A DNA stretch of 64,000 nucleotides from IMG/VR virus record IMGVR_UViG_3300032242_002920, positions 32,001 to 96,000 of that record; one strand, given 5' to 3'. A model generated the notes under the pieces. It searched no databases, was not told the DNA's origin, and was given only the letters and a program-made list of their open reading frames with translations. The translations under genes were made by a program, and so were the position numbers. The DNA comes from a virus. This document shows positions 1 through 64,000 of this stretch, in pieces; position 1 is the first letter of the stretch; each line of letters opens with the position of its first letter.

Positions 1-1
1 A

Positions 2-1864
2 TTTGCTCCAATTAGTGAGTATGACAAGTATTTTGGTGGCGCTGGCGCTGCTAAGAAGGCTCATGATTCAATGATTGATCAGTATGGCGAGGAAAAGGGC
101 AAGGAAGTTTTTTACGCTACCATGAATAAAAAGAAGAATAAGCAGGAAAAGAACGCATCAGAAGGATTTGTTCCGCCAGAGTCAGTTCAGAATAATGCTC
201 GTCGCGGCCTTGAAATGGCTGAGGCTGGAGAGGCTGGCGACGGTCTTGAATCTGCAACCAAGGGTCGCGCTCACGACATTGCTTCTGGTAAGGCTCTTTC
301 TTTAGATCATGTTAAGCGTATGCATTCATTCTTTGAACGTCATGACAAGACCCGTCCCGATGATGGCGGCAAGGGTAATTCTCCTTGGAAGACCGCTTGG
401 ATGCTTTGGGGAGGAGATTCTGGTCGTTCTTGGGCAGAATCAGTCGTAGGCAAAGAAGTCGGTCATGATAAGAGCGAAAAAACTTCTAATGATAAACCTC
501 AATTTACTAAAACTCGTGCGCCCGAAGATGTTGACACTTTGCGTGAAGACACAATTTGCGAAATTTGTGGTTCAACTATGGACGGTCCACAATGCGACGT
601 ATGTGGATATGAAGAAGAGCCTAAGGGATTTAGTGATCCAGACCTTAATGCTGCTAAAAAGCATGACGAGGAAGAGGCTAATGAAGAAACCTTTAGTAAT
701 CTTGACGTTGATACTATTAATTTGCCTACCGTCGCTCATGTAACTGATACGGAAGAGTTGAAAACCGACTTTAAGGTATCACAAATTAATAAAATTGAAA
801 AACCAATACTTCCAGTTCAAGGCCCTCCAGCCTCGAACGAGCCGAAGGATCATGTTGTGAAGGACCAAAAGGCACCCGTCACATCATCATCAGTTCGCAC
901 CGCATTGGATTTCCTTGCGGCTGCTGGTAACAGAAAAAGGAACAACATGGAAACACATATCGCTGACGCAATGACAAGCGCACCAGCAGTTGCTAAACCC
1001 GACTATAGTACAGAAGTTGAGGGTGTAGGCGGCGTTGGTGGAGCTTCGAATGAAGACGCATCCAAGGCTGACGCTCAGGTAAATGTTACCGAAATCGGTG
1101 GCGTTTCTGGCGTTGGTACTGGCGATGAAAAGACAGTAGAAGTTGATCAGGGCGATGAGCACTCAAAGAACATTGAAGTTATCCATACGGATACCTTCCA
1201 TGGCGATAAGGGTGATTCACTCGGTCAGCAAGATCCTGTAACTGACGTAAGTTCTTATCAGGTATTTAATTCTGATAGTTTTACGCCACTTAAGCATCAT
1301 GAGGAACCAGCCAAGAAGTCTTCTTGGGTAGTTTCTGATGTTAAGGGAACGGAGCCTTCTGACCCAATGGGCAAGGCTCAAGATCGCATCGACGTATCGC
1401 ATGGCGATGCGCACTCCATCACAACTCAGGATTCTGGCCCAACTAAGACTTGGACCGGCACTGAAGGTAATGGCGTAACCCGTCAAGCTGATCCGGTAGA
1501 TTCAAAGGATGAATCCTTCTACCACGAACAGAATAGTAAGGAGTTTTATCCAACTGGCGTATCTGATAAGGATTATGCTTTTGGTGATAAGAACTCGCAT
1601 CTCATGACAGCATTTAAACTTGCTGACACCGAGATCGAACTTGGTCTACTTGATGCTTCTCAGAAGTATCAGCGTGTGGCTGAGCTTGAAAAGGCAGCGC
1701 CCTCGATTGTTGAGGCTTCGCTTGAATACGCATCTCGCGTAAAGACGGCTGGTCTCAAGAAGTCGGCGCGGACAGCCCGGAGACTTCCGTCTCTGGTTAG
1801 GGAGGCAAGTACTGCTCCCGAGTCAACTCAGACTGATTCAGATGATTCAGCTCTGTTCATGTAA
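2..1864 (+). CDS. Head morphogenesis/scaffold-like protein, 5'-partial (frame open from the window edge)
   Basis: Frame is open from base 2, upstream of ATG 71. Has a phage head-associated segment (PPESVQNNARRGL...VKRMHSFFERH...AWMLWGGDSGRSW), a CxxC...CxxC zinc ribbon and a long acidic C-terminus. Sits directly upstream of the capsid genes. Confidence 0.6.
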   Translation, partial: FAPISEYDKYFGGAGAAKKAHDSMIDQYGEEKGKEVFYATMNKKKNKQEKNASEGFVPPESVQNNARRGLEMAEAGEAGDGLESATKGRAHDIASGKALSLDHVKRMHSFFERHDKTRPDDGGKGNSPWKTAWMLWGGDSGRSWAESVVGKEVGHDKSEKTSNDKPQFTKTRAPEDVDTLREDTICEICGSTMDGPQCDVCGYEEEPKGFSDPDLNAAKKHDEEEANEETFSNLDVDTINLPTVAHVTDTEELKTDFKVSQINKIEKPILPVQGPPASNEPKDHVVKDQKAPVTSSSVRTALDFLAAAGNRKRNNMETHIADAMTSAPAVAKPDYSTEVEGVGGVGGASNEDASKADAQVNVTEIGGVSGVGTGDEKTVEVDQGDEHSKNIEVIHTDTFHGDKGDSLGQQDPVTDVSSYQVFNSDSFTPLKHHEEPAKKSSWVVSDVKGTEPSDPMGKAQDRIDVSHGDAHSITTQDSGPTKTWTGTEGNGVTRQADPVDSKDESFYHEQNSKEFYPTGVSDKDYAFGDKNSHLMTAFKLADTEIELGLLDASQKYQRVAELEKAAPSIVEASLEYASRVKTAGLKKSARTARRLPSLVREASTAPESTQTDSDDSALFM

Positions 1865-1978
1865 AAATTAAGGAAATATTACTTTATTTTTACATACCGC
1901 CGTCTAGAAACAATTGAAACGGCGTAGCGCCATAAGGCGTGAAACTAATCACAAAAAAGAAATAGGAATAATACAAAT

Positions 1979-2584
1979 ATGCTTAGACTAAAGAATCTAG
2001 CTAATAAGTATCAGAAGCGCACTTGTCGGCCAGTATATGCCAATACTCAGGCTACGCCGTTTGCTGCGTCTCTGGACGATTCATTCCGTAGCTCGGGAGC
2101 ACTTGTGCTTCCCAAGAACAGCAGTGGTACTGCTGGTGCTGGTAACAACCCATCGGCTGTTACTCGTACCGCTGACGCATTTACCTCCAAGAACTCACTT
2201 GTCCCCGGACTTGTTCTTGTCAAGGTAGCAGGATCTGAAAAGGTCACTGTTGCTGCTGGTCTTGCAGGCACCGCTGAGCGCCCATTTGGTCTTCTTGCCA
2301 ACTTTGTTGGTGGAGATCTAGATGAGGGCTTCTCTGGTGACTCGCTACAGAATGAAGTAGGCGTATGGCGCGGTCCCGACGCAGTTTTCGAGATCCTCGC
2401 TCCTGCTTACGATGACACCAATATGGCGTCAACACTCACAACTAACGCAGGTACTGCAACAGCAACACCTCTTTATGCACAGGCTGATGGTCGCCTTGGC
2501 ATTAGCTCCGGTTCTTCAAGGACCGTCGTTGCTTATCTGCTTAAGCAAGAGACAAATCGTATTCTTGTGGACCTCGCGGTATAA
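1979..2584 (+). CDS. Capsid decoration / minor capsid protein
   Basis: 201 aa, Gly/Ala-rich, immediately before the major capsid gene, with codon usage like the capsid gene. Confidence 0.65.
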   Translation: MLRLKNLANKYQKRTCRPVYANTQATPFAASLDDSFRSSGALVLPKNSSGTAGAGNNPSAVTRTADAFTSKNSLVPGLVLVKVAGSEKVTVAAGLAGTAERPFGLLANFVGGDLDEGFSGDSLQNEVGVWRGPDAVFEILAPAYDDTNMASTLTTNAGTATATPLYAQADGRLGISSGSSRTVVAYLLKQETNRILVDLAV

Positions 2585-2593
2585 GAAAGGAAT

Positions 2594-3682
2594 ATGATAA
2601 ATATGTCACTTGAATTAACATCACGTAAGGCTGTTTCATCAGCCGATTACGAGGCCAAGCTTGCTAATGCTCCTAAGCTTAGCAAGGAGGCCAAGGCTCA
2701 GAAGCTTCAGTCAATCCTAAAGGATTCATCGAACGCTATGCGCCGCATCGGTCAGGGCATGATCGGCCCAATCCAGATCCGTCTTCGTTATGAGGGCATT
2801 ACTCGTAATGTTCTTATTGAGGATACTCTGGAGCGCGGTCCACTTATGCCTTACGACATCCTTGACGATCTGGGACGGGCTTATATCCTTAACCAGACCG
2901 ACTCGGAAGTTAAGATCACCCCATTCGAGGGCAAGCAGGCTTTCCCTCAGCTTTTCCGTATCGCTACGTTCCCACGTATCCGTAAGGAAGACCTCTACTA
3001 CCTTCGCGTAAACGCTGTTGAGTACGCACAGGATGAGAGCCGTCAGGCAATCCAGAAGCAGGAGGACGCTCGTCTTATCCTTCTTCTTGAGGCTGCCATT
3101 GCTGAGCTTGGTTCAGCCCGCACTGCCACAGGTTCAAATGCCGTCACTGGCGTTGCTCCTACAGGTGGTCGTCAGACAGGTATCGCTGCTGGTTCATCAG
3201 GTGAGCAGACCGTTCTCATTGGAGACGGCAACCCACTTGAGCCTAGCGATTTCTATCAGGCCGTATCACAGATCGAGATCAACCAGCTTGAAGCTCGTCG
3301 TATCCTCATTCACCCTGCGGATGCCCGTGACTTCTACAACTGGGATCTCAATGTAACCGGCTTTGAGTTCAAGGATAAGGTATTTGGTGGAGAGAAGATC
3401 ACCACATTTGGTGAGTTCCAGATCCAGCGTTCGATCATCGTCCCACAGGGCGAGGTTTTCCTTACCGCTGAGCCTGACTACGTTGGTGTCTTCCCCGTCA
3501 TGTACTCACTTGACGTTGAGGAGAATCACTCCGTTGAAACATTCTGGAAGGGATGGGTCATGGACGAACTCGTTGGTATGCTTATTCTTAACGCTCGCGG
3601 TCTTTCGCGCATTGTTAAGGGTAGCTCGAACCCTGTTTCGCCAACCTACCCAACCAAGCTGGACATCTCAGGTCTTTCCTGA
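2594..3682 (+). CDS. Major capsid protein
   Basis: 362 aa; MIGPIQIRLRYEGITRNVLIED and FGEFQIQRSIIVPQG resemble Bxz1-type MCPs; strongly biased codons; followed by a terminator. Alternative start 2603. Confidence 0.88.
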   Translation: MINMSLELTSRKAVSSADYEAKLANAPKLSKEAKAQKLQSILKDSSNAMRRIGQGMIGPIQIRLRYEGITRNVLIEDTLERGPLMPYDILDDLGRAYILNQTDSEVKITPFEGKQAFPQLFRIATFPRIRKEDLYYLRVNAVEYAQDESRQAIQKQEDARLILLLEAAIAELGSARTATGSNAVTGVAPTGGRQTGIAAGSSGEQTVLIGDGNPLEPSDFYQAVSQIEINQLEARRILIHPADARDFYNWDLNVTGFEFKDKVFGGEKITTFGEFQIQRSIIVPQGEVFLTAEPDYVGVFPVMYSLDVEENHSVETFWKGWVMDELVGMLILNARGLSRIVKGSSNPVSPTYPTKLDISGLS

Positions 3683-3708
3683 TTCTAGCTATCCTCTTTG
3701 AGGTAAAG

Positions 3709-3737
3709 AAAAGGCCCCCAGAAATGGGGGCCTTTTT
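3709..3737. terminator. Bidirectional intrinsic terminator
   Basis: AAAAGGCCCCCA-GAAA-TGGGGGCCTTTTT between convergent genes. Confidence 0.9.
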
Positions 3738-3757
3738 ATTTGTCTAAATGTTTAAAT

Positions 3758-4309
3758 TTATGCAAGACCTAGGCCGGTCACATGCCTAGTTCGATATTGA
3801 TGATAAGTATTAGTTTGAGTAGTGTAATAATAGCACTGAGATCCAGTTTTTGGTGACCAGCAGGTTCTTGATTCGCCACTTTCTTTTGAAATTGGGTGAT
3901 CCCATCTAATGTGAGTACCAAACCACCATAATTCCATAAATATATGAGATGCTTTGTAATAAATTACAACACCGGCATCTTTATAATTTGCACCCTTACC
4001 GGCTCCACCAAAACTAGAAAAAGTCGTGCTAATTGGGTTAGCTGGTAATCCACCGTGCCATTGAGATTTAAGTCCAGCTTTATAAGTAACGTAAGCTATG
4101 GAAGAAGAGCAATCGTAAGCTTTATTTAATCTTGTATATTGATAATCTCCATGAGATCCTCCATATACGTATGGTTTTTTATAAATTTGATTGCCATGTT
4201 GAATTAAAGCTGAAAGAACATTGTACGAATGCTGAGCCTTTGCATTCAAATTATGAATGTCAGTGTGGATAAAAGCTCTGCCGTTTTGAGTTCCAATTTT
4301 ATTCGCCAT
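3758..4309 (-). CDS. NlpC/P60-family cysteine peptidase
   Basis: PYVYGGSH...YDCSSSIAY...SHIFM catalytic Cys/His pattern. Confidence 0.7.
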   Translation of the reverse strand: MANKIGTQNGRAFIHTDIHNLNAKAQHSYNVLSALIQHGNQIYKKPYVYGGSHGDYQYTRLNKAYDCSSSIAYVTYKAGLKSQWHGGLPANPISTTFSSFGGAGKGANYKDAGVVIYYKASHIFMELWWFGTHIRWDHPISKESGESRTCWSPKTGSQCYYYTTQTNTYHQYRTRHVTGLGLA

Positions 4310-4342
4310 GTCTATTAAATTTCAGATACAATCAATTTTAAT

Positions 4343-5260
4343 TTATAAATTGATAGGGTGCCTAGCAACATAGGCGCTATTGTCTACTGTAGCGGCCTGC
4401 CACCTAGACGGGTGCGCGCCTGACGTGTCAAATCTAAGTCCGGCAACGTACATGTAAGCATGACCGGAATTAGCGTAAACAGTAACCCACTTACCCGTTC
4501 CTGCGCGACCCCATGATTCTAATGATCCTGAGTCCATTGGAGTATCAAGTAGTTTTGCTCCGTGAAGAGCATATGATACCGAACCAGAACAATCATAACC
4601 CGAGTCTAAAAAAGATCCGTGGCCACCGCCCCATAGGTAAGGAAGAGTATTAATTTGATTTCCAGCCCAAATAACGCGTTTAACGGATTCTGGAGCATTA
4701 TTGGGGGCATATGCCACATTATTATAAAAAATTGCTCTAGAACCCATTACAATGGGTCTGAGAGGGTCTAGGCTAACCTTATAGGCGATCCTAGCGCGAA
4801 TCTTTTTAATTTTAGTTTTCCACTTGTATGTGTAGAAGTGAACAACGGGATTATTCCAATTATTCATTTGAATTCCACAGTGAACCCAAATGTCAAGTTG
4901 AGAACCCCAGCCAATGTGATCCTCTACCCTAAAGTAGTGTTTGCCATAAATAGCTTTAGGAAAATAAATATTCGTTCCTAATGGAAGAAAATTGTTGGCA
5001 ACTTCGCCAAACCTTGGCGTTGTTCCCATTGATGTGCTACCGCCACCACCTGAAGCATCACAACCTTCGGTAGAATAAGCAGTTGCTTGAACCGTAAACG
5101 ATTGAATTGGCACTCGTACACGATATTTTTGCGTCTTAATTACTACAGGACCCGGAATTGTTGTTGTAGGGATCTGTACTGTATTGGCTTTCGCCGTTTC
5201 AGGGGCAACAAATGTACCCAGAATAGCAGCAACAACTACTGCCGTTTTTGAATAAAGCAT
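4343..5260 (-). CDS. Secreted cell-wall hydrolase: signal peptide + 3D domain + NlpC/P60
   Basis: Hydrophobic N-terminus ending AKA; ATAYS...PLGT...VEDHIG..QLDIW (3D-like); PYLWGGGHG...YDCSGSVSY...GHAYM (NlpC/P60). Alternative GTG start 5278. Confidence 0.8.
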   Translation of the reverse strand: MLYSKTAVVVAAILGTFVAPETAKANTVQIPTTTIPGPVVIKTQKYRVRVPIQSFTVQATAYSTEGCDASGGGGSTSMGTTPRFGEVANNFLPLGTNIYFPKAIYGKHYFRVEDHIGWGSQLDIWVHCGIQMNNWNNPVVHFYTYKWKTKIKKIRARIAYKVSLDPLRPIVMGSRAIFYNNVAYAPNNAPESVKRVIWAGNQINTLPYLWGGGHGSFLDSGYDCSGSVSYALHGAKLLDTPMDSGSLESWGRAGTGKWVTVYANSGHAYMYVAGLRFDTSGAHPSRWQAATVDNSAYVARHPINL

Positions 5261-5418
5261 AAAGTTTCCTTGGAACACACCCTCTTGTCCTACATTTACT
5301 TCGCAAGCCCGTCTACTTTACAGCTAGACTTTAAACTACTTGGGCTGAGTGAGACCAGTGGAATAACTCCTTTCGTTCGTTTTAGAAAAACAAAAACCAA
5401 ATATCGGCTTGTGCAGAT

Positions 5419-5447
5419 ACTATACCAGATAGCACTGTATTAATCAA
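5419..5447 (-). promoter_or_regulatory. Housekeeping-sigma promoter for the NlpC/P60 pair
   Basis: Minus strand TTGATT-17 nt-TATAGT with TG extension. Confidence 0.6.
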
Positions 5448-5558
5448 GCTTCACTTTGGCTTACTATTTACATGGTCGGTTCGCTGAGATAATCAGTGGC
5501 AAAGTCTCGTTAGTAGTATCAAGTTAAGTCATATATTGTTATAGAAAGAGAGAAATTT

Positions 5559-6173
5559 ATGCCACCTAAGAAAGTATCCCCTAGGGGTCAGGCTGCTGAA
5601 CCTGCCGGAGCTAAGGCGACACCTGCCAAGCGCACGGCAACAAAGGCTAAGCCAGCCCCCAAGAAAAGTGCACCATCTAATACAAATAAGTACGTGCGGA
5701 ATGTTCGTGGAGTCGATGTTCGTGTAACATTTGATTCCGGTCGCAGGATTCAGCTTGCACCTCGCGGTCAGCGCAATGATATGACTGCGATTAGTAAAGA
5801 AGAATTGGATGATCCAATTTTCCTTAACAATCTCGGAATGCTTTACGAAGTTATTTCATCTTCTGAAGCTAATGAAATTCGTGAAAAGCAAGCAACTAAC
5901 GCATCGTCATACACCCATCCTCGTCCAGAGCACATTCTGACAACAGAGCATGGTAAGCCAAGTGACTTTGGAGGTATCGCTCCTTCAAATGTTGAGCAAA
6001 GTATTACCATCGGACATCTTACAGAAACCGAGGGTAGAAACAATGAACAGAAGTCTATTGAGGTAACTCGTAGCGTTCAGCCAGAAAGGGTTGACGTTCC
6101 CGGATCTGCCTCATCGGACCAATATGGAGCATCAATTTCAGTTGCTCCACTACCCCCAATTAGTGAACGTTAA
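5559..6173 (+). CDS. Hypothetical protein with Lys/Ala/Pro-rich N-terminus
   Basis: 204 aa ORF, purine-rich RBS, located in the head/neck region. Confidence 0.6.
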   Translation: MPPKKVSPRGQAAEPAGAKATPAKRTATKAKPAPKKSAPSNTNKYVRNVRGVDVRVTFDSGRRIQLAPRGQRNDMTAISKEELDDPIFLNNLGMLYEVISSSEANEIREKQATNASSYTHPRPEHILTTEHGKPSDFGGIAPSNVEQSITIGHLTETEGRNNEQKSIEVTRSVQPERVDVPGSASSDQYGASISVAPLPPISER

Positions 6174-6187
6174 AATAAAGGAATAAT

Positions 6188-6478
6188 ATGATCGATTACA
6201 ATCGAGTAAGTCGCGATATTACTGAATCATACAAGCATACTGTTGAGCAGTCCATTGAAGAGACCAAGGCTCATCTTGCAAAGCTTGAAGGTTATCTTAA
6301 AGAAGTAACTGACTTTCTTAACAAGGCGGTTTCAACTGCAACTGAAGTCGCAGAAGTTGCGGTAGAAGAAGTTGTTGAGACTGTAAAGAAGGCCGCCCCT
6401 AAGAAGGCTGTCGCCAAGAAGGTTGAGTCTAAGGTAGAGGAAGTTTCTGCCGAAGAGCCTGAAGCAGACAAGAAGTAA
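6188..6478 (+). CDS. Small coiled-coil, Glu/Lys-rich hypothetical protein
   Basis: AAAGGA RBS, 96 aa, followed by a hairpin. Confidence 0.6.
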   Translation: MIDYNRVSRDITESYKHTVEQSIEETKAHLAKLEGYLKEVTDFLNKAVSTATEVAEVAVEEVVETVKKAAPKKAVAKKVESKVEEVSAEEPEADKK

Positions 6479-6501
6479 TTTTAATTGCATATGATTTTGC
6501 G

Positions 6502-6532
6502 AATGAGCCGTCTAAATGACGGCTCATTTGTT
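6502..6532 (+). terminator. Probable intrinsic terminator
   Basis: AATGAGCCGTC-TAAAT-GACGGCTCATT followed by TGTT. Confidence 0.7.
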
Positions 6533-6576
6533 ATGTCACCTTTTAAGAACCGTTACCTCTAGCAATTAATTATTGC

Positions 6577-7482
6577 ATGAGCCTTGGATATGACAGACAA
6601 ACAAAAATCGTTGCTCTTAACGATTCGGCACGACTTGTTGCTCGTCTTTATGATGATAAAGAACAGCTTTATTCTTATGAAGACCTCGCTGCCGTAACAT
6701 TTACTATTCAAAGGCCCGCTGATCGGGCAAATGACGATAATACTAATCAAAGAAATAATTCTGAGTATGCTAGCCCACCGGAACAAATTGTTCGAGACGG
6801 AGAAATTTTAGAAAATGGAACGGGAGTTGTAGTTCTTGGAGGCACCGGCGAGACCGACCGTTTAGGTCATCATATTGTGGTTGCAACTTTTGAACTGGTT
6901 GATGGAACAATTAAATCAACAAGGTGCGATTTTGAAATATTCGATCCATTTGCAGTTATTGATACACCGATTCGCGTTGTTGCAGATGGCGTTTGGACTA
7001 AACTTGAAGATTGTTTTGATGCAGAAAATGAAGGACCTTGGGTTCAAGATATGACTCTTCATTTTTTCCGTGAAGAAAAGATGGAAAAGTTTATTAACGA
7101 TGCTCTTTTTGATATTAATTATCAAAATCCTCCGACCAATGTTGGCGTAACTGGTTTTGTTGGAGGAGACAATGTTCCAACTTCGGACTATCCGCTTCTT
7201 GTTCAAGCCATTTTTGTTCAAGTTCTTCGTCACATTATGCGTTCTTATGTTGAGCAACCGCTTCCAACTGGAGCGCAAATTGCATATCAAGATCGTCGGG
7301 ACTACCTTCAACGTTGGCAAAGCATGTATGAATTAGAACTTGAACAGTACATGCGTTGGCTTGCCCTTTGGAAGCGCGGTTTCCTTCAGCTTGGTCACAG
7401 CAGACTACTTGTATCCGCCAAAGCTGGTCGCCTCATTCCTGCTCCAATGCGAGCAAGGTCTGTTGGACGCGGTTATTGGTAA
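6577..7482 (+). CDS. Head-tail adaptor / neck protein
   Basis: Position after the capsid block; Ig-like N-terminus plus a helical C-terminus (DRRDYLQRW) resembling myovirus neck proteins. Confidence 0.55.
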   Translation: MSLGYDRQTKIVALNDSARLVARLYDDKEQLYSYEDLAAVTFTIQRPADRANDDNTNQRNNSEYASPPEQIVRDGEILENGTGVVVLGGTGETDRLGHHIVVATFELVDGTIKSTRCDFEIFDPFAVIDTPIRVVADGVWTKLEDCFDAENEGPWVQDMTLHFFREEKMEKFINDALFDINYQNPPTNVGVTGFVGGDNVPTSDYPLLVQAIFVQVLRHIMRSYVEQPLPTGAQIAYQDRRDYLQRWQSMYELELEQYMRWLALWKRGFLQLGHSRLLVSAKAGRLIPAPMRARSVGRGYW

Positions 7483-7505
7483 AACTACGACACTTAATAT
7501 ATACA

Positions 7506-7961
7506 ATGGCAAATATTACAAAATACTTAGAAAAAGCACTTCTTGCGCAAAGCGTTGGCGTTACCAACCCTACTAATAATAATAATTTTTCTGTTAGCGG
7601 TACTTACGCAGCTTTGTTTACAACATCTCCAACTGCTGATTATACCAGCACATATCCAGATGGGGTTGAGGTATCAAATAGTATTGGTTCTCCGGTTTAC
7701 ACAAGGCAAGCAATTACTTGGGGTACGGCTATGAATAATGTAGACCAGACTAATTCTTCTAAAATTCAAAACACCAATTCAATTGTATGGACTGCAAGTG
7801 GCAATTGGGGCACAGTTACTACTATCGGCATTTTTGATAATTCCAATGTTGGATCTGGTAACCTCCTTTGGTTTGGACCGCTTTCAGCAAGTGCAACATT
7901 GGGATCAAGCGGTGACACATTAACATTGTCATCTGGAACCTTAACCTTGACCCTTGCATAA
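7506..7961 (+). CDS. Small virion structural protein (tail/neck decoration family)
   Basis: TKYLEKALL...YAALFTTSP...YTRQAITW...WGTVTTIGIFD...GNLLWFG pattern common in phage virion proteins; ATG 7506. Confidence 0.7.
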   Translation: MANITKYLEKALLAQSVGVTNPTNNNNFSVSGTYAALFTTSPTADYTSTYPDGVEVSNSIGSPVYTRQAITWGTAMNNVDQTNSSKIQNTNSIVWTASGNWGTVTTIGIFDNSNVGSGNLLWFGPLSASATLGSSGDTLTLSSGTLTLTLA

Positions 7962-7970
7962 GGGGTTAAG

Positions 7971-8759
7971 GTGGCTAATTACACCCCAACATCACTTTTA
8001 AGCTCAACCGCAGCGTTGGCTTCTTCTTATGGACTTGCTACTAAAGTTCATAATAATTTGCTATATGCTACTAAATATGTAGGCGAAGAAAACGCTCCGC
8101 AAGATATTAAACGTCTTCGTCGTCAAGTGCATGACATGATGCGTCGTATGGGTCAACCAGTTATTATTAAAAAAATGTTGACCATTAAAGATGTTGAATT
8201 AAATTATGCGATGAGGTCGCCAAATTACGATTCAATTTATGGTCAATCTAGAAATAATGACAATCTTGCTTGGGGCGCAGGATTTGTATCAAAAGAACTT
8301 TCAGAAGATGAATGGATTAATCCCTCAACAGGGGAAATTATTCGATCAGATTATGCTCCCGATTCAAGTTGGCCAAATGCTCCAAAATATCGCGGATTTG
8401 GTCCTAGCATCGTTACCTATCTTATTGAGCCTGATACTCCCCAAGATTACTTTACATTAACCCCTACGGGCGCGATGATTCAAGTGCAGAATGCAGATGT
8501 TACAATGGCGTGGTTTCCTAAAGTAAATGACAATGATCTTATCATTAATGTTGAATTAGACGATTACGGTCATGTTGTTAGCTCCGGACGTAGATATCAG
8601 GCTAAAATGACAAATCCTGTCACAATTCGAGGATTAGATCGTAAGGGTCGCAAAGAATACGAAGGAGATCTTGGTAATAGACACATGGTAAATCAAATGT
8701 ATCAAATGTCCTTGCTTCCTGAAAATCATGTTCTTAATAATGTGGAGATTGATCGATGA
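7971..8759 (+). CDS. Head closure / neck protein
   Basis: Position in the neck cluster; GGGG RBS and GTG start; overlaps the next gene by ATGA. Confidence 0.5.
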   Translation: MANYTPTSLLSSTAALASSYGLATKVHNNLLYATKYVGEENAPQDIKRLRRQVHDMMRRMGQPVIIKKMLTIKDVELNYAMRSPNYDSIYGQSRNNDNLAWGAGFVSKELSEDEWINPSTGEIIRSDYAPDSSWPNAPKYRGFGPSIVTYLIEPDTPQDYFTLTPTGAMIQVQNADVTMAWFPKVNDNDLIINVELDDYGHVVSSGRRYQAKMTNPVTIRGLDRKGRKEYEGDLGNRHMVNQMYQMSLLPENHVLNNVEIDR

Positions 8760-9418
8760 ATTATTTGCCTGAAAAAACAATTAGGTACAAGACTTATATT
8801 AAAACTGCTTTGGTTGAATCCCTTAGACCCGTTTTTAATCAGCATGTTGATCAAAAATTGCAAGATACTAAAGTCACAATTGATTTTCCTAAGGAGCGCC
8901 AATCGTTTCCATCTGTTGTTGTTAGATTTTATGAAAAAGAAATTTTTAATGCAGGAGTTGGTCACAAAGAGCAAGTTGTTAACGAAGATGGTCAAGTTTT
9001 AAATTTTAAACATTATTTTTACAAAGGAGATATTGAACTAGGTATTTATACTTTATCCGCCTTAGATAGGGACTTAGTTGCAGATACTTTGGTACAAACT
9101 ATTGCAATGGGAGACCTGTCTTCGTACACCAATCAATTTTTTAACAGAATTTATCCACCTAACTCAGACGAATTTCCTGACTCAATCGGACATTTTATTA
9201 ATATAAACAGTGATAAGATTACTGGATTTGGAGAAACTCAAACTTCCGTTCCGTGGGATTCGGAAGACGATTTAGTTTACAACATTTCTTATCGAGTAGA
9301 AGTATTTGGAGAATTCTATAGTCTTCCCCCAGATTTACCGTATTCATATGTTACGGATGTCAAATTGTATCCATTCATTACCGGAGTGGACACATCTTCA
9401 ACAGACAACCCAACATAA
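8756..9418 (+). CDS. Tail terminator / completion protein
   Basis: Directly upstream of the sheath; IDFPKERQSFPSVVV pattern. Confidence 0.55.
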   Translation: MNYLPEKTIRYKTYIKTALVESLRPVFNQHVDQKLQDTKVTIDFPKERQSFPSVVVRFYEKEIFNAGVGHKEQVVNEDGQVLNFKHYFYKGDIELGIYTLSALDRDLVADTLVQTIAMGDLSSYTNQFFNRIYPPNSDEFPDSIGHFININSDKITGFGETQTSVPWDSEDDLVYNISYRVEVFGEFYSLPPDLPYSYVTDVKLYPFITGVDTSSTDNPT

Positions 9419-9467
9419 ACCTTCTTTATTGTATTTCGCTAACTTATAATTTTTGAAAGATATTTAT

Positions 9468-11918
9468 ATGGCCAGAACTTACGACAGACCACCCGGTGTA
9501 AAAGTCACCGAAGTTGCATCTACCAGCGTTGATCCGCTAATTGCCACTCCCGACCTTCTTTGCTTAGTTGGTCCCGCATCAGGAACTATTCAAAAGCAAG
9601 AATTAGTTGGTCCCCTAACTTATGTAACCGTCACCGGTGTAAGCTCTACTGCTGGCAGCAGTACGATTACTGTTACCGGTGGAGCATCTAACCTTTCAGT
9701 AGGGATGCTAGTAGAAAATGCTACCACCCCCGCTAATACAACTAGTCCCTTTGCACCAAATACGACTATTACAAATGTAAGCGGTAGCACAGTTACTTTA
9801 AGTCAAAACGCACTTGCAACCATTTCAAACGCCACAATCACTTGCGGCGTTCCAGTTAAATTTAATAACATTGGTACTACCGACGTACTTACTTTGTCAA
9901 GTGTAACTGCGGTTGCCGACCCGGATTCGACTCAAGCGCCCACTGGATATTCTTCAGCTAGCGGTTATTACAATAACATTGGTACCAGCACATATGGCGT
10001 CGCCAATTTGCAATTTGGATCATATTATTTTAATCCAACAAATCACACAATTGCTCCTAGGGCAGTTATTGCTAAAGCTGCTTTAAAGGCCGATGTTACG
10101 TCAAGTAGCACGACAATTACAGCAATTGGTGATCCAGATCAATTTTGTTCAAGCGGAACGATTATCATTAATGATTCTACAAATGGATCAGAGCAAATTT
10201 CTTATACCGGAATTACTACCCCAGCCGATGAATACCAAACAATTACTCTTTTAAACGCTACCGGCGGAACTTTTACTCTTAGCTTCAATGGCGTCACAAT
10301 TGCAACTCCCCTTAATTCTACTGCAAGTTCAAGTGATGTTCAATCGGCACTAGCCGGATTGTCTACCATTGGTGGTACTGGTAACGTAAGCGTTTCCGGA
10401 TCTAATGGTGGCCCTTATCGGGTTGAATTCAAAGGCAACTTTGCTGGTACAAACGTTCCATCTATTGTTGCAAATGGAGCCGCTCTTACAGGAACCAGTC
10501 CAACAATTACGGTAGCCGTAGCAACTTCCGGGGACAACAGCGAATTTGATTTCACAGGGTGCACAAGAGGAATTAATTCAACAAATGCCGTTGGTCACTC
10601 AGCAGATACCGGCACAAACACTTCAATCCAACAGGGTTTGGCGGTTCCAAGCGGAAGGTCCGTATTTGTTACATACAATTATACTCCGGCTAATTATTAT
10701 CAACCATATCTTATTGATGGCGCTACAACAAGCGACATTGAAAGTCGTTTTGGTCAAGCTGTTTCAAGCACCGATGGTGTGACAGTTATTTCACCACTTT
10801 CGCTTGCTGCTAAAATTGCAATTGAAAACGGTGCCAATCGATTCATCCTTCAACCATTGTTTTATTCGCCCGACACGGATGATGTCATGGCAAATAGGCA
10901 GGCTCCAACTAATGCTCAATCAGTTCTTGCAGATACATGGGCCAAGGTATTCAAAGGACTAAGAAGCCAAAGAAATATTGGCGTAATTGTTCCAATTCTT
11001 GGGCAAACTGCATCTTATACATATGGATCAGATGGAACTACAACTCCGGCAGATTTGACATCAACTGCCGATGCATTGCAAATTAACGTTGCAAAGAAAC
11101 TTCAAGAGCATATTGCATTTGTTGATCAAAATAATCAACAGTACACAATTGGTATTTTTGGCGAAGATTCGACTCAGGCCACAACTGCTCATAATTATGC
11201 TGATCGAGTTACCGTTCTCTTTAATCACATTAAACAACTTCAAACTTATGTAAGCAATAATACTTCCTACAATGAGCGCATGGTATTTATTGCTCAAACC
11301 AAGTTTAGTAAACCATCACTTACCGGCGGAACTACACCAATGTATCTTGGCGGTCAGTATGCCGCAGCAGCTATTGGCGGAATGCTCGTATCTCGCTCAG
11401 TTGCAACGCCTTTAACAAGAAAGGCCCTCGGTTCATTTTCAACTGTTGAAGATCTTAGAACTGATAAGAATAAAACGGAAGATTCTGGCCTTGGATTCTT
11501 GGTTATTGAACAAAAGAGGGATGGCACCATTCAGGTTCGTCATTCGCTTACTACAGATGTTACCAGTGTTGCCAAATCTGAACTTTCGGTTGTTAGGGCT
11601 AAATACTTTATGCTTAATTCTTTGGTTAACACCATTGATACTCAAATTATTGGCAAGATGGTTGCGGACGATGCTGCGCCTATTACAATTCAGACAACAA
11701 TTTCAAATGCCCTTAGAACTCTTCAAGAGGATGGAAATATCGTTGGATTTAGCGGAGTACAGGCAACTCCAAAATCAACGGATCCAACAATTATTGAAGT
11801 ACGATTTAATTATCGCCCAGCATTCCCAATCAACTACATTAATATCGCCTTTACAGTTGACTTAACTACTGGGGCCACATCAGTTACAACTGCGGACCAA
11901 GCTAACTTAGGAGCATAA
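9468..11918 (+). CDS. Contractile tail sheath protein with inserted accessory domains
   Basis: YDRPPGVKVTE N-terminus and IEVRFNYRPAFPINYINIAF C-terminus are sheath hallmarks. Confidence 0.9.
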   Translation: MARTYDRPPGVKVTEVASTSVDPLIATPDLLCLVGPASGTIQKQELVGPLTYVTVTGVSSTAGSSTITVTGGASNLSVGMLVENATTPANTTSPFAPNTTITNVSGSTVTLSQNALATISNATITCGVPVKFNNIGTTDVLTLSSVTAVADPDSTQAPTGYSSASGYYNNIGTSTYGVANLQFGSYYFNPTNHTIAPRAVIAKAALKADVTSSSTTITAIGDPDQFCSSGTIIINDSTNGSEQISYTGITTPADEYQTITLLNATGGTFTLSFNGVTIATPLNSTASSSDVQSALAGLSTIGGTGNVSVSGSNGGPYRVEFKGNFAGTNVPSIVANGAALTGTSPTITVAVATSGDNSEFDFTGCTRGINSTNAVGHSADTGTNTSIQQGLAVPSGRSVFVTYNYTPANYYQPYLIDGATTSDIESRFGQAVSSTDGVTVISPLSLAAKIAIENGANRFILQPLFYSPDTDDVMANRQAPTNAQSVLADTWAKVFKGLRSQRNIGVIVPILGQTASYTYGSDGTTTPADLTSTADALQINVAKKLQEHIAFVDQNNQQYTIGIFGEDSTQATTAHNYADRVTVLFNHIKQLQTYVSNNTSYNERMVFIAQTKFSKPSLTGGTTPMYLGGQYAAAAIGGMLVSRSVATPLTRKALGSFSTVEDLRTDKNKTEDSGLGFLVIEQKRDGTIQVRHSLTTDVTSVAKSELSVVRAKYFMLNSLVNTIDTQIIGKMVADDAAPITIQTTISNALRTLQEDGNIVGFSGVQATPKSTDPTIIEVRFNYRPAFPINYINIAFTVDLTTGATSVTTADQANLGA

Positions 11919-11921
11919 TAA

Positions 11922-12542
11922 ATGGCAGGAGATCTTAACGGAGCGCAAAATCGCGCAAGAGTAGGCGGCTCTGGTTTTACCGTCTTTACATGGGGTAATA
12001 AACCAATCCTTTTTGCTCGTCAGATTTCGCATCAGTCACCAATGCCCGTTGGCGCTGGTACCGTGCCAATTCATCCAATGGATGAGCCATATCCAGTTGA
12101 GCTTATTACACCTCAGGCCGCTTCAATGGGCACCCTTGTACTTGAGCTTTACGAACTTTATGGCGCACAAGTTTGGGAGCGTCTTGCTGACTATCTTGGT
12201 GGAGACGTTAGGGCCACTGGTACCGGTAGAGGTCCAGTAGACATTGTAGGCATCTTTCAAGCAGTTGCTAATACTCCAGACCCAATTCGCATTGTCAAGT
12301 ACGTCAAGCCACCACAAATTCGCGGCAAGAAAATGGCTCCTTACACAGAGGAATATCACAACTGCGTGATTTCTCAGGTAATGGACGGCGAAACAATTGA
12401 AGTTGGTACGATGGAAGTCATCAAACAACTTACTGTTAATTACACTTACATGACTCGTGGCGGCCAGAATAAGGTTGTCGATGGTTCTAAGTCTAAGAAC
12501 CTTGGCGGAGTATCTAACTCCGTTACTACGTCGTTTGTGTGA
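11922..12542 (+). CDS. Tail tube protein
   Basis: Follows the sheath; RVGGSGFTVF...YHNCVI...DGETIEVGTME. Confidence 0.8.
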   Translation: MAGDLNGAQNRARVGGSGFTVFTWGNKPILFARQISHQSPMPVGAGTVPIHPMDEPYPVELITPQAASMGTLVLELYELYGAQVWERLADYLGGDVRATGTGRGPVDIVGIFQAVANTPDPIRIVKYVKPPQIRGKKMAPYTEEYHNCVISQVMDGETIEVGTMEVIKQLTVNYTYMTRGGQNKVVDGSKSKNLGGVSNSVTTSFV

Positions 12543-12606
12543 TTTACGCTCTATAATTTATAGAAAAGTTTCCAGATTATTCTGGATCAGTTAAGGAGCG
12601 TCTTAT

Positions 12607-13131
12607 ATGGTAGAGGAAAACGTTGATCGTTTCCCTGATGAAGTTGTACAGGATGTAGATGGTTTACTATGGTTAGGTTTCCTTGAAGAAACCGTTGAGT
12701 TTTGTGGTCACGAATTTGTTATTCGTACACTTAAACTTGAAGATGAAATGCTTGCTGGCCTAGCAACTAAAGATTATAAAGATTCCGTTTCTCAAGGTAA
12801 GGCTTGGGTTGCGGCTCAGGTCGGAATGGCTCTTGTTTCTGTTGATGGAGATGAAAGTTTTTGTCCTCAAGCTAGTCCAAATAAAACAGATTATGCACGA
12901 GCTAGATTCAAGTATGTTACCAGCAATTGGTATGAACCTACAATTAATTACATTTATGTTAAGTATCTCGAATTGTTAGAACGACAAGAAGCAGTACTGA
13001 GAGAAATGGAAAATTTATCTCAAGAGGGTCGGATTTCGTATATGGCCTCGCCCGACTCTTCGACAAAGAAGGCAGATTCAATGCCGGAGGCAGCAATCAT
13101 GGAGTTTCTGGAGGACGAGGACGAGGATTAA
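12607..13131 (+). CDS. Tail assembly chaperone (G-like, unshifted product)
   Basis: Lies between tube and tape measure; AAGGAG RBS; contains a slippery site. Confidence 0.8.
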   Translation: MVEENVDRFPDEVVQDVDGLLWLGFLEETVEFCGHEFVIRTLKLEDEMLAGLATKDYKDSVSQGKAWVAAQVGMALVSVDGDESFCPQASPNKTDYARARFKYVTSNWYEPTINYIYVKYLELLERQEAVLREMENLSQEGRISYMASPDSSTKKADSMPEAAIMEFLEDEDED

Positions 13132-13373
13132 ACGCCGTTCAAAGGAGACTTTTAGTTTATATGCTTGAAAGAGATTCTGAAAGAGAGCAAAAAATTAGAG
13201 AAGATGATTTTAAATCTCTTGTATTTGCTAATAATCCAGATCTTTATCAATCAATTTATGGTGAAGATTCAGAAGTTATTGACGAGGAAAGCCTTGAACA
13301 CGTCATTCCAGACTCAGATCAAGATTTTAATAAATTAATGCGTGAGCTTCAACAACTTGGAGTGATTGAATAA
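12607..13373 (+). CDS. Tail assembly chaperone GT-like fusion via -1 frameshift at 13011-13017
   Basis: In-frame A AAT TTA heptamer; the -1 frame is open (ISRGSDFVYGLARLF...LLVYMLERDSE) through to TAA 13373. Confidence 0.75.
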
Positions 13374-13375
13374 TT

Positions 13376-13675
13376 TTAAGAAAAAATCTCATCTATAATT
13401 TTATTAATTCTAGCCTGACGCTCTTCTTCAAGTTCTTGACGCACTTTGGCTCTAAGAGCTTCCAAGTCTTCGGGGTTAGTAGGAGTTGGCGGGCCTCCCG
13501 CTGGAACATTAAAAATTGCGTCGGGCAGAGAGATAAGAAAAAATTCAACTATTGCCCAAAAAATTCCAACTGGAATTACGATTGGAGCAAGCAAAATAGC
13601 TTGCCAAATCGTCAGTTCGTTAAAAAGCCCAAATGCTCCGGCTGCTTTGCGATATTCGTATTCTAGATTTCCCAT
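13376..13675 (-). CDS. Small membrane protein (moron) between chaperone and tape measure
   Basis: Hydrophobic segment IWQAILLAPIVIPVGIFWAIVEFFLISL; own promoter TTGATT-17-TAGTAT at 13712-13684. Confidence 0.6.
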   Translation of the reverse strand: MGNLEYEYRKAAGAFGLFNELTIWQAILLAPIVIPVGIFWAIVEFFLISLPDAIFNVPAGGPPTPTNPEDLEALRAKVRQELEEERQARINKIIDEIFS

Positions 13676-13723
13676 AGTTAGAGATACTACCATACCGCAT
13701 CATAATAATCAAGAGAATCTATA

Positions 13724-15487
13724 ATGCCTGAACAAAATCCAGAAAATCCCGGTTTTGATCCCACTATTTTGTCGGCTGCGGTTGCAGACGGCTTAGCTCG
13801 GGCAATGGAAAATCCTTCTGTTAAAGAAGCAATTGCCAAAATCATTGAGCATAAAGACAAAGGCGATTCAGGTCGCAACCTAAGTACGGCTGAAAAGGTT
13901 CAAAAAGCCGTTAGTACTAGTAGGCAAAGATTTACTGATGGCGACGAAAGACATACTAGTGGGGTCTCTTCTAGTGCCTCACGCGCCTCCAGAGGCCTTT
14001 TAGCGGGTCTTAGAGGCGAAAAGCTTTCAGAAGGGGAATACTACTCGGTTCCGCCCGGATTTGGAAATATGAGCGGTCGTATCACTGCTCAAAATGTTGC
14101 GCAAATGATCGCTAACAGACAGTACGCACGTATTGAAAATGCGGCACCCGGAAGCGCTGAACAGGAAGCGGCTATTCGTGGTTATAATAGGGCGTCTTAT
14201 TTTCAAAATGAATTAATTCCTATGGCCAAAGCTGGTCAGCAATTTTATAGACAATTTGCTCAACCAACGTATCGTAAAATGCAAGACATTTCGGCATACG
14301 GCGGAACTCAAATTACCGGTCCAGTAGGAGGCAACATTGGTACCTCTGGGTTTGGATTTAGAAATCCATTTAACGCAGCTTTTAGTCAAGGTTTAGGCAT
14401 TAAAATGCATCAAATGGGCGAGGCTTTGGCACCCGGACTAAATATGCAGCAAATGCAACAAATTGATAACACCTTATTTGGAATGGGATTTAATTTTAAT
14501 AATCCAAGATTTAGTCCTATGGAAAAAGCCTTAGAGAATATTACTCAATATAATCCTGCAATTGATACTGGGCTTGCTGGTCAAACTATGAATTATGCTG
14601 GTCGATATGGAACTACCGAAGATATTGCAAAATTAACTAGTACTATTGAAAATCTTGGCAAAGTGGCTGCTGGCAGTAACGTAAGTATTACTCAACTTCA
14701 ACAGCAGATTGTTTCTTACCAGCAAACTGCGGGTATGAGGGGCGGGCTTGCTACGCAATCGGGTCAGGCCGCCTCATATCTTGCAGAAAGATTTCCGGGA
14801 ATGGATCCAAGCATGTTTTCAAATCTTGCGGCCACTAATCCAATGGTTCAACAATATGCTATGAAAATGGGATATCAATCATATCAAGTTGGAGCAATGA
14901 ACGGTAAAGAATTGTCTCAAGCTACTATGGGCGGAATTGGCGACGCATGGAAGCAAATTACTGGTCGCGATATTATGCACCTTGACCCGCACTATCTTAA
15001 CACCAAAGAGGGAAGAAAAGCGCTGGGAACATTGCAGGGACTTTATGGTTTCAATGTCGATGCAAATCAGTTGCAAAATCTCATAAAAAATGAGAAAAAT
15101 AGACAGCGAGCGGATTCAGCATTGACTGAACTTGGCAACATTAAAACGCACAAATATAAATCTAGTCCGGGGCCACATTTTCACGATGCTAAAAAGTATC
15201 ACGATCCAGATCAAGCAGATTTATCAAGCGTTTCTCACGTACTTGCAACTGCTGGTTATAAAAAATCTGATATTGATAAAATTATGGATGATGTAACCGG
15301 ACCCGGAGGAACGCTCAAACAAGGTTGGCGAGATAAGATTCGACAAAAAATTGACCAACGTAGAACCGGGGATAAGCCTGCGAAAAATGATATTGACAGA
15401 ATGATCAAATCTTTGAATGATGCGGCCAATGCTGCCAAGGATTGGAAAAACAATAATCCAGATCCGCCAAGAAAGAATGGTGGTTGA
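13724..15487 (+). CDS. Tape measure protein (short)
   Basis: Follows the chaperone; 587 aa, rich in Ala/Gln/Gly/Met, predicted helical. Confidence 0.7.
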   Translation: MPEQNPENPGFDPTILSAAVADGLARAMENPSVKEAIAKIIEHKDKGDSGRNLSTAEKVQKAVSTSRQRFTDGDERHTSGVSSSASRASRGLLAGLRGEKLSEGEYYSVPPGFGNMSGRITAQNVAQMIANRQYARIENAAPGSAEQEAAIRGYNRASYFQNELIPMAKAGQQFYRQFAQPTYRKMQDISAYGGTQITGPVGGNIGTSGFGFRNPFNAAFSQGLGIKMHQMGEALAPGLNMQQMQQIDNTLFGMGFNFNNPRFSPMEKALENITQYNPAIDTGLAGQTMNYAGRYGTTEDIAKLTSTIENLGKVAAGSNVSITQLQQQIVSYQQTAGMRGGLATQSGQAASYLAERFPGMDPSMFSNLAATNPMVQQYAMKMGYQSYQVGAMNGKELSQATMGGIGDAWKQITGRDIMHLDPHYLNTKEGRKALGTLQGLYGFNVDANQLQNLIKNEKNRQRADSALTELGNIKTHKYKSSPGPHFHDAKKYHDPDQADLSSVSHVLATAGYKKSDIDKIMDDVTGPGGTLKQGWRDKIRQKIDQRRTGDKPAKNDIDRMIKSLNDAANAAKDWKNNNPDPPRKNGG

Positions 15488-15489
15488 TT

Positions 15490-16260
15490 ATGGCTGGATC
15501 TAAAGATAAAATTGTTTTTTCTCATCCCGCTTTAAGTGATGATTTGACCGTTGATGTCAATCCAGATTCCATTACTTGGTCTTATGGATTAAACACTCAA
15601 AATTATCCAACATTCGGTGGAGAAGTTGTTCAAATTCTTTCAATGTTTATTGAGGACATGACTATCACCGGTACAGTTGGTTCGTATGCAAAAATGGAAA
15701 AAATTTATAGTTGGTTTGTTGCTTATATGGAAAGGGCGACGCAAGGAAAAAGTCAGGCATACGATACAACTCCAGTCACGTTTTGGTACCCGACTCGTGG
15801 ATGGAAATTTTTAATTCAACCTAAAGCCGCCCCCGGCTTTAAATATGGCAAAGATGTTGTTGCTCCTACATGGTCGGTATCTGCCGCTGTTGTTGAATCT
15901 CCAGAAAGTTTTCAAAATACCTTGCAATCTACGGCTGAGGCTCAGGCTATGCAAGACCCTGAATTTAAACCATTTGGTACAGCTACTGCTCGTATTGGAT
16001 ACAGCGAATTTAATCCTTGGACAACACCAAATACTGGTAAGTCCTATAAGGAAGGTGCAACCAAAGAATATTATGCAGAATTAAGTGGTGCTAATGGCCC
16101 ATTTAATTCATTTATGAAATCTTGGCTTGGAGAAGGGTCGTCTGTTGCAGAAGCACTTGGAGCTAATTATTCTAAACCAGCATTTATGAATCCGGGTGCC
16201 GCCAAGGATGGCGCTCGTCGTCCTGATGGAACCACTCCCAAAACTCAAGGCGGTCAATAA
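15490..16260 (+). CDS. Baseplate / tube initiator protein
   Basis: VNPDSITWSYGLNTQNYPTFGGEVVQILS tube-like fold; directly after the tape measure. Confidence 0.6.
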   Translation: MAGSKDKIVFSHPALSDDLTVDVNPDSITWSYGLNTQNYPTFGGEVVQILSMFIEDMTITGTVGSYAKMEKIYSWFVAYMERATQGKSQAYDTTPVTFWYPTRGWKFLIQPKAAPGFKYGKDVVAPTWSVSAAVVESPESFQNTLQSTAEAQAMQDPEFKPFGTATARIGYSEFNPWTTPNTGKSYKEGATKEYYAELSGANGPFNSFMKSWLGEGSSVAEALGANYSKPAFMNPGAAKDGARRPDGTTPKTQGGQ

Positions 16261-17076
16261 ATGGCTGATAAAATTAAATATACTACACAAGACGCAGCTT
16301 TTTTAAATAGACAAGTTGGTCCACGACCTGATTTGGGTTGGGCGGTTAATAGTCCAGACATCAGTGCTAATGATAGTAAAAATTGGACCGTTCAATTAGT
16401 TAAAGCAAATAAAAAATATCTTAACCTTTGGGTTGAAGAAGCAGATATTGATTTTTCAATGTCCGGAACTACTGGTCAAAGTCGTTATAGAAGAGAATTT
16501 TATCCGCACTCTTTTAACGAACCTACATTGGTGCTAAAGGGTCGTATGCCAAATCAAAGAGAGTATAACAAATTAGCGGCGTTTGTTCGCGAGTCTCATT
16601 CAGAAGCACTTAATGCCAATGTTAATTACTCTGAAAAATCAGCAGGAAAGAAAGCTTACCCTACGGTTTCTTTAATTATGAGACCCCATGCCCCTGAAAA
16701 TCGTTTTCCAAGAACTCAAAAAGGTGGTCACCGGGGAATGCAACTTGAAGGATACATTAAATCGATTGCTGCGGGAGCACAAAAATTTGAATTCGCACCT
16801 GCATTTGAAATTCAATTTATTGTTGCGTCATCCGCCGTTTCTTCTGGAATTGGAATTTATCAAGATGATCTCGACCCCGGCTCTCAAGTTGTTAGTTGGA
16901 TGTCTATTTTTAAAGACGGTTATCTTGGTGCCAAATCTGGTTATCAAATTAAAGAGGCGATTGGACAAAGTACTCCGGGTTATTATATTAATGCTGCCGG
17001 AGAATCCGTTATTGAGCAACCTAAAGGTGCGCAAATTAATCACCGAGGCGTGGTTCCAAACGATTTAAGTAAATAA
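16261..17076 (+). CDS. Baseplate protein
   Basis: Abuts neighbours in the baseplate cluster. Confidence 0.5.
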   Translation: MADKIKYTTQDAAFLNRQVGPRPDLGWAVNSPDISANDSKNWTVQLVKANKKYLNLWVEEADIDFSMSGTTGQSRYRREFYPHSFNEPTLVLKGRMPNQREYNKLAAFVRESHSEALNANVNYSEKSAGKKAYPTVSLIMRPHAPENRFPRTQKGGHRGMQLEGYIKSIAAGAQKFEFAPAFEIQFIVASSAVSSGIGIYQDDLDPGSQVVSWMSIFKDGYLGAKSGYQIKEAIGQSTPGYYINAAGESVIEQPKGAQINHRGVVPNDLSK

Positions 17077-17077
17077 T

Positions 17078-18700
17078 ATGAAAAGACTAGTTTATTCGCC
17101 TTCAGTTAAAGCGTGGGTAAAATCTGATTCAGGAGTAATAGATTTAAGTCCATATATCACTGATTGCAAAATTGAAAGAAAAGTAAATGATATAAGTACC
17201 GCTGAAATTACCTTTAGAAATCCTAGGGTATTACAAGACGGTAAACCTCGTTTTATGTTCACCGAAAAAACAAAAAACGATGGAACTGTTGGACCCGTTT
17301 TTCATCCTATGGACCCCATCACAATTGTTTTAAAAAGACTTGATGGCAAACCCGTTCAAGTATTTACGGGATATTGCGACAACGTGCCATATGTTCAGTT
17401 GTTTCCCGGAACTGCAAAAATTACTGCATCTTGTACTCTTAAAAGACTTCTTTACACTTATTGGGATCCGGGACTTGTTTTTGTTCGTGATTTTATGAAA
17501 AATTATGGATGGAGTTTAGGTGGCGATGGAGTAGTTCGACGCGGAAGTGGTGATTCGTATTTAACAGACACCACAAAAATTACTAATAATCAATTAAATG
17601 ATTCCAGTATTGGCAATTTGGTTTATGTTGTTTTAAATGAAATCGGTGGCTGGGATCCAAGTAATATTTTTATTGAACCACTTCCAGAAAATATTGGCGG
17701 AATTATCAGTCAATTATTTGATCAAATTGTAAGCGATAATAAAAAAGTTAATGCTGACATAGCAAAAGTGTTACAAGACATTGTTGGTAGCGGATCTTTT
17801 GGTACGTCAGGAACAGGATCGGGTATTTCAAATCAAACCACCGGCACGGTAACCATTATTGGTGACAGTATTACATACTACAGTGAAACTGCAATTCAGA
17901 ATGCAATATCAAACGCTCAAATTTTTGCGCAGATAGGAAAGCATATGAAACTTGATGCGGGAACAACTAACGGTGGAGATTCTGGATTAAAAATTCTTAA
18001 AGATAATAAAAATTCGCTTGGCGATGTTGTTGTTATTGCCTTGGGAACAAATGATGAAGACGTAAAAAATCCATCAACGTTTGAAGGTTGGATCGATCAA
18101 GCAATGCAAATTATTGGTTCTACTAAAACCGCCGTATTTGTTACTGTAACAAATAATGATAATGTTAACAATGCTATTAGAAATAGGGTTGCAAAATTTA
18201 ATAATTTAAAAATTGCCGATTGGAAATCAAAGGCACAACTTGGACCAGATGGCATTCACCCTACCGCTCACGGTCAAAAGGTATTTGCAAAAACTATAGC
18301 AGATGTTGTTAATTCAATTTTACCTGCAAACCCAGAAGCTACTACGGGAACTGCGGTTTACGAAGGAATTCGTATGGCGTCTTGGATTGTTCCAATTCTT
18401 AAATGGGCAAGGCAACATGGTTGGAATGGAACAATTATAAATGGATATAGATCATACGCTAAGCAAAAAGAACTTCATGACGCATGGATTGCAAGAGGCA
18501 AAACTGGTCTTCCGGCAGCCGCGCCGGGTACAAGTAATCACGAAGGAAGCGAGTTTCCTCGCGGTGCTGTCGATGTAGATGAAGCTTCCGCTCCCGAATT
18601 AAGTAGAATTCTTTTAAGTGGGCCATACGCTACTACTTTGGTATACGCTGGAGATGCTGACGTTGTTCACTTTTCACATCCTCATAACGGTGGATTTTAA
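17078..18700 (+). CDS. Baseplate hub N-terminal paralog 1 + SGNH esterase + M15 (VanY-like) Zn peptidase
   Basis: Shared ~240 aa MKRLVYSP domain; GDS, GTND and DGIH SGNH blocks; GYRS...SNHEG...AVD...DVVH M15 motifs. Confidence 0.8.
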   Translation: MKRLVYSPSVKAWVKSDSGVIDLSPYITDCKIERKVNDISTAEITFRNPRVLQDGKPRFMFTEKTKNDGTVGPVFHPMDPITIVLKRLDGKPVQVFTGYCDNVPYVQLFPGTAKITASCTLKRLLYTYWDPGLVFVRDFMKNYGWSLGGDGVVRRGSGDSYLTDTTKITNNQLNDSSIGNLVYVVLNEIGGWDPSNIFIEPLPENIGGIISQLFDQIVSDNKKVNADIAKVLQDIVGSGSFGTSGTGSGISNQTTGTVTIIGDSITYYSETAIQNAISNAQIFAQIGKHMKLDAGTTNGGDSGLKILKDNKNSLGDVVVIALGTNDEDVKNPSTFEGWIDQAMQIIGSTKTAVFVTVTNNDNVNNAIRNRVAKFNNLKIADWKSKAQLGPDGIHPTAHGQKVFAKTIADVVNSILPANPEATTGTAVYEGIRMASWIVPILKWARQHGWNGTIINGYRSYAKQKELHDAWIARGKTGLPAAAPGTSNHEGSEFPRGAVDVDEASAPELSRILLSGPYATTLVYAGDADVVHFSHPHNGGF

Positions 18701-19978
18701 ATGAAACGCCTTGTATATAGCCCTTCAGTTAAAGCGTGGGTAAAAACTGATTCTGGTGTTGTAGATCTTAGTCCGTATATTATTAACTGTACAATTAAAA
18801 GAAATATTGACGATGTTAGTAAAGCTGAAATTACTTTTAGAAATCCTAAAGTAATTCAAAGCGGTAAAAACAGATTCATGTTTACTGAACACGAAGATGA
18901 AAATGGTCAAATCAAACCAGTTTTTCACCCCATGGATCCTATCACAATTGTTATGGAAAGAGTTGCAAATAAACCCGTTCAAGTATTTACCGGTTATTGC
19001 GATACAACTCCATATGTTCAATTATTTCCGGGTGCCGCTAAAATTAACGCGTCTTGTACTTTAAAGAGACTTTTGTATACGTACTGGGATCCCGGCCTTC
19101 TTTTTGTTCGCGATTTTATGAAAAATTACGGATGGACTATTGGTAATAACGGTCAAGCCGTAAATGAAAAACTTTCGACAAAAGCAGAAAATTTTGCTGA
19201 TAAACCGGCTAAATCGGTCAATCTTAATGATTCTAGTATCGGCAATTTAGTTTATGCAACTCTTAATGAAATTGGCGGCTGGGACCCAAGTAATATTTAC
19301 ATTCAACCTTTGCCCGACAATATTGCAACAACTGTATCCAAACTTTTTGACGAAATTGTTCAAGAAGACAAAAATATTGAAGAAAGTTTAGCGGATGTTA
19401 TGCAAAAAATTGTTGGTAGTGGAAGTTATGGAACTCTAGGTACCGTGAATGGTAGCAGTCAAGCATCTACTGGGGGTGGTGGAAGCGTTGGAACGGCCCC
19501 CGTTGCGGCGGCAAATGCCCCACAATTATTACAAAAATTAATTAACGAATGTAATCGTATTGCAAATCATAGGACCTATTATTCTCAAGCGCACAGAAAT
19601 GGTTCCGCTGGTGTTCAACAACCAAATAAAGCCAGTGACGGGTCGTATTATTTTGACTGCTCTAGTTTTGTATCATATATAATGAATTTCATCGGACATT
19701 ATGGGGGCAATATGACTTGGGCAGAAGTTTCAGGATGGTTTCAAAGTAGCTGGGGTAAACAGGGCAAGGGTAAATACTTAACTGTTTGGGCTAACCCGGA
19801 GCACGTTTTCTTAGAGATTAAAGATCAAAATGGATCGTCTAAATTTATTGGAACTTCGAGTTATATTGAGGGGCAAAATCCCGATTCAAATAGTCCCGTT
19901 GGTCACAGTCATACAGTTGGTTGGATGGGCAGTTATACCACTGATGCGTTTACTCCTAAGCACATTCCGGGGTTTTAA
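18701..19978 (+). CDS. Baseplate hub N-terminal paralog 2 + NlpC/P60 peptidase
   Basis: Shared MKRLVYSP domain; FDCSSFVSY...WANPEHVFL. Confidence 0.8.
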   Translation: MKRLVYSPSVKAWVKTDSGVVDLSPYIINCTIKRNIDDVSKAEITFRNPKVIQSGKNRFMFTEHEDENGQIKPVFHPMDPITIVMERVANKPVQVFTGYCDTTPYVQLFPGAAKINASCTLKRLLYTYWDPGLLFVRDFMKNYGWTIGNNGQAVNEKLSTKAENFADKPAKSVNLNDSSIGNLVYATLNEIGGWDPSNIYIQPLPDNIATTVSKLFDEIVQEDKNIEESLADVMQKIVGSGSYGTLGTVNGSSQASTGGGGSVGTAPVAAANAPQLLQKLINECNRIANHRTYYSQAHRNGSAGVQQPNKASDGSYYFDCSSFVSYIMNFIGHYGGNMTWAEVSGWFQSSWGKQGKGKYLTVWANPEHVFLEIKDQNGSSKFIGTSSYIEGQNPDSNSPVGHSHTVGWMGSYTTDAFTPKHIPGF

Positions 19979-21207
19979 TGAAACGATTAGTTTATTCACC
20001 GTCAATTAAAGTTTGGGTAAAAACAGATTCGGGCGTTGTTGATTTAAGTCCATATGTCGTCAATTGCAGAATTGAACGCAAAATTGATGACGTAAGTTTT
20101 GCCGAAGTTGAATTTCGAAATCCTAAAATTACTCAAAATGGTAAAAATCGATTTATGTTTACTGAGCATGAAACTGACGGTAAGGTACTGCCAGTTTTTC
20201 ATCCCATGGATCCAATTACCATAGTTGTTGAAAGATTAGCTGGCAAACCCGTACAAGTGTTTACTGGTTATTGTGATACGGTTCCAGACGTTCAATTATT
20301 TCCGGGAACGGCAACAATTAAAGCATCTTGTACTCTTAAAAGATTACTTTATACGTACTGGGATCCGGGACTTCCTTTCGTTCAAGAATTTTTAAAAAAT
20401 TATGGATGGAATTTAGACATGACAACCGGTAAAGCTGGAAAACCATTAAGTACGGAAAATCAAAATGTTTCTAAAGTAAATAAATTAAACGATTCTAGTA
20501 TTGGTAATTTGGTTTACGCGGTTTTAAATGAAATCGGCGGTTGGGATCCGAGTAATATTTTTATTCAACCATTACCCGGAAATATTGCAGACATCGTTTC
20601 AAAACTTTTTGATGAAATAGCAAAAGAAAACAAAAATGTTAATAAAGAAATTGCAGACGTTTTACAAAAAATTGTTGGCAATGGTACATTTGGAACAGCT
20701 TCAGCAGGAGGCGGAGGTGGTAGCGCTCCCGGAGGCGAGCCGGGAACAAGTGGCGCGGTTCATAATTTAAGACAAAAAATCAACATTATACGCGCATCCG
20801 CAAATCAATATGGCATTCCACCTGAGTTTCCTCTTGCAGTTGCTATTGTTGAAACCAGTTTGGAAGATAATGCGGATACTGGAACTTATCATGGTTGGTA
20901 CCAATGGGCAAGTTCTGAATCCTATGTTGGTCAACCAACTTTGGATATGTCAAAGGCGCACGACCTTGGTTATGCATCAGGGCAATTTTGCAGAGCAGCC
21001 AAAGCTCGTGAAAAATACAAACAATATGGGTACCCAACATGGGCTAGATCTTGTCAGTTAAATCCATCTAGCGTTAATAACGCTGCGACGCATGGAATAT
21101 ACGGGGCCTTTAATCCAAACCCAGATAGCAATGCATTGTACAGTGACGCTAGATTTCCAGAATTTATTAATCAAGCTAAAGAATATTTAAGACAGTATCC
21201 AAACTAG
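19978..21207 (+). CDS. Baseplate hub N-terminal paralog 3 + lysozyme-like/lytic transglycosylase domain
   Basis: Shared MKRLVYSP domain; ASANQYGIPPEFPLAVAIVETSL...GWYQ resembles SLT motifs I and II. Confidence 0.75.
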   Translation: MKRLVYSPSIKVWVKTDSGVVDLSPYVVNCRIERKIDDVSFAEVEFRNPKITQNGKNRFMFTEHETDGKVLPVFHPMDPITIVVERLAGKPVQVFTGYCDTVPDVQLFPGTATIKASCTLKRLLYTYWDPGLPFVQEFLKNYGWNLDMTTGKAGKPLSTENQNVSKVNKLNDSSIGNLVYAVLNEIGGWDPSNIFIQPLPGNIADIVSKLFDEIAKENKNVNKEIADVLQKIVGNGTFGTASAGGGGGSAPGGEPGTSGAVHNLRQKINIIRASANQYGIPPEFPLAVAIVETSLEDNADTGTYHGWYQWASSESYVGQPTLDMSKAHDLGYASGQFCRAAKAREKYKQYGYPTWARSCQLNPSSVNNAATHGIYGAFNPNPDSNALYSDARFPEFINQAKEYLRQYPN

Positions 21208-21256
21208 CAAAGTAGCATTACCTTTAGAGTAATAAGAGAAAGATAGGAATAAAATT

Positions 21257-22777
21257 ATGAGAGCAAATGCGCCCGCAGGCGGACCGGCAACACCGGCAGT
21301 AAAGAAACCCGCTAATATTTTTCCACAAGGAACTAGTCAAAACGTTCATAAGATTCAAACTGATGCGGGAACGTATGGTGCGTCGGTTAACGGAAATACA
21401 GTTAAATATCAAACGTATGTAATACACACTGCGGGAACCCATTTTGATGTTGCAGCCCCTGTTAAATGTTTAGTCGCATCAGTTAAAAATTCGGGTAATA
21501 ATAAAAAAGTTTTAATTCAATTTTTAGAAACCATCGGTCTTTATAAAGCCGGTGATTATATGTCAATTTCTGCGCTTTCTGGCAGTATTAGCATTGGACA
21601 TCAATACAAAAAGGGCGCAGTTATTGGAACCAGTAGTGATAATACGGTTTCTATTGCTATGAATCCATCAGGAGCCAAAAATGGACGTATTACTCTTGAT
21701 GGAGCGGCTGACCCAGCAAAATTTGTTGATTATGCTCAAGGAGTGGCCGATGCAGCCGGGAATCCAACTAGTGCAACTAGTGCAACTGGAACTAATAATG
21801 ATACTGCTAGCGCTGGTGGAACGGACGTAGGTTCCATTGCAAAAGCTGCGGCATTTTCTACATTTTTTACACTGCCGGGTATCTTCAATACTTATGAATC
21901 TCAAAGTTTAACTGGTCAAAGAAGCTTAATGAATGATCAGCCACTTATGCCATTTATTCAACAATTATGTGGAGCTTGCCTTAGGCATTTTATGTCTACT
22001 CCTACCGGCGATTTCTTTGCATTTTATCCAGATTATTTTGGCGGATTAGGTAAAACCGCCTATTGGCTTATTGAAGACATTGAAGTTATAAATGGAAGTA
22101 TTGAATTATCTGACGATCAATTGGCAACTCATGTTTACGTTGTTGGAGACATTGTTGGAGCGCCATCCGGTGCGCTTGGAGGTAATGGTATTGATACATT
22201 AGATCGTTTAAACACGGGTGGAGTGGTAACTATTTTCAATGCATTTATGGCTGATTTCTTAAATGGTACAGATGTTTCTGGAGCCGCTAAAGTAGATAAA
22301 ACAAAGTACCCAACTCTTGCTGACAAAGCTGACGCCATCGCGTTCCTTCAAAAGTATGGGGCCAGACCATATTACGAAGAACAACCTACAGTTCGAGCGC
22401 CCATTTATGAAGCATTTTTAGCTTATCAAAAATTTTGTTTAAAATGGTCCGATCAATTTAAAACGACGTTTGAATTTACTTTTATGCCTGAACTTTATCC
22501 GGGCGGTTTAGTTGCATTTCCAGAGCATGGTTTGCAATGTTATGTTAACTCCGTAACGCATAACTGTTCTTACGAAACAGGATTTACTACAACTGCTGAA
22601 TTATCAGCGCCCTCTGCATTTAAGGGTGGCGATGGCAATCCACTTGATCCGGATAAAGCATGGGTTCACGCTGGCATGATTAGGTCTTGGCCAACCGATG
22701 ACAATGTTGGCGCTTTTACAGGAGCTACGGATACGGATCCAGCCCAACAAAAAACTAAGGGCAAGGGCAAGAAATAA
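21257..22777 (+). CDS. Baseplate hub C-terminal half, with a degenerate M23-like N-terminal region
   Basis: LMNDQPLMPFIQQLC...FMSTPTGDFFAFYPDYFG...FTFMPELYPG...YVNSVTHNCSYETGFTT is typical of hub/late-control-D C-termini. Confidence 0.7.
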   Translation: MRANAPAGGPATPAVKKPANIFPQGTSQNVHKIQTDAGTYGASVNGNTVKYQTYVIHTAGTHFDVAAPVKCLVASVKNSGNNKKVLIQFLETIGLYKAGDYMSISALSGSISIGHQYKKGAVIGTSSDNTVSIAMNPSGAKNGRITLDGAADPAKFVDYAQGVADAAGNPTSATSATGTNNDTASAGGTDVGSIAKAAAFSTFFTLPGIFNTYESQSLTGQRSLMNDQPLMPFIQQLCGACLRHFMSTPTGDFFAFYPDYFGGLGKTAYWLIEDIEVINGSIELSDDQLATHVYVVGDIVGAPSGALGGNGIDTLDRLNTGGVVTIFNAFMADFLNGTDVSGAAKVDKTKYPTLADKADAIAFLQKYGARPYYEEQPTVRAPIYEAFLAYQKFCLKWSDQFKTTFEFTFMPELYPGGLVAFPEHGLQCYVNSVTHNCSYETGFTTTAELSAPSAFKGGDGNPLDPDKAWVHAGMIRSWPTDDNVGAFTGATDTDPAQQKTKGKGKK

Positions 22778-24720
22778 TGGCTATTAAACATTTTGTTAAT
22801 CCATCGTTGGGTCCTAGACAAATGGGGCTTATTACAACTGTTGAACCTGCAACTCGCAAAATTGAAGCAAAATTAAAAGATGGTGGAGAGATTGCAGTTT
22901 CGCTCTTTGATATTCCTCCATTTTTTGTTTGGCCTAAAGTGGGCGACCTTTGGATTATTCGTAAAGATGGTGGATATTGGAAACTTGATACTAAAATTGA
23001 TACGGATAAAGAATACCCTGTAGATAATTTAAATGCAGGCGAGGGTAAAATTAGCGCGGACATTATCAAAACACCGTCTGGTAAAAACGTCGTCGTTGTT
23101 GATAAAACAAATGGCACTAACGGCCAAGTTGTTCAATATAAAGATGGCGCATGGATTCTTGGAGAAGTTGTAACCAGCGGAGGGTCCAGTACAGATATTC
23201 AGGCTACTGTAGCTGGGTCAGCCGCCGGAACAGATCCAACAGTAACAAAAAGAGTTGTTGGAACAACAACTTATTTTGATTTTACAATTCCTAGCGGAGC
23301 AACTGGCGCACAAGGTAATCCCGGAGCCGTTCAAACTGTTACCACATCTTCTGGGTCTGGTATCACAATTGGAGGAACCGGTGCTAATCCAACTGTAAGC
23401 ATTGACACAACAAAAGTTGCAACTTATAGCGGATCTACTCTTGCATCTGGAATCACATCATCTTCTTTAACCAAAATTGGCACATTGTCATCTGGCGCTG
23501 GAACGGCTTTTGTTAAAACAGACGGAAGCGGAAATTTAACTACTGATTCAAATACATATCTTACTGGCAACCAAACTATTACTATGTCAGGAGATGTTTC
23601 CGGTAGCGGTACAACTTCAATTACTAATATGGCAATTGGTTCTGGTAAAGTTACAGATTCTATGATTAATGCCGGTATAACTACCGGTAACGCCAGTCCT
23701 ACGTCGGGAGCCGCATCTTCGCTTCTTGTCAGCGCGGGGAACGCCCTTGGTTCTACAATTACTTCAACTAATCCAGTTATAGATAAATCATATCTTAATA
23801 ATACAATCGCTTCAACGGTTGATATTTCTACTGCCGCAATCTCGACTGGTACAAAAATTGTAAACATTGGAACCAATTCTGCTGCTGGTTCAACGACCAA
23901 TATTAATATTGGCTCGCAAGCAGGAACCGCTGGTTTAAATATATATTCTGGAGCGACAACTGCCGCAATGTCTTTTGGCGTATATGGATCGACGCCATTA
24001 ATTAGCTTCGGAACCAGTGCTTTGATAACTGACATTAATATGAATAGTCATAAAGTTACAAATGTTACAGATCCAACTTCCGCTCAAGATGCGACGACTA
24101 AGAATTATGTCGATTATAATGGAAGATTAAATTTTTCTACAACTGGTTACACTGCTAAGGCATCAATTGTGTGTGTGCAACAAAGACCGGAAATAGTTCA
24201 AGGTGTAACAAATATCAGTTTATCAACTGCGGGTTATACCTATTATGTCAAGTTTATTCCATCTACATCTATTACCGTTACTGCCGGATCTTCTACGGTT
24301 AAAGTATATAATACATTAAGCTCTAATTCAACTTTTAATGGTAAAATCAGATTTTATGATAGTTCGGGTAATTATTTGCTTAATTCTGGTTTAACTACAG
24401 TTGTAGAAACTTCTACAATTACATTAAGTGGAGGCGCGGGACTTAAAACTGGAACTTTTGGCGGAGGTATGACTGGCACCGCCTCTCTAACAGCGGGAAC
24501 GGTTTATTGGGCTGGAATTTGGGTTCCAACTACTGCAACTGGTACGGCCCCGGTTCTTTCTGATTCTTCATATTTACAAAATCAAGCTTGGTACGGTACC
24601 GGATTAACACTTGCTAATGCGGATTATTATGTATCAACTTCTACAAGTACCGGAAATCCACCCGCGACTATAACAGGTGCATCTGCAACTCAGGGTCCAT
24701 TTATTCTTATTACTCCATAA
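22777..24720 (+). CDS. Baseplate spike (gpV-like N-terminus) fused to a fiber-like extension
   Basis: N-terminal OB-like segment (GLITTVEP...WPKVGDLW), short collagen run, KVTNVTDPTSAQDATTKNYVD stalk motif, beta-rich C-terminus. Confidence 0.65.
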   Translation: MAIKHFVNPSLGPRQMGLITTVEPATRKIEAKLKDGGEIAVSLFDIPPFFVWPKVGDLWIIRKDGGYWKLDTKIDTDKEYPVDNLNAGEGKISADIIKTPSGKNVVVVDKTNGTNGQVVQYKDGAWILGEVVTSGGSSTDIQATVAGSAAGTDPTVTKRVVGTTTYFDFTIPSGATGAQGNPGAVQTVTTSSGSGITIGGTGANPTVSIDTTKVATYSGSTLASGITSSSLTKIGTLSSGAGTAFVKTDGSGNLTTDSNTYLTGNQTITMSGDVSGSGTTSITNMAIGSGKVTDSMINAGITTGNASPTSGAASSLLVSAGNALGSTITSTNPVIDKSYLNNTIASTVDISTAAISTGTKIVNIGTNSAAGSTTNINIGSQAGTAGLNIYSGATTAAMSFGVYGSTPLISFGTSALITDINMNSHKVTNVTDPTSAQDATTKNYVDYNGRLNFSTTGYTAKASIVCVQQRPEIVQGVTNISLSTAGYTYYVKFIPSTSITVTAGSSTVKVYNTLSSNSTFNGKIRFYDSSGNYLLNSGLTTVVETSTITLSGGAGLKTGTFGGGMTGTASLTAGTVYWAGIWVPTTATGTAPVLSDSSYLQNQAWYGTGLTLANADYYVSTSTSTGNPPATITGASATQGPFILITP

Positions 24721-24770
24721 CTTGAATCACACGCTTCACATATGACAAATACGCGCAGTTAATATATGAC

Positions 24771-25220
24771 ATGACTTGGAGTTTAAAATTAACAGCAGAT
24801 GGAGATTTGGCTCTAGGTAGCCATGGATTTGCCGAGGTTGCGAATGAAGAAAAACTTATTCAAGATTTGCGATGCGAATTATTGGAACCTAAAGGGTTAA
24901 ATCCTTTAAACCCTCAATATGGTTCAAACCTTGAAGGCGAATTGTCTTCTGATTTTATGACAACTGACAATGAGCTAATGACAAGGATTGAGGCCGATAT
25001 TATGGAGGTTATTAAAAGTTACCAAGACCGACAGCTTGCTAGGGCAAAATACGACAAAATGGTTAGAGGTTCAGCCACTTTGACTCCAAAAGAAGTAGTG
25101 GTTGCCGCTCAAATTTCAAATTTTGTTCCTAATCAAACAAGCGTAAATGTTACCGTAGACATTACCACTGCTTCGTCAAGTCCAACTCAATACCCCGTAC
25201 AACTCAATCTTACAATTTAA
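24771..25220 (+). CDS. gp25/W-like baseplate wedge protein
   Basis: DGDLAL...KLIQDL...P.YGSNL motif; precedes baseplate J. Confidence 0.8.
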   Translation: MTWSLKLTADGDLALGSHGFAEVANEEKLIQDLRCELLEPKGLNPLNPQYGSNLEGELSSDFMTTDNELMTRIEADIMEVIKSYQDRQLARAKYDKMVRGSATLTPKEVVVAAQISNFVPNQTSVNVTVDITTASSSPTQYPVQLNLTI

Positions 25221-25224
25221 TTAA

Positions 25225-28200
25225 ATGGCTACACAAAAACAAATTTCAGAAAGCATTAGACAGCAGTTAAGGATTTTAGATCCTTCAATTTCTGCTGAAG
25301 ACGGTACGCCAGAACGGAAAATTATCGATACGGTAGCGCAAGCAATTGCGGACGCTCAGGTAGACCTTAATGTTCTTAATGGCGCATTTGATGTTGAGGC
25401 TAAATATTCTTCTGATCTTGATAACATGCTTGCAATTTTGGGCTTTGGTCGTCAGCAAGGGTCAAAGGCAACTGGATTTGTTACATTTTCTAGAGCAGAT
25501 GTGGCTACTGCGCCAGTTGTTATTAATGCTAATACAACCATATTTACTCCATCTGGTGGTTCAAATAATACTAGCGTTGTATTTAGAACCACAACAACTG
25601 TCACCCTTCCAATTGGAAGTAAATCAGTTACAGCTCCAATTGAGGCAATTCAAGCGGGAACAATTGGCAACGTTGCTGCCGGTACTATTACCGAAACCGT
25701 TGGTAATCCAATTTATGGTATTACATCAGTAAACAATGATTATCCAACAACTGGTGGACAAGATGCTGAGTCGGATGTTGAATTAAAAGCTCGATTTATG
25801 ACAAATGGGGCCTTTCGTAATGTAGCTGGTACACGCGATCAATATACAGCGCTTGCCCTTTCTACGGTTTCTAAAAAAGCAAATGTTGTAGGACCCATTT
25901 CAACTTATCAAGAGTATATTCAAGTACCGGACAATTCAGATGTTTCTGGTGGCACAGAATACACTACTGCACTATCAAATAACACAAATTCAAAACATAT
26001 TTATGATAATGCGCCATATTTTGTTATGAATGACTCTGGAGTGTCTCCAGTTTATTACAATGCAGACATGGATTTTGTTTTAAATGTTCTTCCTACAAAA
26101 AAGGCAAAGGGGGACGCTTTAAGAAACGTAGCTTCGGTAGATCCAACTTCAACAACTGCTCCAACAATTTATCAGCCTAATGTAACATTTACTAATGTTT
26201 ATACCGATTTAATGACTAATAAACCGGAAGATGCAATCGCTCCCGGAGATACGCTTTTCTTTCAGCATAGTTACATGTCAACTGCTTCAAGAAATGATTA
26301 TGATCGAAATATTTTAAACTGCGTTGATGTATATGTAAATGGAGAAGACGCACAAAATGCAAGTTCCATGATTTCACGCCCCGGAGTTGAAGTCCCGACT
26401 CATTTGTTTACAGACGATGTTTATAGTGCATTTTATGTAAACAATTATCGTCGCGTTGATGAACCGGGTCATAGGCCTGTTAAGGGCAACGTTTATACTC
26501 CGTTGTATAAACAACCTATTATCAATTTGCCCAATCAAATCAGTTTATCAACTGGAACATTTCAAAAGGGCATTCATTATTGGCTGGTTGAAGAAACCAC
26601 AAACCTTTATGGAACAATTAGAGCAAGAAACGGCATTGAATGGTCTTCAACAATCAAAGCTAAAACATCTAATGACCCAGATATTGGTCCATATACTGGG
26701 CCGTATATTGCGGACACTTCAATTTCTAGCACAACGTTATCCGTAGATCTTCCTTCATCTAGTTCAATATCAACCACTACTGCTGCTCAAACTTATACAG
26801 TTACAAATAAACAACTTACGAGCAATGTGGCAAAGCTTACCATTGGAACTCACACGCTAAACGTTAACGATGTAGTTGCTGTGACCGGAGTTGATTCTAC
26901 GTTTAATCAAACTTCGGCAAAAATTACTGCAATTGATTCTACTAGTATTTCTTATCAACTTACAGCATCTAATGTTGCATCTACTAGCTCAAGCGGCACG
27001 GTTACTTTATCAACAATTTATTCTGGTAATAAAACGCCGATTAAATTAACTTCAACGGATTTTCTTCCCGCATCTGGATATATTTTAATTGGTAGTGAAA
27101 TTGTTCAATTTAGTGCAAAAACTGGATCTACTGGCAGTCCGGCAAATACATTAACTATTACGGGAAGAGGACAGTTTGGAACAACTGCCAAAGATATTCC
27201 TGCAAGTGCTACTACTGTTAATGTTCTTTTTCAAGTTGCTCAAGCTTCTGGTTTACCGACTAACGATACATTGTTAATTGGTTCTGAGCAAATTTCATAC
27301 AACCTTCCTGTGGGCACTTCAACTTCCCTAGTTCAGCCAATTTTACGAGGAATTAATGGCAGCTATGTAACTTCTCATAGTAACGGTGATACCGTTTCAG
27401 TATTGTTTACAACAGTTGATAAATCGATTTCAATTGAAAATTATCAATACGACGCAAATATTATCTTATTACAATCATTACTTGATAATAATAAACAAGT
27501 TACTACCGATGTACTTGCTCATAAGGCTAAAACACGTTACTTTAAACCCGATATTACGGTTATGTATTCGCCAAGTGCAAACAAAACAAATATTAATGAA
27601 TCTATTAGAAAATCTTTGGCAAATTATTTTGATACCGTTTACTTTGGTAACGAAATTCAAATGTCAGACATTCTTCAAACTGTTCACAATGTTGGCGGCG
27701 TTGACAATGTAAAATGGTCAAGAGATACCCTTGATGAGCAATCTAAAAATTATGATTCTGATGGTGACGCACGAATTAGAATGGTTGAAACAAATGTATA
27801 CGGCGACCCTGTTGCAACGCCCGTTTTAGATTTGGTAAGGGTTGGCGACGGAATTACGCCAACTGAATATAGACTTTATCTTCCATATTTATCAAAAATT
27901 GATCAAAGTGAACTTTCGGTTCCAACAAATATAACAACATCAACAAGTACTTCAACGGGAACACTCGGTGCAGGAACATATTATTATACTGTTACCGCCA
28001 TTAATGTTAATGGAGAGACTACAGCAGGTACGGCAACCTCTGGAGTTGCGGTTACCGGGTCAACCAATACTGTAACAATTAACTGGAACCCTGTTGATAA
28101 AGCAACCGGTTACAAAGTTTATCGTACCACATTAGCAGGTCCAGATTTTTCAACCGGTAAACTTCTTGTAGCGCAAATTGATGATCAAGGCACAACTTCT

Positions 28201-28818
28201 TTAGATGACGATGGAAGTTATACGCTTACAGCCGGAATTCCTCCTACAACAAACACCGCCATTATAGCAAACATTCATACCGATGTGGTTAGTACGTTTG
28301 ATATTCAATATGCTAATAATCAGCCAATTACAATTCAATATGATGATTTTATTCTTACGACATTTGATGTAAACGCCCTTTATGCTAAGGGTGATATTGT
28401 AATGTATGGAGGCTTGTATTATCAATCGCAAGTTGATAATAATGAAGGCAACGAACCTACTGCAACCTCTAGCTCGTATTGGAAACAAGATACTGTAAAC
28501 AAAATTGGATTCCAAGCAAAAATTAATTCACTTGGTAATGTTGTTAATGTGACAAGTCCCAATAATTTTGTTAGCGGTCCATCTTTTGATAATTATATCA
28601 CAATTAAACTTATTAATCCGGCTTCATCTGATCGTTTGCAAATTACTAATTCTATTATTAATAATGGATATGGTGCATACAATGACGATTTTCAAATTGG
28701 CGATGATGAATTAGTCGCACTTCCAAATGGTACGCAAGATGATGTGGGTAATTTAATAATGTCTTCGGTTATGACCGTCAGAGTAAAATCTCAAAATACT
28801 TGGAGCAATAGAGTATGA
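25225..28818 (+). CDS. Baseplate J-like wedge protein with inserted accessory domains
   Basis: RQQGSKATGFVTF...GTIGNVAAGTI...TGGQDAESDVELKAR J-family motifs; Fn3-like segment YYYTVTAINVNGET. Confidence 0.85.
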   Translation: MATQKQISESIRQQLRILDPSISAEDGTPERKIIDTVAQAIADAQVDLNVLNGAFDVEAKYSSDLDNMLAILGFGRQQGSKATGFVTFSRADVATAPVVINANTTIFTPSGGSNNTSVVFRTTTTVTLPIGSKSVTAPIEAIQAGTIGNVAAGTITETVGNPIYGITSVNNDYPTTGGQDAESDVELKARFMTNGAFRNVAGTRDQYTALALSTVSKKANVVGPISTYQEYIQVPDNSDVSGGTEYTTALSNNTNSKHIYDNAPYFVMNDSGVSPVYYNADMDFVLNVLPTKKAKGDALRNVASVDPTSTTAPTIYQPNVTFTNVYTDLMTNKPEDAIAPGDTLFFQHSYMSTASRNDYDRNILNCVDVYVNGEDAQNASSMISRPGVEVPTHLFTDDVYSAFYVNNYRRVDEPGHRPVKGNVYTPLYKQPIINLPNQISLSTGTFQKGIHYWLVEETTNLYGTIRARNGIEWSSTIKAKTSNDPDIGPYTGPYIADTSISSTTLSVDLPSSSSISTTTAAQTYTVTNKQLTSNVAKLTIGTHTLNVNDVVAVTGVDSTFNQTSAKITAIDSTSISYQLTASNVASTSSSGTVTLSTIYSGNKTPIKLTSTDFLPASGYILIGSEIVQFSAKTGSTGSPANTLTITGRGQFGTTAKDIPASATTVNVLFQVAQASGLPTNDTLLIGSEQISYNLPVGTSTSLVQPILRGINGSYVTSHSNGDTVSVLFTTVDKSISIENYQYDANIILLQSLLDNNKQVTTDVLAHKAKTRYFKPDITVMYSPSANKTNINESIRKSLANYFDTVYFGNEIQMSDILQTVHNVGGVDNVKWSRDTLDEQSKNYDSDGDARIRMVETNVYGDPVATPVLDLVRVGDGITPTEYRLYLPYLSKIDQSELSVPTNITTSTSTSTGTLGAGTYYYTVTAINVNGETTAGTATSGVAVTGSTNTVTINWNPVDKATGYKVYRTTLAGPDFSTGKLLVAQIDDQGTTSLDDDGSYTLTAGIPPTTNTAIIANIHTDVVSTFDIQYANNQPITIQYDDFILTTFDVNALYAKGDIVMYGGLYYQSQVDNNEGNEPTATSSSYWKQDTVNKIGFQAKINSLGNVVNVTSPNNFVSGPSFDNYITIKLINPASSDRLQITNSIINNGYGAYNDDFQIGDDELVALPNGTQDDVGNLIMSSVMTVRVKSQNTWSNRV

Positions 28819-30449
28819 GTGCGCCTACTCAAATTGTAAACGTTGAACAAAGTTATTTAATTGAAGCATTAACCAGTTCTTCGTCACCATCTAGTTATTT
28901 AAATTATTTTCCACAGGAAGTTTATAATACTTCTTCTGATTCTAGGCTTTATAAATTTTTGTACGCTCTTTTGGGTCCCGCTGGTGTTTCTTTTTTAAAA
29001 ACTAATTACTTTTATGCTCGAATGCAGTTTGAAGAGCATGGTCTCATGTTTGATCAATTGGATAAGCTTTATGCTAATCCTTTGAGATTTGCTCGTACTG
29101 GCGACGAAACTTATCTTGAAAATTGGAAGGGCATGTTAAGCGTTGATGATTGGAATACTTTAAAATCATTAGACGAATCTTATCGAAATCGCGCCATTGA
29201 TTATCTTCATGCGGCTCGACTTGGAGCCACTATTGAAGGAATGCGGTATGCGGCTCGATCTGGATTAGGGCATGATGCTGCAATTTTGGAAAATTACAAA
29301 AATTTATTTAATCAGCACAGTGATCAAATTTTTGATTACAATTTTGTTGGTTCTTATCACGTAGACGGTACTCAAAGCGTAGAAGAATTTATTGTCATTC
29401 CAATTGATAATGGTTCAGACGCCCCCGTAACAATTGATGCAGAGGCGCAACACCTTGTTAAAAGTGCGACGGATAATTTAAAACCAGTTAATGCAATTCT
29501 TACTATTCAAGATGGTCAAGCGCCCATAGACATCCTTCCAATTAAATCAACGGCAGCTAGTAGCGAATATCATCAAACTATTCGATACGTTACCGGCGCA
29601 CAAAATATTCCTTGGCCTAATTCATCAGATTACTCAAATGATTTTAGCTCAATTTACTGGATTGAAGCTGGTGTTGAAAAAGAAGGTCCAAGAAATCTTG
29701 ATGGTTTTCAACAGCATTATCAGGGATTTCATACTCCAATTAGTATTTCTGCATCTTCTGAGCAACATGGTCAATTTGGTCCAGAATTTACTAAAAAATT
29801 TGCAACTCTTAAAGAGGCGAATTCGCTCATTGCAAGTCAAACAAATTATATTTGGAAGGGAAGCGATGCACTTGCAGATTATGCAGAGCGTTTAAATGTA
29901 ACTACTCAAAACTCTGTTACAAATACAAATTTTATTAATCATATGTATCCAGCCGATTATGCTGGACTCACTAACGTTCCTTCTATTAAATACCAACCGG
30001 CTAAATTTTGGTCATCTGCTGAACGTGATCAAGGATCAGAGACTTTAGAAATCGACCTTGGAGAAGAAAAGGCAATTAACTTTGTTATTTTTGATGCTCT
30101 TAAAGTCCCAGTTACAATTTCAATTCAATATGATGCTTCTGGATTGATTGCATCTGATGGATCAATTCAAAAACAATACAAAGACGTAAAATTTGATTCA
30201 TTTTTTCCTAACAATCAAACATTGGATTATGATCCAAATAGTTTAAATAAATGGGAAACCTTGCCATATGTATTTACAGATCTTAATGATAACATGATTT
30301 TTACAAGATATCTTAAAATTACATTCACTCGAAACGTAACCACTTCTCTTGGTCAATCAAGATTTTTGTATGATACCACAGTTAATCCTCCAATGCAAAA
30401 ACCTTGGTCCGTTGTTGTTAATAATCTTAGGTTAGGTAGGAATGTATGA
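28815..30449 (+). CDS. Baseplate wedge protein (gpI-like)
   Basis: Follows J; DESYRNRAIDYLHAARLGATIEGM. Confidence 0.65.
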   Translation: MSAPTQIVNVEQSYLIEALTSSSSPSSYLNYFPQEVYNTSSDSRLYKFLYALLGPAGVSFLKTNYFYARMQFEEHGLMFDQLDKLYANPLRFARTGDETYLENWKGMLSVDDWNTLKSLDESYRNRAIDYLHAARLGATIEGMRYAARSGLGHDAAILENYKNLFNQHSDQIFDYNFVGSYHVDGTQSVEEFIVIPIDNGSDAPVTIDAEAQHLVKSATDNLKPVNAILTIQDGQAPIDILPIKSTAASSEYHQTIRYVTGAQNIPWPNSSDYSNDFSSIYWIEAGVEKEGPRNLDGFQQHYQGFHTPISISASSEQHGQFGPEFTKKFATLKEANSLIASQTNYIWKGSDALADYAERLNVTTQNSVTNTNFINHMYPADYAGLTNVPSIKYQPAKFWSSAERDQGSETLEIDLGEEKAINFVIFDALKVPVTISIQYDASGLIASDGSIQKQYKDVKFDSFFPNNQTLDYDPNSLNKWETLPYVFTDLNDNMIFTRYLKITFTRNVTTSLGQSRFLYDTTVNPPMQKPWSVVVNNLRLGRNV

Positions 30450-32818
30450 GTACGCCATACACTGCAACTGCAATTTTATATTCTAAGGGTGGCGCATCGA
30501 TTGCAAATTCGCCATTAGCGGATAACCCTAACGCATTTTCTAAAAACTTTAGCCACCCAGTTGTTAAACAAAATCACGTATCTACCGGATATGTATCTGG
30601 TACCGATGGTGCAGTTCAAGAATTTTATTTGCCAAGCGATTACGTTCGCGGAGACAAAGTTCCAGATTTAACTGGTTTTCAAGTTTATTTATCAGTTAAT
30701 GATTCTTCAAAACCCATTTCATACGACATTCAACGTTATGAGGATACATTAGCGGAAAGATTAACAGCTAATATTAAAATTACCGCCGTTACTCCTGCTG
30801 GCAGTGGCGGTAGTGCTACCGTTACGTATACAACACAACTTCCTCATTATTTAAAAATTAATGATAAAATTAAAATTTTTGGATTTGTTCCAAATGGATA
30901 CAACGGAACATATGTTATAACTGCCACCCCAAATTCAACTCAATTTACAGTAACTAGCACAGTAACCGACACTGTAACAACTTATGGAGCAATTGCAGGA
31001 TCTTCAATTTTAAGTAAAACCCTTCTTTATCAGAATAAAACTTATTTTGGCGTAGGTCAATTAAATTTGCGTTCTGTTTCAGTTAAAAATAAAATCAATA
31101 AACATCATAGCAGTCATGGTGAATACACTTACAAATGTACTCGAACAACAAAAGGTATTAAAAAAGGAACTTTGATCAGCATTGTTACTGGTACAAAACT
31201 TGATGGAGTTTTTAAAGTAAAATCGGTTACAACAAAACATGGTAAAACTTCTTTTGTTGTTTGGGGTTCAACGTGGAAATCAAAAACACCTTTGCCAAAA
31301 ATTAATGCTAAAACTTGCAAAGTTTTAGTTTGGTCTAGTACTGATCCTACAATCAAAACTATTGCAAACATTCCCGAAGTGCCCGAAGACGTTGATGATC
31401 GTTACGATTCACCTCAAGGATGGACGGGACTTGTTAAAGGAACGGCAAGCGTTGGTTCCGTTACTGGTGATCAATGGTTAGACGTTAAGTTTAAATCTGT
31501 GACAATTGATTCAGATTGGGTAAATCAAAAATTTAAATTGACGATTTATGGAGACGGTATAGATAAAATTTATTATACTGCTCCTAGTCCAATTAACAAC
31601 GTACAAGCTTTCAAAAAATCAACTAATCAACAAATTGATGCTAGTAGTTCTGCAATATTATTTAAAATGCTAGCATCAACTGCCGATTCGGGTACCGACT
31701 TTTTGTCTAACGCTTATAGATCAATTACAGTTAAAAATGAAATCAACAATATTTTAGATTCAGGGTTTAATTTTTGGTCCTCTAAACCAAATCCTTCAAA
31801 GTATGGAGTTGAAAGTCTTTATTTTGATGTTTCTAATAACAGCGGCGATGCAATTATAATTGATTCAATTTTTGTAGACTCGCTAACTCCCGGAGCAAAT
31901 TTTCATGTTTATTATTCAACTGATAAATCTGGTCCGGGAACCGATGAAAATTCTTGGGATCTTCTTTTATGGACTCCAGTTTCAAAAACTTTTACAACTA
32001 ATAAAAAACAAAGTTACGTTTTACCAATTCCTATCACGGCAAAATATGTAAAAATTGAATTTTCTAATTTACAAGCAAGTTATTACGATCCCGGATCTAA
32101 TCATATGCCAATCTTGTATAAAAAATACCCTGAGTGGGTTCTTAATTACTTTATGGCCGTGCACGATCTTATTTATAATAAAACCAATGATCCCATTATT
32201 AGTAGTCAAATTAGCGTTGAGTACGACACAATTGGATTAGCTTATTATTATTATAAGGGAGACATTTTACAGGTTGCCGATCAACCAGTTACCATTGAAA
32301 CAACTAATGCTCAAAATAACATTGTGACTGATTTGTTAAAAAACGCAAGTGTTAATTTAACAGATTACGACGCAATTAGTTTAAGAAACATTAATACGTC
32401 ATTTGATCAATTTCGTCTTCACCCCGGTTATAATGCCGGAAATGATACCGCAGTTGATAAAGCTGCGACGTTGCAATCAATTAATAATTTTTTTAATTAT
32501 TCAGTGGAGCAAATTTCAAAAACTCAAGCGCAAACAGCAATTGTTTCAACAACTGAGCGAAATCATCTGCTTTTAGAAAAACAAATGCCGGTAATGTACT
32601 TTTATACAACCTCGCGACACGGTTATCGAGAGGCAAAAGCAAAATTTGATAATAACAAAGCGTATTTTGTAAAAATTAAAGAAGTTAAGTTTGAACGTAA
32701 TAACCATAACGTAATTAGTGATAAAGATATTTACAAATTTGCTGCTGGTGATAATGCAAATTTTGAACACTGCGATTTTACTTACGATTCAACAACTGGT
32801 AAGTGGGTTATTCAATGA
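30446..32818 (+). CDS. Baseplate/tail structural protein
   Basis: ATGA coupled; discoidin-like segment (FWSSKPNP...ITAKYVKIEFSNL). Confidence 0.6.
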   Translation: MSTPYTATAILYSKGGASIANSPLADNPNAFSKNFSHPVVKQNHVSTGYVSGTDGAVQEFYLPSDYVRGDKVPDLTGFQVYLSVNDSSKPISYDIQRYEDTLAERLTANIKITAVTPAGSGGSATVTYTTQLPHYLKINDKIKIFGFVPNGYNGTYVITATPNSTQFTVTSTVTDTVTTYGAIAGSSILSKTLLYQNKTYFGVGQLNLRSVSVKNKINKHHSSHGEYTYKCTRTTKGIKKGTLISIVTGTKLDGVFKVKSVTTKHGKTSFVVWGSTWKSKTPLPKINAKTCKVLVWSSTDPTIKTIANIPEVPEDVDDRYDSPQGWTGLVKGTASVGSVTGDQWLDVKFKSVTIDSDWVNQKFKLTIYGDGIDKIYYTAPSPINNVQAFKKSTNQQIDASSSAILFKMLASTADSGTDFLSNAYRSITVKNEINNILDSGFNFWSSKPNPSKYGVESLYFDVSNNSGDAIIIDSIFVDSLTPGANFHVYYSTDKSGPGTDENSWDLLLWTPVSKTFTTNKKQSYVLPIPITAKYVKIEFSNLQASYYDPGSNHMPILYKKYPEWVLNYFMAVHDLIYNKTNDPIISSQISVEYDTIGLAYYYYKGDILQVADQPVTIETTNAQNNIVTDLLKNASVNLTDYDAISLRNINTSFDQFRLHPGYNAGNDTAVDKAATLQSINNFFNYSVEQISKTQAQTAIVSTTERNHLLLEKQMPVMYFYTTSRHGYREAKAKFDNNKAYFVKIKEVKFERNNHNVISDKDIYKFAAGDNANFEHCDFTYDSTTGKWVIQ

Positions 32819-35800
32819 GTTATCAAACTTCTCTTTTAACATATAATCAAGCCAAATTACAAAATAAAGAATTAATATCAGATTATTTTACTGATAGCGA
32901 AGGTCGGTGGCTTAATTACGCTACGTTTGATACTAATCAAAGACTTGATTTAATTAATCAACGTCACACTGATTTAAGAACTTTTTATGGATCTAAATTT
33001 ATTACCGGATACATTGTTGACCTTTCAACAAAAACAATGTCTACTCTTACTGGTAAAACAGTCGGCGGAACTGATTCAAATTCTATTCCCGGTTTAGTTG
33101 GAACGACAAATAGTGGTGAAAGCTGGTCCGTAGATACCGTTCTAACTTATGCAGTCACTGCTAGAGCAATTTCAAGCAATGTTGCAACATTAACAATTGG
33201 AACTCATAATATTGAAGTTAATGACACAATTACTGTTACTGGCATGACCAGTGACACTCAGTTTAATGGAACATTTGTCATTACCTCAGTTGGTTCAACA
33301 ACTATTAGTTTTGTTTTAACTGGAACCGATACTTCTGTTACTGCAAATTTAGGAACTGTGACTCCATCTATCATTAGCCACACAAATGGATGGAAATCTG
33401 TAAAGGTATACGTAGCAAGCGGAAATACAAGGATTATTACTTCAAAGGGTTCTGCTATTGACATTAATAATTATTCATCAAATGCATATATCTCAGCGGC
33501 TCTTCCTAAATTTGATAACAATTTTAGTCTTGCTGATTGTTATATTGAAATTACAACAGATACAAGTACATCGGGATTTGATACAAATCAAACTGATAAA
33601 ATTTTTTTTAATACAGATGGTTATCTTATTAATGATGGAACTACTAATAAAGAATTAAAAATTCCAACTTCTGTTTTAACAAATACATTTAAATCTTCAA
33701 ATACAAATAAAGGCAAAATTACGGGTATCCGTTTTACAATTAAATCAACGACAAATGCATCTTTTCGTTGCTCGGGTATTCGTTGCATTGCATCTACTTG
33801 GAAATACGCCCCAATCGATATTAATACGATTGAAACTGCTGTTGTCAAACCGTTTTCTCCGACCGGTTCTTATCCAGAGTCAATTTTAACTTCAGTTGTT
33901 GGTCTTACCGATACGACTATCTCTGTTTCTGACAGCAGCGATTTTCCAACTACTGGAGTTATTTTAATTGATGCAGAATTTATTAAATACACAACTAACT
34001 CTAGTAACACTTTTGGCGGATTGACAAGAGGTTATTATAATAGCACTAAATCAAGTCATACGAATAACACAGAAGTTACCGGATATCCATATGCATTTTC
34101 AACTAACACAATTGGAAATAACTTACCAAGCACTTGGCCGTCAATTTATAGATCATTTAATGCTGCTGCAAATTTGGAATCAGAAGATCCAAAATTAATT
34201 GATGCAACTATTTATGCAACTATTGATTTGGGCGAATTAGCTGGTTTTGACTCTTCTTCAATTGATGCAAATTCTTTTGCATTTTATTTTAGAAATGGGG
34301 TAAAATATTCGGTTCAAACTGACTTGAATAAATTGACTCAAAGTCAATTAAATTCACAAAAAATTCCCGATTTGATTGCTAAATATGTAGGTAAAAATCA
34401 ATATGATATTTCTATTATTCCGGGAGTAAAGGCTTCTAAAACTTTGCCTTTTATTCCCTTCTCTGGTACTTATCAAGATAACAGTGGGACATATAGTAAT
34501 ACTGGCGGTACGTTACAATCTGGACTAAGCAAAGTTCCCGGTCAGTATGCCGCCACTTCAGCCCGTCTAGGAAGCTATGCTAATACTGCCGCTATTTTAA
34601 CATCTAATATTACAGATTTGGCAACAACTATTGCTGTGACTAATTCATCGTCTTTGCCAAGCTCTGGTAAAGTATTAATTGAATCTGAGATTATTACATA
34701 CACTGGAATTAGTTCCAATCAATTAACGGGCGTTGTGCGGGGAACAAATGGAACAACTGCATCAAGTCACTTGGCAAATTCCTATGTTCTTAGTTATACA
34801 ACTGACGGCGTTTATCAAATTAATTTGGGTGGAATTACTTCTGCCGGATTAACTCAAAAAAATCTTACAGAAATTATAAATTTAAAACAAATATCTTATC
34901 TTGGAACAAAAGTAAGATGGTATAAATCTGATTCAGCATTACCTGACGGAAGCGATGGCATAACATTTCAAATTATTATTTCTGATGAGCTTTCAAATAT
35001 ATTTAAATTTGAAACCAAGCAAAGTTTAAATTATTGGCGAAATAAAACTTTAGTATTTAAATCAACGGCATTGGATGATAAAGTTCAATGCAAATTATTT
35101 GAATTAAAAAATAATCAATTGTATCTTATTTTTGATACAGGTTTAGTAAAAAGCGACCTGTTTCATAGAACAAGGGGAGAGTTTGGTTGGTCGGCAGAGC
35201 TAGAAGACGGTTGCGCTAGAATTAGAAACATTAAATCAGGTGGCGGCATTTATGCCGAGTACAAGAGTAGCCCAATTAATAGTTTTACTCCGGTTAGAGG
35301 CGCACAAATATTTACAAATCAATCAGAAGATTATGAATTAGTTTCTGGAATTACTGCTAATAAGTGGACTACTACCACCGGTACGATTACCTATGAAAAA
35401 AATCCGGACAACACAAGCAAACCAATTTATGTGATTACTAATAATGGTCAAAATGTTTGGCAAGGGTTGCAAACCAATTTGTTTAAAATTGAAAATTTTG
35501 AAGATATTTATATGACATTTGACATTCAAATGCCTTCTGACAGTGGTGGCATCATCGCTTTCTTATATGATGAAAACAATAACAAAATTTTCCGTCTTAA
35601 TGTTCCATCGTTTAATCGCGATAAATGGGATTTTGTAAAATTAATTGCATACAACGATCAGTTTCTTCCCGGTTACTATAAATTAGTTATTGCTCAAAAC
35701 AATTACGACATTGGCACTAGTTGGAAAATTAAAAATATTTCAATTAAAAATAGAGTTCTTAATTGGCATATGAGATCATTTATGAATAACCCTTGGCAAG

Positions 35801-36018
35801 CAGATTCAGAAAATTGGATTCAAAATAAATTAACTAATAATATTCCAATTAATCATTTTACTAAATCAAGTAATAAAAATGATGGAGCATTATTTGCAAA
35901 ATATGGGTCAGGACTTCAAGTTCGCGCTCAAGCAATTAATCCGTATGCAGAAATCACAAATTTTGATGTTCAACCAAGTTATGCAACCTTGGGCAATTTT
36001 GTATGGAGAAACGTTTAA
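32815..36018 (+). CDS. Large virion structural protein with repeated beta modules
   Basis: ATGA overlap at 32815-32818; Thr/Ser-rich with modules shared with the J and sheath proteins. Confidence 0.6.
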   Translation: MSYQTSLLTYNQAKLQNKELISDYFTDSEGRWLNYATFDTNQRLDLINQRHTDLRTFYGSKFITGYIVDLSTKTMSTLTGKTVGGTDSNSIPGLVGTTNSGESWSVDTVLTYAVTARAISSNVATLTIGTHNIEVNDTITVTGMTSDTQFNGTFVITSVGSTTISFVLTGTDTSVTANLGTVTPSIISHTNGWKSVKVYVASGNTRIITSKGSAIDINNYSSNAYISAALPKFDNNFSLADCYIEITTDTSTSGFDTNQTDKIFFNTDGYLINDGTTNKELKIPTSVLTNTFKSSNTNKGKITGIRFTIKSTTNASFRCSGIRCIASTWKYAPIDINTIETAVVKPFSPTGSYPESILTSVVGLTDTTISVSDSSDFPTTGVILIDAEFIKYTTNSSNTFGGLTRGYYNSTKSSHTNNTEVTGYPYAFSTNTIGNNLPSTWPSIYRSFNAAANLESEDPKLIDATIYATIDLGELAGFDSSSIDANSFAFYFRNGVKYSVQTDLNKLTQSQLNSQKIPDLIAKYVGKNQYDISIIPGVKASKTLPFIPFSGTYQDNSGTYSNTGGTLQSGLSKVPGQYAATSARLGSYANTAAILTSNITDLATTIAVTNSSSLPSSGKVLIESEIITYTGISSNQLTGVVRGTNGTTASSHLANSYVLSYTTDGVYQINLGGITSAGLTQKNLTEIINLKQISYLGTKVRWYKSDSALPDGSDGITFQIIISDELSNIFKFETKQSLNYWRNKTLVFKSTALDDKVQCKLFELKNNQLYLIFDTGLVKSDLFHRTRGEFGWSAELEDGCARIRNIKSGGGIYAEYKSSPINSFTPVRGAQIFTNQSEDYELVSGITANKWTTTTGTITYEKNPDNTSKPIYVITNNGQNVWQGLQTNLFKIENFEDIYMTFDIQMPSDSGGIIAFLYDENNNKIFRLNVPSFNRDKWDFVKLIAYNDQFLPGYYKLVIAQNNYDIGTSWKIKNISIKNRVLNWHMRSFMNNPWQADSENWIQNKLTNNIPINHFTKSSNKNDGALFAKYGSGLQVRAQAINPYAEITNFDVQPSYATLGNFVWRNV

Positions 36019-36020
36019 TT

Positions 36021-36482
36021 ATGACTGCGACTATTAATAAACCATCTGTATTACCACCAATTGTTGATTTTACAATTGCCAAAACTGATGACACTAGTTT
36101 TGCTAATTACACATTAAATATTTCTACTCCACAAGGAACTACAAATCAAAAAACTTTTAATCTTGATAATTCTCGTTCTTCTGCGTATTTTATTCCAGAT
36201 GGATCCATTGTTAAACTTACGCCTAAATTTACAATTCCAAACCATAACGGCATTGTTCAATACAAATGGACGTTTGGCGACGGAATTGAAAGTTTAATCA
36301 ATGTTGATCCCTCGGTAACCAATCCCGCTGATTCCGTTTATCATAAATATACATTTACTCCGTTATCATCAATAGCAAATGTTTCTTCTAAAAATCTTTG
36401 CGTTCCCGTACTTTTGACTGCCGTTGATTATTATCAACGAGTAATTCATTGTCAAAAAATTATCTACCCTCAGGGTACTTAA
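36021..36482 (+). CDS. PKD/Ig-like small structural protein
   Basis: YKWTFGDG...VYHKY PKD signature. Confidence 0.6.
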   Translation: MTATINKPSVLPPIVDFTIAKTDDTSFANYTLNISTPQGTTNQKTFNLDNSRSSAYFIPDGSIVKLTPKFTIPNHNGIVQYKWTFGDGIESLINVDPSVTNPADSVYHKYTFTPLSSIANVSSKNLCVPVLLTAVDYYQRVIHCQKIIYPQGT

Positions 36483-38362
36483 TCACCATTTAGGATATAC
36501 ATAAGATCTTCTTTAGTCATTCTTTGACTAATTGCTTGATCAGCGATTGCTCCCTTAAAAATGGCGTCATGAAAACCCATTTTGTCTAGCACAACTTGAA
36601 GTTTTCTATCTTCTACTGAATCTGCCATAAGAAGTGTATAAAAACGCACGGTTTTAAAATTAGATGTAACTCGGTGAATACGATTTTCTCGTTGAGTATA
36701 AGTAGACCATTTCCAAGGCATGTCGTAATGAATGCAAACTGATCCCACTTCCAGATTAATCGAATCTGAGCCTGCGTCAGAAGAAAGGAATACTCTGACA
36801 TTTGGATCTGATTTAAATTTATCCTCGGCTTCTTGACGTTGCTTAGAGGATCCGCCATAGTAAACATATGAAACATTCCATTCTTCTAAATACTTGCGAA
36901 GATCTGGCATTAACCCATCATTAAATGCAGAAAATACTGTTATTTTTTCATCAGGGTGAACTTCTGTAATTAAAGATTTAAGAACTTCTAATTTAGCATG
37001 ATTTTCATTAGTAATTTTATTTGTTCCAATTTTGTCAAGAAGCTTAAATGCGACTTCTGATCCAGATTTATCAACATCCTCTCCTGACTCTAATGCATTC
37101 TCAAATGCCTCATAAGCGGCTGCTGAATTTAACACAGAACTTGGAAGATTACATATCATCTGTAAGATAGTAATTAATGCCAGCGTGTTTATTTCGCCGT
37201 CGTCCATCTTTTGCGCTTCTTTAAGAAAAGCATCATACACATTTCGTTGTTTGTCATTCCAATCAATAAAATATGGTTCTGAAATAACGCTTGGAAACAT
37301 TTGAGCAATGTCTTCATCTAGTTTATCAACTTGATGTACAATGTGCGCCGCTTTGAGACCCATTTTATCCAAATTGTGCCACTCTGCCGGTTTGCCTCTA
37401 TCAAAAAAATCAAAACGTTTTACATATTCGTCTCTGAATTCTTTGACCGTGCCGTAAACAGTTGGATCAATAATGCGTACACAGTTAAAAAAATCTTCTG
37501 GGTTATTTTCAATTGGCGTAGCAGACAACATATATTGCCGTAACTCGGCTCGCTGTTTATCTTTTGACACTTGCGGGGGATGTGTTGAGTATAAACATTG
37601 AATTACACTCTTGTACATCTGGGATGATCTGTTTTTTAATTTGGTAGGCATCTCATCCCAGATGATCAAAACGCGCTTGCCTCCGATTATGTTTTTCAGT
37701 TCCTCTGTATCGACTCTAAATTTCTCATAATTTAAAATAAGCACTTGACGATCAGAAACGGTTTCTGAATAAAGTTTTTCTCTTTTAGGTCTATTTCCCC
37801 GAATAACGGTTGAATCAATTCCTACGAGCCTCTGTAGGCTTCTCTGAGTGTTAATAGTGTTGTGACTCTTTACCACAAACAGGGCTAGATCAAAATTGTG
37901 TTGGTCATAGTGGTATTTGAGTAGCGCTGAAGCAATGACGGTTTTGCCAGTTCCGGTAGACCATTCAACTACTCCTCCTTTAAGATTTTTAAGAAAATTA
38001 AAACCTTGGACCTGAAATGGCAAAAACCCATTTACCGTATTGTCAAATGGAGATTCAATTTTTACTTCCGGAACGACATTAAGTTCATTTTGTTTTTTAA
38101 TGTTTTCTGATGGGTCTTCGGTCCAGATAACTTCTTTTCCCATTTTTTCGCATAATTTAATAAACTTATCAATTTGTAAAATAGAAATAGCTCGATATCG
38201 ACCAATTTCGTTTTCAATTTCATAAAAGAAAGATTCATCAAATGCATTGACAAACCATTGATCAACAAAATCTGGGTGTTTGTCTAAGATAACGAAGTTT
38301 TTTCTAAAATCTTCGCCCTTTTCGTCCATTTCAAAAAGAAGTTCGGATGTAAGCAGTTTCAT
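36479..38362 (-). CDS. SNF2-family helicase
   Basis: STGTGKT, WDEM, LSATPIEN, SDAGSDSINL, QRENRIHR motifs. Confidence 0.85.
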   Translation of the reverse strand: MKLLTSELLFEMDEKGEDFRKNFVILDKHPDFVDQWFVNAFDESFFYEIENEIGRYRAISILQIDKFIKLCEKMGKEVIWTEDPSENIKKQNELNVVPEVKIESPFDNTVNGFLPFQVQGFNFLKNLKGGVVEWSTGTGKTVIASALLKYHYDQHNFDLALFVVKSHNTINTQRSLQRLVGIDSTVIRGNRPKREKLYSETVSDRQVLILNYEKFRVDTEELKNIIGGKRVLIIWDEMPTKLKNRSSQMYKSVIQCLYSTHPPQVSKDKQRAELRQYMLSATPIENNPEDFFNCVRIIDPTVYGTVKEFRDEYVKRFDFFDRGKPAEWHNLDKMGLKAAHIVHQVDKLDEDIAQMFPSVISEPYFIDWNDKQRNVYDAFLKEAQKMDDGEINTLALITILQMICNLPSSVLNSAAAYEAFENALESGEDVDKSGSEVAFKLLDKIGTNKITNENHAKLEVLKSLITEVHPDEKITVFSAFNDGLMPDLRKYLEEWNVSYVYYGGSSKQRQEAEDKFKSDPNVRVFLSSDAGSDSINLEVGSVCIHYDMPWKWSTYTQRENRIHRVTSNFKTVRFYTLLMADSVEDRKLQVVLDKMGFHDAIFKGAIADQAISQRMTKEDLMYILNGD

Positions 38363-38964
38363 TGATCTTGACTAGGTGCTGGCAATCCCGGAGTTTGCAC
38401 AAGTTCTCTTGTTCGAATTAAAATCTTTTCCCACATCTCAGGTGGAGCAACCTCTCTAATAGCTTGAACAAAAGCGTTAAATTGAGTTCTAACTTCGTCA
38501 AGGGCTGCGCCATCGGTTTCTGAATCCATTTTTTCTTTAAGTTGAATTAACGTTGCAACATCTTTGACTTCAACGGTCACATTGTTGTCAAGTAGGGCTT
38601 CAAAGCCTTTTTGAATAGCAACGTCAATATATGCTCGCCTAGAAATGGCTCCGCTAATACCTTCTTCGATGTCCGCCTGAGCCTCTTCCATCTCTCTTGC
38701 AATAATTTGACGAACTGCCGCTTCTTCGTAATTAAGATGGTTTTTAGCATGACGACCAATAGAAGAACGACTAATATCAAAAATACGAGCGATCTCGGAA
38801 TGACTTGTTCCGAGCGCAATCATGCGATCAATAGCTTTAGCAAAATCGCTAGAACAAACTTTGCACCTTACGTCTCTGTAAGAAAGGTTAGATGGCGTAA
38901 CGGGTGCAACTGCATTTGAGTTGTTATTTGAATTTGATTGATTGGGTTTATTAAATTGCGGCAT
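38359..38964 (-). CDS. HTH DNA-binding protein with CxxC
   Basis: CKVC...SHSEIARIFDISRSSIGRH helix-turn-helix. Confidence 0.6.
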   Translation of the reverse strand: MPQFNKPNQSNSNNNSNAVAPVTPSNLSYRDVRCKVCSSDFAKAIDRMIALGTSHSEIARIFDISRSSIGRHAKNHLNYEEAAVRQIIAREMEEAQADIEEGISGAISRRAYIDVAIQKGFEALLDNNVTVEVKDVATLIQLKEKMDSETDGAALDEVRTQFNAFVQAIREVAPPEMWEKILIRTRELVQTPGLPAPSQDQ

Positions 38965-39437
38965 TATCTGTAATAGCTCGCGCCATTCTTCTTACGCTGA
39001 TCGGGACTGTTAACTTTTCGACCTTCTGGATGAGTTCGATTATAAATGCCAGCAACAATAGATGGGTCGGGGGTACCCAAAGAGTTATAAATCTCTCTAC
39101 GCCTTCTTTGATAAAGGTGTTCTTCAAAAAGAATTGGCGCATCCCCTTTAATGCCTTTTACTTTGCCTTCGCCCTTAAACCACGTATGATTGTTTTTGCA
39201 CTTGTATTCAGGAAAATCAATAATTAACTCGTTTCCCTCTTCGTCCTGTACGGTTTGATGCGCAGTTTTAGAATTACCTGTCACAATTCCTTCGCATTCA
39301 CATTCTCTGCAAATTTCTCTTTTAGCATCTTCTCTTAAAAAGTCGTCGGCTAATTGTCCTAGTTGGGTATTAGTATACTTTCTACCCTCTTCATATTCAA
39401 GGCCCTCTTCGTAATTATTCCATCTATTATGCCACAT
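38964..39437 (-). CDS. Hypothetical protein, probable Zn-binding
   Basis: CREC...CKNNH; translationally coupled within the operon. Confidence 0.55.
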   Translation of the reverse strand: MWHNRWNNYEEGLEYEEGRKYTNTQLGQLADDFLREDAKREICRECECEGIVTGNSKTAHQTVQDEEGNELIIDFPEYKCKNNHTWFKGEGKVKGIKGDAPILFEEHLYQRRRREIYNSLGTPDPSIVAGIYNRTHPEGRKVNSPDQRKKNGASYYR

Positions 39438-39810
39438 TGTTTTCTACCTGCTCTTCTGCAAAATATTTGTCAGTTAATTGCATCATTGCTTGCTCAACAT
39501 ATTGACCAACTGAAACCGTGGTAATACCCATAATTTCAGCAACTTCTTTTTGTTTTTTGTCAAGAATAACATTGTAGTAAACGGCCTCTCTCTTTCTTGC
39601 TGAAAGAGTTTCAAGACCATCGTGCAAATCCCATAAAGAGATGCTGAGAGTGTGCTTTGTTCTACTGCCATCTTCATTCTTAGTCCAGTAAGAATGCTCT
39701 ATAACGTGCGTTCCTTCTCTGGTAAAAATTTGTTTAAATTCATAGTAATGCCTATACACTTCTCTTAGAATTCTATGCTTTGGAATTGGTTCACTTAGTT
39801 CTTTTTTCAA
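39427..39810 (-). CDS. Sigma-70 region-4-like transcription factor
   Basis: LSARKREAV...KQKEVAEIMGITTVSVGQY region-4 HTH. Confidence 0.7.
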   Translation of the reverse strand: MKKELSEPIPKHRILREVYRHYYEFKQIFTREGTHVIEHSYWTKNEDGSRTKHTLSISLWDLHDGLETLSARKREAVYYNVILDKKQKEVAEIMGITTVSVGQYVEQAMMQLTDKYFAEEQVENNVA

Positions 39811-40336
39811 TTTTATATCCTAGTGCTGTAAGGCCAACTGCAAACGCATCGCTATGATCAAATACTTTTTTCCACTCTGGTTTAAAACGTTCTGTAGATG
39901 GAAGAAGCTCGATGACGCCGTTTCTAACGGCGACTTTTGTTGCTGTTCCACTACCACCAATGTTTTTCTTTACTGTTGATGCTGCAATTTGCTTAATTTT
40001 GATTCCACTTTGTATTGCTACTACCTGCACCGCTGTAATGGCAGTCATGGCCTTTTGTCTGTGGATGACATTTCCTACATTTCCTCCAGTTGGAGGAACA
40101 ATTTCATTAGCTATTATATCAGGTTTAAAAAATTTAATCAAATCGTTTGAAGTATGCGCCCAATATTCAATAATTCTAAGTTTATGATCCTGATAAGTTT
40201 CGCCCTCTAATTTTTCTACGCCTTTAATGCCTGAAGATGGGTAAGATTCTATTCCTGATGTAATTTCCTTAGGTCCAGTTTCAAGCAAAGCATAGCCCAT
40301 TCGATCAGCGCCGGGATCAAATGCTAATACTCTCAT
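39791..40336 (-). CDS. ruvC: RuvC-like Holliday junction resolvase
   Basis: MRVLAFDPG, IANE, VKKNIGGSGTATK, DHSDAFAVG. Confidence 0.85.
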   Translation of the reverse strand: MRVLAFDPGADRMGYALLETGPKEITSGIESYPSSGIKGVEKLEGETYQDHKLRIIEYWAHTSNDLIKFFKPDIIANEIVPPTGGNVGNVIHRQKAMTAITAVQVVAIQSGIKIKQIAASTVKKNIGGSGTATKVAVRNGVIELLPSTERFKPEWKKVFDHSDAFAVGLTALGYKIEKRTK

Positions 40337-41076
40337 TCTGACCCTCTAATCGGTAGCTCCCAAGTTTCTGCCGAATTTGGAATATTTCCGTTATCCAAAC
40401 AATCGCTTACATATTGCCATTTATCATAAATGGTATCAATTAGTGGTTGATTTTTATTAAAAATAAACTCTTTAAATTCGTGCGGAGAGTCTTTATTGAT
40501 ACAGAGAACAATTGTTCTTTCAAGATCGAAGAAATCCATATAAATATTCATTTGACATTCATACTTAGCAGCAGACCAATCTGGAAGTGTAGTTCTTTTA
40601 AAATCAAAGCTACCCATTGTTTTAAAATCAACAAGAAATTCGCCTTGACCGGGAATAGTTACCGGGGCAACATCAGCAGATCCTCTACACCAGTGATATG
40701 CCTTAGGCTTACCGTTTTCTTCTGCCCAAATTTTTTGACCCGGACGTTCAATAGCATCAGGCGTAGCGTATCCAAGTTGATTGACGACGATCTCTTGAAG
40801 ATAACCGTGCCAAAAATGACCAACTTGAAAAGTTTTACGCAACCCTCCTCCAATGGAATCTTTTTCAACGGCACCAGTTGCTTTGTCAAATAACTCTCTA
40901 GGACTCAGTGTGCAATCTCCGGATGGGTGCCATGCGTTATCTCCGGTTTTTGGTTCATACTTATAAGTCCATTCAAAATCGCCTGCCGATTCAATAACGC
41001 GGTCAAGGTGTACTGCTAATTTTGTTTTAGTAACAAGTTTGCGAGCCATGCTATGTTTTGTAAGTTTAATCGCCAT
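40333..41076 (-). CDS. Cas4-like PD-(D/E)XK exonuclease
   Basis: HPSG, GHFWH, GSAD, LVDFKT, QMNIYM. Confidence 0.75.
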   Translation of the reverse strand: MAIKLTKHSMARKLVTKTKLAVHLDRVIESAGDFEWTYKYEPKTGDNAWHPSGDCTLSPRELFDKATGAVEKDSIGGGLRKTFQVGHFWHGYLQEIVVNQLGYATPDAIERPGQKIWAEENGKPKAYHWCRGSADVAPVTIPGQGEFLVDFKTMGSFDFKRTTLPDWSAAKYECQMNIYMDFFDLERTIVLCINKDSPHEFKEFIFNKNQPLIDTIYDKWQYVSDCLDNGNIPNSAETWELPIRGSE

Positions 41077-41434
41077 ATGATTCCGTATCATCTGCGACTC
41101 TGCGCACTACCAAATCCACAAACCCTTTAGAGTCTGCTAGGCGCGAGTCTGGTTTATAAAAACGAAGAGCAAGAGCAGGTTCTAGTCCTGATGCCCAAGC
41201 TTCGTCTGCAATCTTTTCCATACGAGTTACTAGAGTGGCCTTAGCGGGCTTCTCAGCATCTCCAGTGGTTTTGCATTCAAATAGCATACCACCCACTCTG
41301 GCGCTACCAATCTTTACATCGCCTTGATCATGATCTGCCGCGCCGGAACTAGGAGAACGCTTGCCTTGATAACACTTAGCAATAAATTCTTCATGTTCTA
41401 CTGAACGGGCTTTATTAGTACCTTTACGAGCCAT
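41066..41434 (-). CDS. Hjc-like PD-(D/E)XK endonuclease/resolvase
   Basis: HEE...SSGA...GDV...FECK. Confidence 0.7.
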   Translation of the reverse strand: MARKGTNKARSVEHEEFIAKCYQGKRSPSSGAADHDQGDVKIGSARVGGMLFECKTTGDAEKPAKATLVTRMEKIADEAWASGLEPALALRFYKPDSRLADSKGFVDLVVRRVADDTESYGD

Positions 41435-42503
41435 CTTCAATCACTTCTGCCGATGGTTTTACATTTGTGATAGGACCGTTTTCCTTGACCATGGCCTCAA
41501 GAACTTCTTGACGAAGTTGCTCTTGAACTTTTGGGTTTTCCATAACAAACTTACCAACCGCAGCCTTACCTTGTAACTGGTTCTTTTCGCCGGGAAAAGA
41601 TGGATGCTTGTACCAAGCGCCCGCTGGAGTAATACAACCAAGGCGAGTTGCAATATCAATAATATCCGCGCCCCTGTCAATGCCAACATCGTGAGTAGGA
41701 GTAGTCATCTTGTAATAATCAAACTCTGCGGTACGACGAGAACCTTCGCTAAATTTATTACGAAGAATGGTAGCCTTAAGTCTATGACCCACTTCAGCCT
41801 CTTCCTTGTCCAACTTTTCACGATAAAACTCAGATGCTTTTAATTGAACGCGAATACTGCAACTGTGTTTAAGGGCATGACCGCCGGGAGAGTCAACAAC
41901 ACCGGGCATACGGGCGTTCATCTTGTCACGAATTTGATTGATAAACATGATACCAGTATTATTCTTCCACGCTGGTTGAAGAACATTATGAACTCCCCAA
42001 GTGATTAGACCGGAACGACCGCCTTGAGCGGGTTTGCCGTCAATCTCTGCCTCTGATTCACGCAATAAAGCGCCTACAGAATCAAATAGTACAAAACCTA
42101 CCTCTGGAGCAGCAACAATTTCAGCAAGCATGTTAAATGCCTCCTGACCGTTGTCAGGGCGAGCAATAAGAAGTTCGTTCGTATTTACTCCATGCCTTTC
42201 TGCCCACTTGTTATCAAATCCGGGTTCGACTGCAACAATGGCGCAAACCTTGCCTAGTGCTTGAGCATTAGCAATAGCGTTAAGTCCAATGACGGATGAT
42301 TTGCCAATATCTGGTGGACCAAATACTTCAATAAGATGACCCATTGGCCACCCGCCAATACCGAGCGAATAATCAAGGCTAAGCGAACCTGTGGGAATCA
42401 CATCAAGAGGCCATTCAACATTTCCAGTTGAACCGGCTTTTTCTCCATACTTCTTTTGAAACTTTGCTGCTAAATCTTGTACTGTTTTAGTGTTTGTTGT
42501 CAA
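41424..42503 (-). CDS. recA: RecA recombinase
   Basis: IPTGSLSLDYSLGIGGWP, GPPDIGKS, DSV, FINQIR, PGGHALKH. Confidence 0.92.
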   Translation of the reverse strand: MTTNTKTVQDLAAKFQKKYGEKAGSTGNVEWPLDVIPTGSLSLDYSLGIGGWPMGHLIEVFGPPDIGKSSVIGLNAIANAQALGKVCAIVAVEPGFDNKWAERHGVNTNELLIARPDNGQEAFNMLAEIVAAPEVGFVLFDSVGALLRESEAEIDGKPAQGGRSGLITWGVHNVLQPAWKNNTGIMFINQIRDKMNARMPGVVDSPGGHALKHSCSIRVQLKASEFYREKLDKEEAEVGHRLKATILRNKFSEGSRRTAEFDYYKMTTPTHDVGIDRGADIIDIATRLGCITPAGAWYKHPSFPGEKNQLQGKAAVGKFVMENPKVQEQLRQEVLEAMVKENGPITNVKPSAEVIEDGS

Positions 42504-42504
42504 T

Positions 42505-45500
42505 TTATTTCCTTAATATTTCGGCATCATTAAATTTAACACCTTTTGCCGTCTTTGTCAAGCTAAATATAGCAGGAGTCATTTCTTTCCACAAAAATTT
42601 ATATGTAGCCCAATCTTTGGGAAAAACTACAAATTCAACTGCATCACCTTGGTATTCAATATTAACAATACCCATGGCGCTACCGTCCCTCTTTGTTCTT
42701 TTTTCATCAATGTTTGCAATTACTCCCGGCAATGAAACGGTTACAGATTCTTCTGCGTACTCAAGTTCTGCATATGAATCACAAGCGTCAATCGCATCTT
42801 GGTTTATTGCAAAGATTTTATTTGTTTCATCGGTTAGAATAACTCCAAGAAGTTGACGTTCAAGTTTCTGTCTTTCAGACAAAGAAATATCTCTATTCTC
42901 GTAGTTATCCCATGCTCCTGCGTCATACAACGTAGGAAGCCTATTCGCTGGGATAGTTTGCCTTGGCGACCGCTGTTTAAATGCAACGCCATCTTTTTTA
43001 GCTTTTTCTTTTGCCCAATCCCATTCGTCCTGTTCTTCATCAATAGCTGATTCAAGTTTTTCAGGAGATGAAATATCATATTTATTGCGAATTTCTACAA
43101 GCCTAGAAGCGGCGGTTTTACCGATACCCTTTACATTGGAAAAACCAAACAAAATTTGATTATCAATTACCGCAATGTCATCTTGAGATTTCAGGATGTC
43201 TGGAGGCATAACGCTAATGCCCATACGACGACCCTCTGCAACATACTCTCCTGCGGAATCGGGGTTGGTTCTAATACATGAAATTAAAAACTCTGCCGGG
43301 GCTTGATATTTGGCATACAATGTTCTAAATGCAATTGTGGCATAAGCGATAGCGTGTGACTTATTGAATGAGTATTTAGCAAAATCCTCTAACTTATTCC
43401 AAATAACGTCAAGCGTTGTTTGATCAATTTCATTCTCAAGTGCAACCTGCACAAATCCACGATTTTCCCATTCGCCTTCACCGTTATATAGAGCAAGCAT
43501 TTGTTCTGGTTTTTTCTTACCAAGAATCTTACGAACGGCATCAGATTCAGAAAGTGAATATCCAAGTTTGTTAAAAAATGCAATTACCTGCTCCTGATAC
43601 AAAAACCAACCATAAGTCGGCTCAAGAATATCTTCAAGAATCGGATGATCGTATGCTACTTTCTCATCTCCATTACGACGACGGATAAATGAATCAGGCG
43701 CACCTGATCGAATGGGACCGGGACGGTTAAGAGAAACAATAATGCCTAGATCTTCAATAGATCGTGGTTTGAAATCTTTGCAAAGTTGACGAGCATAACC
43801 ACGCTCAATTTGAAATACGCCAAGCGTAAGACCCTGATCGAGCATCTCCCACATTTCAATAATATTTTCATCAAGATTAGACCAATCTAATTCTTTACCA
43901 AGTTGATCCTCCCACTCTTGCAGAGTATCAAGGTTACGAAGACCAAGAAGATCTTGTTTGACAAACATTCTTTTGTCAACATCCGTCATTGGAAAACAAG
44001 TCACCTGTTCCTCTTGCTGACGATTCCACATGCAAGGAAGTTCGTCGTTAAGACGTACATCGGCAACAACCACGCCAGATGGGTGAACACCGTATCCCGA
44101 AATGCGAGATGAAATAGTTTCAACAATGTTGAGCCAATCTTTACGACGTTCAGTGTTAGCCCATTCAGCAACCTCTTTGCCAACATGATCCATAACATAA
44201 ACAGTTTTACCCGGATCTACTTCTTCGGACCAACCAACAGAATCGGCACCAAGAATGTCAATATCAGGAACCTTGTCTACAATTTTCTTAAGATCTTCTT
44301 TGTCTTCCCAAGAAATTCCGCATACTTTGTAACTGCGATCAATTGCAGCCTTAGGCTTAAGACGAGTAATGGTACCGATGGTACGAACATTACCTTCACC
44401 CCAACGGTCCTTAAGGTACTGGCGAACGCGTTTGCGCTCTGCAACTGGAAAATCGTTATCAATGTCGGGATAACCATCTTCGCGGCCCGGATTATAAAAA
44501 CGTTCAAAAATAAGACCATACTTAAGAGGATCAATATCGGTGATGCCTAGAGCATAGGATACAATTGCTCCTGCGGCAGAACCACGACCGGGACCGCGCT
44601 TAATTCCGTTCTTGTTACAAAATTCGCAAAAATCCCAAGCCTGCAAAAAGTAATGTTCAAGTCCTGCGTCAATAAATACTTCCATTTCACGGGCCACTCG
44701 ATTCCAAACCTCTTCGCTGGCATTGTCACCGTAACGGTTATTAATTCCTTGTTCGACAAGATCGAAGAAAAGCTCTGTAGCGGAGGTTTCCTCTTTAGTC
44801 CACGGGCAGTCCTTGGGAATAAAAGCAGGGAGATGTCGCTTTACATCCGGAAGTTGAGCATTGCATTTATCAGCAAGCTCAGCAGAGTTACGTAGAGCTT
44901 CATCTACCGCCGATGTTGGTAGATACGAAAGTGATGCGCGAATCTGTGCTTCGTCTTGAATATAAAGAGATTTAGGATGCCACATCTTACGCTCTTCTAC
45001 TGGCATGTAAATGTCTTCACCAGTTTGCATAGCAACAAAAGCATCATGAAGATCATACTGCTCAGGACTAGCAAAGTGGGCATCGGTTGCGTAAATGAGT
45101 GGGATGCCACGCTCTTGGGCCAGACCGACAAGAATCGTATTGAGGGCCATATGCTCCTCGCCGGGATAAGTATGAATTTCGATGTAAAAGTTTTCACCAA
45201 AAATATCAAGGTATTTGTTAAGAGGTTCATAAGGGTCGCCCTTCATAACGCCCTGTGCTACAAGCCCCTGAATGCAGGCAGAAGTGGCAAAAAGACCCTC
45301 GCTGCGATGCTTGAGCATATCCCAATTAACACGACCAACGAATCTATAATTAGTTGATGCATCATCAACAAGTCGCCAAAGATTACGCAAACCTTCGTCG
45401 GTCATTGCACCCGCAATAAAGTGCGCTTGATCTCGCTCTTGTTTAGCAAACTCGGTTTTAGTTCCATGATAAAGCTCGCATCCAAATACGGGTTTAATAT

Positions 45501-45672
45501 CATACTCGGCCATCGTTTTAGCAAACTCAAGGTGGCCACTGACCGTACCGTGATCGGTAATACCACAGCATGAGCAACCGATTTCTTGACATCTAATTGC
45601 AATTTCTCGACACGTTGAAAGGCCGTCTAGGGCGCTATATTCAGAATGATTATGAATCGGTGCAAATGACAA
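42505..45672 (-). CDS. dnaE: DNA polymerase III alpha subunit
   Basis: HNHSEYSALDG PHP domain, GPGRGSAAG, PDIDND, YSFNKSHA. Confidence 0.95.
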   Translation of the reverse strand: MSFAPIHNHSEYSALDGLSTCREIAIRCQEIGCSCCGITDHGTVSGHLEFAKTMAEYDIKPVFGCELYHGTKTEFAKQERDQAHFIAGAMTDEGLRNLWRLVDDASTNYRFVGRVNWDMLKHRSEGLFATSACIQGLVAQGVMKGDPYEPLNKYLDIFGENFYIEIHTYPGEEHMALNTILVGLAQERGIPLIYATDAHFASPEQYDLHDAFVAMQTGEDIYMPVEERKMWHPKSLYIQDEAQIRASLSYLPTSAVDEALRNSAELADKCNAQLPDVKRHLPAFIPKDCPWTKEETSATELFFDLVEQGINNRYGDNASEEVWNRVAREMEVFIDAGLEHYFLQAWDFCEFCNKNGIKRGPGRGSAAGAIVSYALGITDIDPLKYGLIFERFYNPGREDGYPDIDNDFPVAERKRVRQYLKDRWGEGNVRTIGTITRLKPKAAIDRSYKVCGISWEDKEDLKKIVDKVPDIDILGADSVGWSEEVDPGKTVYVMDHVGKEVAEWANTERRKDWLNIVETISSRISGYGVHPSGVVVADVRLNDELPCMWNRQQEEQVTCFPMTDVDKRMFVKQDLLGLRNLDTLQEWEDQLGKELDWSNLDENIIEMWEMLDQGLTLGVFQIERGYARQLCKDFKPRSIEDLGIIVSLNRPGPIRSGAPDSFIRRRNGDEKVAYDHPILEDILEPTYGWFLYQEQVIAFFNKLGYSLSESDAVRKILGKKKPEQMLALYNGEGEWENRGFVQVALENEIDQTTLDVIWNKLEDFAKYSFNKSHAIAYATIAFRTLYAKYQAPAEFLISCIRTNPDSAGEYVAEGRRMGISVMPPDILKSQDDIAVIDNQILFGFSNVKGIGKTAASRLVEIRNKYDISSPEKLESAIDEEQDEWDWAKEKAKKDGVAFKQRSPRQTIPANRLPTLYDAGAWDNYENRDISLSERQKLERQLLGVILTDETNKIFAINQDAIDACDSYAELEYAEESVTVSLPGVIANIDEKRTKRDGSAMGIVNIEYQGDAVEFVVFPKDWATYKFLWKEMTPAIFSLTKTAKGVKFNDAEILRK

Positions 45673-45900
45673 TTAAATTTCTCTTTCTGCGGCTTTTTGT
45701 GTACCAATAATTCCAATAATAACTCCAAGAAGAAAACCACCTTCTTGACCATGACCTTCTTTATCTTGAATCCAATGCATTAGATCTATTTTAGCAGAAT
45801 CATCGAGTCCAAGCGATTCTAACATAATGTCTAATGCGCCCATCTGTTCTTTTTTATCTTCGCCAGTATGGACCGCCTTAAAATCATCAAGGCGGCCCAT
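45673..45900 (-). CDS. Small hypothetical protein
   Basis: ATG 45900 (MGRLDDFK) avoids the long overlap with the upstream gene; stop abuts the dnaE start. Confidence 0.55.
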   Translation of the reverse strand: MGRLDDFKAVHTGEDKKEQMGALDIMLESLGLDDSAKIDLMHWIQDKEGHGQEGGFLLGVIIGIIGTQKAAEREI

Positions 45901-45922
45901 AGCAAAAACGAGATCAGATTTT

Positions 45923-46909
45923 TTAAGTTGCACTTGCCTTGTTAGCAAACCGCTCCTTAAGCCTTTCAAAGGATGCTTGACTATCCTCTGATCCGGCTGG
46001 AGTGCTGCTAGGTGCAGCAGCGGGCTTACTAGCGGCAATTGCTGGCTTGGTCTTACGACCTCCGCCAAAACGCTGTTCAATATGATCGATAGGCGTTACA
46101 AGCTCCTCATAACGATCCTTGTCGGAAAGTTCATTAAGTCGCTTATCAACAAGAATCTGACCAACCATCTGAGCGGCCTCAATGTCACCCTTGGCAACAA
46201 TGTCATCCTTAACCTCATCAAGTTCATCAGCAATATAAGTGATACCGTCAAGATTTTCAAAAAGAGCAGAAAGATCTACTGGCATCTCCATGTAAGGAAC
46301 AAAATCATAGCGAGAATTTACATCCTTGCCACGACGAGTAACTTCAACGGGAAGCTCGCTTAGTGGACCCTGTGACTCATCAAGTGAGCCAAGTGGCGAC
46401 CAAACAAGAAACGCCGATTGAATAATAAGACCAATTGCGGGCTGAGCAACTTCCTCAGATCCAGTTTCAGTCTTACGAGTAAACGTGTCCGTCTTAACAG
46501 TAAAACCAACGGGACGCTTACGACCCTTAACAACCTCAAATTCAGGTTCAAGCTCAAGGGCTACGCCAATACAACGAGTACGAGGTTTATTGCCAAGACG
46601 ATCCTCAAGATCATCATAATTTTCATTTCCTGCAAGTGGATCCTTGCGAGATACAAATGACTCATACTTAGTGTATGTTTCACCATTTGACTTTTCTGCC
46701 GTTCCTACTGGAATAAATTCGTGTAGGTCGGCAACAACAACTGCATTGGGATCGTTGTCTTCAAAATTCGAAAGAACGAGAATGTACTTCTTCTCGCCAT
46801 CTTCGCGCCAACGGATTTCTGGAGCAAAGCCGCGAAGCTTTGTCCCACCCTTTCGGCTAGCAGCTTGTTCAACTGCACCGAGGCCCCTGCGGGGCTGATA
46901 ATTCGGCAT
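45923..46909 (-). CDS. Probable single-stranded DNA-binding protein (gp32-like)
   Basis: Replication operon position; VEVTRRGKDVNSRYDF motif; highly expressed codon usage; AAGGA RBS. Confidence 0.6.
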   Translation of the reverse strand: MPNYQPRRGLGAVEQAASRKGGTKLRGFAPEIRWREDGEKKYILVLSNFEDNDPNAVVVADLHEFIPVGTAEKSNGETYTKYESFVSRKDPLAGNENYDDLEDRLGNKPRTRCIGVALELEPEFEVVKGRKRPVGFTVKTDTFTRKTETGSEEVAQPAIGLIIQSAFLVWSPLGSLDESQGPLSELPVEVTRRGKDVNSRYDFVPYMEMPVDLSALFENLDGITYIADELDEVKDDIVAKGDIEAAQMVGQILVDKRLNELSDKDRYEELVTPIDHIEQRFGGGRKTKPAIAASKPAAAPSSTPAGSEDSQASFERLKERFANKASAT

Positions 46910-46971
46910 ATTATTTCCTTTGTGTTATGGCCTACAATGAGGCTCTTTGCCAATTTACAACTATGAGTATA

Positions 46972-47136
46972 TCACATTTTTTCGTCAAACTCAAGAGATT
47001 TCATTAATTCAACTCTTTCGTCATCAGAAAGCTGCCGAACGGAAGTTTTACCAAAGCGCTTAATAACGCGGTTAATTGCACCGTGTTTTTCAGCGGATAA
47101 AATTTCTGTTTTTTCGACACCTGTGTATTTTCTCAT
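46972..47136 (-). CDS. Small hypothetical protein (54 aa), not in the ORF track
   Basis: MRKYTGVEKTEILSAEKHGAINRVIKRFGKTSVRQLSDDERVELMKSLEFDEKM fills the gap between primase and SSB. Confidence 0.55.
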   Translation of the reverse strand: MRKYTGVEKTEILSAEKHGAINRVIKRFGKTSVRQLSDDERVELMKSLEFDEKM

Positions 47137-47154
47137 ATAAATTATGTGTCCGAT

Positions 47155-48159
47155 CTATGCATAAATGGGGTTATTATAAAGCCCGATTGTTATTTCTGAG
47201 TTTTCAACCATTCTACGCTCACCAACATCGTCTTCCCAAGCTATTTCCATTTCCATAACTGGAATATATCGATCTAGGTATGAAACTAAATCGTCTCGCC
47301 ATTTACAACCAGCCTGATCATTGTCTTGAGCAAGCACCACTCCATGTTGCCATTTTCTAAGCAGTCGCATTTGTTCCTTACTGACAGTTGCTCCAAACGT
47401 GGCAACGGCTGGAATGTTTAAAGATGCTAAATACAAAACAGTTGGTACAGATTCAACAACAACAATTGGTTTTTCACATTGAATAGCCATGTCTAATCCG
47501 TATAAAGTCGTCTTTTTTGGAAAGTCATTTGTATTAGTGTACTTAGGAACCCACTTTGGCCTTTCACCAATCCAACGATTTTGCCATCCAACTAATTTTT
47601 CTTGATGAATATGAGGAAGAACAATTGACTCAGATATAAATTCTTGATCATTTAATTTTCGAATAGTTTTAGTATTTACGCCAAGTCTGTAAATCAATCT
47701 TACGGACTCGCTGATACCTCGTTCTTCAAACCATGGGTGATTAACTTCTTCCCATTGGAGTAAAACATTTCCATTGAACCAAGGTAAAACATCTTCTTCA
47801 GCCTTTTTAATTTTTGGAGATAACAGCCTATTTACTTCTTCTAAAAATCCCTCGTCGGTTTGAAAAATTTTTGACGAAAATTGTTTAAGCCAATCAATTG
47901 CTTGATCTTCTTCGCAATTTCGAATAGCCATTGTAAGAGATAGAAGGGTGCCACCTCCACATACAAAGCAATTAAATACTTTTTTGTCTCTATTGATTGA
48001 GAACTTTCCAGTTCGGTCTCCATTTTTATGAAGATTCCATGGATCGGGACAATGACCGTGATCTTCACCACGGTCATTATATCCAATGGGTTCAAAGCCA
48101 ATGGCAGCTTCAAACTCATCAACGTCTAGAGTCTCAACAATTTTATAATATTCTTTCAC
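47155..48159 (-). CDS. DNA primase (CHC2 zinc finger + TOPRIM)
   Basis: CPDPWNLH...FNCFVCG; VVVES; QDNDQAG. Confidence 0.85.
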   Translation of the reverse strand: MKEYYKIVETLDVDEFEAAIGFEPIGYNDRGEDHGHCPDPWNLHKNGDRTGKFSINRDKKVFNCFVCGGGTLLSLTMAIRNCEEDQAIDWLKQFSSKIFQTDEGFLEEVNRLLSPKIKKAEEDVLPWFNGNVLLQWEEVNHPWFEERGISESVRLIYRLGVNTKTIRKLNDQEFISESIVLPHIHQEKLVGWQNRWIGERPKWVPKYTNTNDFPKKTTLYGLDMAIQCEKPIVVVESVPTVLYLASLNIPAVATFGATVSKEQMRLLRKWQHGVVLAQDNDQAGCKWRDDLVSYLDRYIPVMEMEIAWEDDVGERRMVENSEITIGLYNNPIYA

Positions 48160-48368
48160 TTTTGTTTTGGTTTAGGCAAAGTTTTCATAAGTTTATTTGC
48201 TTCGAGCACAACATCAGAATTTAAATGCTTTCCAGTTTTACCACAGTCGCAGTAAGTTGTCCAAACTTTGCTATTTTTGTTAAGTGTAGCATCTGTTGGA
48301 TGTCCGCATCTGCGACATGACAAAGCAATTTCCATTGCTCGTTCAATTGACCCTTTGTCATTACTCAT
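48156..48368 (-). CDS. Small zinc-finger protein
   Basis: CRRC...CDC; coupled to its neighbours. Confidence 0.5.
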   Translation of the reverse strand: MSNDKGSIERAMEIALSCRRCGHPTDATLNKNSKVWTTYCDCGKTGKHLNSDVVLEANKLMKTLPKPKQK

Positions 48369-49608
48369 CTTCATCAACCGGACCGATCATATCAAAATTG
48401 CAACCGTGTGAAAGTTGCACATTGACCCGCCAATTTTGATAAGAGTAATTACGAGAAGCCAAAGTTCCAATTTCAACCATATTGTTTTGACGCATTTCTT
48501 TGTTAGCCCAAAGGCCAAGCGAAAGAGTTGCAACTTCTTCAATTGCAGACGAACCCTTACCCTGTTGCATCTCAGGCATTGCGGCAGCGTTCATAACAGA
48601 ACGATTAAACTGATGAACAACAAAGATTGGAATTTCATCAGAGTAGTTACGAAGATCATTAACTACCTCAAAGTAATCGCCAGTATTGTTTTGCGCACCA
48701 AGATTTAAACCTTTGCGATTTTCAATGTACTGAAGCTGATCAATAAAGATGCAAGACGCACCTGCATTAATTGCTCGCTCAACCATACGTTGAACTCCAC
48801 GCTCACCCTGCTCTGGTTTTTCAATCCTAAACTGTCCGCGCTCATCCATAAATTTAGAAGCATCCTCTAGGGCCTTACGATCTTCTGGCATAAGACAATT
48901 CTTAAGGTATTTCCAATAAGGAACATTTGCAGCCATGCAACGAAGACGCATATCACTTTCGTTTGCAGGAAGTTCTAACGAGTATAGGTACGGAAAGTGA
49001 TCGTCTTCGGTAGTAATGTTATTAAGAGTCATTTTAATTGTCATCCAACTCTTGTATGTTTTAGGAGCAGCAATCAAAAATGTAACACCTTGCATACCAT
49101 TAAAATGATCATCAATTTCACGAAACCCAAGGCTTGGACCGCGACCCTTAAGCGCCCTCTTGTCGTACATTGCCATTGCGCGATGATAATCGCCCGATCC
49201 AAAAACCTCGCCTCGTTTAAGAGTAAGGTCTGCAAGATCACGACCCGCCTTAAGCATTTCCTTAGACACTGCAAGTGGTTCAATATTAGCGATTTCGGCA
49301 ATATTACGAATTACGTCGCGACCATAAGTACGGATGTACCTTTCGCGCATACGGTTAATAAGGTCGCCAATAACCGTTTCGGGTTCACCAACTTCAACAT
49401 TAAACTCATCATAGATAACGGCAGGGGTGGCTGCGCGACCGTAATCGCGAATGTAATTCATTTGCCAATCAAAGATTTCCTTAATATCTTTATCTTCAAT
49501 CAGGGCAGAATCAAATTGTTCTGCTTGAATGTATCCAATTGATTCTTGATTACCTAGATGGTGAAAAATCTCTTCATCTAAATCCAAAAATGTTGAAGTT
49601 GTATTCAT
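48361..49608 (-). CDS. DnaB-like replicative helicase
   Basis: APKTYKS, SLEL, IFIDQLQY, VHQFNR, SSAIEE. Confidence 0.8.
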   Translation of the reverse strand: MNTTSTFLDLDEEIFHHLGNQESIGYIQAEQFDSALIEDKDIKEIFDWQMNYIRDYGRAATPAVIYDEFNVEVGEPETVIGDLINRMRERYIRTYGRDVIRNIAEIANIEPLAVSKEMLKAGRDLADLTLKRGEVFGSGDYHRAMAMYDKRALKGRGPSLGFREIDDHFNGMQGVTFLIAAPKTYKSWMTIKMTLNNITTEDDHFPYLYSLELPANESDMRLRCMAANVPYWKYLKNCLMPEDRKALEDASKFMDERGQFRIEKPEQGERGVQRMVERAINAGASCIFIDQLQYIENRKGLNLGAQNNTGDYFEVVNDLRNYSDEIPIFVVHQFNRSVMNAAAMPEMQQGKGSSAIEEVATLSLGLWANKEMRQNNMVEIGTLASRNYSYQNWRVNVQLSHGCNFDMIGPVDEDE

Positions 49609-50435
49609 GTAATAGGCCTCGTTTCTCCGTTTGCAATAATTTCCATTTCTTTAAATCCGATTGATTCACGCCTATCGGTTCCTGCTACTTCCTGCCTAAT
49701 TTGTTTTGCAGACAACAATGAATAAGTCCTAGGATATGCAGAATGCAATGTCTCTTGATCCATATTTGTTGTCATAATAGTAGGAAGATTATTATTTGTT
49801 CTATGACGAACAAGAGCCTCTAGTTGAGTTGCAAAAAATGATTTTTGCGCTTCTGATACTGGGGGGATCACTTCGTCAAGTATAACAAATCCTGATTCAC
49901 GAACACGACTGGCGATATAATCCGAATCTTGCCTATCAAATGCTGCAACCATTTCAATAAATGGAATAAAATAAACAGACTGACCCTGCTTGATCAGTTC
50001 CTTGCCAATGTGAGTGGCGGCAAAAGTTTTTCCGGTGCCAAGTTCCGAACTATGAAACTCAAGACCCATGCCTTGTCTAAAAAATTGTTCCCAACTACTT
50101 AAATAAAGATCAACGGTACTTTTAGTAGCTTCGCAACCACTCCATTCGTCCCAATTAAGACGCTGATATTGTTCGCCAATGTTAGCAACTAGATAACGCG
50201 CACGAAGAGCAATTTGTGCATCACATTCGCACTCATGTTCTTCGTTATTGTAACGGTAAATTCCATTGATTCTTTCCCTAACTCCGCCAGAGCCGGGAAT
50301 GACTTCCATCTTAGAATCACAGGTAGGGCATTGATCAAGCGGTTGCTTGCTTTTAGCAAGCTTAGTTGCAAGATCAAATTCTTGGTCCGTTAGATTCTTA
50401 AGTTTGTAAGTTTTACTCTTGAGTGTTATCTGCAC
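49605..50435 (-). CDS. DnaC/IstB-like helicase loader
   Basis: CEC, GTGKT, ILDEV, RTNNNLPTIMTTN. Confidence 0.85.
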   Translation of the reverse strand: MQITLKSKTYKLKNLTDQEFDLATKLAKSKQPLDQCPTCDSKMEVIPGSGGVRERINGIYRYNNEEHECECDAQIALRARYLVANIGEQYQRLNWDEWSGCEATKSTVDLYLSSWEQFFRQGMGLEFHSSELGTGKTFAATHIGKELIKQGQSVYFIPFIEMVAAFDRQDSDYIASRVRESGFVILDEVIPPVSEAQKSFFATQLEALVRHRTNNNLPTIMTTNMDQETLHSAYPRTYSLLSAKQIRQEVAGTDRRESIGFKEMEIIANGETRPIT

Positions 50436-51039
50436 CTAGTACCTCTCCTAAGACGACCTTTAAACGATTTTCAGTAATTTCCAACATATTATCACCATCT
50501 ACAAATAAATTTGTAACAGGGTAAAGCTTAAAAGCGTTAAAAGCGGCTTGGAGATTTTTCTCTAAGTCCTTTACTCTCAGATCTTCAATTTCTCCTACTG
50601 GAGGAAGATAAAAAATATAATCATACCTAAGTGTGTCCGCATAGAGACAAGCAAGCATTCTTGTGACCGCTTCGGTTTTTAATACAAGGTCGTGCTTGCC
50701 TGCATCGTCATCGCTAGTCAAAAGTTGGTATGAACCCTCAAGGCTTTGAGCGGTATACGATGAGGTTTCAAATAACGTACCGCATGAAATAACAGTTTTA
50801 TGATCCTGATATGCGATTCGTTCTGCTGACTCTCTCTTAAGAGCAACGTGCATGTTACCAATATAAGTTCCCGAAAATGAAAGGGCTAAATCAACTTCAT
50901 CTCGAAGTTCATCAATATAATTATCGACCACTGCAACTGGAAGGTGACTTTCGTCATCAACAGCCTCTAGAGCCTTTTTTAAAGATTCTGCCAAGGCAGA
51001 TTTACCCGAACCCGGTACACCTACTAAACCAATTCTCAT
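50413..51039 (-). CDS. P-loop nucleoside/nucleotide kinase-like (AAA_28-type) protein
   Basis: MRIGLVGVPGSGKS; YDYIFYLPP. Confidence 0.7.
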   Translation of the reverse strand: MRIGLVGVPGSGKSALAESLKKALEAVDDESHLPVAVVDNYIDELRDEVDLALSFSGTYIGNMHVALKRESAERIAYQDHKTVISCGTLFETSSYTAQSLEGSYQLLTSDDDAGKHDLVLKTEAVTRMLACLYADTLRYDYIFYLPPVGEIEDLRVKDLEKNLQAAFNAFKLYPVTNLFVDGDNMLEITENRLKVVLGEVLGADNTQE

Positions 51040-51296
51040 TTCATATTCTCTCTTTCGATCATTTGAAGCATAGTAACAGATGCTTCAATATATTGCAAGC
51101 GTTGATTTGAAATTCGTTTCAAATCTTTTGCCCTACGAGCAATTTCTCTAATATCAGACGTAGAAAATTTTCTATCGCCACTTCCATCTCTAGGAAATGT
51201 AAAAAGACCTTTGCGCTCCCAACCTCTAAGGGTAACAGAAGATTTGCCCAAAAATCGAGCAAGATCGGTCACGGTAAAAGAAAACCCGCCCGACAT
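51036..51296 (-). CDS. MerR-like HTH protein
   Basis: FTVTDLARFLGKSSVTLRGWERKG...GDRKFS. Confidence 0.8.
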   Translation of the reverse strand: MSGGFSFTVTDLARFLGKSSVTLRGWERKGLFTFPRDGSGDRKFSTSDIREIARRAKDLKRISNQRLQYIEASVTMLQMIERENMK

Positions 51297-51839
51297 TTAC
51301 AATTCGTCTTCTTTAGCTCTTCTGGGTGCTGCTAATTTAATAATGGGCTTACCCTCATAAATATAATCTTGAAGAATTCCAATCTGTTCGTCTGATAGAT
51401 CCTCTAGTGGTTTAAGCTCTCGTTTTGGCTCTGGCACATGCGTAACCACTTCGTATAACATTGGATAATCTTCTTTGAAACGTTCGTCGTCAAACATGAC
51501 TGAACCCGCAACAACTTGTTTTTGATAAACCATACCGTCATCAGGATTAATGAAAGTGAAGGGCATATACTCTGGATTTTCTTTCAATCTAACATCAAAC
51601 CCATTATCAACTTGAGTAGCCGAAAGAGGCGTCCAAGTAGGATACAATTTTTCAGCTTGAGAAATTGCATCAGCAAGCGAGTTGGCATCTACGTTAACAA
51701 TTTTTTCTGCTAGTGTAGAATGACGCTCCGTCGCAATTTTAAAAAATTCTGCGCGGTATTGAGTTTTTGCTTTATCCCATTCTTTAGACCTAGAGTAGGC
51801 CAAACCAAGTTCTTTTGTAATTTCTTCTAATTTGTTCAT
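51297..51839 (-). CDS. Hypothetical protein
   Basis: 180 aa ORF with GAGG RBS, coupled within the operon. Confidence 0.6.
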   Translation of the reverse strand: MNKLEEITKELGLAYSRSKEWDKAKTQYRAEFFKIATERHSTLAEKIVNVDANSLADAISQAEKLYPTWTPLSATQVDNGFDVRLKENPEYMPFTFINPDDGMVYQKQVVAGSVMFDDERFKEDYPMLYEVVTHVPEPKRELKPLEDLSDEQIGILQDYIYEGKPIIKLAAPRRAKEDEL

Positions 51840-52141
51840 TTGACCTCAATTGCCCATTTGGTTGGTCCGCCACATCTTGGACAAACCATTTCTGTTTTTT
51901 GAAAATCTGTTTGCGTAATATCAGATTCATTTGCTTTCCATGCGCATCTGAATCGTTGTGCCGTTTCTTGATGACGACATGATCCGCGATAGGTGTATCC
52001 TGCGCATTCGCAAATATGATCCTCTTGTTCACCCCAAGGGCAAACCATTACTGTATAATAAGCATCCTGATTACTGGATTCAACTCTGATTGGATACCAG
52101 CCATCAGCCGAAACACAAATTTGATAAGGCTCAATATTCAT
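51836..52141 (-). CDS. SWIM zinc-finger protein
   Basis: CECAGYTYRGSCRH SWIM motif plus CPRC; ATG 52141 is 7 nt downstream of a -10 box. Confidence 0.7.
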   Translation of the reverse strand: MNIEPYQICVSADGWYPIRVESSNQDAYYTVMVCPWGEQEDHICECAGYTYRGSCRHQETAQRFRCAWKANESDITQTDFQKTEMVCPRCGGPTKWAIEVK

Positions 52142-52148
52142 AAAAGTA

Positions 52149-52177
52149 ACAATACCACATATCAATTGTTTTTGCAA
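52149..52177 (-). promoter_or_regulatory. Promoter of the replication operon (probably leaderless)
   Basis: TTGCAA-17 nt-(TG)TATTGT-7 nt-ATG. Confidence 0.55.
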
Positions 52178-52190
52178 ATTGAATTTTGAC

Positions 52191-52219
52191 TTGTAATTTT
52201 ATTAATTCTTTGCTAATAT
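52191..52219 (+). promoter_or_regulatory. Divergent promoter upstream of the structured nrdJ leader
   Basis: TTGTAA-17 nt-(TG)TAATAT. Confidence 0.45.
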
Positions 52220-52226
52220 TGTTTTT

Positions 52227-52408
52227 GCGTCACAGCGGGCGTTGGAATATCGAGCAAATAGCTCACTTTTTGCCAAACGTCGCTTCGTCCGTTAGAGGGA
52301 CAGGCGTCTTCATTTGTGCTAAAATACAGATGAACGGGAGGCGGTGCTGCTGTTGCAGAGGGCTGGCAACAGGGGTAATTATATTTAATAGTATTAACCT
52401 AGGCTTCC
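52227..52408 (+). ncRNA. Candidate structured RNA / 5' leader upstream of nrdJ
   Basis: Multiple stems containing + strand G-U pairs in a GC-richer island. Confidence 0.4.
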
Positions 52409-52468
52409 ACTAGAGATAACTAAAAGACGTATAATAAATACTACCTATAACAAAACAAAAGGAAAGTT

Positions 52469-54160
52469 ATGAATCCAGTAACAGAACTAAACAATAATAT
52501 TAATACCCCACTTTCCTCAGAGATGAGTGATTTTGCTAAGACCATTTATGAGCAAAAGTACGCTTGGAAAGACGAGGAGGGTAATGTAGTAGAAAATTGG
52601 GAGCAGACCGCACATAGAGTAGTGAGTAATGTTCTTGACGCTCTTGGCTATGACCAAAGCACAGAAGAGTTTAATAAACTTTTTGAAATGGTTCGGGATA
52701 GAAAGTTTCTTCCCGGCGGACGTTATCTTTACGCTTCTGGTAGAGATTTACATCAGACACAAAATTGTCTTTTGCTTCGTGCGGAAGATTCTCGTGAAGG
52801 CTGGGCGGATCTTCTTAAAAAATCTGCAATGGCTCTTCAGACGGGTGCTGGTATCGGAATTGATTATTCAGATATTCGTCCCTCTGGAACGGTAATTAAA
52901 AGGACTGGCGGAGTTGCTTCTGGTCCTATTCCTCTTATGAAAATGATCAATGAAATTGGTCGCGGAGTTATGCAGGGCGGCGCTCGTCGTTCAGCTATTT
53001 GGGCTGGCCTTAATTGGTCACATCCAGATTGCGAAGAATTTATCCGTATTAAGGATTGGCGTCAAGAAGTGAGAGACATCAAAGCTGTTGATTTTAATTT
53101 TCCAGCCGACATGGAATTTACTAATGTATCAATCCTGCTTGATGATGAATTTTTTATTGCGTATGAAGATCAAAATCACCCAAAACATAAATTGGCTCAT
53201 CACATTTATCATCTTGGCGTTCAATTTATGGTTAAGACCGCTGAACCCGGATTCAGCGTAGACATTGGTGAAAATGCTGGCGAGACACTTCGTAATGCAT
53301 GTACTGAAGTTACCTCACGAGATGATTCCGATATTTGCAATCTTGGTTCAATCAATCTTGCTCGTATTGAATCAATTGAGGAAATGGAAGAAGTTGTTAA
53401 ATACGGAACTTTATTCTTACTTGCTGGAACCGTATATTCAGATCTTCCATATGATCAGGTACATGAGGTTCGTGAAAAAAATCGTCGTCTTGGACTTGGA
53501 GTAATGGGCATCCACGAGTGGCTTTTGAAGCGTGGTAAAAAGTATGAGCCTGATACCGACCTTGGCGAGTGGCTTGATGTATACGCTACTTCGGGCGATC
53601 ATGCTAATGCGTGGGCTGATAAACATAATCTTAACTATCCCGTTAAGACTCGTGCAATTGCTCCTACGGGCACAATTGGCATTATTGCTGAAACTACTAC
53701 TGGCGTTGAGCCAATTTTTTGTGTGGCTTTTAAAAGGCGTTACAAGGAAGCTCAGGCTAATGGTGAAGACATCATCCGCTATCAGTATGTAATTGATCCT
53801 ACTGCAAAGCGCCTTATTGATGAAGGCGTAGATCCAGATTCTATTGAAGATGCATATGGTCTTTCTTATAACGTAGAAAAGCGCATTGCCATGCAAGCGT
53901 GGGTTCAACAGTATGTTGATCATGGCATTTCTTCAACAATTAATCTTCCATACCCAATTACCGATCCTACAGAAGTTGCAGATTTCGCAGATCTTTTGTA
54001 TGGTTATCTCCCGCAACTTCGAGGCATTACTTGCTACCCCGATGGGTCACGAGGCGGACAACCCCTTACGATTTCTACTTATGAGGAAGCGAAGGATAAG
54101 GTTGGCGTCGTATTCGAAGAAACCGAAGAACGTTGCGTCGGCGGAGCCTGTGGAATTTAA
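52469..54160 (+). CDS. nrdJ: Ribonucleotide reductase, probably class II (B12-dependent)
   Basis: FLPGGR, QNC, NACTE, CNLGSINL, IAPTGT, C-terminal CVGGACGI; no small subunit in this window. Confidence 0.85.
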   Translation: MNPVTELNNNINTPLSSEMSDFAKTIYEQKYAWKDEEGNVVENWEQTAHRVVSNVLDALGYDQSTEEFNKLFEMVRDRKFLPGGRYLYASGRDLHQTQNCLLLRAEDSREGWADLLKKSAMALQTGAGIGIDYSDIRPSGTVIKRTGGVASGPIPLMKMINEIGRGVMQGGARRSAIWAGLNWSHPDCEEFIRIKDWRQEVRDIKAVDFNFPADMEFTNVSILLDDEFFIAYEDQNHPKHKLAHHIYHLGVQFMVKTAEPGFSVDIGENAGETLRNACTEVTSRDDSDICNLGSINLARIESIEEMEEVVKYGTLFLLAGTVYSDLPYDQVHEVREKNRRLGLGVMGIHEWLLKRGKKYEPDTDLGEWLDVYATSGDHANAWADKHNLNYPVKTRAIAPTGTIGIIAETTTGVEPIFCVAFKRRYKEAQANGEDIIRYQYVIDPTAKRLIDEGVDPDSIEDAYGLSYNVEKRIAMQAWVQQYVDHGISSTINLPYPITDPTEVADFADLLYGYLPQLRGITCYPDGSRGGQPLTISTYEEAKDKVGVVFEETEERCVGGACGI

Positions 54161-54190
54161 GCTTAGTCTGAGCATATAGTTCAGCAGTGT

Positions 54191-54221
54191 AGAGAGGCCC
54201 TTGACGGGCCTCTCTTGTTTT
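54191..54221 (+). terminator. Intrinsic terminator with embedded promoter
   Basis: AGAGAGGCCC-TTGAC-GGGCCTCTCT-TGTTTT; TTGACG(54201)-17-TACAAT(54224). Confidence 0.8.
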
Positions 54222-54250
54222 GATACAATGTACAAAAAGGAGGTGAATAA

Positions 54251-54436
54251 ATGAACGTTACTGGTAATAAGTGGACATCAATTTTTTCTGGTCTTGCTGC
54301 TGCTGTAATCGTCGGCCTTGTGTCTTTTGGCGTACTTGGCGGTGATCAGATTAGTGCCGCTCAGGGTCTTGTAAATGCAGTTCTTACATTCCTTGCATCG
54401 ATTGGCATTCCTGCTGTAAAGAAGATCACAAAGTAG
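54251..54436 (+). CDS. Small two-TM holin-like protein
   Basis: AGGAGG RBS; two hydrophobic helices; basic C-terminus; similar to 60826-61143. Confidence 0.6.
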   Translation: MNVTGNKWTSIFSGLAAAVIVGLVSFGVLGGDQISAAQGLVNAVLTFLASIGIPAVKKITK

Positions 54437-54473
54437 TTTAAAATGCGGATCGCGCAGTTTAGATCCGCTATAT

Positions 54474-54555
54474 GGTGGGGTACCAAAGCGGCCAACTGGG
54501 GCGGGCTGTAAACCCGCTGTCTCTGACTTCGCAGGTTCGAATCCTGCCCCCACCA
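54474..54555 (+). tRNA. tRNA-Tyr(GTA)
   Basis: GGTGGGG/CCCCACC acceptor, GCGGG-CT-GTA-AA-CCCGC, long variable arm, GGTTCGAATCC. Confidence 0.93.
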
Positions 54556-54583
54556 CTTTTCAACGAATACTTCATCATAATAT

Positions 54584-55033
54584 ATGATGAATGAATATCA
54601 GCGCAAAGAAAATCCTCTTTTAAAGGAACGAAAGCAGTCTGGACCTGTCAAAATTGGCGACATTATTAATTCTTTTAATGATAAGATTGCCATAAAATTA
54701 ACCAATACAATTGGTTCAATGAAAATGTTTTGGTTTATGGCTATCGTTATGACTTTATGGATGGCTGGTATTGGAGAACTACTGTTTCATGATCCATACC
54801 CATTTTCGCTCATGTTGCTTATTTTCGCTGGCGTCTTTCAAGCACTAGCTATGGTGGCCATTATGGTCGGACAAAATATTCTCAGTAAAGCTTCTGATGC
54901 ATTATCAGAAATGACTTATAAAGACGCAGAGGCGATTTTAGATGAAGTGGAAGAAATCCATGAACATCTTCATCATCAAGATGAAATCCTTAAATCGTTA
55001 CTGGAGAATATTAATGTCCGAAAAAATGTCTAA
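54584..55033 (+). CDS. DUF1003-like membrane protein
   Basis: DKIAIKLTNTIGSM...DPYPFSL...IMVGQN. Confidence 0.75.
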   Translation: MMNEYQRKENPLLKERKQSGPVKIGDIINSFNDKIAIKLTNTIGSMKMFWFMAIVMTLWMAGIGELLFHDPYPFSLMLLIFAGVFQALAMVAIMVGQNILSKASDALSEMTYKDAEAILDEVEEIHEHLHHQDEILKSLLENINVRKNV

Positions 55034-55406
55034 TTTTGCAGTTTGGTTTTCTAAAAAAATCTTCACATGGCAGAGCCTTTTGTTGCATGTTGCGATATAT
55101 GCAACAGCTTGGTTTGTTGAAGGCGGCGATCATCATCTTTTCCTTGATTGTATTTCTATGGAGGCCGTTTTTGTAACCCTTCTTGTTGGTATGGCAACAG
55201 CCAGAGCAGAACAACAAAGGGAAGAGTTAGCCGCCCTTGATCGTCATCGGGACCAAATGGATCTTGAAACGGATCAAAATACAAACAAACTTATTAATAT
55301 GCAAGCTGAAGAAATTAAAGAACTTCATCAAGTTGCTAAAGAAATTCATAATCTTTCAACAGAAGTTAGAAATCATGTTAAAGATAATACAAGGCATAAC
55401 AGTTAA
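55014..55406 (+). CDS. Divergent DUF1003-like membrane protein
   Basis: ISMEAVFVTLLVGMA...DLETD plus a coiled-coil tail. Confidence 0.55.
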   Translation: MSEKMSNFAVWFSKKIFTWQSLLLHVAIYATAWFVEGGDHHLFLDCISMEAVFVTLLVGMATARAEQQREELAALDRHRDQMDLETDQNTNKLINMQAEEIKELHQVAKEIHNLSTEVRNHVKDNTRHNS

Positions 55407-58123
55407 TGACCATTAATTCTAGAAAAATTCCATTAGGTTTTGCGGGATCTAATTTTCGTCCTTGGGAATATAAAGTTGCTGGGTTTCGTATGCTTGCCAA
55501 TGAATACGGTAGGGCTAGTTCTACAACTAGCACTACTTTAGTTGATACGTCCAAATCTTGGGCCGTAGACGCATATAAAGATAAATATGTTGTTGTAGGT
55601 AGTTCTGTTGGTCCTCAAACCGTTAAAATTGTTAGCAATACAAGTAATACTTTAACAGTTGCAAGTTGGCCAGTTGCGTTGCCAACAAGCGCAATTATGT
55701 CTGATGGTAGTAAACTTATATATGAAATACAAAATGGTGCAAAAATTATGGCAACGGCGACATCTTCAACCGGAACTAGCGTTACGGTTAGTCCTATTGC
55801 TCCTAATACCTCTTTAAATTTAATTTCTGGAAAATCTTATACCGTTGTTGGACAAGGTATACCAGTTTATTATACTGGTTCTTCAGTCACCCCGCCAGTC
55901 ATATTAAATTCAAAAGGTCAAAGTATGACTCATTCTGCATCAACGGTTTCTTTAATTAAATACACCCCTACAACATCCAACCCTTCTACCATTACTTTAC
56001 CAATCGCTCCTTTGACGCCTTTAAATGGTATTGTTCTTTATTTTTTTGAAAATGAACTTAGCATTGAATGTCAACTAATGTTAATGGCTAATTCGGGAGT
56101 AGAATCATTTAGAACGCCATTATTTTGGAAAGATATTGAACCAAATGCTCCAATTGGAGAAACTAGAAGTTATAAATTTTCTCCGGCAAATGACGGCGTT
56201 GATTATGATATTTTTTATTCAATGTCAGCGAGTTTGGGAATGAACGCAATGATTCGCCTTGGTAACCCTCCAGACCATGAAATAGATTATCCGTATAGTA
56301 AAAATTATTTTGGTCCAGTTTCATTAGATGTAACGGGATATGGCGGACAATTTATCACAGTAAAAACTGCAATAGACGGTTCATATGATCATAATTTAAA
56401 CAATTCTTATGCCGTTTTTAAAAACATGTTTGTAACTGGAACAAATGTGCCAGCAAATACGTATACAACACCTTTAACTGAAAATCAAGTAACGCTAGGA
56501 ACAACAACTTACAATATCGTCGTTAACAAAAATACTCCGGAAACTTCGGTTAGAACCGGCGTTGCATCGGATGGATCAACTGCATACATTATTAAATTAA
56601 ATAATAATGTTCCTTCTGGAGATGTAACAATTTCTGCAACTATCAAAGTGGATGGAAATTTAGTTACAAGTCCGTTTCCATATTACAATACTGATTCGTC
56701 AAACCCAATTAATTTTAGTTCAGAAAACGATCTTAGAGCTTTTTGTTTACAAATGGGAAGAAAAGGCGGAACCGTACCAAAAAACTTTAAAAATTTTGGC
56801 GATTTTATGAATGTATTAATTAATCGTTATGGCGCAAACGGAACAATTTGGCAATCAGAAAACAATTTATGGTCAAGACCAATTCAAAAAACTTTGTCTG
56901 ATGCCCACTCTGGTTCATTAACATCCGGCAGTTTTAAATTAATTTCTAACATTGCGGATTGCAAAGGATTTGTTGTTGGTGCGACAATAGAATCATCCGC
57001 AAGCGGATCAATTCCAGCTACCTCAACAAACGGCAATGCAGCTTTTCTTTCTCCTAAAACTAAAATTTTGTCAATTGCTAAAGACACTAGTTACACAACA
57101 CAAAATGCAATTTATTTAAGTAAATTTACTAATACTGCATCAGCCTCAAATCAATCAATTACTATTAAATATCCACCAATTCAAAATTGGCAAATTTACA
57201 ACGAGGTTCCCTCAGATGGTGCTGATGGAACTTTTTATTGGAGAATAAACTCTGGAACAATTCATTCAAGTAATATTTTAATTGGCGTCAACTGGCCTCA
57301 GTATAGAACAACTGCAAGTGTTGTCAATTCGTCAAATAATACAAGTTCAGTTTACACAACTAATATGGAAAATGGTTGGGGTCCAAGTTTTTCATCCTTG
57401 CTTAGCACTGCAAAAGCTGAAGCTCATTCAACCGACCCCAATGCAAGTATTGTTACCTCAGGCATCAACTCTGAACCGAGTTCTTCAAACACCGCATCGT
57501 TGTTTACTAAGAAAAACGCAAAAAATAGTTTTGATAAAATTGCATTTCATCTTTATGGACCTTATACAACTTCGGCTGGAGCAGTTAATTCCGGACCTTA
57601 CACAGTAACCGGTCAAGAAACACAAAGAATTATAACTTTACTTGAAAAAAATTACGGTAAAAATACGCCATCATATAATATAACACCTGATGTAATTATT
57701 AGCGAATACGGATGGAGTACCGCGCCTAAAACTGCTGGATCGGTACCCGCTGGCGGAAATGGATATTCATATAATGTTCACGATCAATTTATTGCTAACG
57801 CCACGCCAAATTCCCTTGGGTATATTACTACCATGTTTGATAAAAATTGGCATACAATAAATCATAAAATTTATACCGCTCGAAAAATGATGTCAGAAAA
57901 TACAAATTTGATAAATTTTGAATCAGTTATGTATTTTAAATGGGCAAGTGATGAAGGAAGAGAAATTAATGATTCTCCATTTTTAGATAACTGGAGGGGT
58001 CCAAATTTTTACATGTCTCCGTCAACTAATTCAAGTGTACCGGGATCAACTATTCAATTTTATATGAAACCTGCGGCTAAATCATTACAAGATGCGGCGT
58101 TGACACTTCAAGGTAGAATCTGA
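55406..58123 (+). CDS. Clan GH-A (GH39/GH5-like) glycoside hydrolase with inserted virion-type beta domains
   Basis: GVESFR..LFWKDIEP, LINRYG, WQIYNE (acid/base), DPNASIV, IAFHLY, ISEYGW (nucleophile). Confidence 0.7.
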   Translation: MTINSRKIPLGFAGSNFRPWEYKVAGFRMLANEYGRASSTTSTTLVDTSKSWAVDAYKDKYVVVGSSVGPQTVKIVSNTSNTLTVASWPVALPTSAIMSDGSKLIYEIQNGAKIMATATSSTGTSVTVSPIAPNTSLNLISGKSYTVVGQGIPVYYTGSSVTPPVILNSKGQSMTHSASTVSLIKYTPTTSNPSTITLPIAPLTPLNGIVLYFFENELSIECQLMLMANSGVESFRTPLFWKDIEPNAPIGETRSYKFSPANDGVDYDIFYSMSASLGMNAMIRLGNPPDHEIDYPYSKNYFGPVSLDVTGYGGQFITVKTAIDGSYDHNLNNSYAVFKNMFVTGTNVPANTYTTPLTENQVTLGTTTYNIVVNKNTPETSVRTGVASDGSTAYIIKLNNNVPSGDVTISATIKVDGNLVTSPFPYYNTDSSNPINFSSENDLRAFCLQMGRKGGTVPKNFKNFGDFMNVLINRYGANGTIWQSENNLWSRPIQKTLSDAHSGSLTSGSFKLISNIADCKGFVVGATIESSASGSIPATSTNGNAAFLSPKTKILSIAKDTSYTTQNAIYLSKFTNTASASNQSITIKYPPIQNWQIYNEVPSDGADGTFYWRINSGTIHSSNILIGVNWPQYRTTASVVNSSNNTSSVYTTNMENGWGPSFSSLLSTAKAEAHSTDPNASIVTSGINSEPSSSNTASLFTKKNAKNSFDKIAFHLYGPYTTSAGAVNSGPYTVTGQETQRIITLLEKNYGKNTPSYNITPDVIISEYGWSTAPKTAGSVPAGGNGYSYNVHDQFIANATPNSLGYITTMFDKNWHTINHKIYTARKMMSENTNLINFESVMYFKWASDEGREINDSPFLDNWRGPNFYMSPSTNSSVPGSTIQFYMKPAAKSLQDAALTLQGRI

Positions 58124-58129
58124 TATAAT
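58100..58129 (+). promoter_or_regulatory. Consensus promoter for the tRNA cluster
   Basis: TTGACA-18 nt-(TG)TATAAT. Confidence 0.7.
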
Positions 58130-58136
58130 AATATAA

Positions 58137-58210
58137 CGGGATGTAGCGCAGTCTGGTAGCGCATTCGCTTTGGGAGCGAAGGGTCGTAGGTTCAAATCCT
58201 ACCATCCCGA
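58137..58210 (+). tRNA. tRNA-Pro(TGG)
   Basis: CGGGATG/CATCCCG; TTCGC-TT-TGG-GA-GCGAA. Confidence 0.93.
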
Positions 58211-58215
58211 TCATA

Positions 58216-58287
58216 GGGCGATTGGCGCAGCGGGAGCGCAACTCGTTTACACCGAGTAGGTCATTGGTTCGAATCCAATATCGCCCA
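58216..58287 (+). tRNA. tRNA-Val(TAC)
   Basis: GGGCGAT/ATCGCCC; ACTCG-TT-TAC-AC-CGAGT. Confidence 0.93.
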
Positions 58288-58292
58288 TTTGA

Positions 58293-58334
58293 TTTACACC
58301 GAGAGGGTCGCAAGTTCGAATCTTGCATCGCCCA
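58293..58334 (+). pseudogene. 3' half of a second tRNA-Val(TAC)
   Basis: TTTACACCGAG-AGGGTC-GCAAGTTCGAATCTTGC-ATCGCCCA, with no 5' half. Confidence 0.75.
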
Positions 58335-58357
58335 TAATAATCTGCTACAATGCAGGT

Positions 58358-58525
58358 ATGCACTTTGACATTTTAAATTATGTTACACACCTTGGGTTTG
58401 AAGGTCTTGCTGCTATAGGCGGTTATTACGCTCGCGGCTTTTGCAAGCATACTTGGCACAGGGTCACTGTTGCAGTAGTTTGGTCAATTGTTTCGACTTT
58501 CCTACTAGTATCAGTTGTAGGATGA
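58358..58525 (+). CDS. Small membrane protein (probably leaderless)
   Basis: 55 aa with a hydrophobic C-terminus; ATG 6 nt after TGCTACAAT. Confidence 0.55.
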   Translation: MHFDILNYVTHLGFEGLAAIGGYYARGFCKHTWHRVTVAVVWSIVSTFLLVSVVG

Positions 58526-58530
58526 TATTT

Positions 58531-58612
58531 ACCCGAATGGCGGAATAGGTAGACGCGTTGGATTTAGGATCCAATGCCGCAAGGCGTGGGGGTTCGATTC
58601 CCTCTTCGGGTA
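58531..58612 (+). tRNA. tRNA-Leu(TAG)
   Basis: ACCCGAA/TTCGGGT; TTGGA-TT-TAG-GA-TCCAA; long variable arm. Confidence 0.92.
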
Positions 58613-58736
58613 TTAGGTTGCCCATCAATGTAATAACACATGTTGGTGAAACCGCCTAATCCATAGATGAAAAGGTGAAATTAATTTATGGATAATGATT
58701 CACTCATAGGCAAGCGGGTAAGCCTTGGCAACCCTT

Positions 58737-58808
58737 TGGCGCGTAGCTCAACGGCAGAGCTTTCGACTGTTAATCGAATGGTTGTAGGTTCGAATCCTAC
58801 CGCGCCAG
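58737..58808 (+). tRNA. tRNA-Asn(GTT)
   Basis: TGGCGCG/CGCGCCA; TTCGA-CT-GTT-AA-TCGAA. Confidence 0.93.
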
Positions 58809-58811
58809 TTT

Positions 58812-58900
58812 GGAAAGATGGCAGAGTGGTTGAATGCGTCGGTCTTGAAAACCGAAGTAGGGCGCGAGTTCTACCGAGGGTTCGAATCCCTCTCTTTCCT
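58812..58900 (+). tRNA. tRNA-Ser(TGA)
   Basis: GGAAAGA/TCTTTCC; TCGGT-CT-TGA-AA-ACCGA; long variable arm. Confidence 0.93.
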
Positions 58901-58903
58901 TAT

Positions 58904-58975
58904 GCCGCCATCGTCTAATGGTCAGGACATGGGTTTTTCACACCTAAAACCGGGGTTCGACTCCCCGTGGCGGTA
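58904..58975 (+). tRNA. tRNA-Glu(TTC)
   Basis: GCCGCCA/TGGCGGT; TGGGT-TT-TTC-AC-ACCTA. Confidence 0.9.
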
Positions 58976-59015
58976 CTTGCAGTAAACAAAAATCTATGCT
59001 ATAATAGATACACAT

Positions 59016-59087
59016 CGCGGGGTGGAGCAGTGGTAGCTCGCTAGGTTCATATCCTAGAGGTCGAAGGTTCGATTCCTTCTCCCGCTA
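59016..59087 (+). tRNA. tRNA-fMet(CAT), initiator type
   Basis: CGCGGGGTGGAGCAG start, C1:U72 mismatch, CTAGG-TT-CAT-AT-CCTAG. Confidence 0.88.
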
Positions 59088-59199
59088 CTATCTCAGGTCG
59101 TCAGGTTGCCCCGCCTGAGATGAACGCCCCGGATGAGCCTCTGATTCAAGCTCGCCGGGGCTATGTATTTTCTAAAAATTGTGCTATACTTGCAATCAT

Positions 59200-59283
59200 G
59201 CTCGGATGGTGGAATTGGCATACACGGCTGACTTAAAATCAGCTTCCCGGTTGGGATTGCGGGTTCGAGTCCCGCTCCGAGTA
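59200..59283 (+). tRNA. tRNA-Leu(TAA)
   Basis: GCTCGGA/TCCGAGT; GCTGA-CT-TAA-AA-TCAGC. Confidence 0.93.
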
Positions 59284-59319
59284 CTTTAGAATATTCATAG
59301 ATCAATCGCATAATAAGTG

Positions 59320-60693
59320 ATGAGTGCTAATGGACAACTGGCGGCGAGCGAACTAGCTCCAATTACAGGCGGAGGTCATCTTCGTAAAGATGCCGCTCTT
59401 GCTTGGAATGGTTTTGCAAAATATTGCCTTGCCGTTCATGGCGCTCATGTTGCTGTTAATGATTCTTATCGCGTTCTTGGTCATCCGGGAGATTATGCTA
59501 GGGGAATTTGGAGCCAATGGGCCGCGTGGGAAAGATACAAAGCGGGTGGCAACTTATCCGCTGTTCCGGGATCTAGCAACCACGGCTGGGGATTGGCAGT
59601 AGACGTGCCACCAGCAACTCAGGATCTTATTCATAAATATGGAGATGGATTTGGGTTCAATAAAGCTAAATCCGACGCTCCAACAGAAAATTGGCATTTT
59701 CGTTGGGATGGGTATATTCGTCCCGACCTTAAACTTCGTTGGTGTTCTTCATCAACTGGCGCGCCCGTACTACACCCCGGATATAGAGGTCCAGCGGCTA
59801 TCACTCTTAAGAAGAGGCTTCGTGCTTGGGGTTATTTCCCTCTTGCAATGAGGATTGATAATAATTATGCTGGTAAAATCGTTCCAATGGTTCAGAGTTT
59901 TCAGTCCCATCATGGACTTGCTCCTGATGGTGTTGTTGGCCCAACTACTTGGCATGAACTTAATAAGGTCCCACCTCCCGGACCCAAGCCAATTGTAAAA
60001 CCCAAGCCCAAACCCCCTGTTCCTGCACCCAAACCTAAGCCGGTTCCGGTGACTCCCCCTAAACCTAAACCAGTACCAAAAAGCAAGTATTTTGCTGATG
60101 TTTATGAAGGTGATCAGTTTAATGCTTCTCAGTATAAGGCTGGCAATTATCCTTTGATTGTTCTTAAGGCATCAGAGGGAGCAACTTACAAAGATCAAGC
60201 TTTTAATGCCAGATTTCGTGATGCTGGGCATATTGGACTTACTAGGTTTATTTATCATTTTGCTCGCCCCGGAAATGGAAATACCCCAATTGCGGAAGCG
60301 CAAAATTTTGTTGCTGCTATTAATGGTGCTGGCAAACTCAATCCTGATGATCGCCTTGTTCTTGATTGGGAAGATCCTAAGTTTGAAAATAAAAATGGCG
60401 ACAAATGGATTGCAGATTTTTGTCACGAAGTTGGCAAACTTGGTCATACCGTTCGTGTACTTTATAGCGGTGGTTGGTATCTCCCCGGCACAGTAACTAA
60501 ATGGCCCGTTGATCATACTGGTAAGGCTCTCAAGTATTGGCATAGCGCTTATACCGCCGACCCATCATCTAATGTACCACCTATGGCTAAACCAAATCTT
60601 TGGGCTTGTCAATATACCGATGGTACCGTAGGCACACTTGAGCCTAAGCAGGCTCGGGGAATTGGACATTGTGACATGTCCTTCCTAGTTTGA
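59320..60693 (+). CDS. Endolysin: M15 peptidase + PG-binding domain + Pro/Lys linker + GH25 muramidase
   Basis: DSYR...SNHGWGLAVD...ENWH; FQSHHGLAPDGVVGPTTW; PKP repeats; ADVY...LKASEG...YHFA...LDWED. Confidence 0.88.
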   Translation: MSANGQLAASELAPITGGGHLRKDAALAWNGFAKYCLAVHGAHVAVNDSYRVLGHPGDYARGIWSQWAAWERYKAGGNLSAVPGSSNHGWGLAVDVPPATQDLIHKYGDGFGFNKAKSDAPTENWHFRWDGYIRPDLKLRWCSSSTGAPVLHPGYRGPAAITLKKRLRAWGYFPLAMRIDNNYAGKIVPMVQSFQSHHGLAPDGVVGPTTWHELNKVPPPGPKPIVKPKPKPPVPAPKPKPVPVTPPKPKPVPKSKYFADVYEGDQFNASQYKAGNYPLIVLKASEGATYKDQAFNARFRDAGHIGLTRFIYHFARPGNGNTPIAEAQNFVAAINGAGKLNPDDRLVLDWEDPKFENKNGDKWIADFCHEVGKLGHTVRVLYSGGWYLPGTVTKWPVDHTGKALKYWHSAYTADPSSNVPPMAKPNLWACQYTDGTVGTLEPKQARGIGHCDMSFLV

Positions 60694-60707
60694 TATAATA
60701 TAGTTGC

Positions 60708-60781
60708 GCCGAAGTAGCTCAGTTGGCCAGAGCGCCTCACTTGTAATGAGGATGCCGGGGGTTCGAATCCCTCCTTCGGCT
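60708..60781 (+). tRNA. tRNA-Thr(TGT)
   Basis: GCCGAAG/CTTCGGC; CCTCA-CT-TGT-AA-TGAGG. Confidence 0.93.
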
Positions 60782-60825
60782 CTTATAATCTTATCTCCTG
60801 ACATTAATTATTGAAAGGAGGTTTC

Positions 60826-61143
60826 ATGGACCCACAGAAAATTATTTCGGCTGTTCAAGGACTTATTGCGTCTATTACCGCTGGCCTCGTTTCATTTGGT
60901 ATTCTCGGTGGTGCGCAAGCATCTGCAATTCAAGCTTTTATTGTCTCTGCAATTGCTTTTGTTTCTGCTATTGGTATTCATTCCGTTCGTTCTGCAACTT
61001 TAAGTGCGGAAGATGCTGCCACTTATGATCCTACTGCTGTTCCGCCAGCAAATTTAATTGTTGACCCATCTGCCGATGCATCCGCAGTTACTCCCGATGC
61101 ATCAACAATTGATGGACCTACCTATAACTCTGAAGGAGTGTGA
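60826..61143 (+). CDS. Holin-like two-TM protein with an acidic tail
   Basis: GAAAGGAGG RBS; downstream of the endolysin; two hydrophobic helices. Confidence 0.65.
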   Translation: MDPQKIISAVQGLIASITAGLVSFGILGGAQASAIQAFIVSAIAFVSAIGIHSVRSATLSAEDAATYDPTAVPPANLIVDPSADASAVTPDASTIDGPTYNSEGV

Positions 61144-61158
61144 TCCTTATCTAGCGGG

Positions 61159-61194
61159 TCCCGGCTTGAAATACAGCCGGGATTTTGCTATGAT
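61159..61194 (+). terminator. Intrinsic terminator with embedded promoter
   Basis: TCCCGGCT-TGAAATAC-AGCCGGGA-TTTT; TTGAAA(61166)-17-TATGAT(61189). Confidence 0.7.
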
Positions 61195-61204
61195 GTTTCT
61201 ACTT

Positions 61205-61277
61205 GCCCTTGTAACTCAATTGGTAGAGTAGGAGACTTTTAATCTCAAGGTTGTAGGTTCGAGTCCTACCGGGGGCA
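61205..61277 (+). tRNA. tRNA-Lys(TTT)
   Basis: GCCCTTG/CGGGGGC; GAGA-CT-TTT-AA-TCTC. Confidence 0.9.
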
Positions 61278-61279
61278 TT

Positions 61280-61573
61280 ATGAATAAATATATTACGGGA
61301 ACAAAACAAAAAGTTATAAATGTTCATAAGGAAAACGCAGATTGCCGCAAGTATGGTTGTTGCGTTCATAGTCCTTCTGATCATAATATGAAAAATTGGC
61401 CTACTCATTGGCGCGACGATCACGGTATGATGGAGAGAATTTGCGAGCATGGTGTTGGTCATCCCGATCCAGATCACATTGGTTGGGTATCTCGTAATGT
61501 TGGTTCTAGGGCTGCTAAGATTGTATCTATACATGGCTGCGACGGTTGTTGCAGAAAGGAAAATAATGAATAA
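61280..61573 (+). CDS. Cys/His-rich hypothetical protein of a type seen in actinophages
   Basis: CCVHSPSDH...MERICEHGVGHPDPD...HGCDGCC. Confidence 0.7.
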   Translation: MNKYITGTKQKVINVHKENADCRKYGCCVHSPSDHNMKNWPTHWRDDHGMMERICEHGVGHPDPDHIGWVSRNVGSRAAKIVSIHGCDGCCRKENNE

Positions 61574-61886
61574 GAATAAGAAGTTTTGGAAGAAACAAGC
61601 TAAAGCTTGGCGAGAGATTGCCGAAATAGAAACTGAATCTGCTAACGATTGGTCGGCAAAGTATTATTACCTTAATATGGAATACGAAGATCTTGACGCC
61701 AAGTACGTAGACCTTATTAGTAAATATGAAACTGCAAGGCGCGAGCTTAATACTCTTCGTCAATATAATATTGGAAGAAAAACTAATGCGTCAAATACTA
61801 CCGGAACTTCTGGTAGTGGCTATTCGTACAATACCACTTTTGATTTTACAAAACCTAAGAAGAAAAAGCGTTGGCGTCGAAGTTAG
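61566..61886 (+). CDS. Coiled-coil hypothetical protein with basic termini
   Basis: GAAAGGA RBS before ATG 61566. Confidence 0.55.
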   Translation: MNKNKKFWKKQAKAWREIAEIETESANDWSAKYYYLNMEYEDLDAKYVDLISKYETARRELNTLRQYNIGRKTNASNTTGTSGSGYSYNTTFDFTKPKKKKRWRRS

Positions 61887-61894
61887 TAATTTAT

Positions 61895-61965
61895 TGGGGG
61901 ATCGTCTAAAGGCAGGACAACGGTCTTTGGAACCGTGAATCTAGGTTCGAATCCTAGTCCCCCAG
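61895..61965 (+). tRNA. tRNA-Gln(TTG)
   Basis: TGGGGGA/TCCCCCA; ACGGT-CT-TTG-GA-ACCGT. Confidence 0.92.
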
Positions 61966-62054
61966 TTTATAAAATTCTTAACAATTATAACTGAATAGAT
62001 CGCAACATAATGATTAGAAGACAAGTTAATTTTCAACATAAGGAGGCACAAGTT

Positions 62055-62276
62055 ATGTCAACGACAGAAACTGACAAGGATACTCTTGCCGATCATCGTG
62101 TTTCCACTTTTGAAGAGCTTGGATTTTCAAAAGAAGATTCAGAAAAACTTGCATTAACAAAAAATATTGATATAATCAATGGTAAGCAATATAGCTTTCC
62201 TCTCTCTTGGCACAAAGTCAAGAAAATGCTAGATAATGGTTGTAGTCATGAGCTAGCTCTTAAAATACTATTATAA
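62055..62276 (+). CDS. Small hypothetical protein
   Basis: AAGGAGG RBS; ends LDNGCSHELALKILL. Confidence 0.6.
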   Translation: MSTTETDKDTLADHRVSTFEELGFSKEDSEKLALTKNIDIINGKQYSFPLSWHKVKKMLDNGCSHELALKILL

Positions 62277-62284
62277 GGACAAAT

Positions 62285-63052
62285 ATGACAGAAGAAACAC
62301 ATTTTACTCCAAAGCTTGGCAAGGCACAGGCTCGCCCCGATGCCGTAAAGTTAAAGTTCAGTAACTACATTAATACTACGCAACTTCCTACGCCACCTGT
62401 TTCTTTTGGTCATGAAGCCCTGATTAGTTCTTGGGGTATGCTTGGCAATGATCGCTACGGTGATTGTGTTTGGGCTGGTGCAGCACACGAAACGGCAATG
62501 TGGAATAAGGAAGCTAATCATGTTGTTAACTTTACTGATCAGGCCGTTCTTTCGGACTACTCTGCTGTAACAGGATTTAATCCTAATGATCCTAGCACCG
62601 ACCAAGGAACCGATATGCAAAAGGCCGCTTCTTATCGAAAGAAGTCTGGCATTAGGGATGCAACTGGCAAGCGTCATCAGGTCGCGGCTTACTTGTCCAT
62701 CACTCCCGGCAACGTTCAAGAGCACCTTCTTGCTATGTATCTTTTTGGTGCAGTTGGTATTGGTATCACATTCCCAGATAGTGCAATGAGGCAATTTCAT
62801 TACTCGCAGCCTTGGGACATTGTTCCCGGAGCACAAATTCAAGGTGGTCATTATATTCCCCTTGTCGCTCGTCGTAACAATATGCTTGTGTGTGTTACAT
62901 GGGGTCGCACTCAGCCAATGACTGATGCATTCTTTAGTAAGTACAATGATGAGTCGATTGTTTATATTTCTAATGAAATGCTTGTAAATGGTAAATCTCC
63001 TGAAGGATTTAATGCACAGCAACTTCAGGCCGATCTCGCACAGCTTCACTAA
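62285..63052 (+). CDS. Papain-like (C1-type) cysteine peptidase
   Basis: WGMLGNDRYGDCVWAG...GGHYI...VTWG. Confidence 0.7.
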   Translation: MTEETHFTPKLGKAQARPDAVKLKFSNYINTTQLPTPPVSFGHEALISSWGMLGNDRYGDCVWAGAAHETAMWNKEANHVVNFTDQAVLSDYSAVTGFNPNDPSTDQGTDMQKAASYRKKSGIRDATGKRHQVAAYLSITPGNVQEHLLAMYLFGAVGIGITFPDSAMRQFHYSQPWDIVPGAQIQGGHYIPLVARRNNMLVCVTWGRTQPMTDAFFSKYNDESIVYISNEMLVNGKSPEGFNAQQLQADLAQLH

Positions 63053-63060
63053 GCAGTTCA

Positions 63061-63131
63061 GCATCTGTGGTGTAGTGGTAACATCAGAGCCTTCCAAGCT
63101 CTTGTCGCGGGTTCGAATCCCGCCAGATGCT
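63061..63131 (+). tRNA. tRNA-Gly(TCC)
   Basis: GCATCTG/CAGATGC; AGAGC-CT-TCC-AA-GCTCT. Confidence 0.92.
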
Positions 63132-63196
63132 TTCAAATCTGTCTTAATCAAGCAGATAAATTATATAGCAGACAAGTACATAGGATTTAATTTTTA

Positions 63197-64000
63197 ATGT
63201 CACAGATCACCCCTTATTTGGGACTCACAGTATGGAACGATTTGGCGGATCCTTACGATTCGTCTCAACTCGTTGATAATTTTATTAAGATCGATAATCA
63301 CGACCATACTGGCGGCGGTAAGGGCATCCAAATTGATACCGCAGCGATTAAAGATTCTGCTGTAACGACAGCTAAAATTGCTGACGGAGCAATTACCAAT
63401 TCAGATGTTAATGCAAGCGCAGGAATTGTAGATACTAAGCTTTCCACTATTTCAACTGCTGGTAAGGTATCTAATAGCGCTCTTGCCAATGCTGGCGTAA
63501 CCGCCATTAACGGAACGTCTGTGACACTGGGATCACCGGCAACAATTACTGCTGCTCCTACCGGAACCGCAGGTGGCGACCTTACTGGAACCTACCCAAA
63601 TCCAACCCTTTCAACAACTGGAGTTAACGCTGGCACTTATAGTAATGTAACTGTTGATACTAAGGGTCGCGTTAGCGCTGGAACAAAAATTGATTATGGT
63701 ACCGGTCCGTTACCTACTTCTCCGTCTGCTGGCGACGAATACTACTATGTTGCAGACTCTACAGATGGAGTAGTTTGGCACCTTAGATACAAGGACTCAA
63801 CTAATAAATGGGAATTTGTTGGTGGAGCGCCATTGGCTGCCGTTCAAAATATTGGCACAAGCTCTACTTTAAATGCTGCAACATTAGGTACATCTTATGT
63901 TTACGCGCTTACGTCGGGAGTTTCGGGACCATCATTGACCGTTCCATTTGCTGGAACATATAGAATAGAATTTGGATTTGATGCTTCTAATTCAAATAAT
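63197..64000 (+). CDS. Tail fiber-like protein, 3'-partial (not in the ORF track)
   Basis: [15 protein letters not shown]...[11 protein letters not shown]...[13 protein letters not shown]...[14 protein letters not shown]...VTVDTKGRV; open to the window end. Confidence 0.75.

Follow-up and report, generated by a model that had tools for sequence, protein, structure and literature searches.

A candidate split baseplate hub with three paralogous, enzyme-bearing N-halves in an uncultured virus genome

Hub proteins of described phages

The closest described counterparts of the locus analysed here are the gp132 proteins of the Bxz1-type phages Myrna and Catera (PHROG 2810, 'virion structural protein / minor tail protein'), which have the same position in the tail operon, with wall enzyme modules lying between their hub parts (e.g. 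NLPC_P60 at aa 529-617 in Myrna). In contrast to the four genes of our locus, three of them paralogous, gp132 is one polypeptide of 948-963 aa with one copy per genome, and the N-terminal hub domain was found in one place each in isolated-phage records (223 of 223). A split hub also exists in an isolate, Eggerthella phage LE2-3, in which LE23_104 and LE23_105, annotated merely as 'tail protein', encode a single N-half, which bears a lysozyme module (Phage_lysozyme2, E 1.6e-29), and a single C-half; its relationship to our locus is distant (28% identity).

More broadly, T4 gp27-gp5 and Mu gp44/P2 gpD resemble the proteins described below in the folds of domain I and the later domains and in their position at the tail-tube tip, though with no sequence-family match. 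In T4 the lysozyme resides on the separate spike protein gp5, while Mu gp44 carries no enzyme, and neither T4 gp27-gp5 nor Mu gp44/P2 gpD is known to have a split or paralogous hub. The solved precedent is Staphylococcus phage 812, for which the structural account describes gp110 (which has a homologue in phage K) as a trimeric gp27-like hub with domains I-IV that bears a CHAP 'cleaver' peptidoglycan hydrolase, together with a catalytically dead hydrolase-fold domain, the weld protein clip, in the baseplate core (PMC13433997). Unlike the split hub genes considered here, gp110 is a single chain from one gene, forming a homotrimer with a C-terminal enzyme. In Bacillus phage 0305phi8-36, the 'hyperplastic' gp27 homologue gp147 combines a conserved hub core with exchangeable peptidoglycan-cleaving domains, thought to be mobile via intragenomic recombination; it is a single gene, and the passages concerned with it describe neither split nor paralogous hub halves (PMC2147016). 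Enzyme-armed hubs are already known, and in the present locus the hub appears to be split, with one half in three versions.

A probable hub gene in two parts

The window, a stretch of 64,000 nucleotides (positions 32,001 to 96,000 of IMG/VR record IMGVR_UViG_3300032242_002920), contains at 17078-22777 four co-oriented genes on the + strand, namely the three paralogues N1 (17078..18700, 540 aa), N2 (18701..19978, 425 aa) and N3 (19978..21207, 409 aa), and one C-half gene, C (21257..22777, 506 aa). N1 starts 1 nt past the upstream gene, the ATG of N2 directly follows the TAA stop of N1 (gap 0), and N2 and N3 overlap in a TAATG (gap -1). These positions and abutting junctions, as given in the original prediction, were confirmed by the ORF list and a junction check, and the sole non-abutting junction of the set is a 49-nt spacer before C (21208..21256, + strand), which contains a purine-rich ribosome-binding region. 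Upstream are genes for a sheath, a tube-like protein, a chaperone and a tape measure; downstream come baseplate genes of gp25-like and J-like type. Myrna has its tail genes in this order too.

The three N paralogues have in common an N-terminal domain of ~243 aa (68-72% amino-acid and about 70-72% nucleotide identity) containing long invariant blocks and followed by a Gly/Ser-rich linker and unrelated C-terminal parts, as had been proposed. Within the domain, nucleotide identity between copies is 36-55% in a variable loop that is specific to each paralogue (aa about 141-170). That these repeats are an assembly error, or that two copies are functionless, decaying duplicates, is very improbable. 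The record is indeed a metagenome assembly, and a 31,413-bp Logan contig from an independent assembly, which matches positions 16800-23000 throughout (0 differences, no joints), is possibly derived from the source sample. However, every copy is an intact ORF with a different, intact-looking enzyme module, and each pair differs at 60-70 synonymous codons and 65-77 amino acids, with a longest exact nucleotide match of 24 nt, consistent with the earlier claim that the copies are no assembly duplicate. Moreover, in a second sample a variant of ~91% identity retains N2(part)-N3-C, and the 3N+1C layout recurs in 9 other uncultured contigs (7 loci from IMG/VR and another 2 from metagenomes). The whole 132-kb record (CheckV 82% complete) contains exactly three N-domains and one C-half.

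Both kinds of half map onto one homologous protein, as originally predicted. Along the 952 positions of the PHROG 2810 profile, the N-halves fall at 47-307 (N1, E 1.8e-36, profile 47-262; N2, E 2.6e-35; N3, E 3.3e-41) and C at 632-920 (E 9e-62). The two parts likewise match opposite ends of Myrna/Catera gp132, with N3 aa 1-284 aligning to 49-300 of the Myrna protein (E 3e-36) and C aa 152-453 to 640-924 (E 7e-48), at identities of 30% for the N-domain and 36-39% for the C-half, and two uncultured relatives, L014 and L015, have fused genes of 926 and 905 aa that contain both hub parts. An exhaustive profile search returned 752 representatives at E<=0.001; among the best 150 of these, C-half motifs occurred in 0 of the 80 proteins shorter than 700 aa and in 70 of the 70 of at least 800 aa.

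Sequence searches of Pfam and NCBIfam matched no hub family, nor did the N-domain match anything in a profile search of the PDB; the hub-like nature of the shared domain emerged from structural comparison. Residues 1-126 of the N3 AF2 model (pLDDT mostly >90 over residues 1-125) resemble hub domain I of Pa193 (Z 10.3), the pyocin R2 hub (1-103, Z 9.6), the phage 812 chain (1-129, Z 9.1), T4 gp27 (4-118, Z 7.7) and Mu gp44 (3-92, also given as 3-93, Z 6.9), with MuSo2 likewise matched in the range of Z 7-10. The fourth gene had been suspected to encode the rest of the hub, and residues 190-453 of its product (21824-22615; AF2 mean pLDDT 81 for the C protein) match later residues of the same hub proteins at Z 8-9 (Mu gp44 128-337, Z 8.7; 3d37 134-339, Z 8.4; pyocin R2 hub 136-325, Z 8.0). 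Both halves find a match in a phage 812 baseplate chain, N at 1-129 and C at 201-621. The hub assignment from predicted folds is middling, as Z 7-10 is a range in which a common structural arrangement is possible. Overall, the identification of the N-halves and C-half as a split gp27/Mu gp44-class hub is well supported.

Binding of the N-half to the C-half is supported by a predicted complex with an ipSAE of 0.73 (runs 0.73, 0.71 and 0.74), whereas the highest of 3 controls scored 0.00; the score of the complex may partly stem from resemblance to solved single-chain hubs. Runs agreed on at least 51% of contacts, with partner pLDDT of at least 60. In calibration, 58 of 80 solved complexes attained this mark, as did 2 of 110 mismatched pairs; these figures are only roughly valid here, where custom alignments were used. 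Conservation among the paralogues was weakly higher at the predicted interface than elsewhere (40 of 57 vs 106 of 186 positions invariant, p 0.09). In fused relatives the enzymes are inserted between the hub parts, and the window gene would have been cut at that point, such that the N-half provides hub domain I (a tube-like beta-barrel) with a helical subdomain and the C-half the remaining hub domains. The halves would dock non-covalently into one hub protomer, and three protomers would form a ring capping the tail tube, both halves acting as adaptors with enzymes tethered via flexible Gly/Ser linkers.

Candidate enzyme modules and a degenerate LytM domain

The enzyme labels of the original prediction are plausible but weak by sequence. 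Behind its hub N-half (aa 1-243) and Gly/Ser linker, N1 carries a candidate SGNH-type esterase (about aa 261-401) and an M15/VanY-like peptidase (about aa 440-540), both under Pfam cut-offs (Lipase_GDSL_2, E 3.9e-5; VanY, E 2.1e-4). Its top phmmer matches in the PDB were OatA-type SGNH proteins (5ug1/5ufy, E 0.04-0.05) and the M15 protein YodJ (E 0.45); GDS, GTND and DGIH motifs are present in the translation, and the SGNH part is 55% identical to the first N-half of L008. The modules following the linkers of N2 and N3 gave no significant sequence-family match and take their labels from atlas structure neighbours. That of N2, an NlpC/P60-like cysteine peptidase (about aa 272-425), is close in structure to 'peptidoglycan endopeptidase' clusters (TM 0.61-0.68), in which 11-25% of the members carry NLPC_P60; it had no Pfam match and weak CwlO matches in a PDB profile search (E 0.4), and its Cys and His are invariant across 5 homologous modules. 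That of N3, an SLT-like (lysozyme-fold) module (about aa 256-409), neighbours SLT clusters (TM 0.65-0.71), has Glucosaminidase as its sole Pfam match (E 0.044), is poorly modelled by AF2 (pLDDT <50), and shares 34% identity with the first of the insert modules in the fused gene of L014.

Ahead of its hub C-half, and joined to it by a low-confidence linker, C carries a LytM/M23-fold module at aa 15-171 (21299-21769; Z about 12 to LytM, SpoIIQ, EnvC and lysostaphin; 22-24% identity to SpoIIQ). The zinc-ligand positions, which are H, D, H and H in the L013 and L023 homologues, are Y, a gap, T and S, and neither HxH nor HxxxD was found in C aa 1-190. The module lacks all four zinc-ligand residues and is degenerate. 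It has the LytM fold in common with the degenerate factors EnvC, NlpD and SpoIIQ, but while these are cellular regulators or scaffolds, the window's domain is linked to a hub protein of a phage. Virions would carry three copies of this catalytically dead domain, whose role may be in peptidoglycan binding or in the regulation of a hydrolase. Neither the degenerate module nor the fact that relatives conserve the layout had featured in the original prediction.

Probable composition of the tail tip and module exchange

We consider it probable that all four genes contribute to one baseplate hub, that of a contractile-tailed phage related to the Bxz1/Myrna actinophages, and that in this hub a split gp27/Mu gp44-class scaffold accepts interchangeable N-halves and mixed enzyme sets. 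According to the phage 812 account (PMC13433997), rings of the gp27 type have domains I and III in alternation; given a single kind of C-half, this geometry would create three equivalent N-sites, at which the N paralogues could replace one another on a C trimer. Virions would most likely bear mixed, and probably variable, sets of an SGNH esterase with an M15-like peptidase, an NlpC/P60-like endopeptidase, and an SLT-like glycosidase, and the output of the C gene would exceed that of the N genes. A single tail tip may in this way bear a mixed cell-wall enzyme toolkit.

The original prediction had offered both a fixed 1:1:1:3 heterotrimer and random mixing or recombination among the repeats, of which the latter fits better. 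An obligate asymmetric hub, having one each of N1, N2 and N3 on the C trimer and the same fixed enzyme set in every virion, seems to us rather unlikely, even if the window and the 9 other contigs each have exactly three N-halves despite N-domain identity down to 44-54%, and neither half exceeds three copies in any locus examined. Gaps of -4 to +9 nt before N1, N2 and N3, and of 18-54 nt, usually purine-rich, before C, were found in 7 of the 7 3N+1C genomes examined and would suit 1:1:1:3 output, and the variable loop could encode positional specificity. Yet relatives with 1N+1C, 2N+2C, 2N+3C, and N+C+fused layouts cannot yield 1:1:1 and show that a fixed 3:1 rule does not hold for the family; moreover, one N-half of L010 lacks an enzyme, gene order differs between L010 and L011, and the three N-sites would be equivalent.

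The paralogues might also not mix, either because each hub or virion takes one N-half type, giving three particle kinds as a form of bet-hedging, or because one paralogue is structural and the others serve e.g. as free or ejected wall hydrolases. Evolved VgrG proteins are a parallel here, with several gp27/gp5-like trimer-forming paralogues per genome that each carry a different effector extension, although they are whole proteins of a bacterial secretion system (type VI) and the window has virion-type genes and a split hub. Mixed trimers have reportedly been seen for Vibrio cholerae VgrG. For Serratia VgrG1 and VgrG2, one report finds no heterotrimers under native conditions (PMC4924876). Bulky, unlike enzyme modules could similarly bias co-assembly sterically. 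We nevertheless hold this absence of mixing to be quite unlikely: the conserved blocks forming the predicted C-half interface are kept in all three N-domains, the N genes are tightly coupled in one operon and so co-produced within one cell, and no sorting mechanism is visible in the sequence.

N-domains group by genome lineage in a tree, while the NlpC/P60-like module of the window is 57-58% identical to those of L010 and L011, and a clade of the 5 N-domains bearing this module, a group chosen after viewing the tree, was rejected by an AU test (p 1.6e-6). These discordant histories, with N-domains following genomes and enzyme modules running across them, indicate that modules have been exchanged or that gene conversion has taken place.

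A probable baseplate hub divided among four genes

Translation of the window places the four open reading frames exactly where the original prediction had them, all on the plus strand: the paralogous hub N-halves N1 (17078-18700, 540 aa), N2 (18701-19978, 425 aa) and N3 (19978-21207, 409 aa), and the single hub C-half, C (21257-22777, 506 aa). N1 starts 1 nt past the end of the upstream gene, its TAA is abutted directly by the ATG of N2, N2 and N3 overlap in TAATG, and a 49-nt spacer precedes C. In each N-half a common domain of ~243 aa with long invariant blocks (the N-domain) leads through a Gly/Ser-rich linker into unrelated sequence. The three N-domains are 68-72% identical to one another in protein and 70-72% in DNA, each pair differs at 60-70 codons synonymously and at 65-77 in the encoded amino acid, and the longest exact nucleotide match between copies is at most 24 nt. 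This divergence indicates an old paralogy and bears out the claim that the copies are not an assembly duplicate. The parent IMG/VR virus record (132,001 bp, CheckV 82% complete) holds exactly three N-domains and one C-half, and a separately assembled contig of 31,413 bp, which may derive from the same sample, spans 16800-23000 with 0 differences and no joint. A variant of ~91% identity from a second sample of the same study covers 19109-23000 (351 differences and 14 gaps over 3.9 kb) and retains the order N2 (part)-N3-C. This comparison used assembled contigs, in which rare recombinants are invisible, and window parts beyond the coverage of the contigs compared (X2, X3) are uninformative. Small in-frame indels occur in the ~91% variant at 19478 and 21765, as well as a compensating +1/-1 pair at 20417/20421.

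Joining of N3 and C by read-through was ruled out because, by their coordinates, the genes are in different frames, and invertible or shufflon-type switching was dismissed on orientation alone, all copies lying on the same strand. N1 and N2 share a reading frame and are parted by one TAA followed by ATG (within 17078-19978), such that stop read-through would yield a hypothetical N1-N2 fusion.

The two kinds of half correspond to different ends of one known protein. PHROG 2810, a 952-position profile of the Bxz1/Myrna-type hub-lysin, is matched by the N-halves at positions 47-307 (E 1.8e-36 for N1, 2.6e-35 for N2 and 3.3e-41 for N3) and by C at positions 632-920 (E 9e-62), so that each window protein belongs to the family while spanning just one end of its profile. 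Myrna and Catera each encode the homologue in one gene (gp132 in both, of 963 and 948 aa), which is located between the tape measure and the baseplate genes. N3 aligns with residues 49-300 and C with residues 640-924 of Myrna gp132, which carries an NlpC/P60 domain at 529-617, between the two matching parts. Fused genes are also present in two uncultured relatives, L014 (926 aa) and L015 (905 aa), and the expectation that N-half and C-half would rebuild one homologous protein is thus confirmed by the profile, by Myrna gp132 and by these fused genes. Most of the 224 isolated-phage records returned by tblastn with C are cluster C mycobacteriophages, the others being Gordonia and Rhodococcus phages and one Eggerthella phage; a single N-domain copy was found in 223/223 of the records having an N-domain, and megablast of the 5.7-kb stretch against isolated phages gave no match. 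The isolated Eggerthella phage LE2-3 has one split in the same gene: the first product is an N-half bearing a phage-lysozyme module, the second is the C-half, and both are annotated only as tail proteins.

Predicted structures agree with this division; all structural statements here are predictions for an uncultured phage known from sequence. AlphaFold2 models of N3 and C were built from alignments of 134 and 114 sequences, respectively. The N3 model has a mean pLDDT of 69, with residues 1-125 mostly above 90 and the enzyme part poor, and the C model a mean of 81. N3 1-126 superimposes as a tube-like beta-barrel (domain I) on the first ~100/130 aa of hub proteins (Foldseek probability 1.00, VIA-align): a Pa193 baseplate chain (Z 10.3), pyocin R2 hub 1-103 (Z 9.6, rmsd 2.8, 99 residues aligned), Neisseria 3d37 6-95 (Z 9.3), phage 812 chain 1-129 (Z 9.1), MuSo2 2-103 (Z 8.3), T4 gp27 4-118 (Z 7.7) and Mu gp44 3-92 (Z 6.9). 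The shared domain is accordingly hub-like, as had been proposed. The later hub domains (second barrel and spike-facing domains) are matched on the separate polypeptide by C 190-453, with Foldseek E values down to 6e-7, against Mu gp44 128-337 (Z 8.7, rmsd 4.9, 193 residues aligned), the Milano hub 165-366 (Z 8.5), 3d37 134-339 (Z 8.4), phage 812 chain 201-621 (Z 8.2) and pyocin R2 hub 136-325 (Z 8.0). Because N3 matches the first domain and C the later parts of the same proteins, the models are predicted to cover complementary, non-overlapping parts of one hub fold.

These Z values are middling, and neither a curated hub family such as Phage_GPD nor any other Pfam family matched N2, N3 or C at E<=0.01; NCBIfam gave nothing useful for the hub proteins, and a PDB profile search with the N-domain alignment returned chance-level matches alone. 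The assignment therefore draws on the agreement among fold, PHROG, fused homologues and gene position. The setting is that of a contractile tail, between the tape measure and the gp25-like/J-like genes: the sheath, a tube-like protein, a chaperone and the tape measure are encoded upstream, and gp25-like and J-like baseplate genes (phrog_2669 baseplate protein and phrog_6 wedge subunit) downstream, an order identical to that of Myrna gp128-gp136.

In a 1:1 complex model, the scope of our complex modelling, the N-domain and C 186-470 reached an ipSAE of 0.73 (runs 0.73, 0.71 and 0.74), with run agreement of at least 51% of contacts and partner pLDDT of at least 60; the best of three controls scored 0.00. 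In the calibration of the modelling tool, 58 of 80 solved complexes and 2 of 110 mismatched pairs attained the mark applied, counts that are only roughly valid here because custom alignments were fed to the model, and likeness to solved single-chain hubs may raise the score. Among the predicted contacts, N 29-37 pairs as a strand with C 432-437, and the helical part of N (175-210) pairs with C 226-257. The paralogues showed no significant conservation of the interface (p 0.09), which is not used as support.

Probable enzyme modules and a degenerate LytM domain

The modules beyond the linkers are probably SGNH/M15 in N1, NlpC/P60-like in N2 and SLT-like in N3. N1 carries the SGNH-type motifs GDS, GTND and DGIH at aa ~261-401, read in translation; Lipase_GDSL_2 scores 24.7 bits (below the Pfam cut-off of 32.9), and the best, weak PDB matches are OatA SGNH domains (E 0.04-0.05). 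The SGNH module may remove O-acetyl groups that block the glycosidase, a role fitting the OatA-like matches. The second part of the N1 module, at aa ~440-540, scores 21.5 bits with VanY (cut-off 25), weakly matches the M15 carboxypeptidase YodJ in the PDB (E 0.45) and has candidate H, D and H metal residues, read by eye and without structure alignment. The N2 module (aa ~272-425) is common to four relatives, with one Cys and one His invariant in 5/5 homologous modules. Its atlas structure neighbours are peptidoglycan endopeptidase clusters (TM 0.61-0.68), and a PDB profile search matched CwlO weakly (E 0.4); Pfam gave no match, only sub-threshold noise at E<=5. For the N3 module (aa ~256-409), the atlas structure neighbours are SLT transglycosylase clusters (TM 0.65-0.71), the one Pfam match is Glucosaminidase (E 0.044), and phmmer against the PDB returned a chance match alone. 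Its own AlphaFold2 model has a pLDDT below 50, and a candidate catalytic Glu (E-T-S) was read by eye.

C had been predicted to encode the rest of the hub, as the model of its residues 190-453 supports; a module of its own preceding them had gone unnoticed. Residues 15-171 are predicted to adopt the LytM/M23 fold, with Z 11.5-12.2 to LytM, SpoIIQ, EnvC LytM, lysostaphin and phi29 gp13. The zinc-ligand positions, occupied by H, D, H and H in the homologues of two relatives (L013 and L023, alignment A3), are Y, a gap, T and S in C. The motifs HxH and HxxxD do not occur in C aa 1-190, and Pfam M23 has no match in the window's C, as opposed to 4 of 12 related C proteins. Since the zinc ligands are absent, the LytM domain of C is degenerate and does not constitute an active M23 peptidase. 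It resembles the cellular factors EnvC, NlpD and SpoIIQ and could be a built-in regulator or a peptidoglycan anchor in the manner of EnvC or NlpD. Phage 812 offers a precedent for a catalytically dead hydrolase fold in the baseplate core, in its weld protein, according to the available portion of PMC13433997.

Layouts in relatives and proposed assembly of the ring

Among 43 IMG/VR loci collected with the C alignment, 32 are fused and seven have three N-halves and one C-half (contigs of 40,448, 97,491, 45,366, 47,675, 127,398, 36,907 and 55,810 bp); one each is 1N+1C, 2N+3C, N+C+fused and a fragment. The region is complete in 38 of 77 metagenome loci, several of which are the same contigs as IMG/VR loci: 29 are fused, four are 3N+1C, two 1N+1C, and one each 2N+3C, 2N+2C and N+C+fused. 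Beyond the seven IMG/VR loci, 3N+1C recurs in two metagenome loci (L070 and L073), which are near a contig edge with all four genes present. N-domain identity to the window drops to 44-54% across the other 3N+1C loci. The family is a large one. At E<=0.001 an exhaustive profile search gives 752 representatives, and of the best 150 about half are split, 80 being shorter than 700 aa and 70 at least 800 aa, with C-half motifs in 0/80 versus 70/70.

Other arrangements differ in which half is multiplied. The opposite layout is found in L023 6856-13649 (also recovered as L032 and L077), where two N-halves (382 and 380 aa) accompany three C-halves (518, 517 and 465 aa), all with overlapping stop/start; two of these C-halves have canonical M23 motifs and one an NlpC/P60-like module. 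In L036 7139-12653 (also L082), separate genes for an N-half of 393 aa and a C-half of 515 aa immediately precede a complete fused hub gene of 935 aa with an M23 domain, and split and fused forms can therefore coexist in one genome. The 2N+2C locus (L078 3925-9100; 403 and 392 aa, 460 and 483 aa) is on a 17.6-kb metagenome contig. In L010 (4231-4971) one N-half is just 246 aa and has no enzyme module, while its orthologue in L011 is 385 aa, has a module and stands second, not first; gene order and content have thus changed between close relatives. A near-length search for C gave 270 clusters, with N-terminal modules that are mostly M23 and in some cases Amidase_2, NlpC/P60, Amidase_5 or VanY, and some contigs among these matches hold two or three C-halves. 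Pfam identified SLT (5), SLT_2 (4), Amidase_2 (3), SLT_3 (2) and NLPC_P60 (2) among 24 N-half or insert modules, and M23, DPBB_1, GDSL_2 and VanY once each. In the seven 3N+1C genomes examined, gaps before N genes are uniformly -4 to +9 nt and those before C 18-54 nt, with a usually purine-rich spacer; this fits separate, perhaps higher, translation of C, although it is only suggestive.

In the trimers of solved gp27-type hubs, alternating domains I and III make up a pseudo-sixfold ring, and the phage 812 hub bears a peptidoglycan hydrolase at the tube tip (both from the available portion of PMC13433997). By analogy, we hypothesize that the ring would consist of three C-halves and three N-halves, with the enzymes on flexible tethers. 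Because a single kind of C-half would make the three N-sites equivalent, the three N paralogues would by default fill these sites in variable combinations. The original prediction had put forward an asymmetric heterotrimer, with one each of N1, N2 and N3 joined to three C-halves, and had named random mixing or recombination among the repeats as the alternative. In an obligate version of this heterotrimer, the threefold symmetry of the core would cap the number of paralogues at three. The recurrence of three, together with a ceiling of three (no locus in the IMG/VR and metagenome sets examined has more than three N-halves or more than three C-halves), speaks for such an arrangement, but it does not look like a rule for the family in view of the 1+1, 2+2, 2+3 and N+C+fused layouts, and we consider it unlikely. 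If it were true, the same logic would apply to the C-halves of relatives with three of them, and each virion would carry a fixed, ordered multi-enzyme drill (de-O-acetylase and peptidase, endopeptidase, glycosidase and dead LytM); no earlier phage baseplate hub would then be known to combine different subunits by design. Under the variable filling that we prefer, co-assembly of the paralogues could place up to four or five activities on one threefold ring, and the enzyme sets could vary among particles of one burst, a form of bet-hedging on host range or wall type. To our knowledge, such bet-hedging has not been described for phage hubs.

Each N-domain also contains a paralogue-specific variable loop at aa ~141-170 (17500-17590, 19120-19215 and 20400-20490), with 36-55% nucleotide identity as compared to 70-87% elsewhere in the domain and low pLDDT at 165-171. 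Should the paralogues be specific for a position or a partner, this loop is a candidate for what determines it.

Possible module exchange, known hubs and genomic setting

Paralogues in the N-domain tree group by genome lineage, as in the window trio (support 92/89), the L013 trio (100/99), L007 with L008 and L010 with L011, and one-to-one orthologues occur between close pairs only. The enzyme modules cross these lineages: the N2 module shares 57-58% identity with the one in L010/L011, and the SGNH part of N1 shares 55% with its L008 counterpart. A clade of the five N-domains bearing the NlpC/P60-like module, a group named after tree inspection, is rejected by the AU test (delta lnL 136, p 1.6e-6). 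This points to one of two processes, homogenisation of the N-domains within genomes or exchange of the modules at the linker; the window's N copies show no trace of recent conversion. A third possibility, that every lineage triplicated the N-half independently, was judged less likely than these two, since the same enzyme modules recur across lineages. In the fused gene of L014, a module 34% identical to that of N3 is followed by an NlpC/P60-like module resembling that of the third C-half of L023. The split probably began when the gene was cut between two of its inserted enzyme modules; duplication and, we infer, module replacement came next.

Enzyme-armed tail hubs are known as single-gene homotrimers. 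Phage 812 gp110 is a known hub with an enzyme domain, as is the 'hyperplastic hub' gp147 of 0305phi8-36 (available portion of PMC2147016), and the Bxz1/Myrna protein is itself a known enzyme-bearing hub-type protein. The available portions of PMC3314691 and PMC1796659 concern endolysins and tape-measure motifs and contain nothing on this hub protein. The nearest concept to a split paralogous hub is that of the evolved VgrG paralogues of type VI secretion. What appears new is that, in an uncultured clade of some size, the split is combined with stable paralogy of halves that bear different enzymes; full-text searches of main texts yielded no account of a hub split into paralogous halves, which is not proof of absence. 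Two adaptor halves make up the hub here, and either can be duplicated and given a different wall-degrading module, a natural plug-in system at the contact between tail and cell wall. The N-domain and the C-half are also candidates for use as scaffolds in the display of selected hydrolases on phage tails, and the hub question is open to testing with recombinant proteins although the phage is uncultured.

A gene for a 647-aa protein (22777-24720) overlaps the C stop (ATAATG), in the place where Myrna has two 'minor tail protein' genes. The protein has no family match, and because its PDB matches are weak and fibre-like (tail fiber gp9, E 0.003; phage hyaluronidase, E 0.05), the name of spike was withheld. 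The relatives and atlas neighbours weakly indicate an Actinomycetota host. Thirteen tRNA genes lie on the plus strand at 54474-63132, mostly clustered at 58137-59284, as in large Bxz1-like phages.
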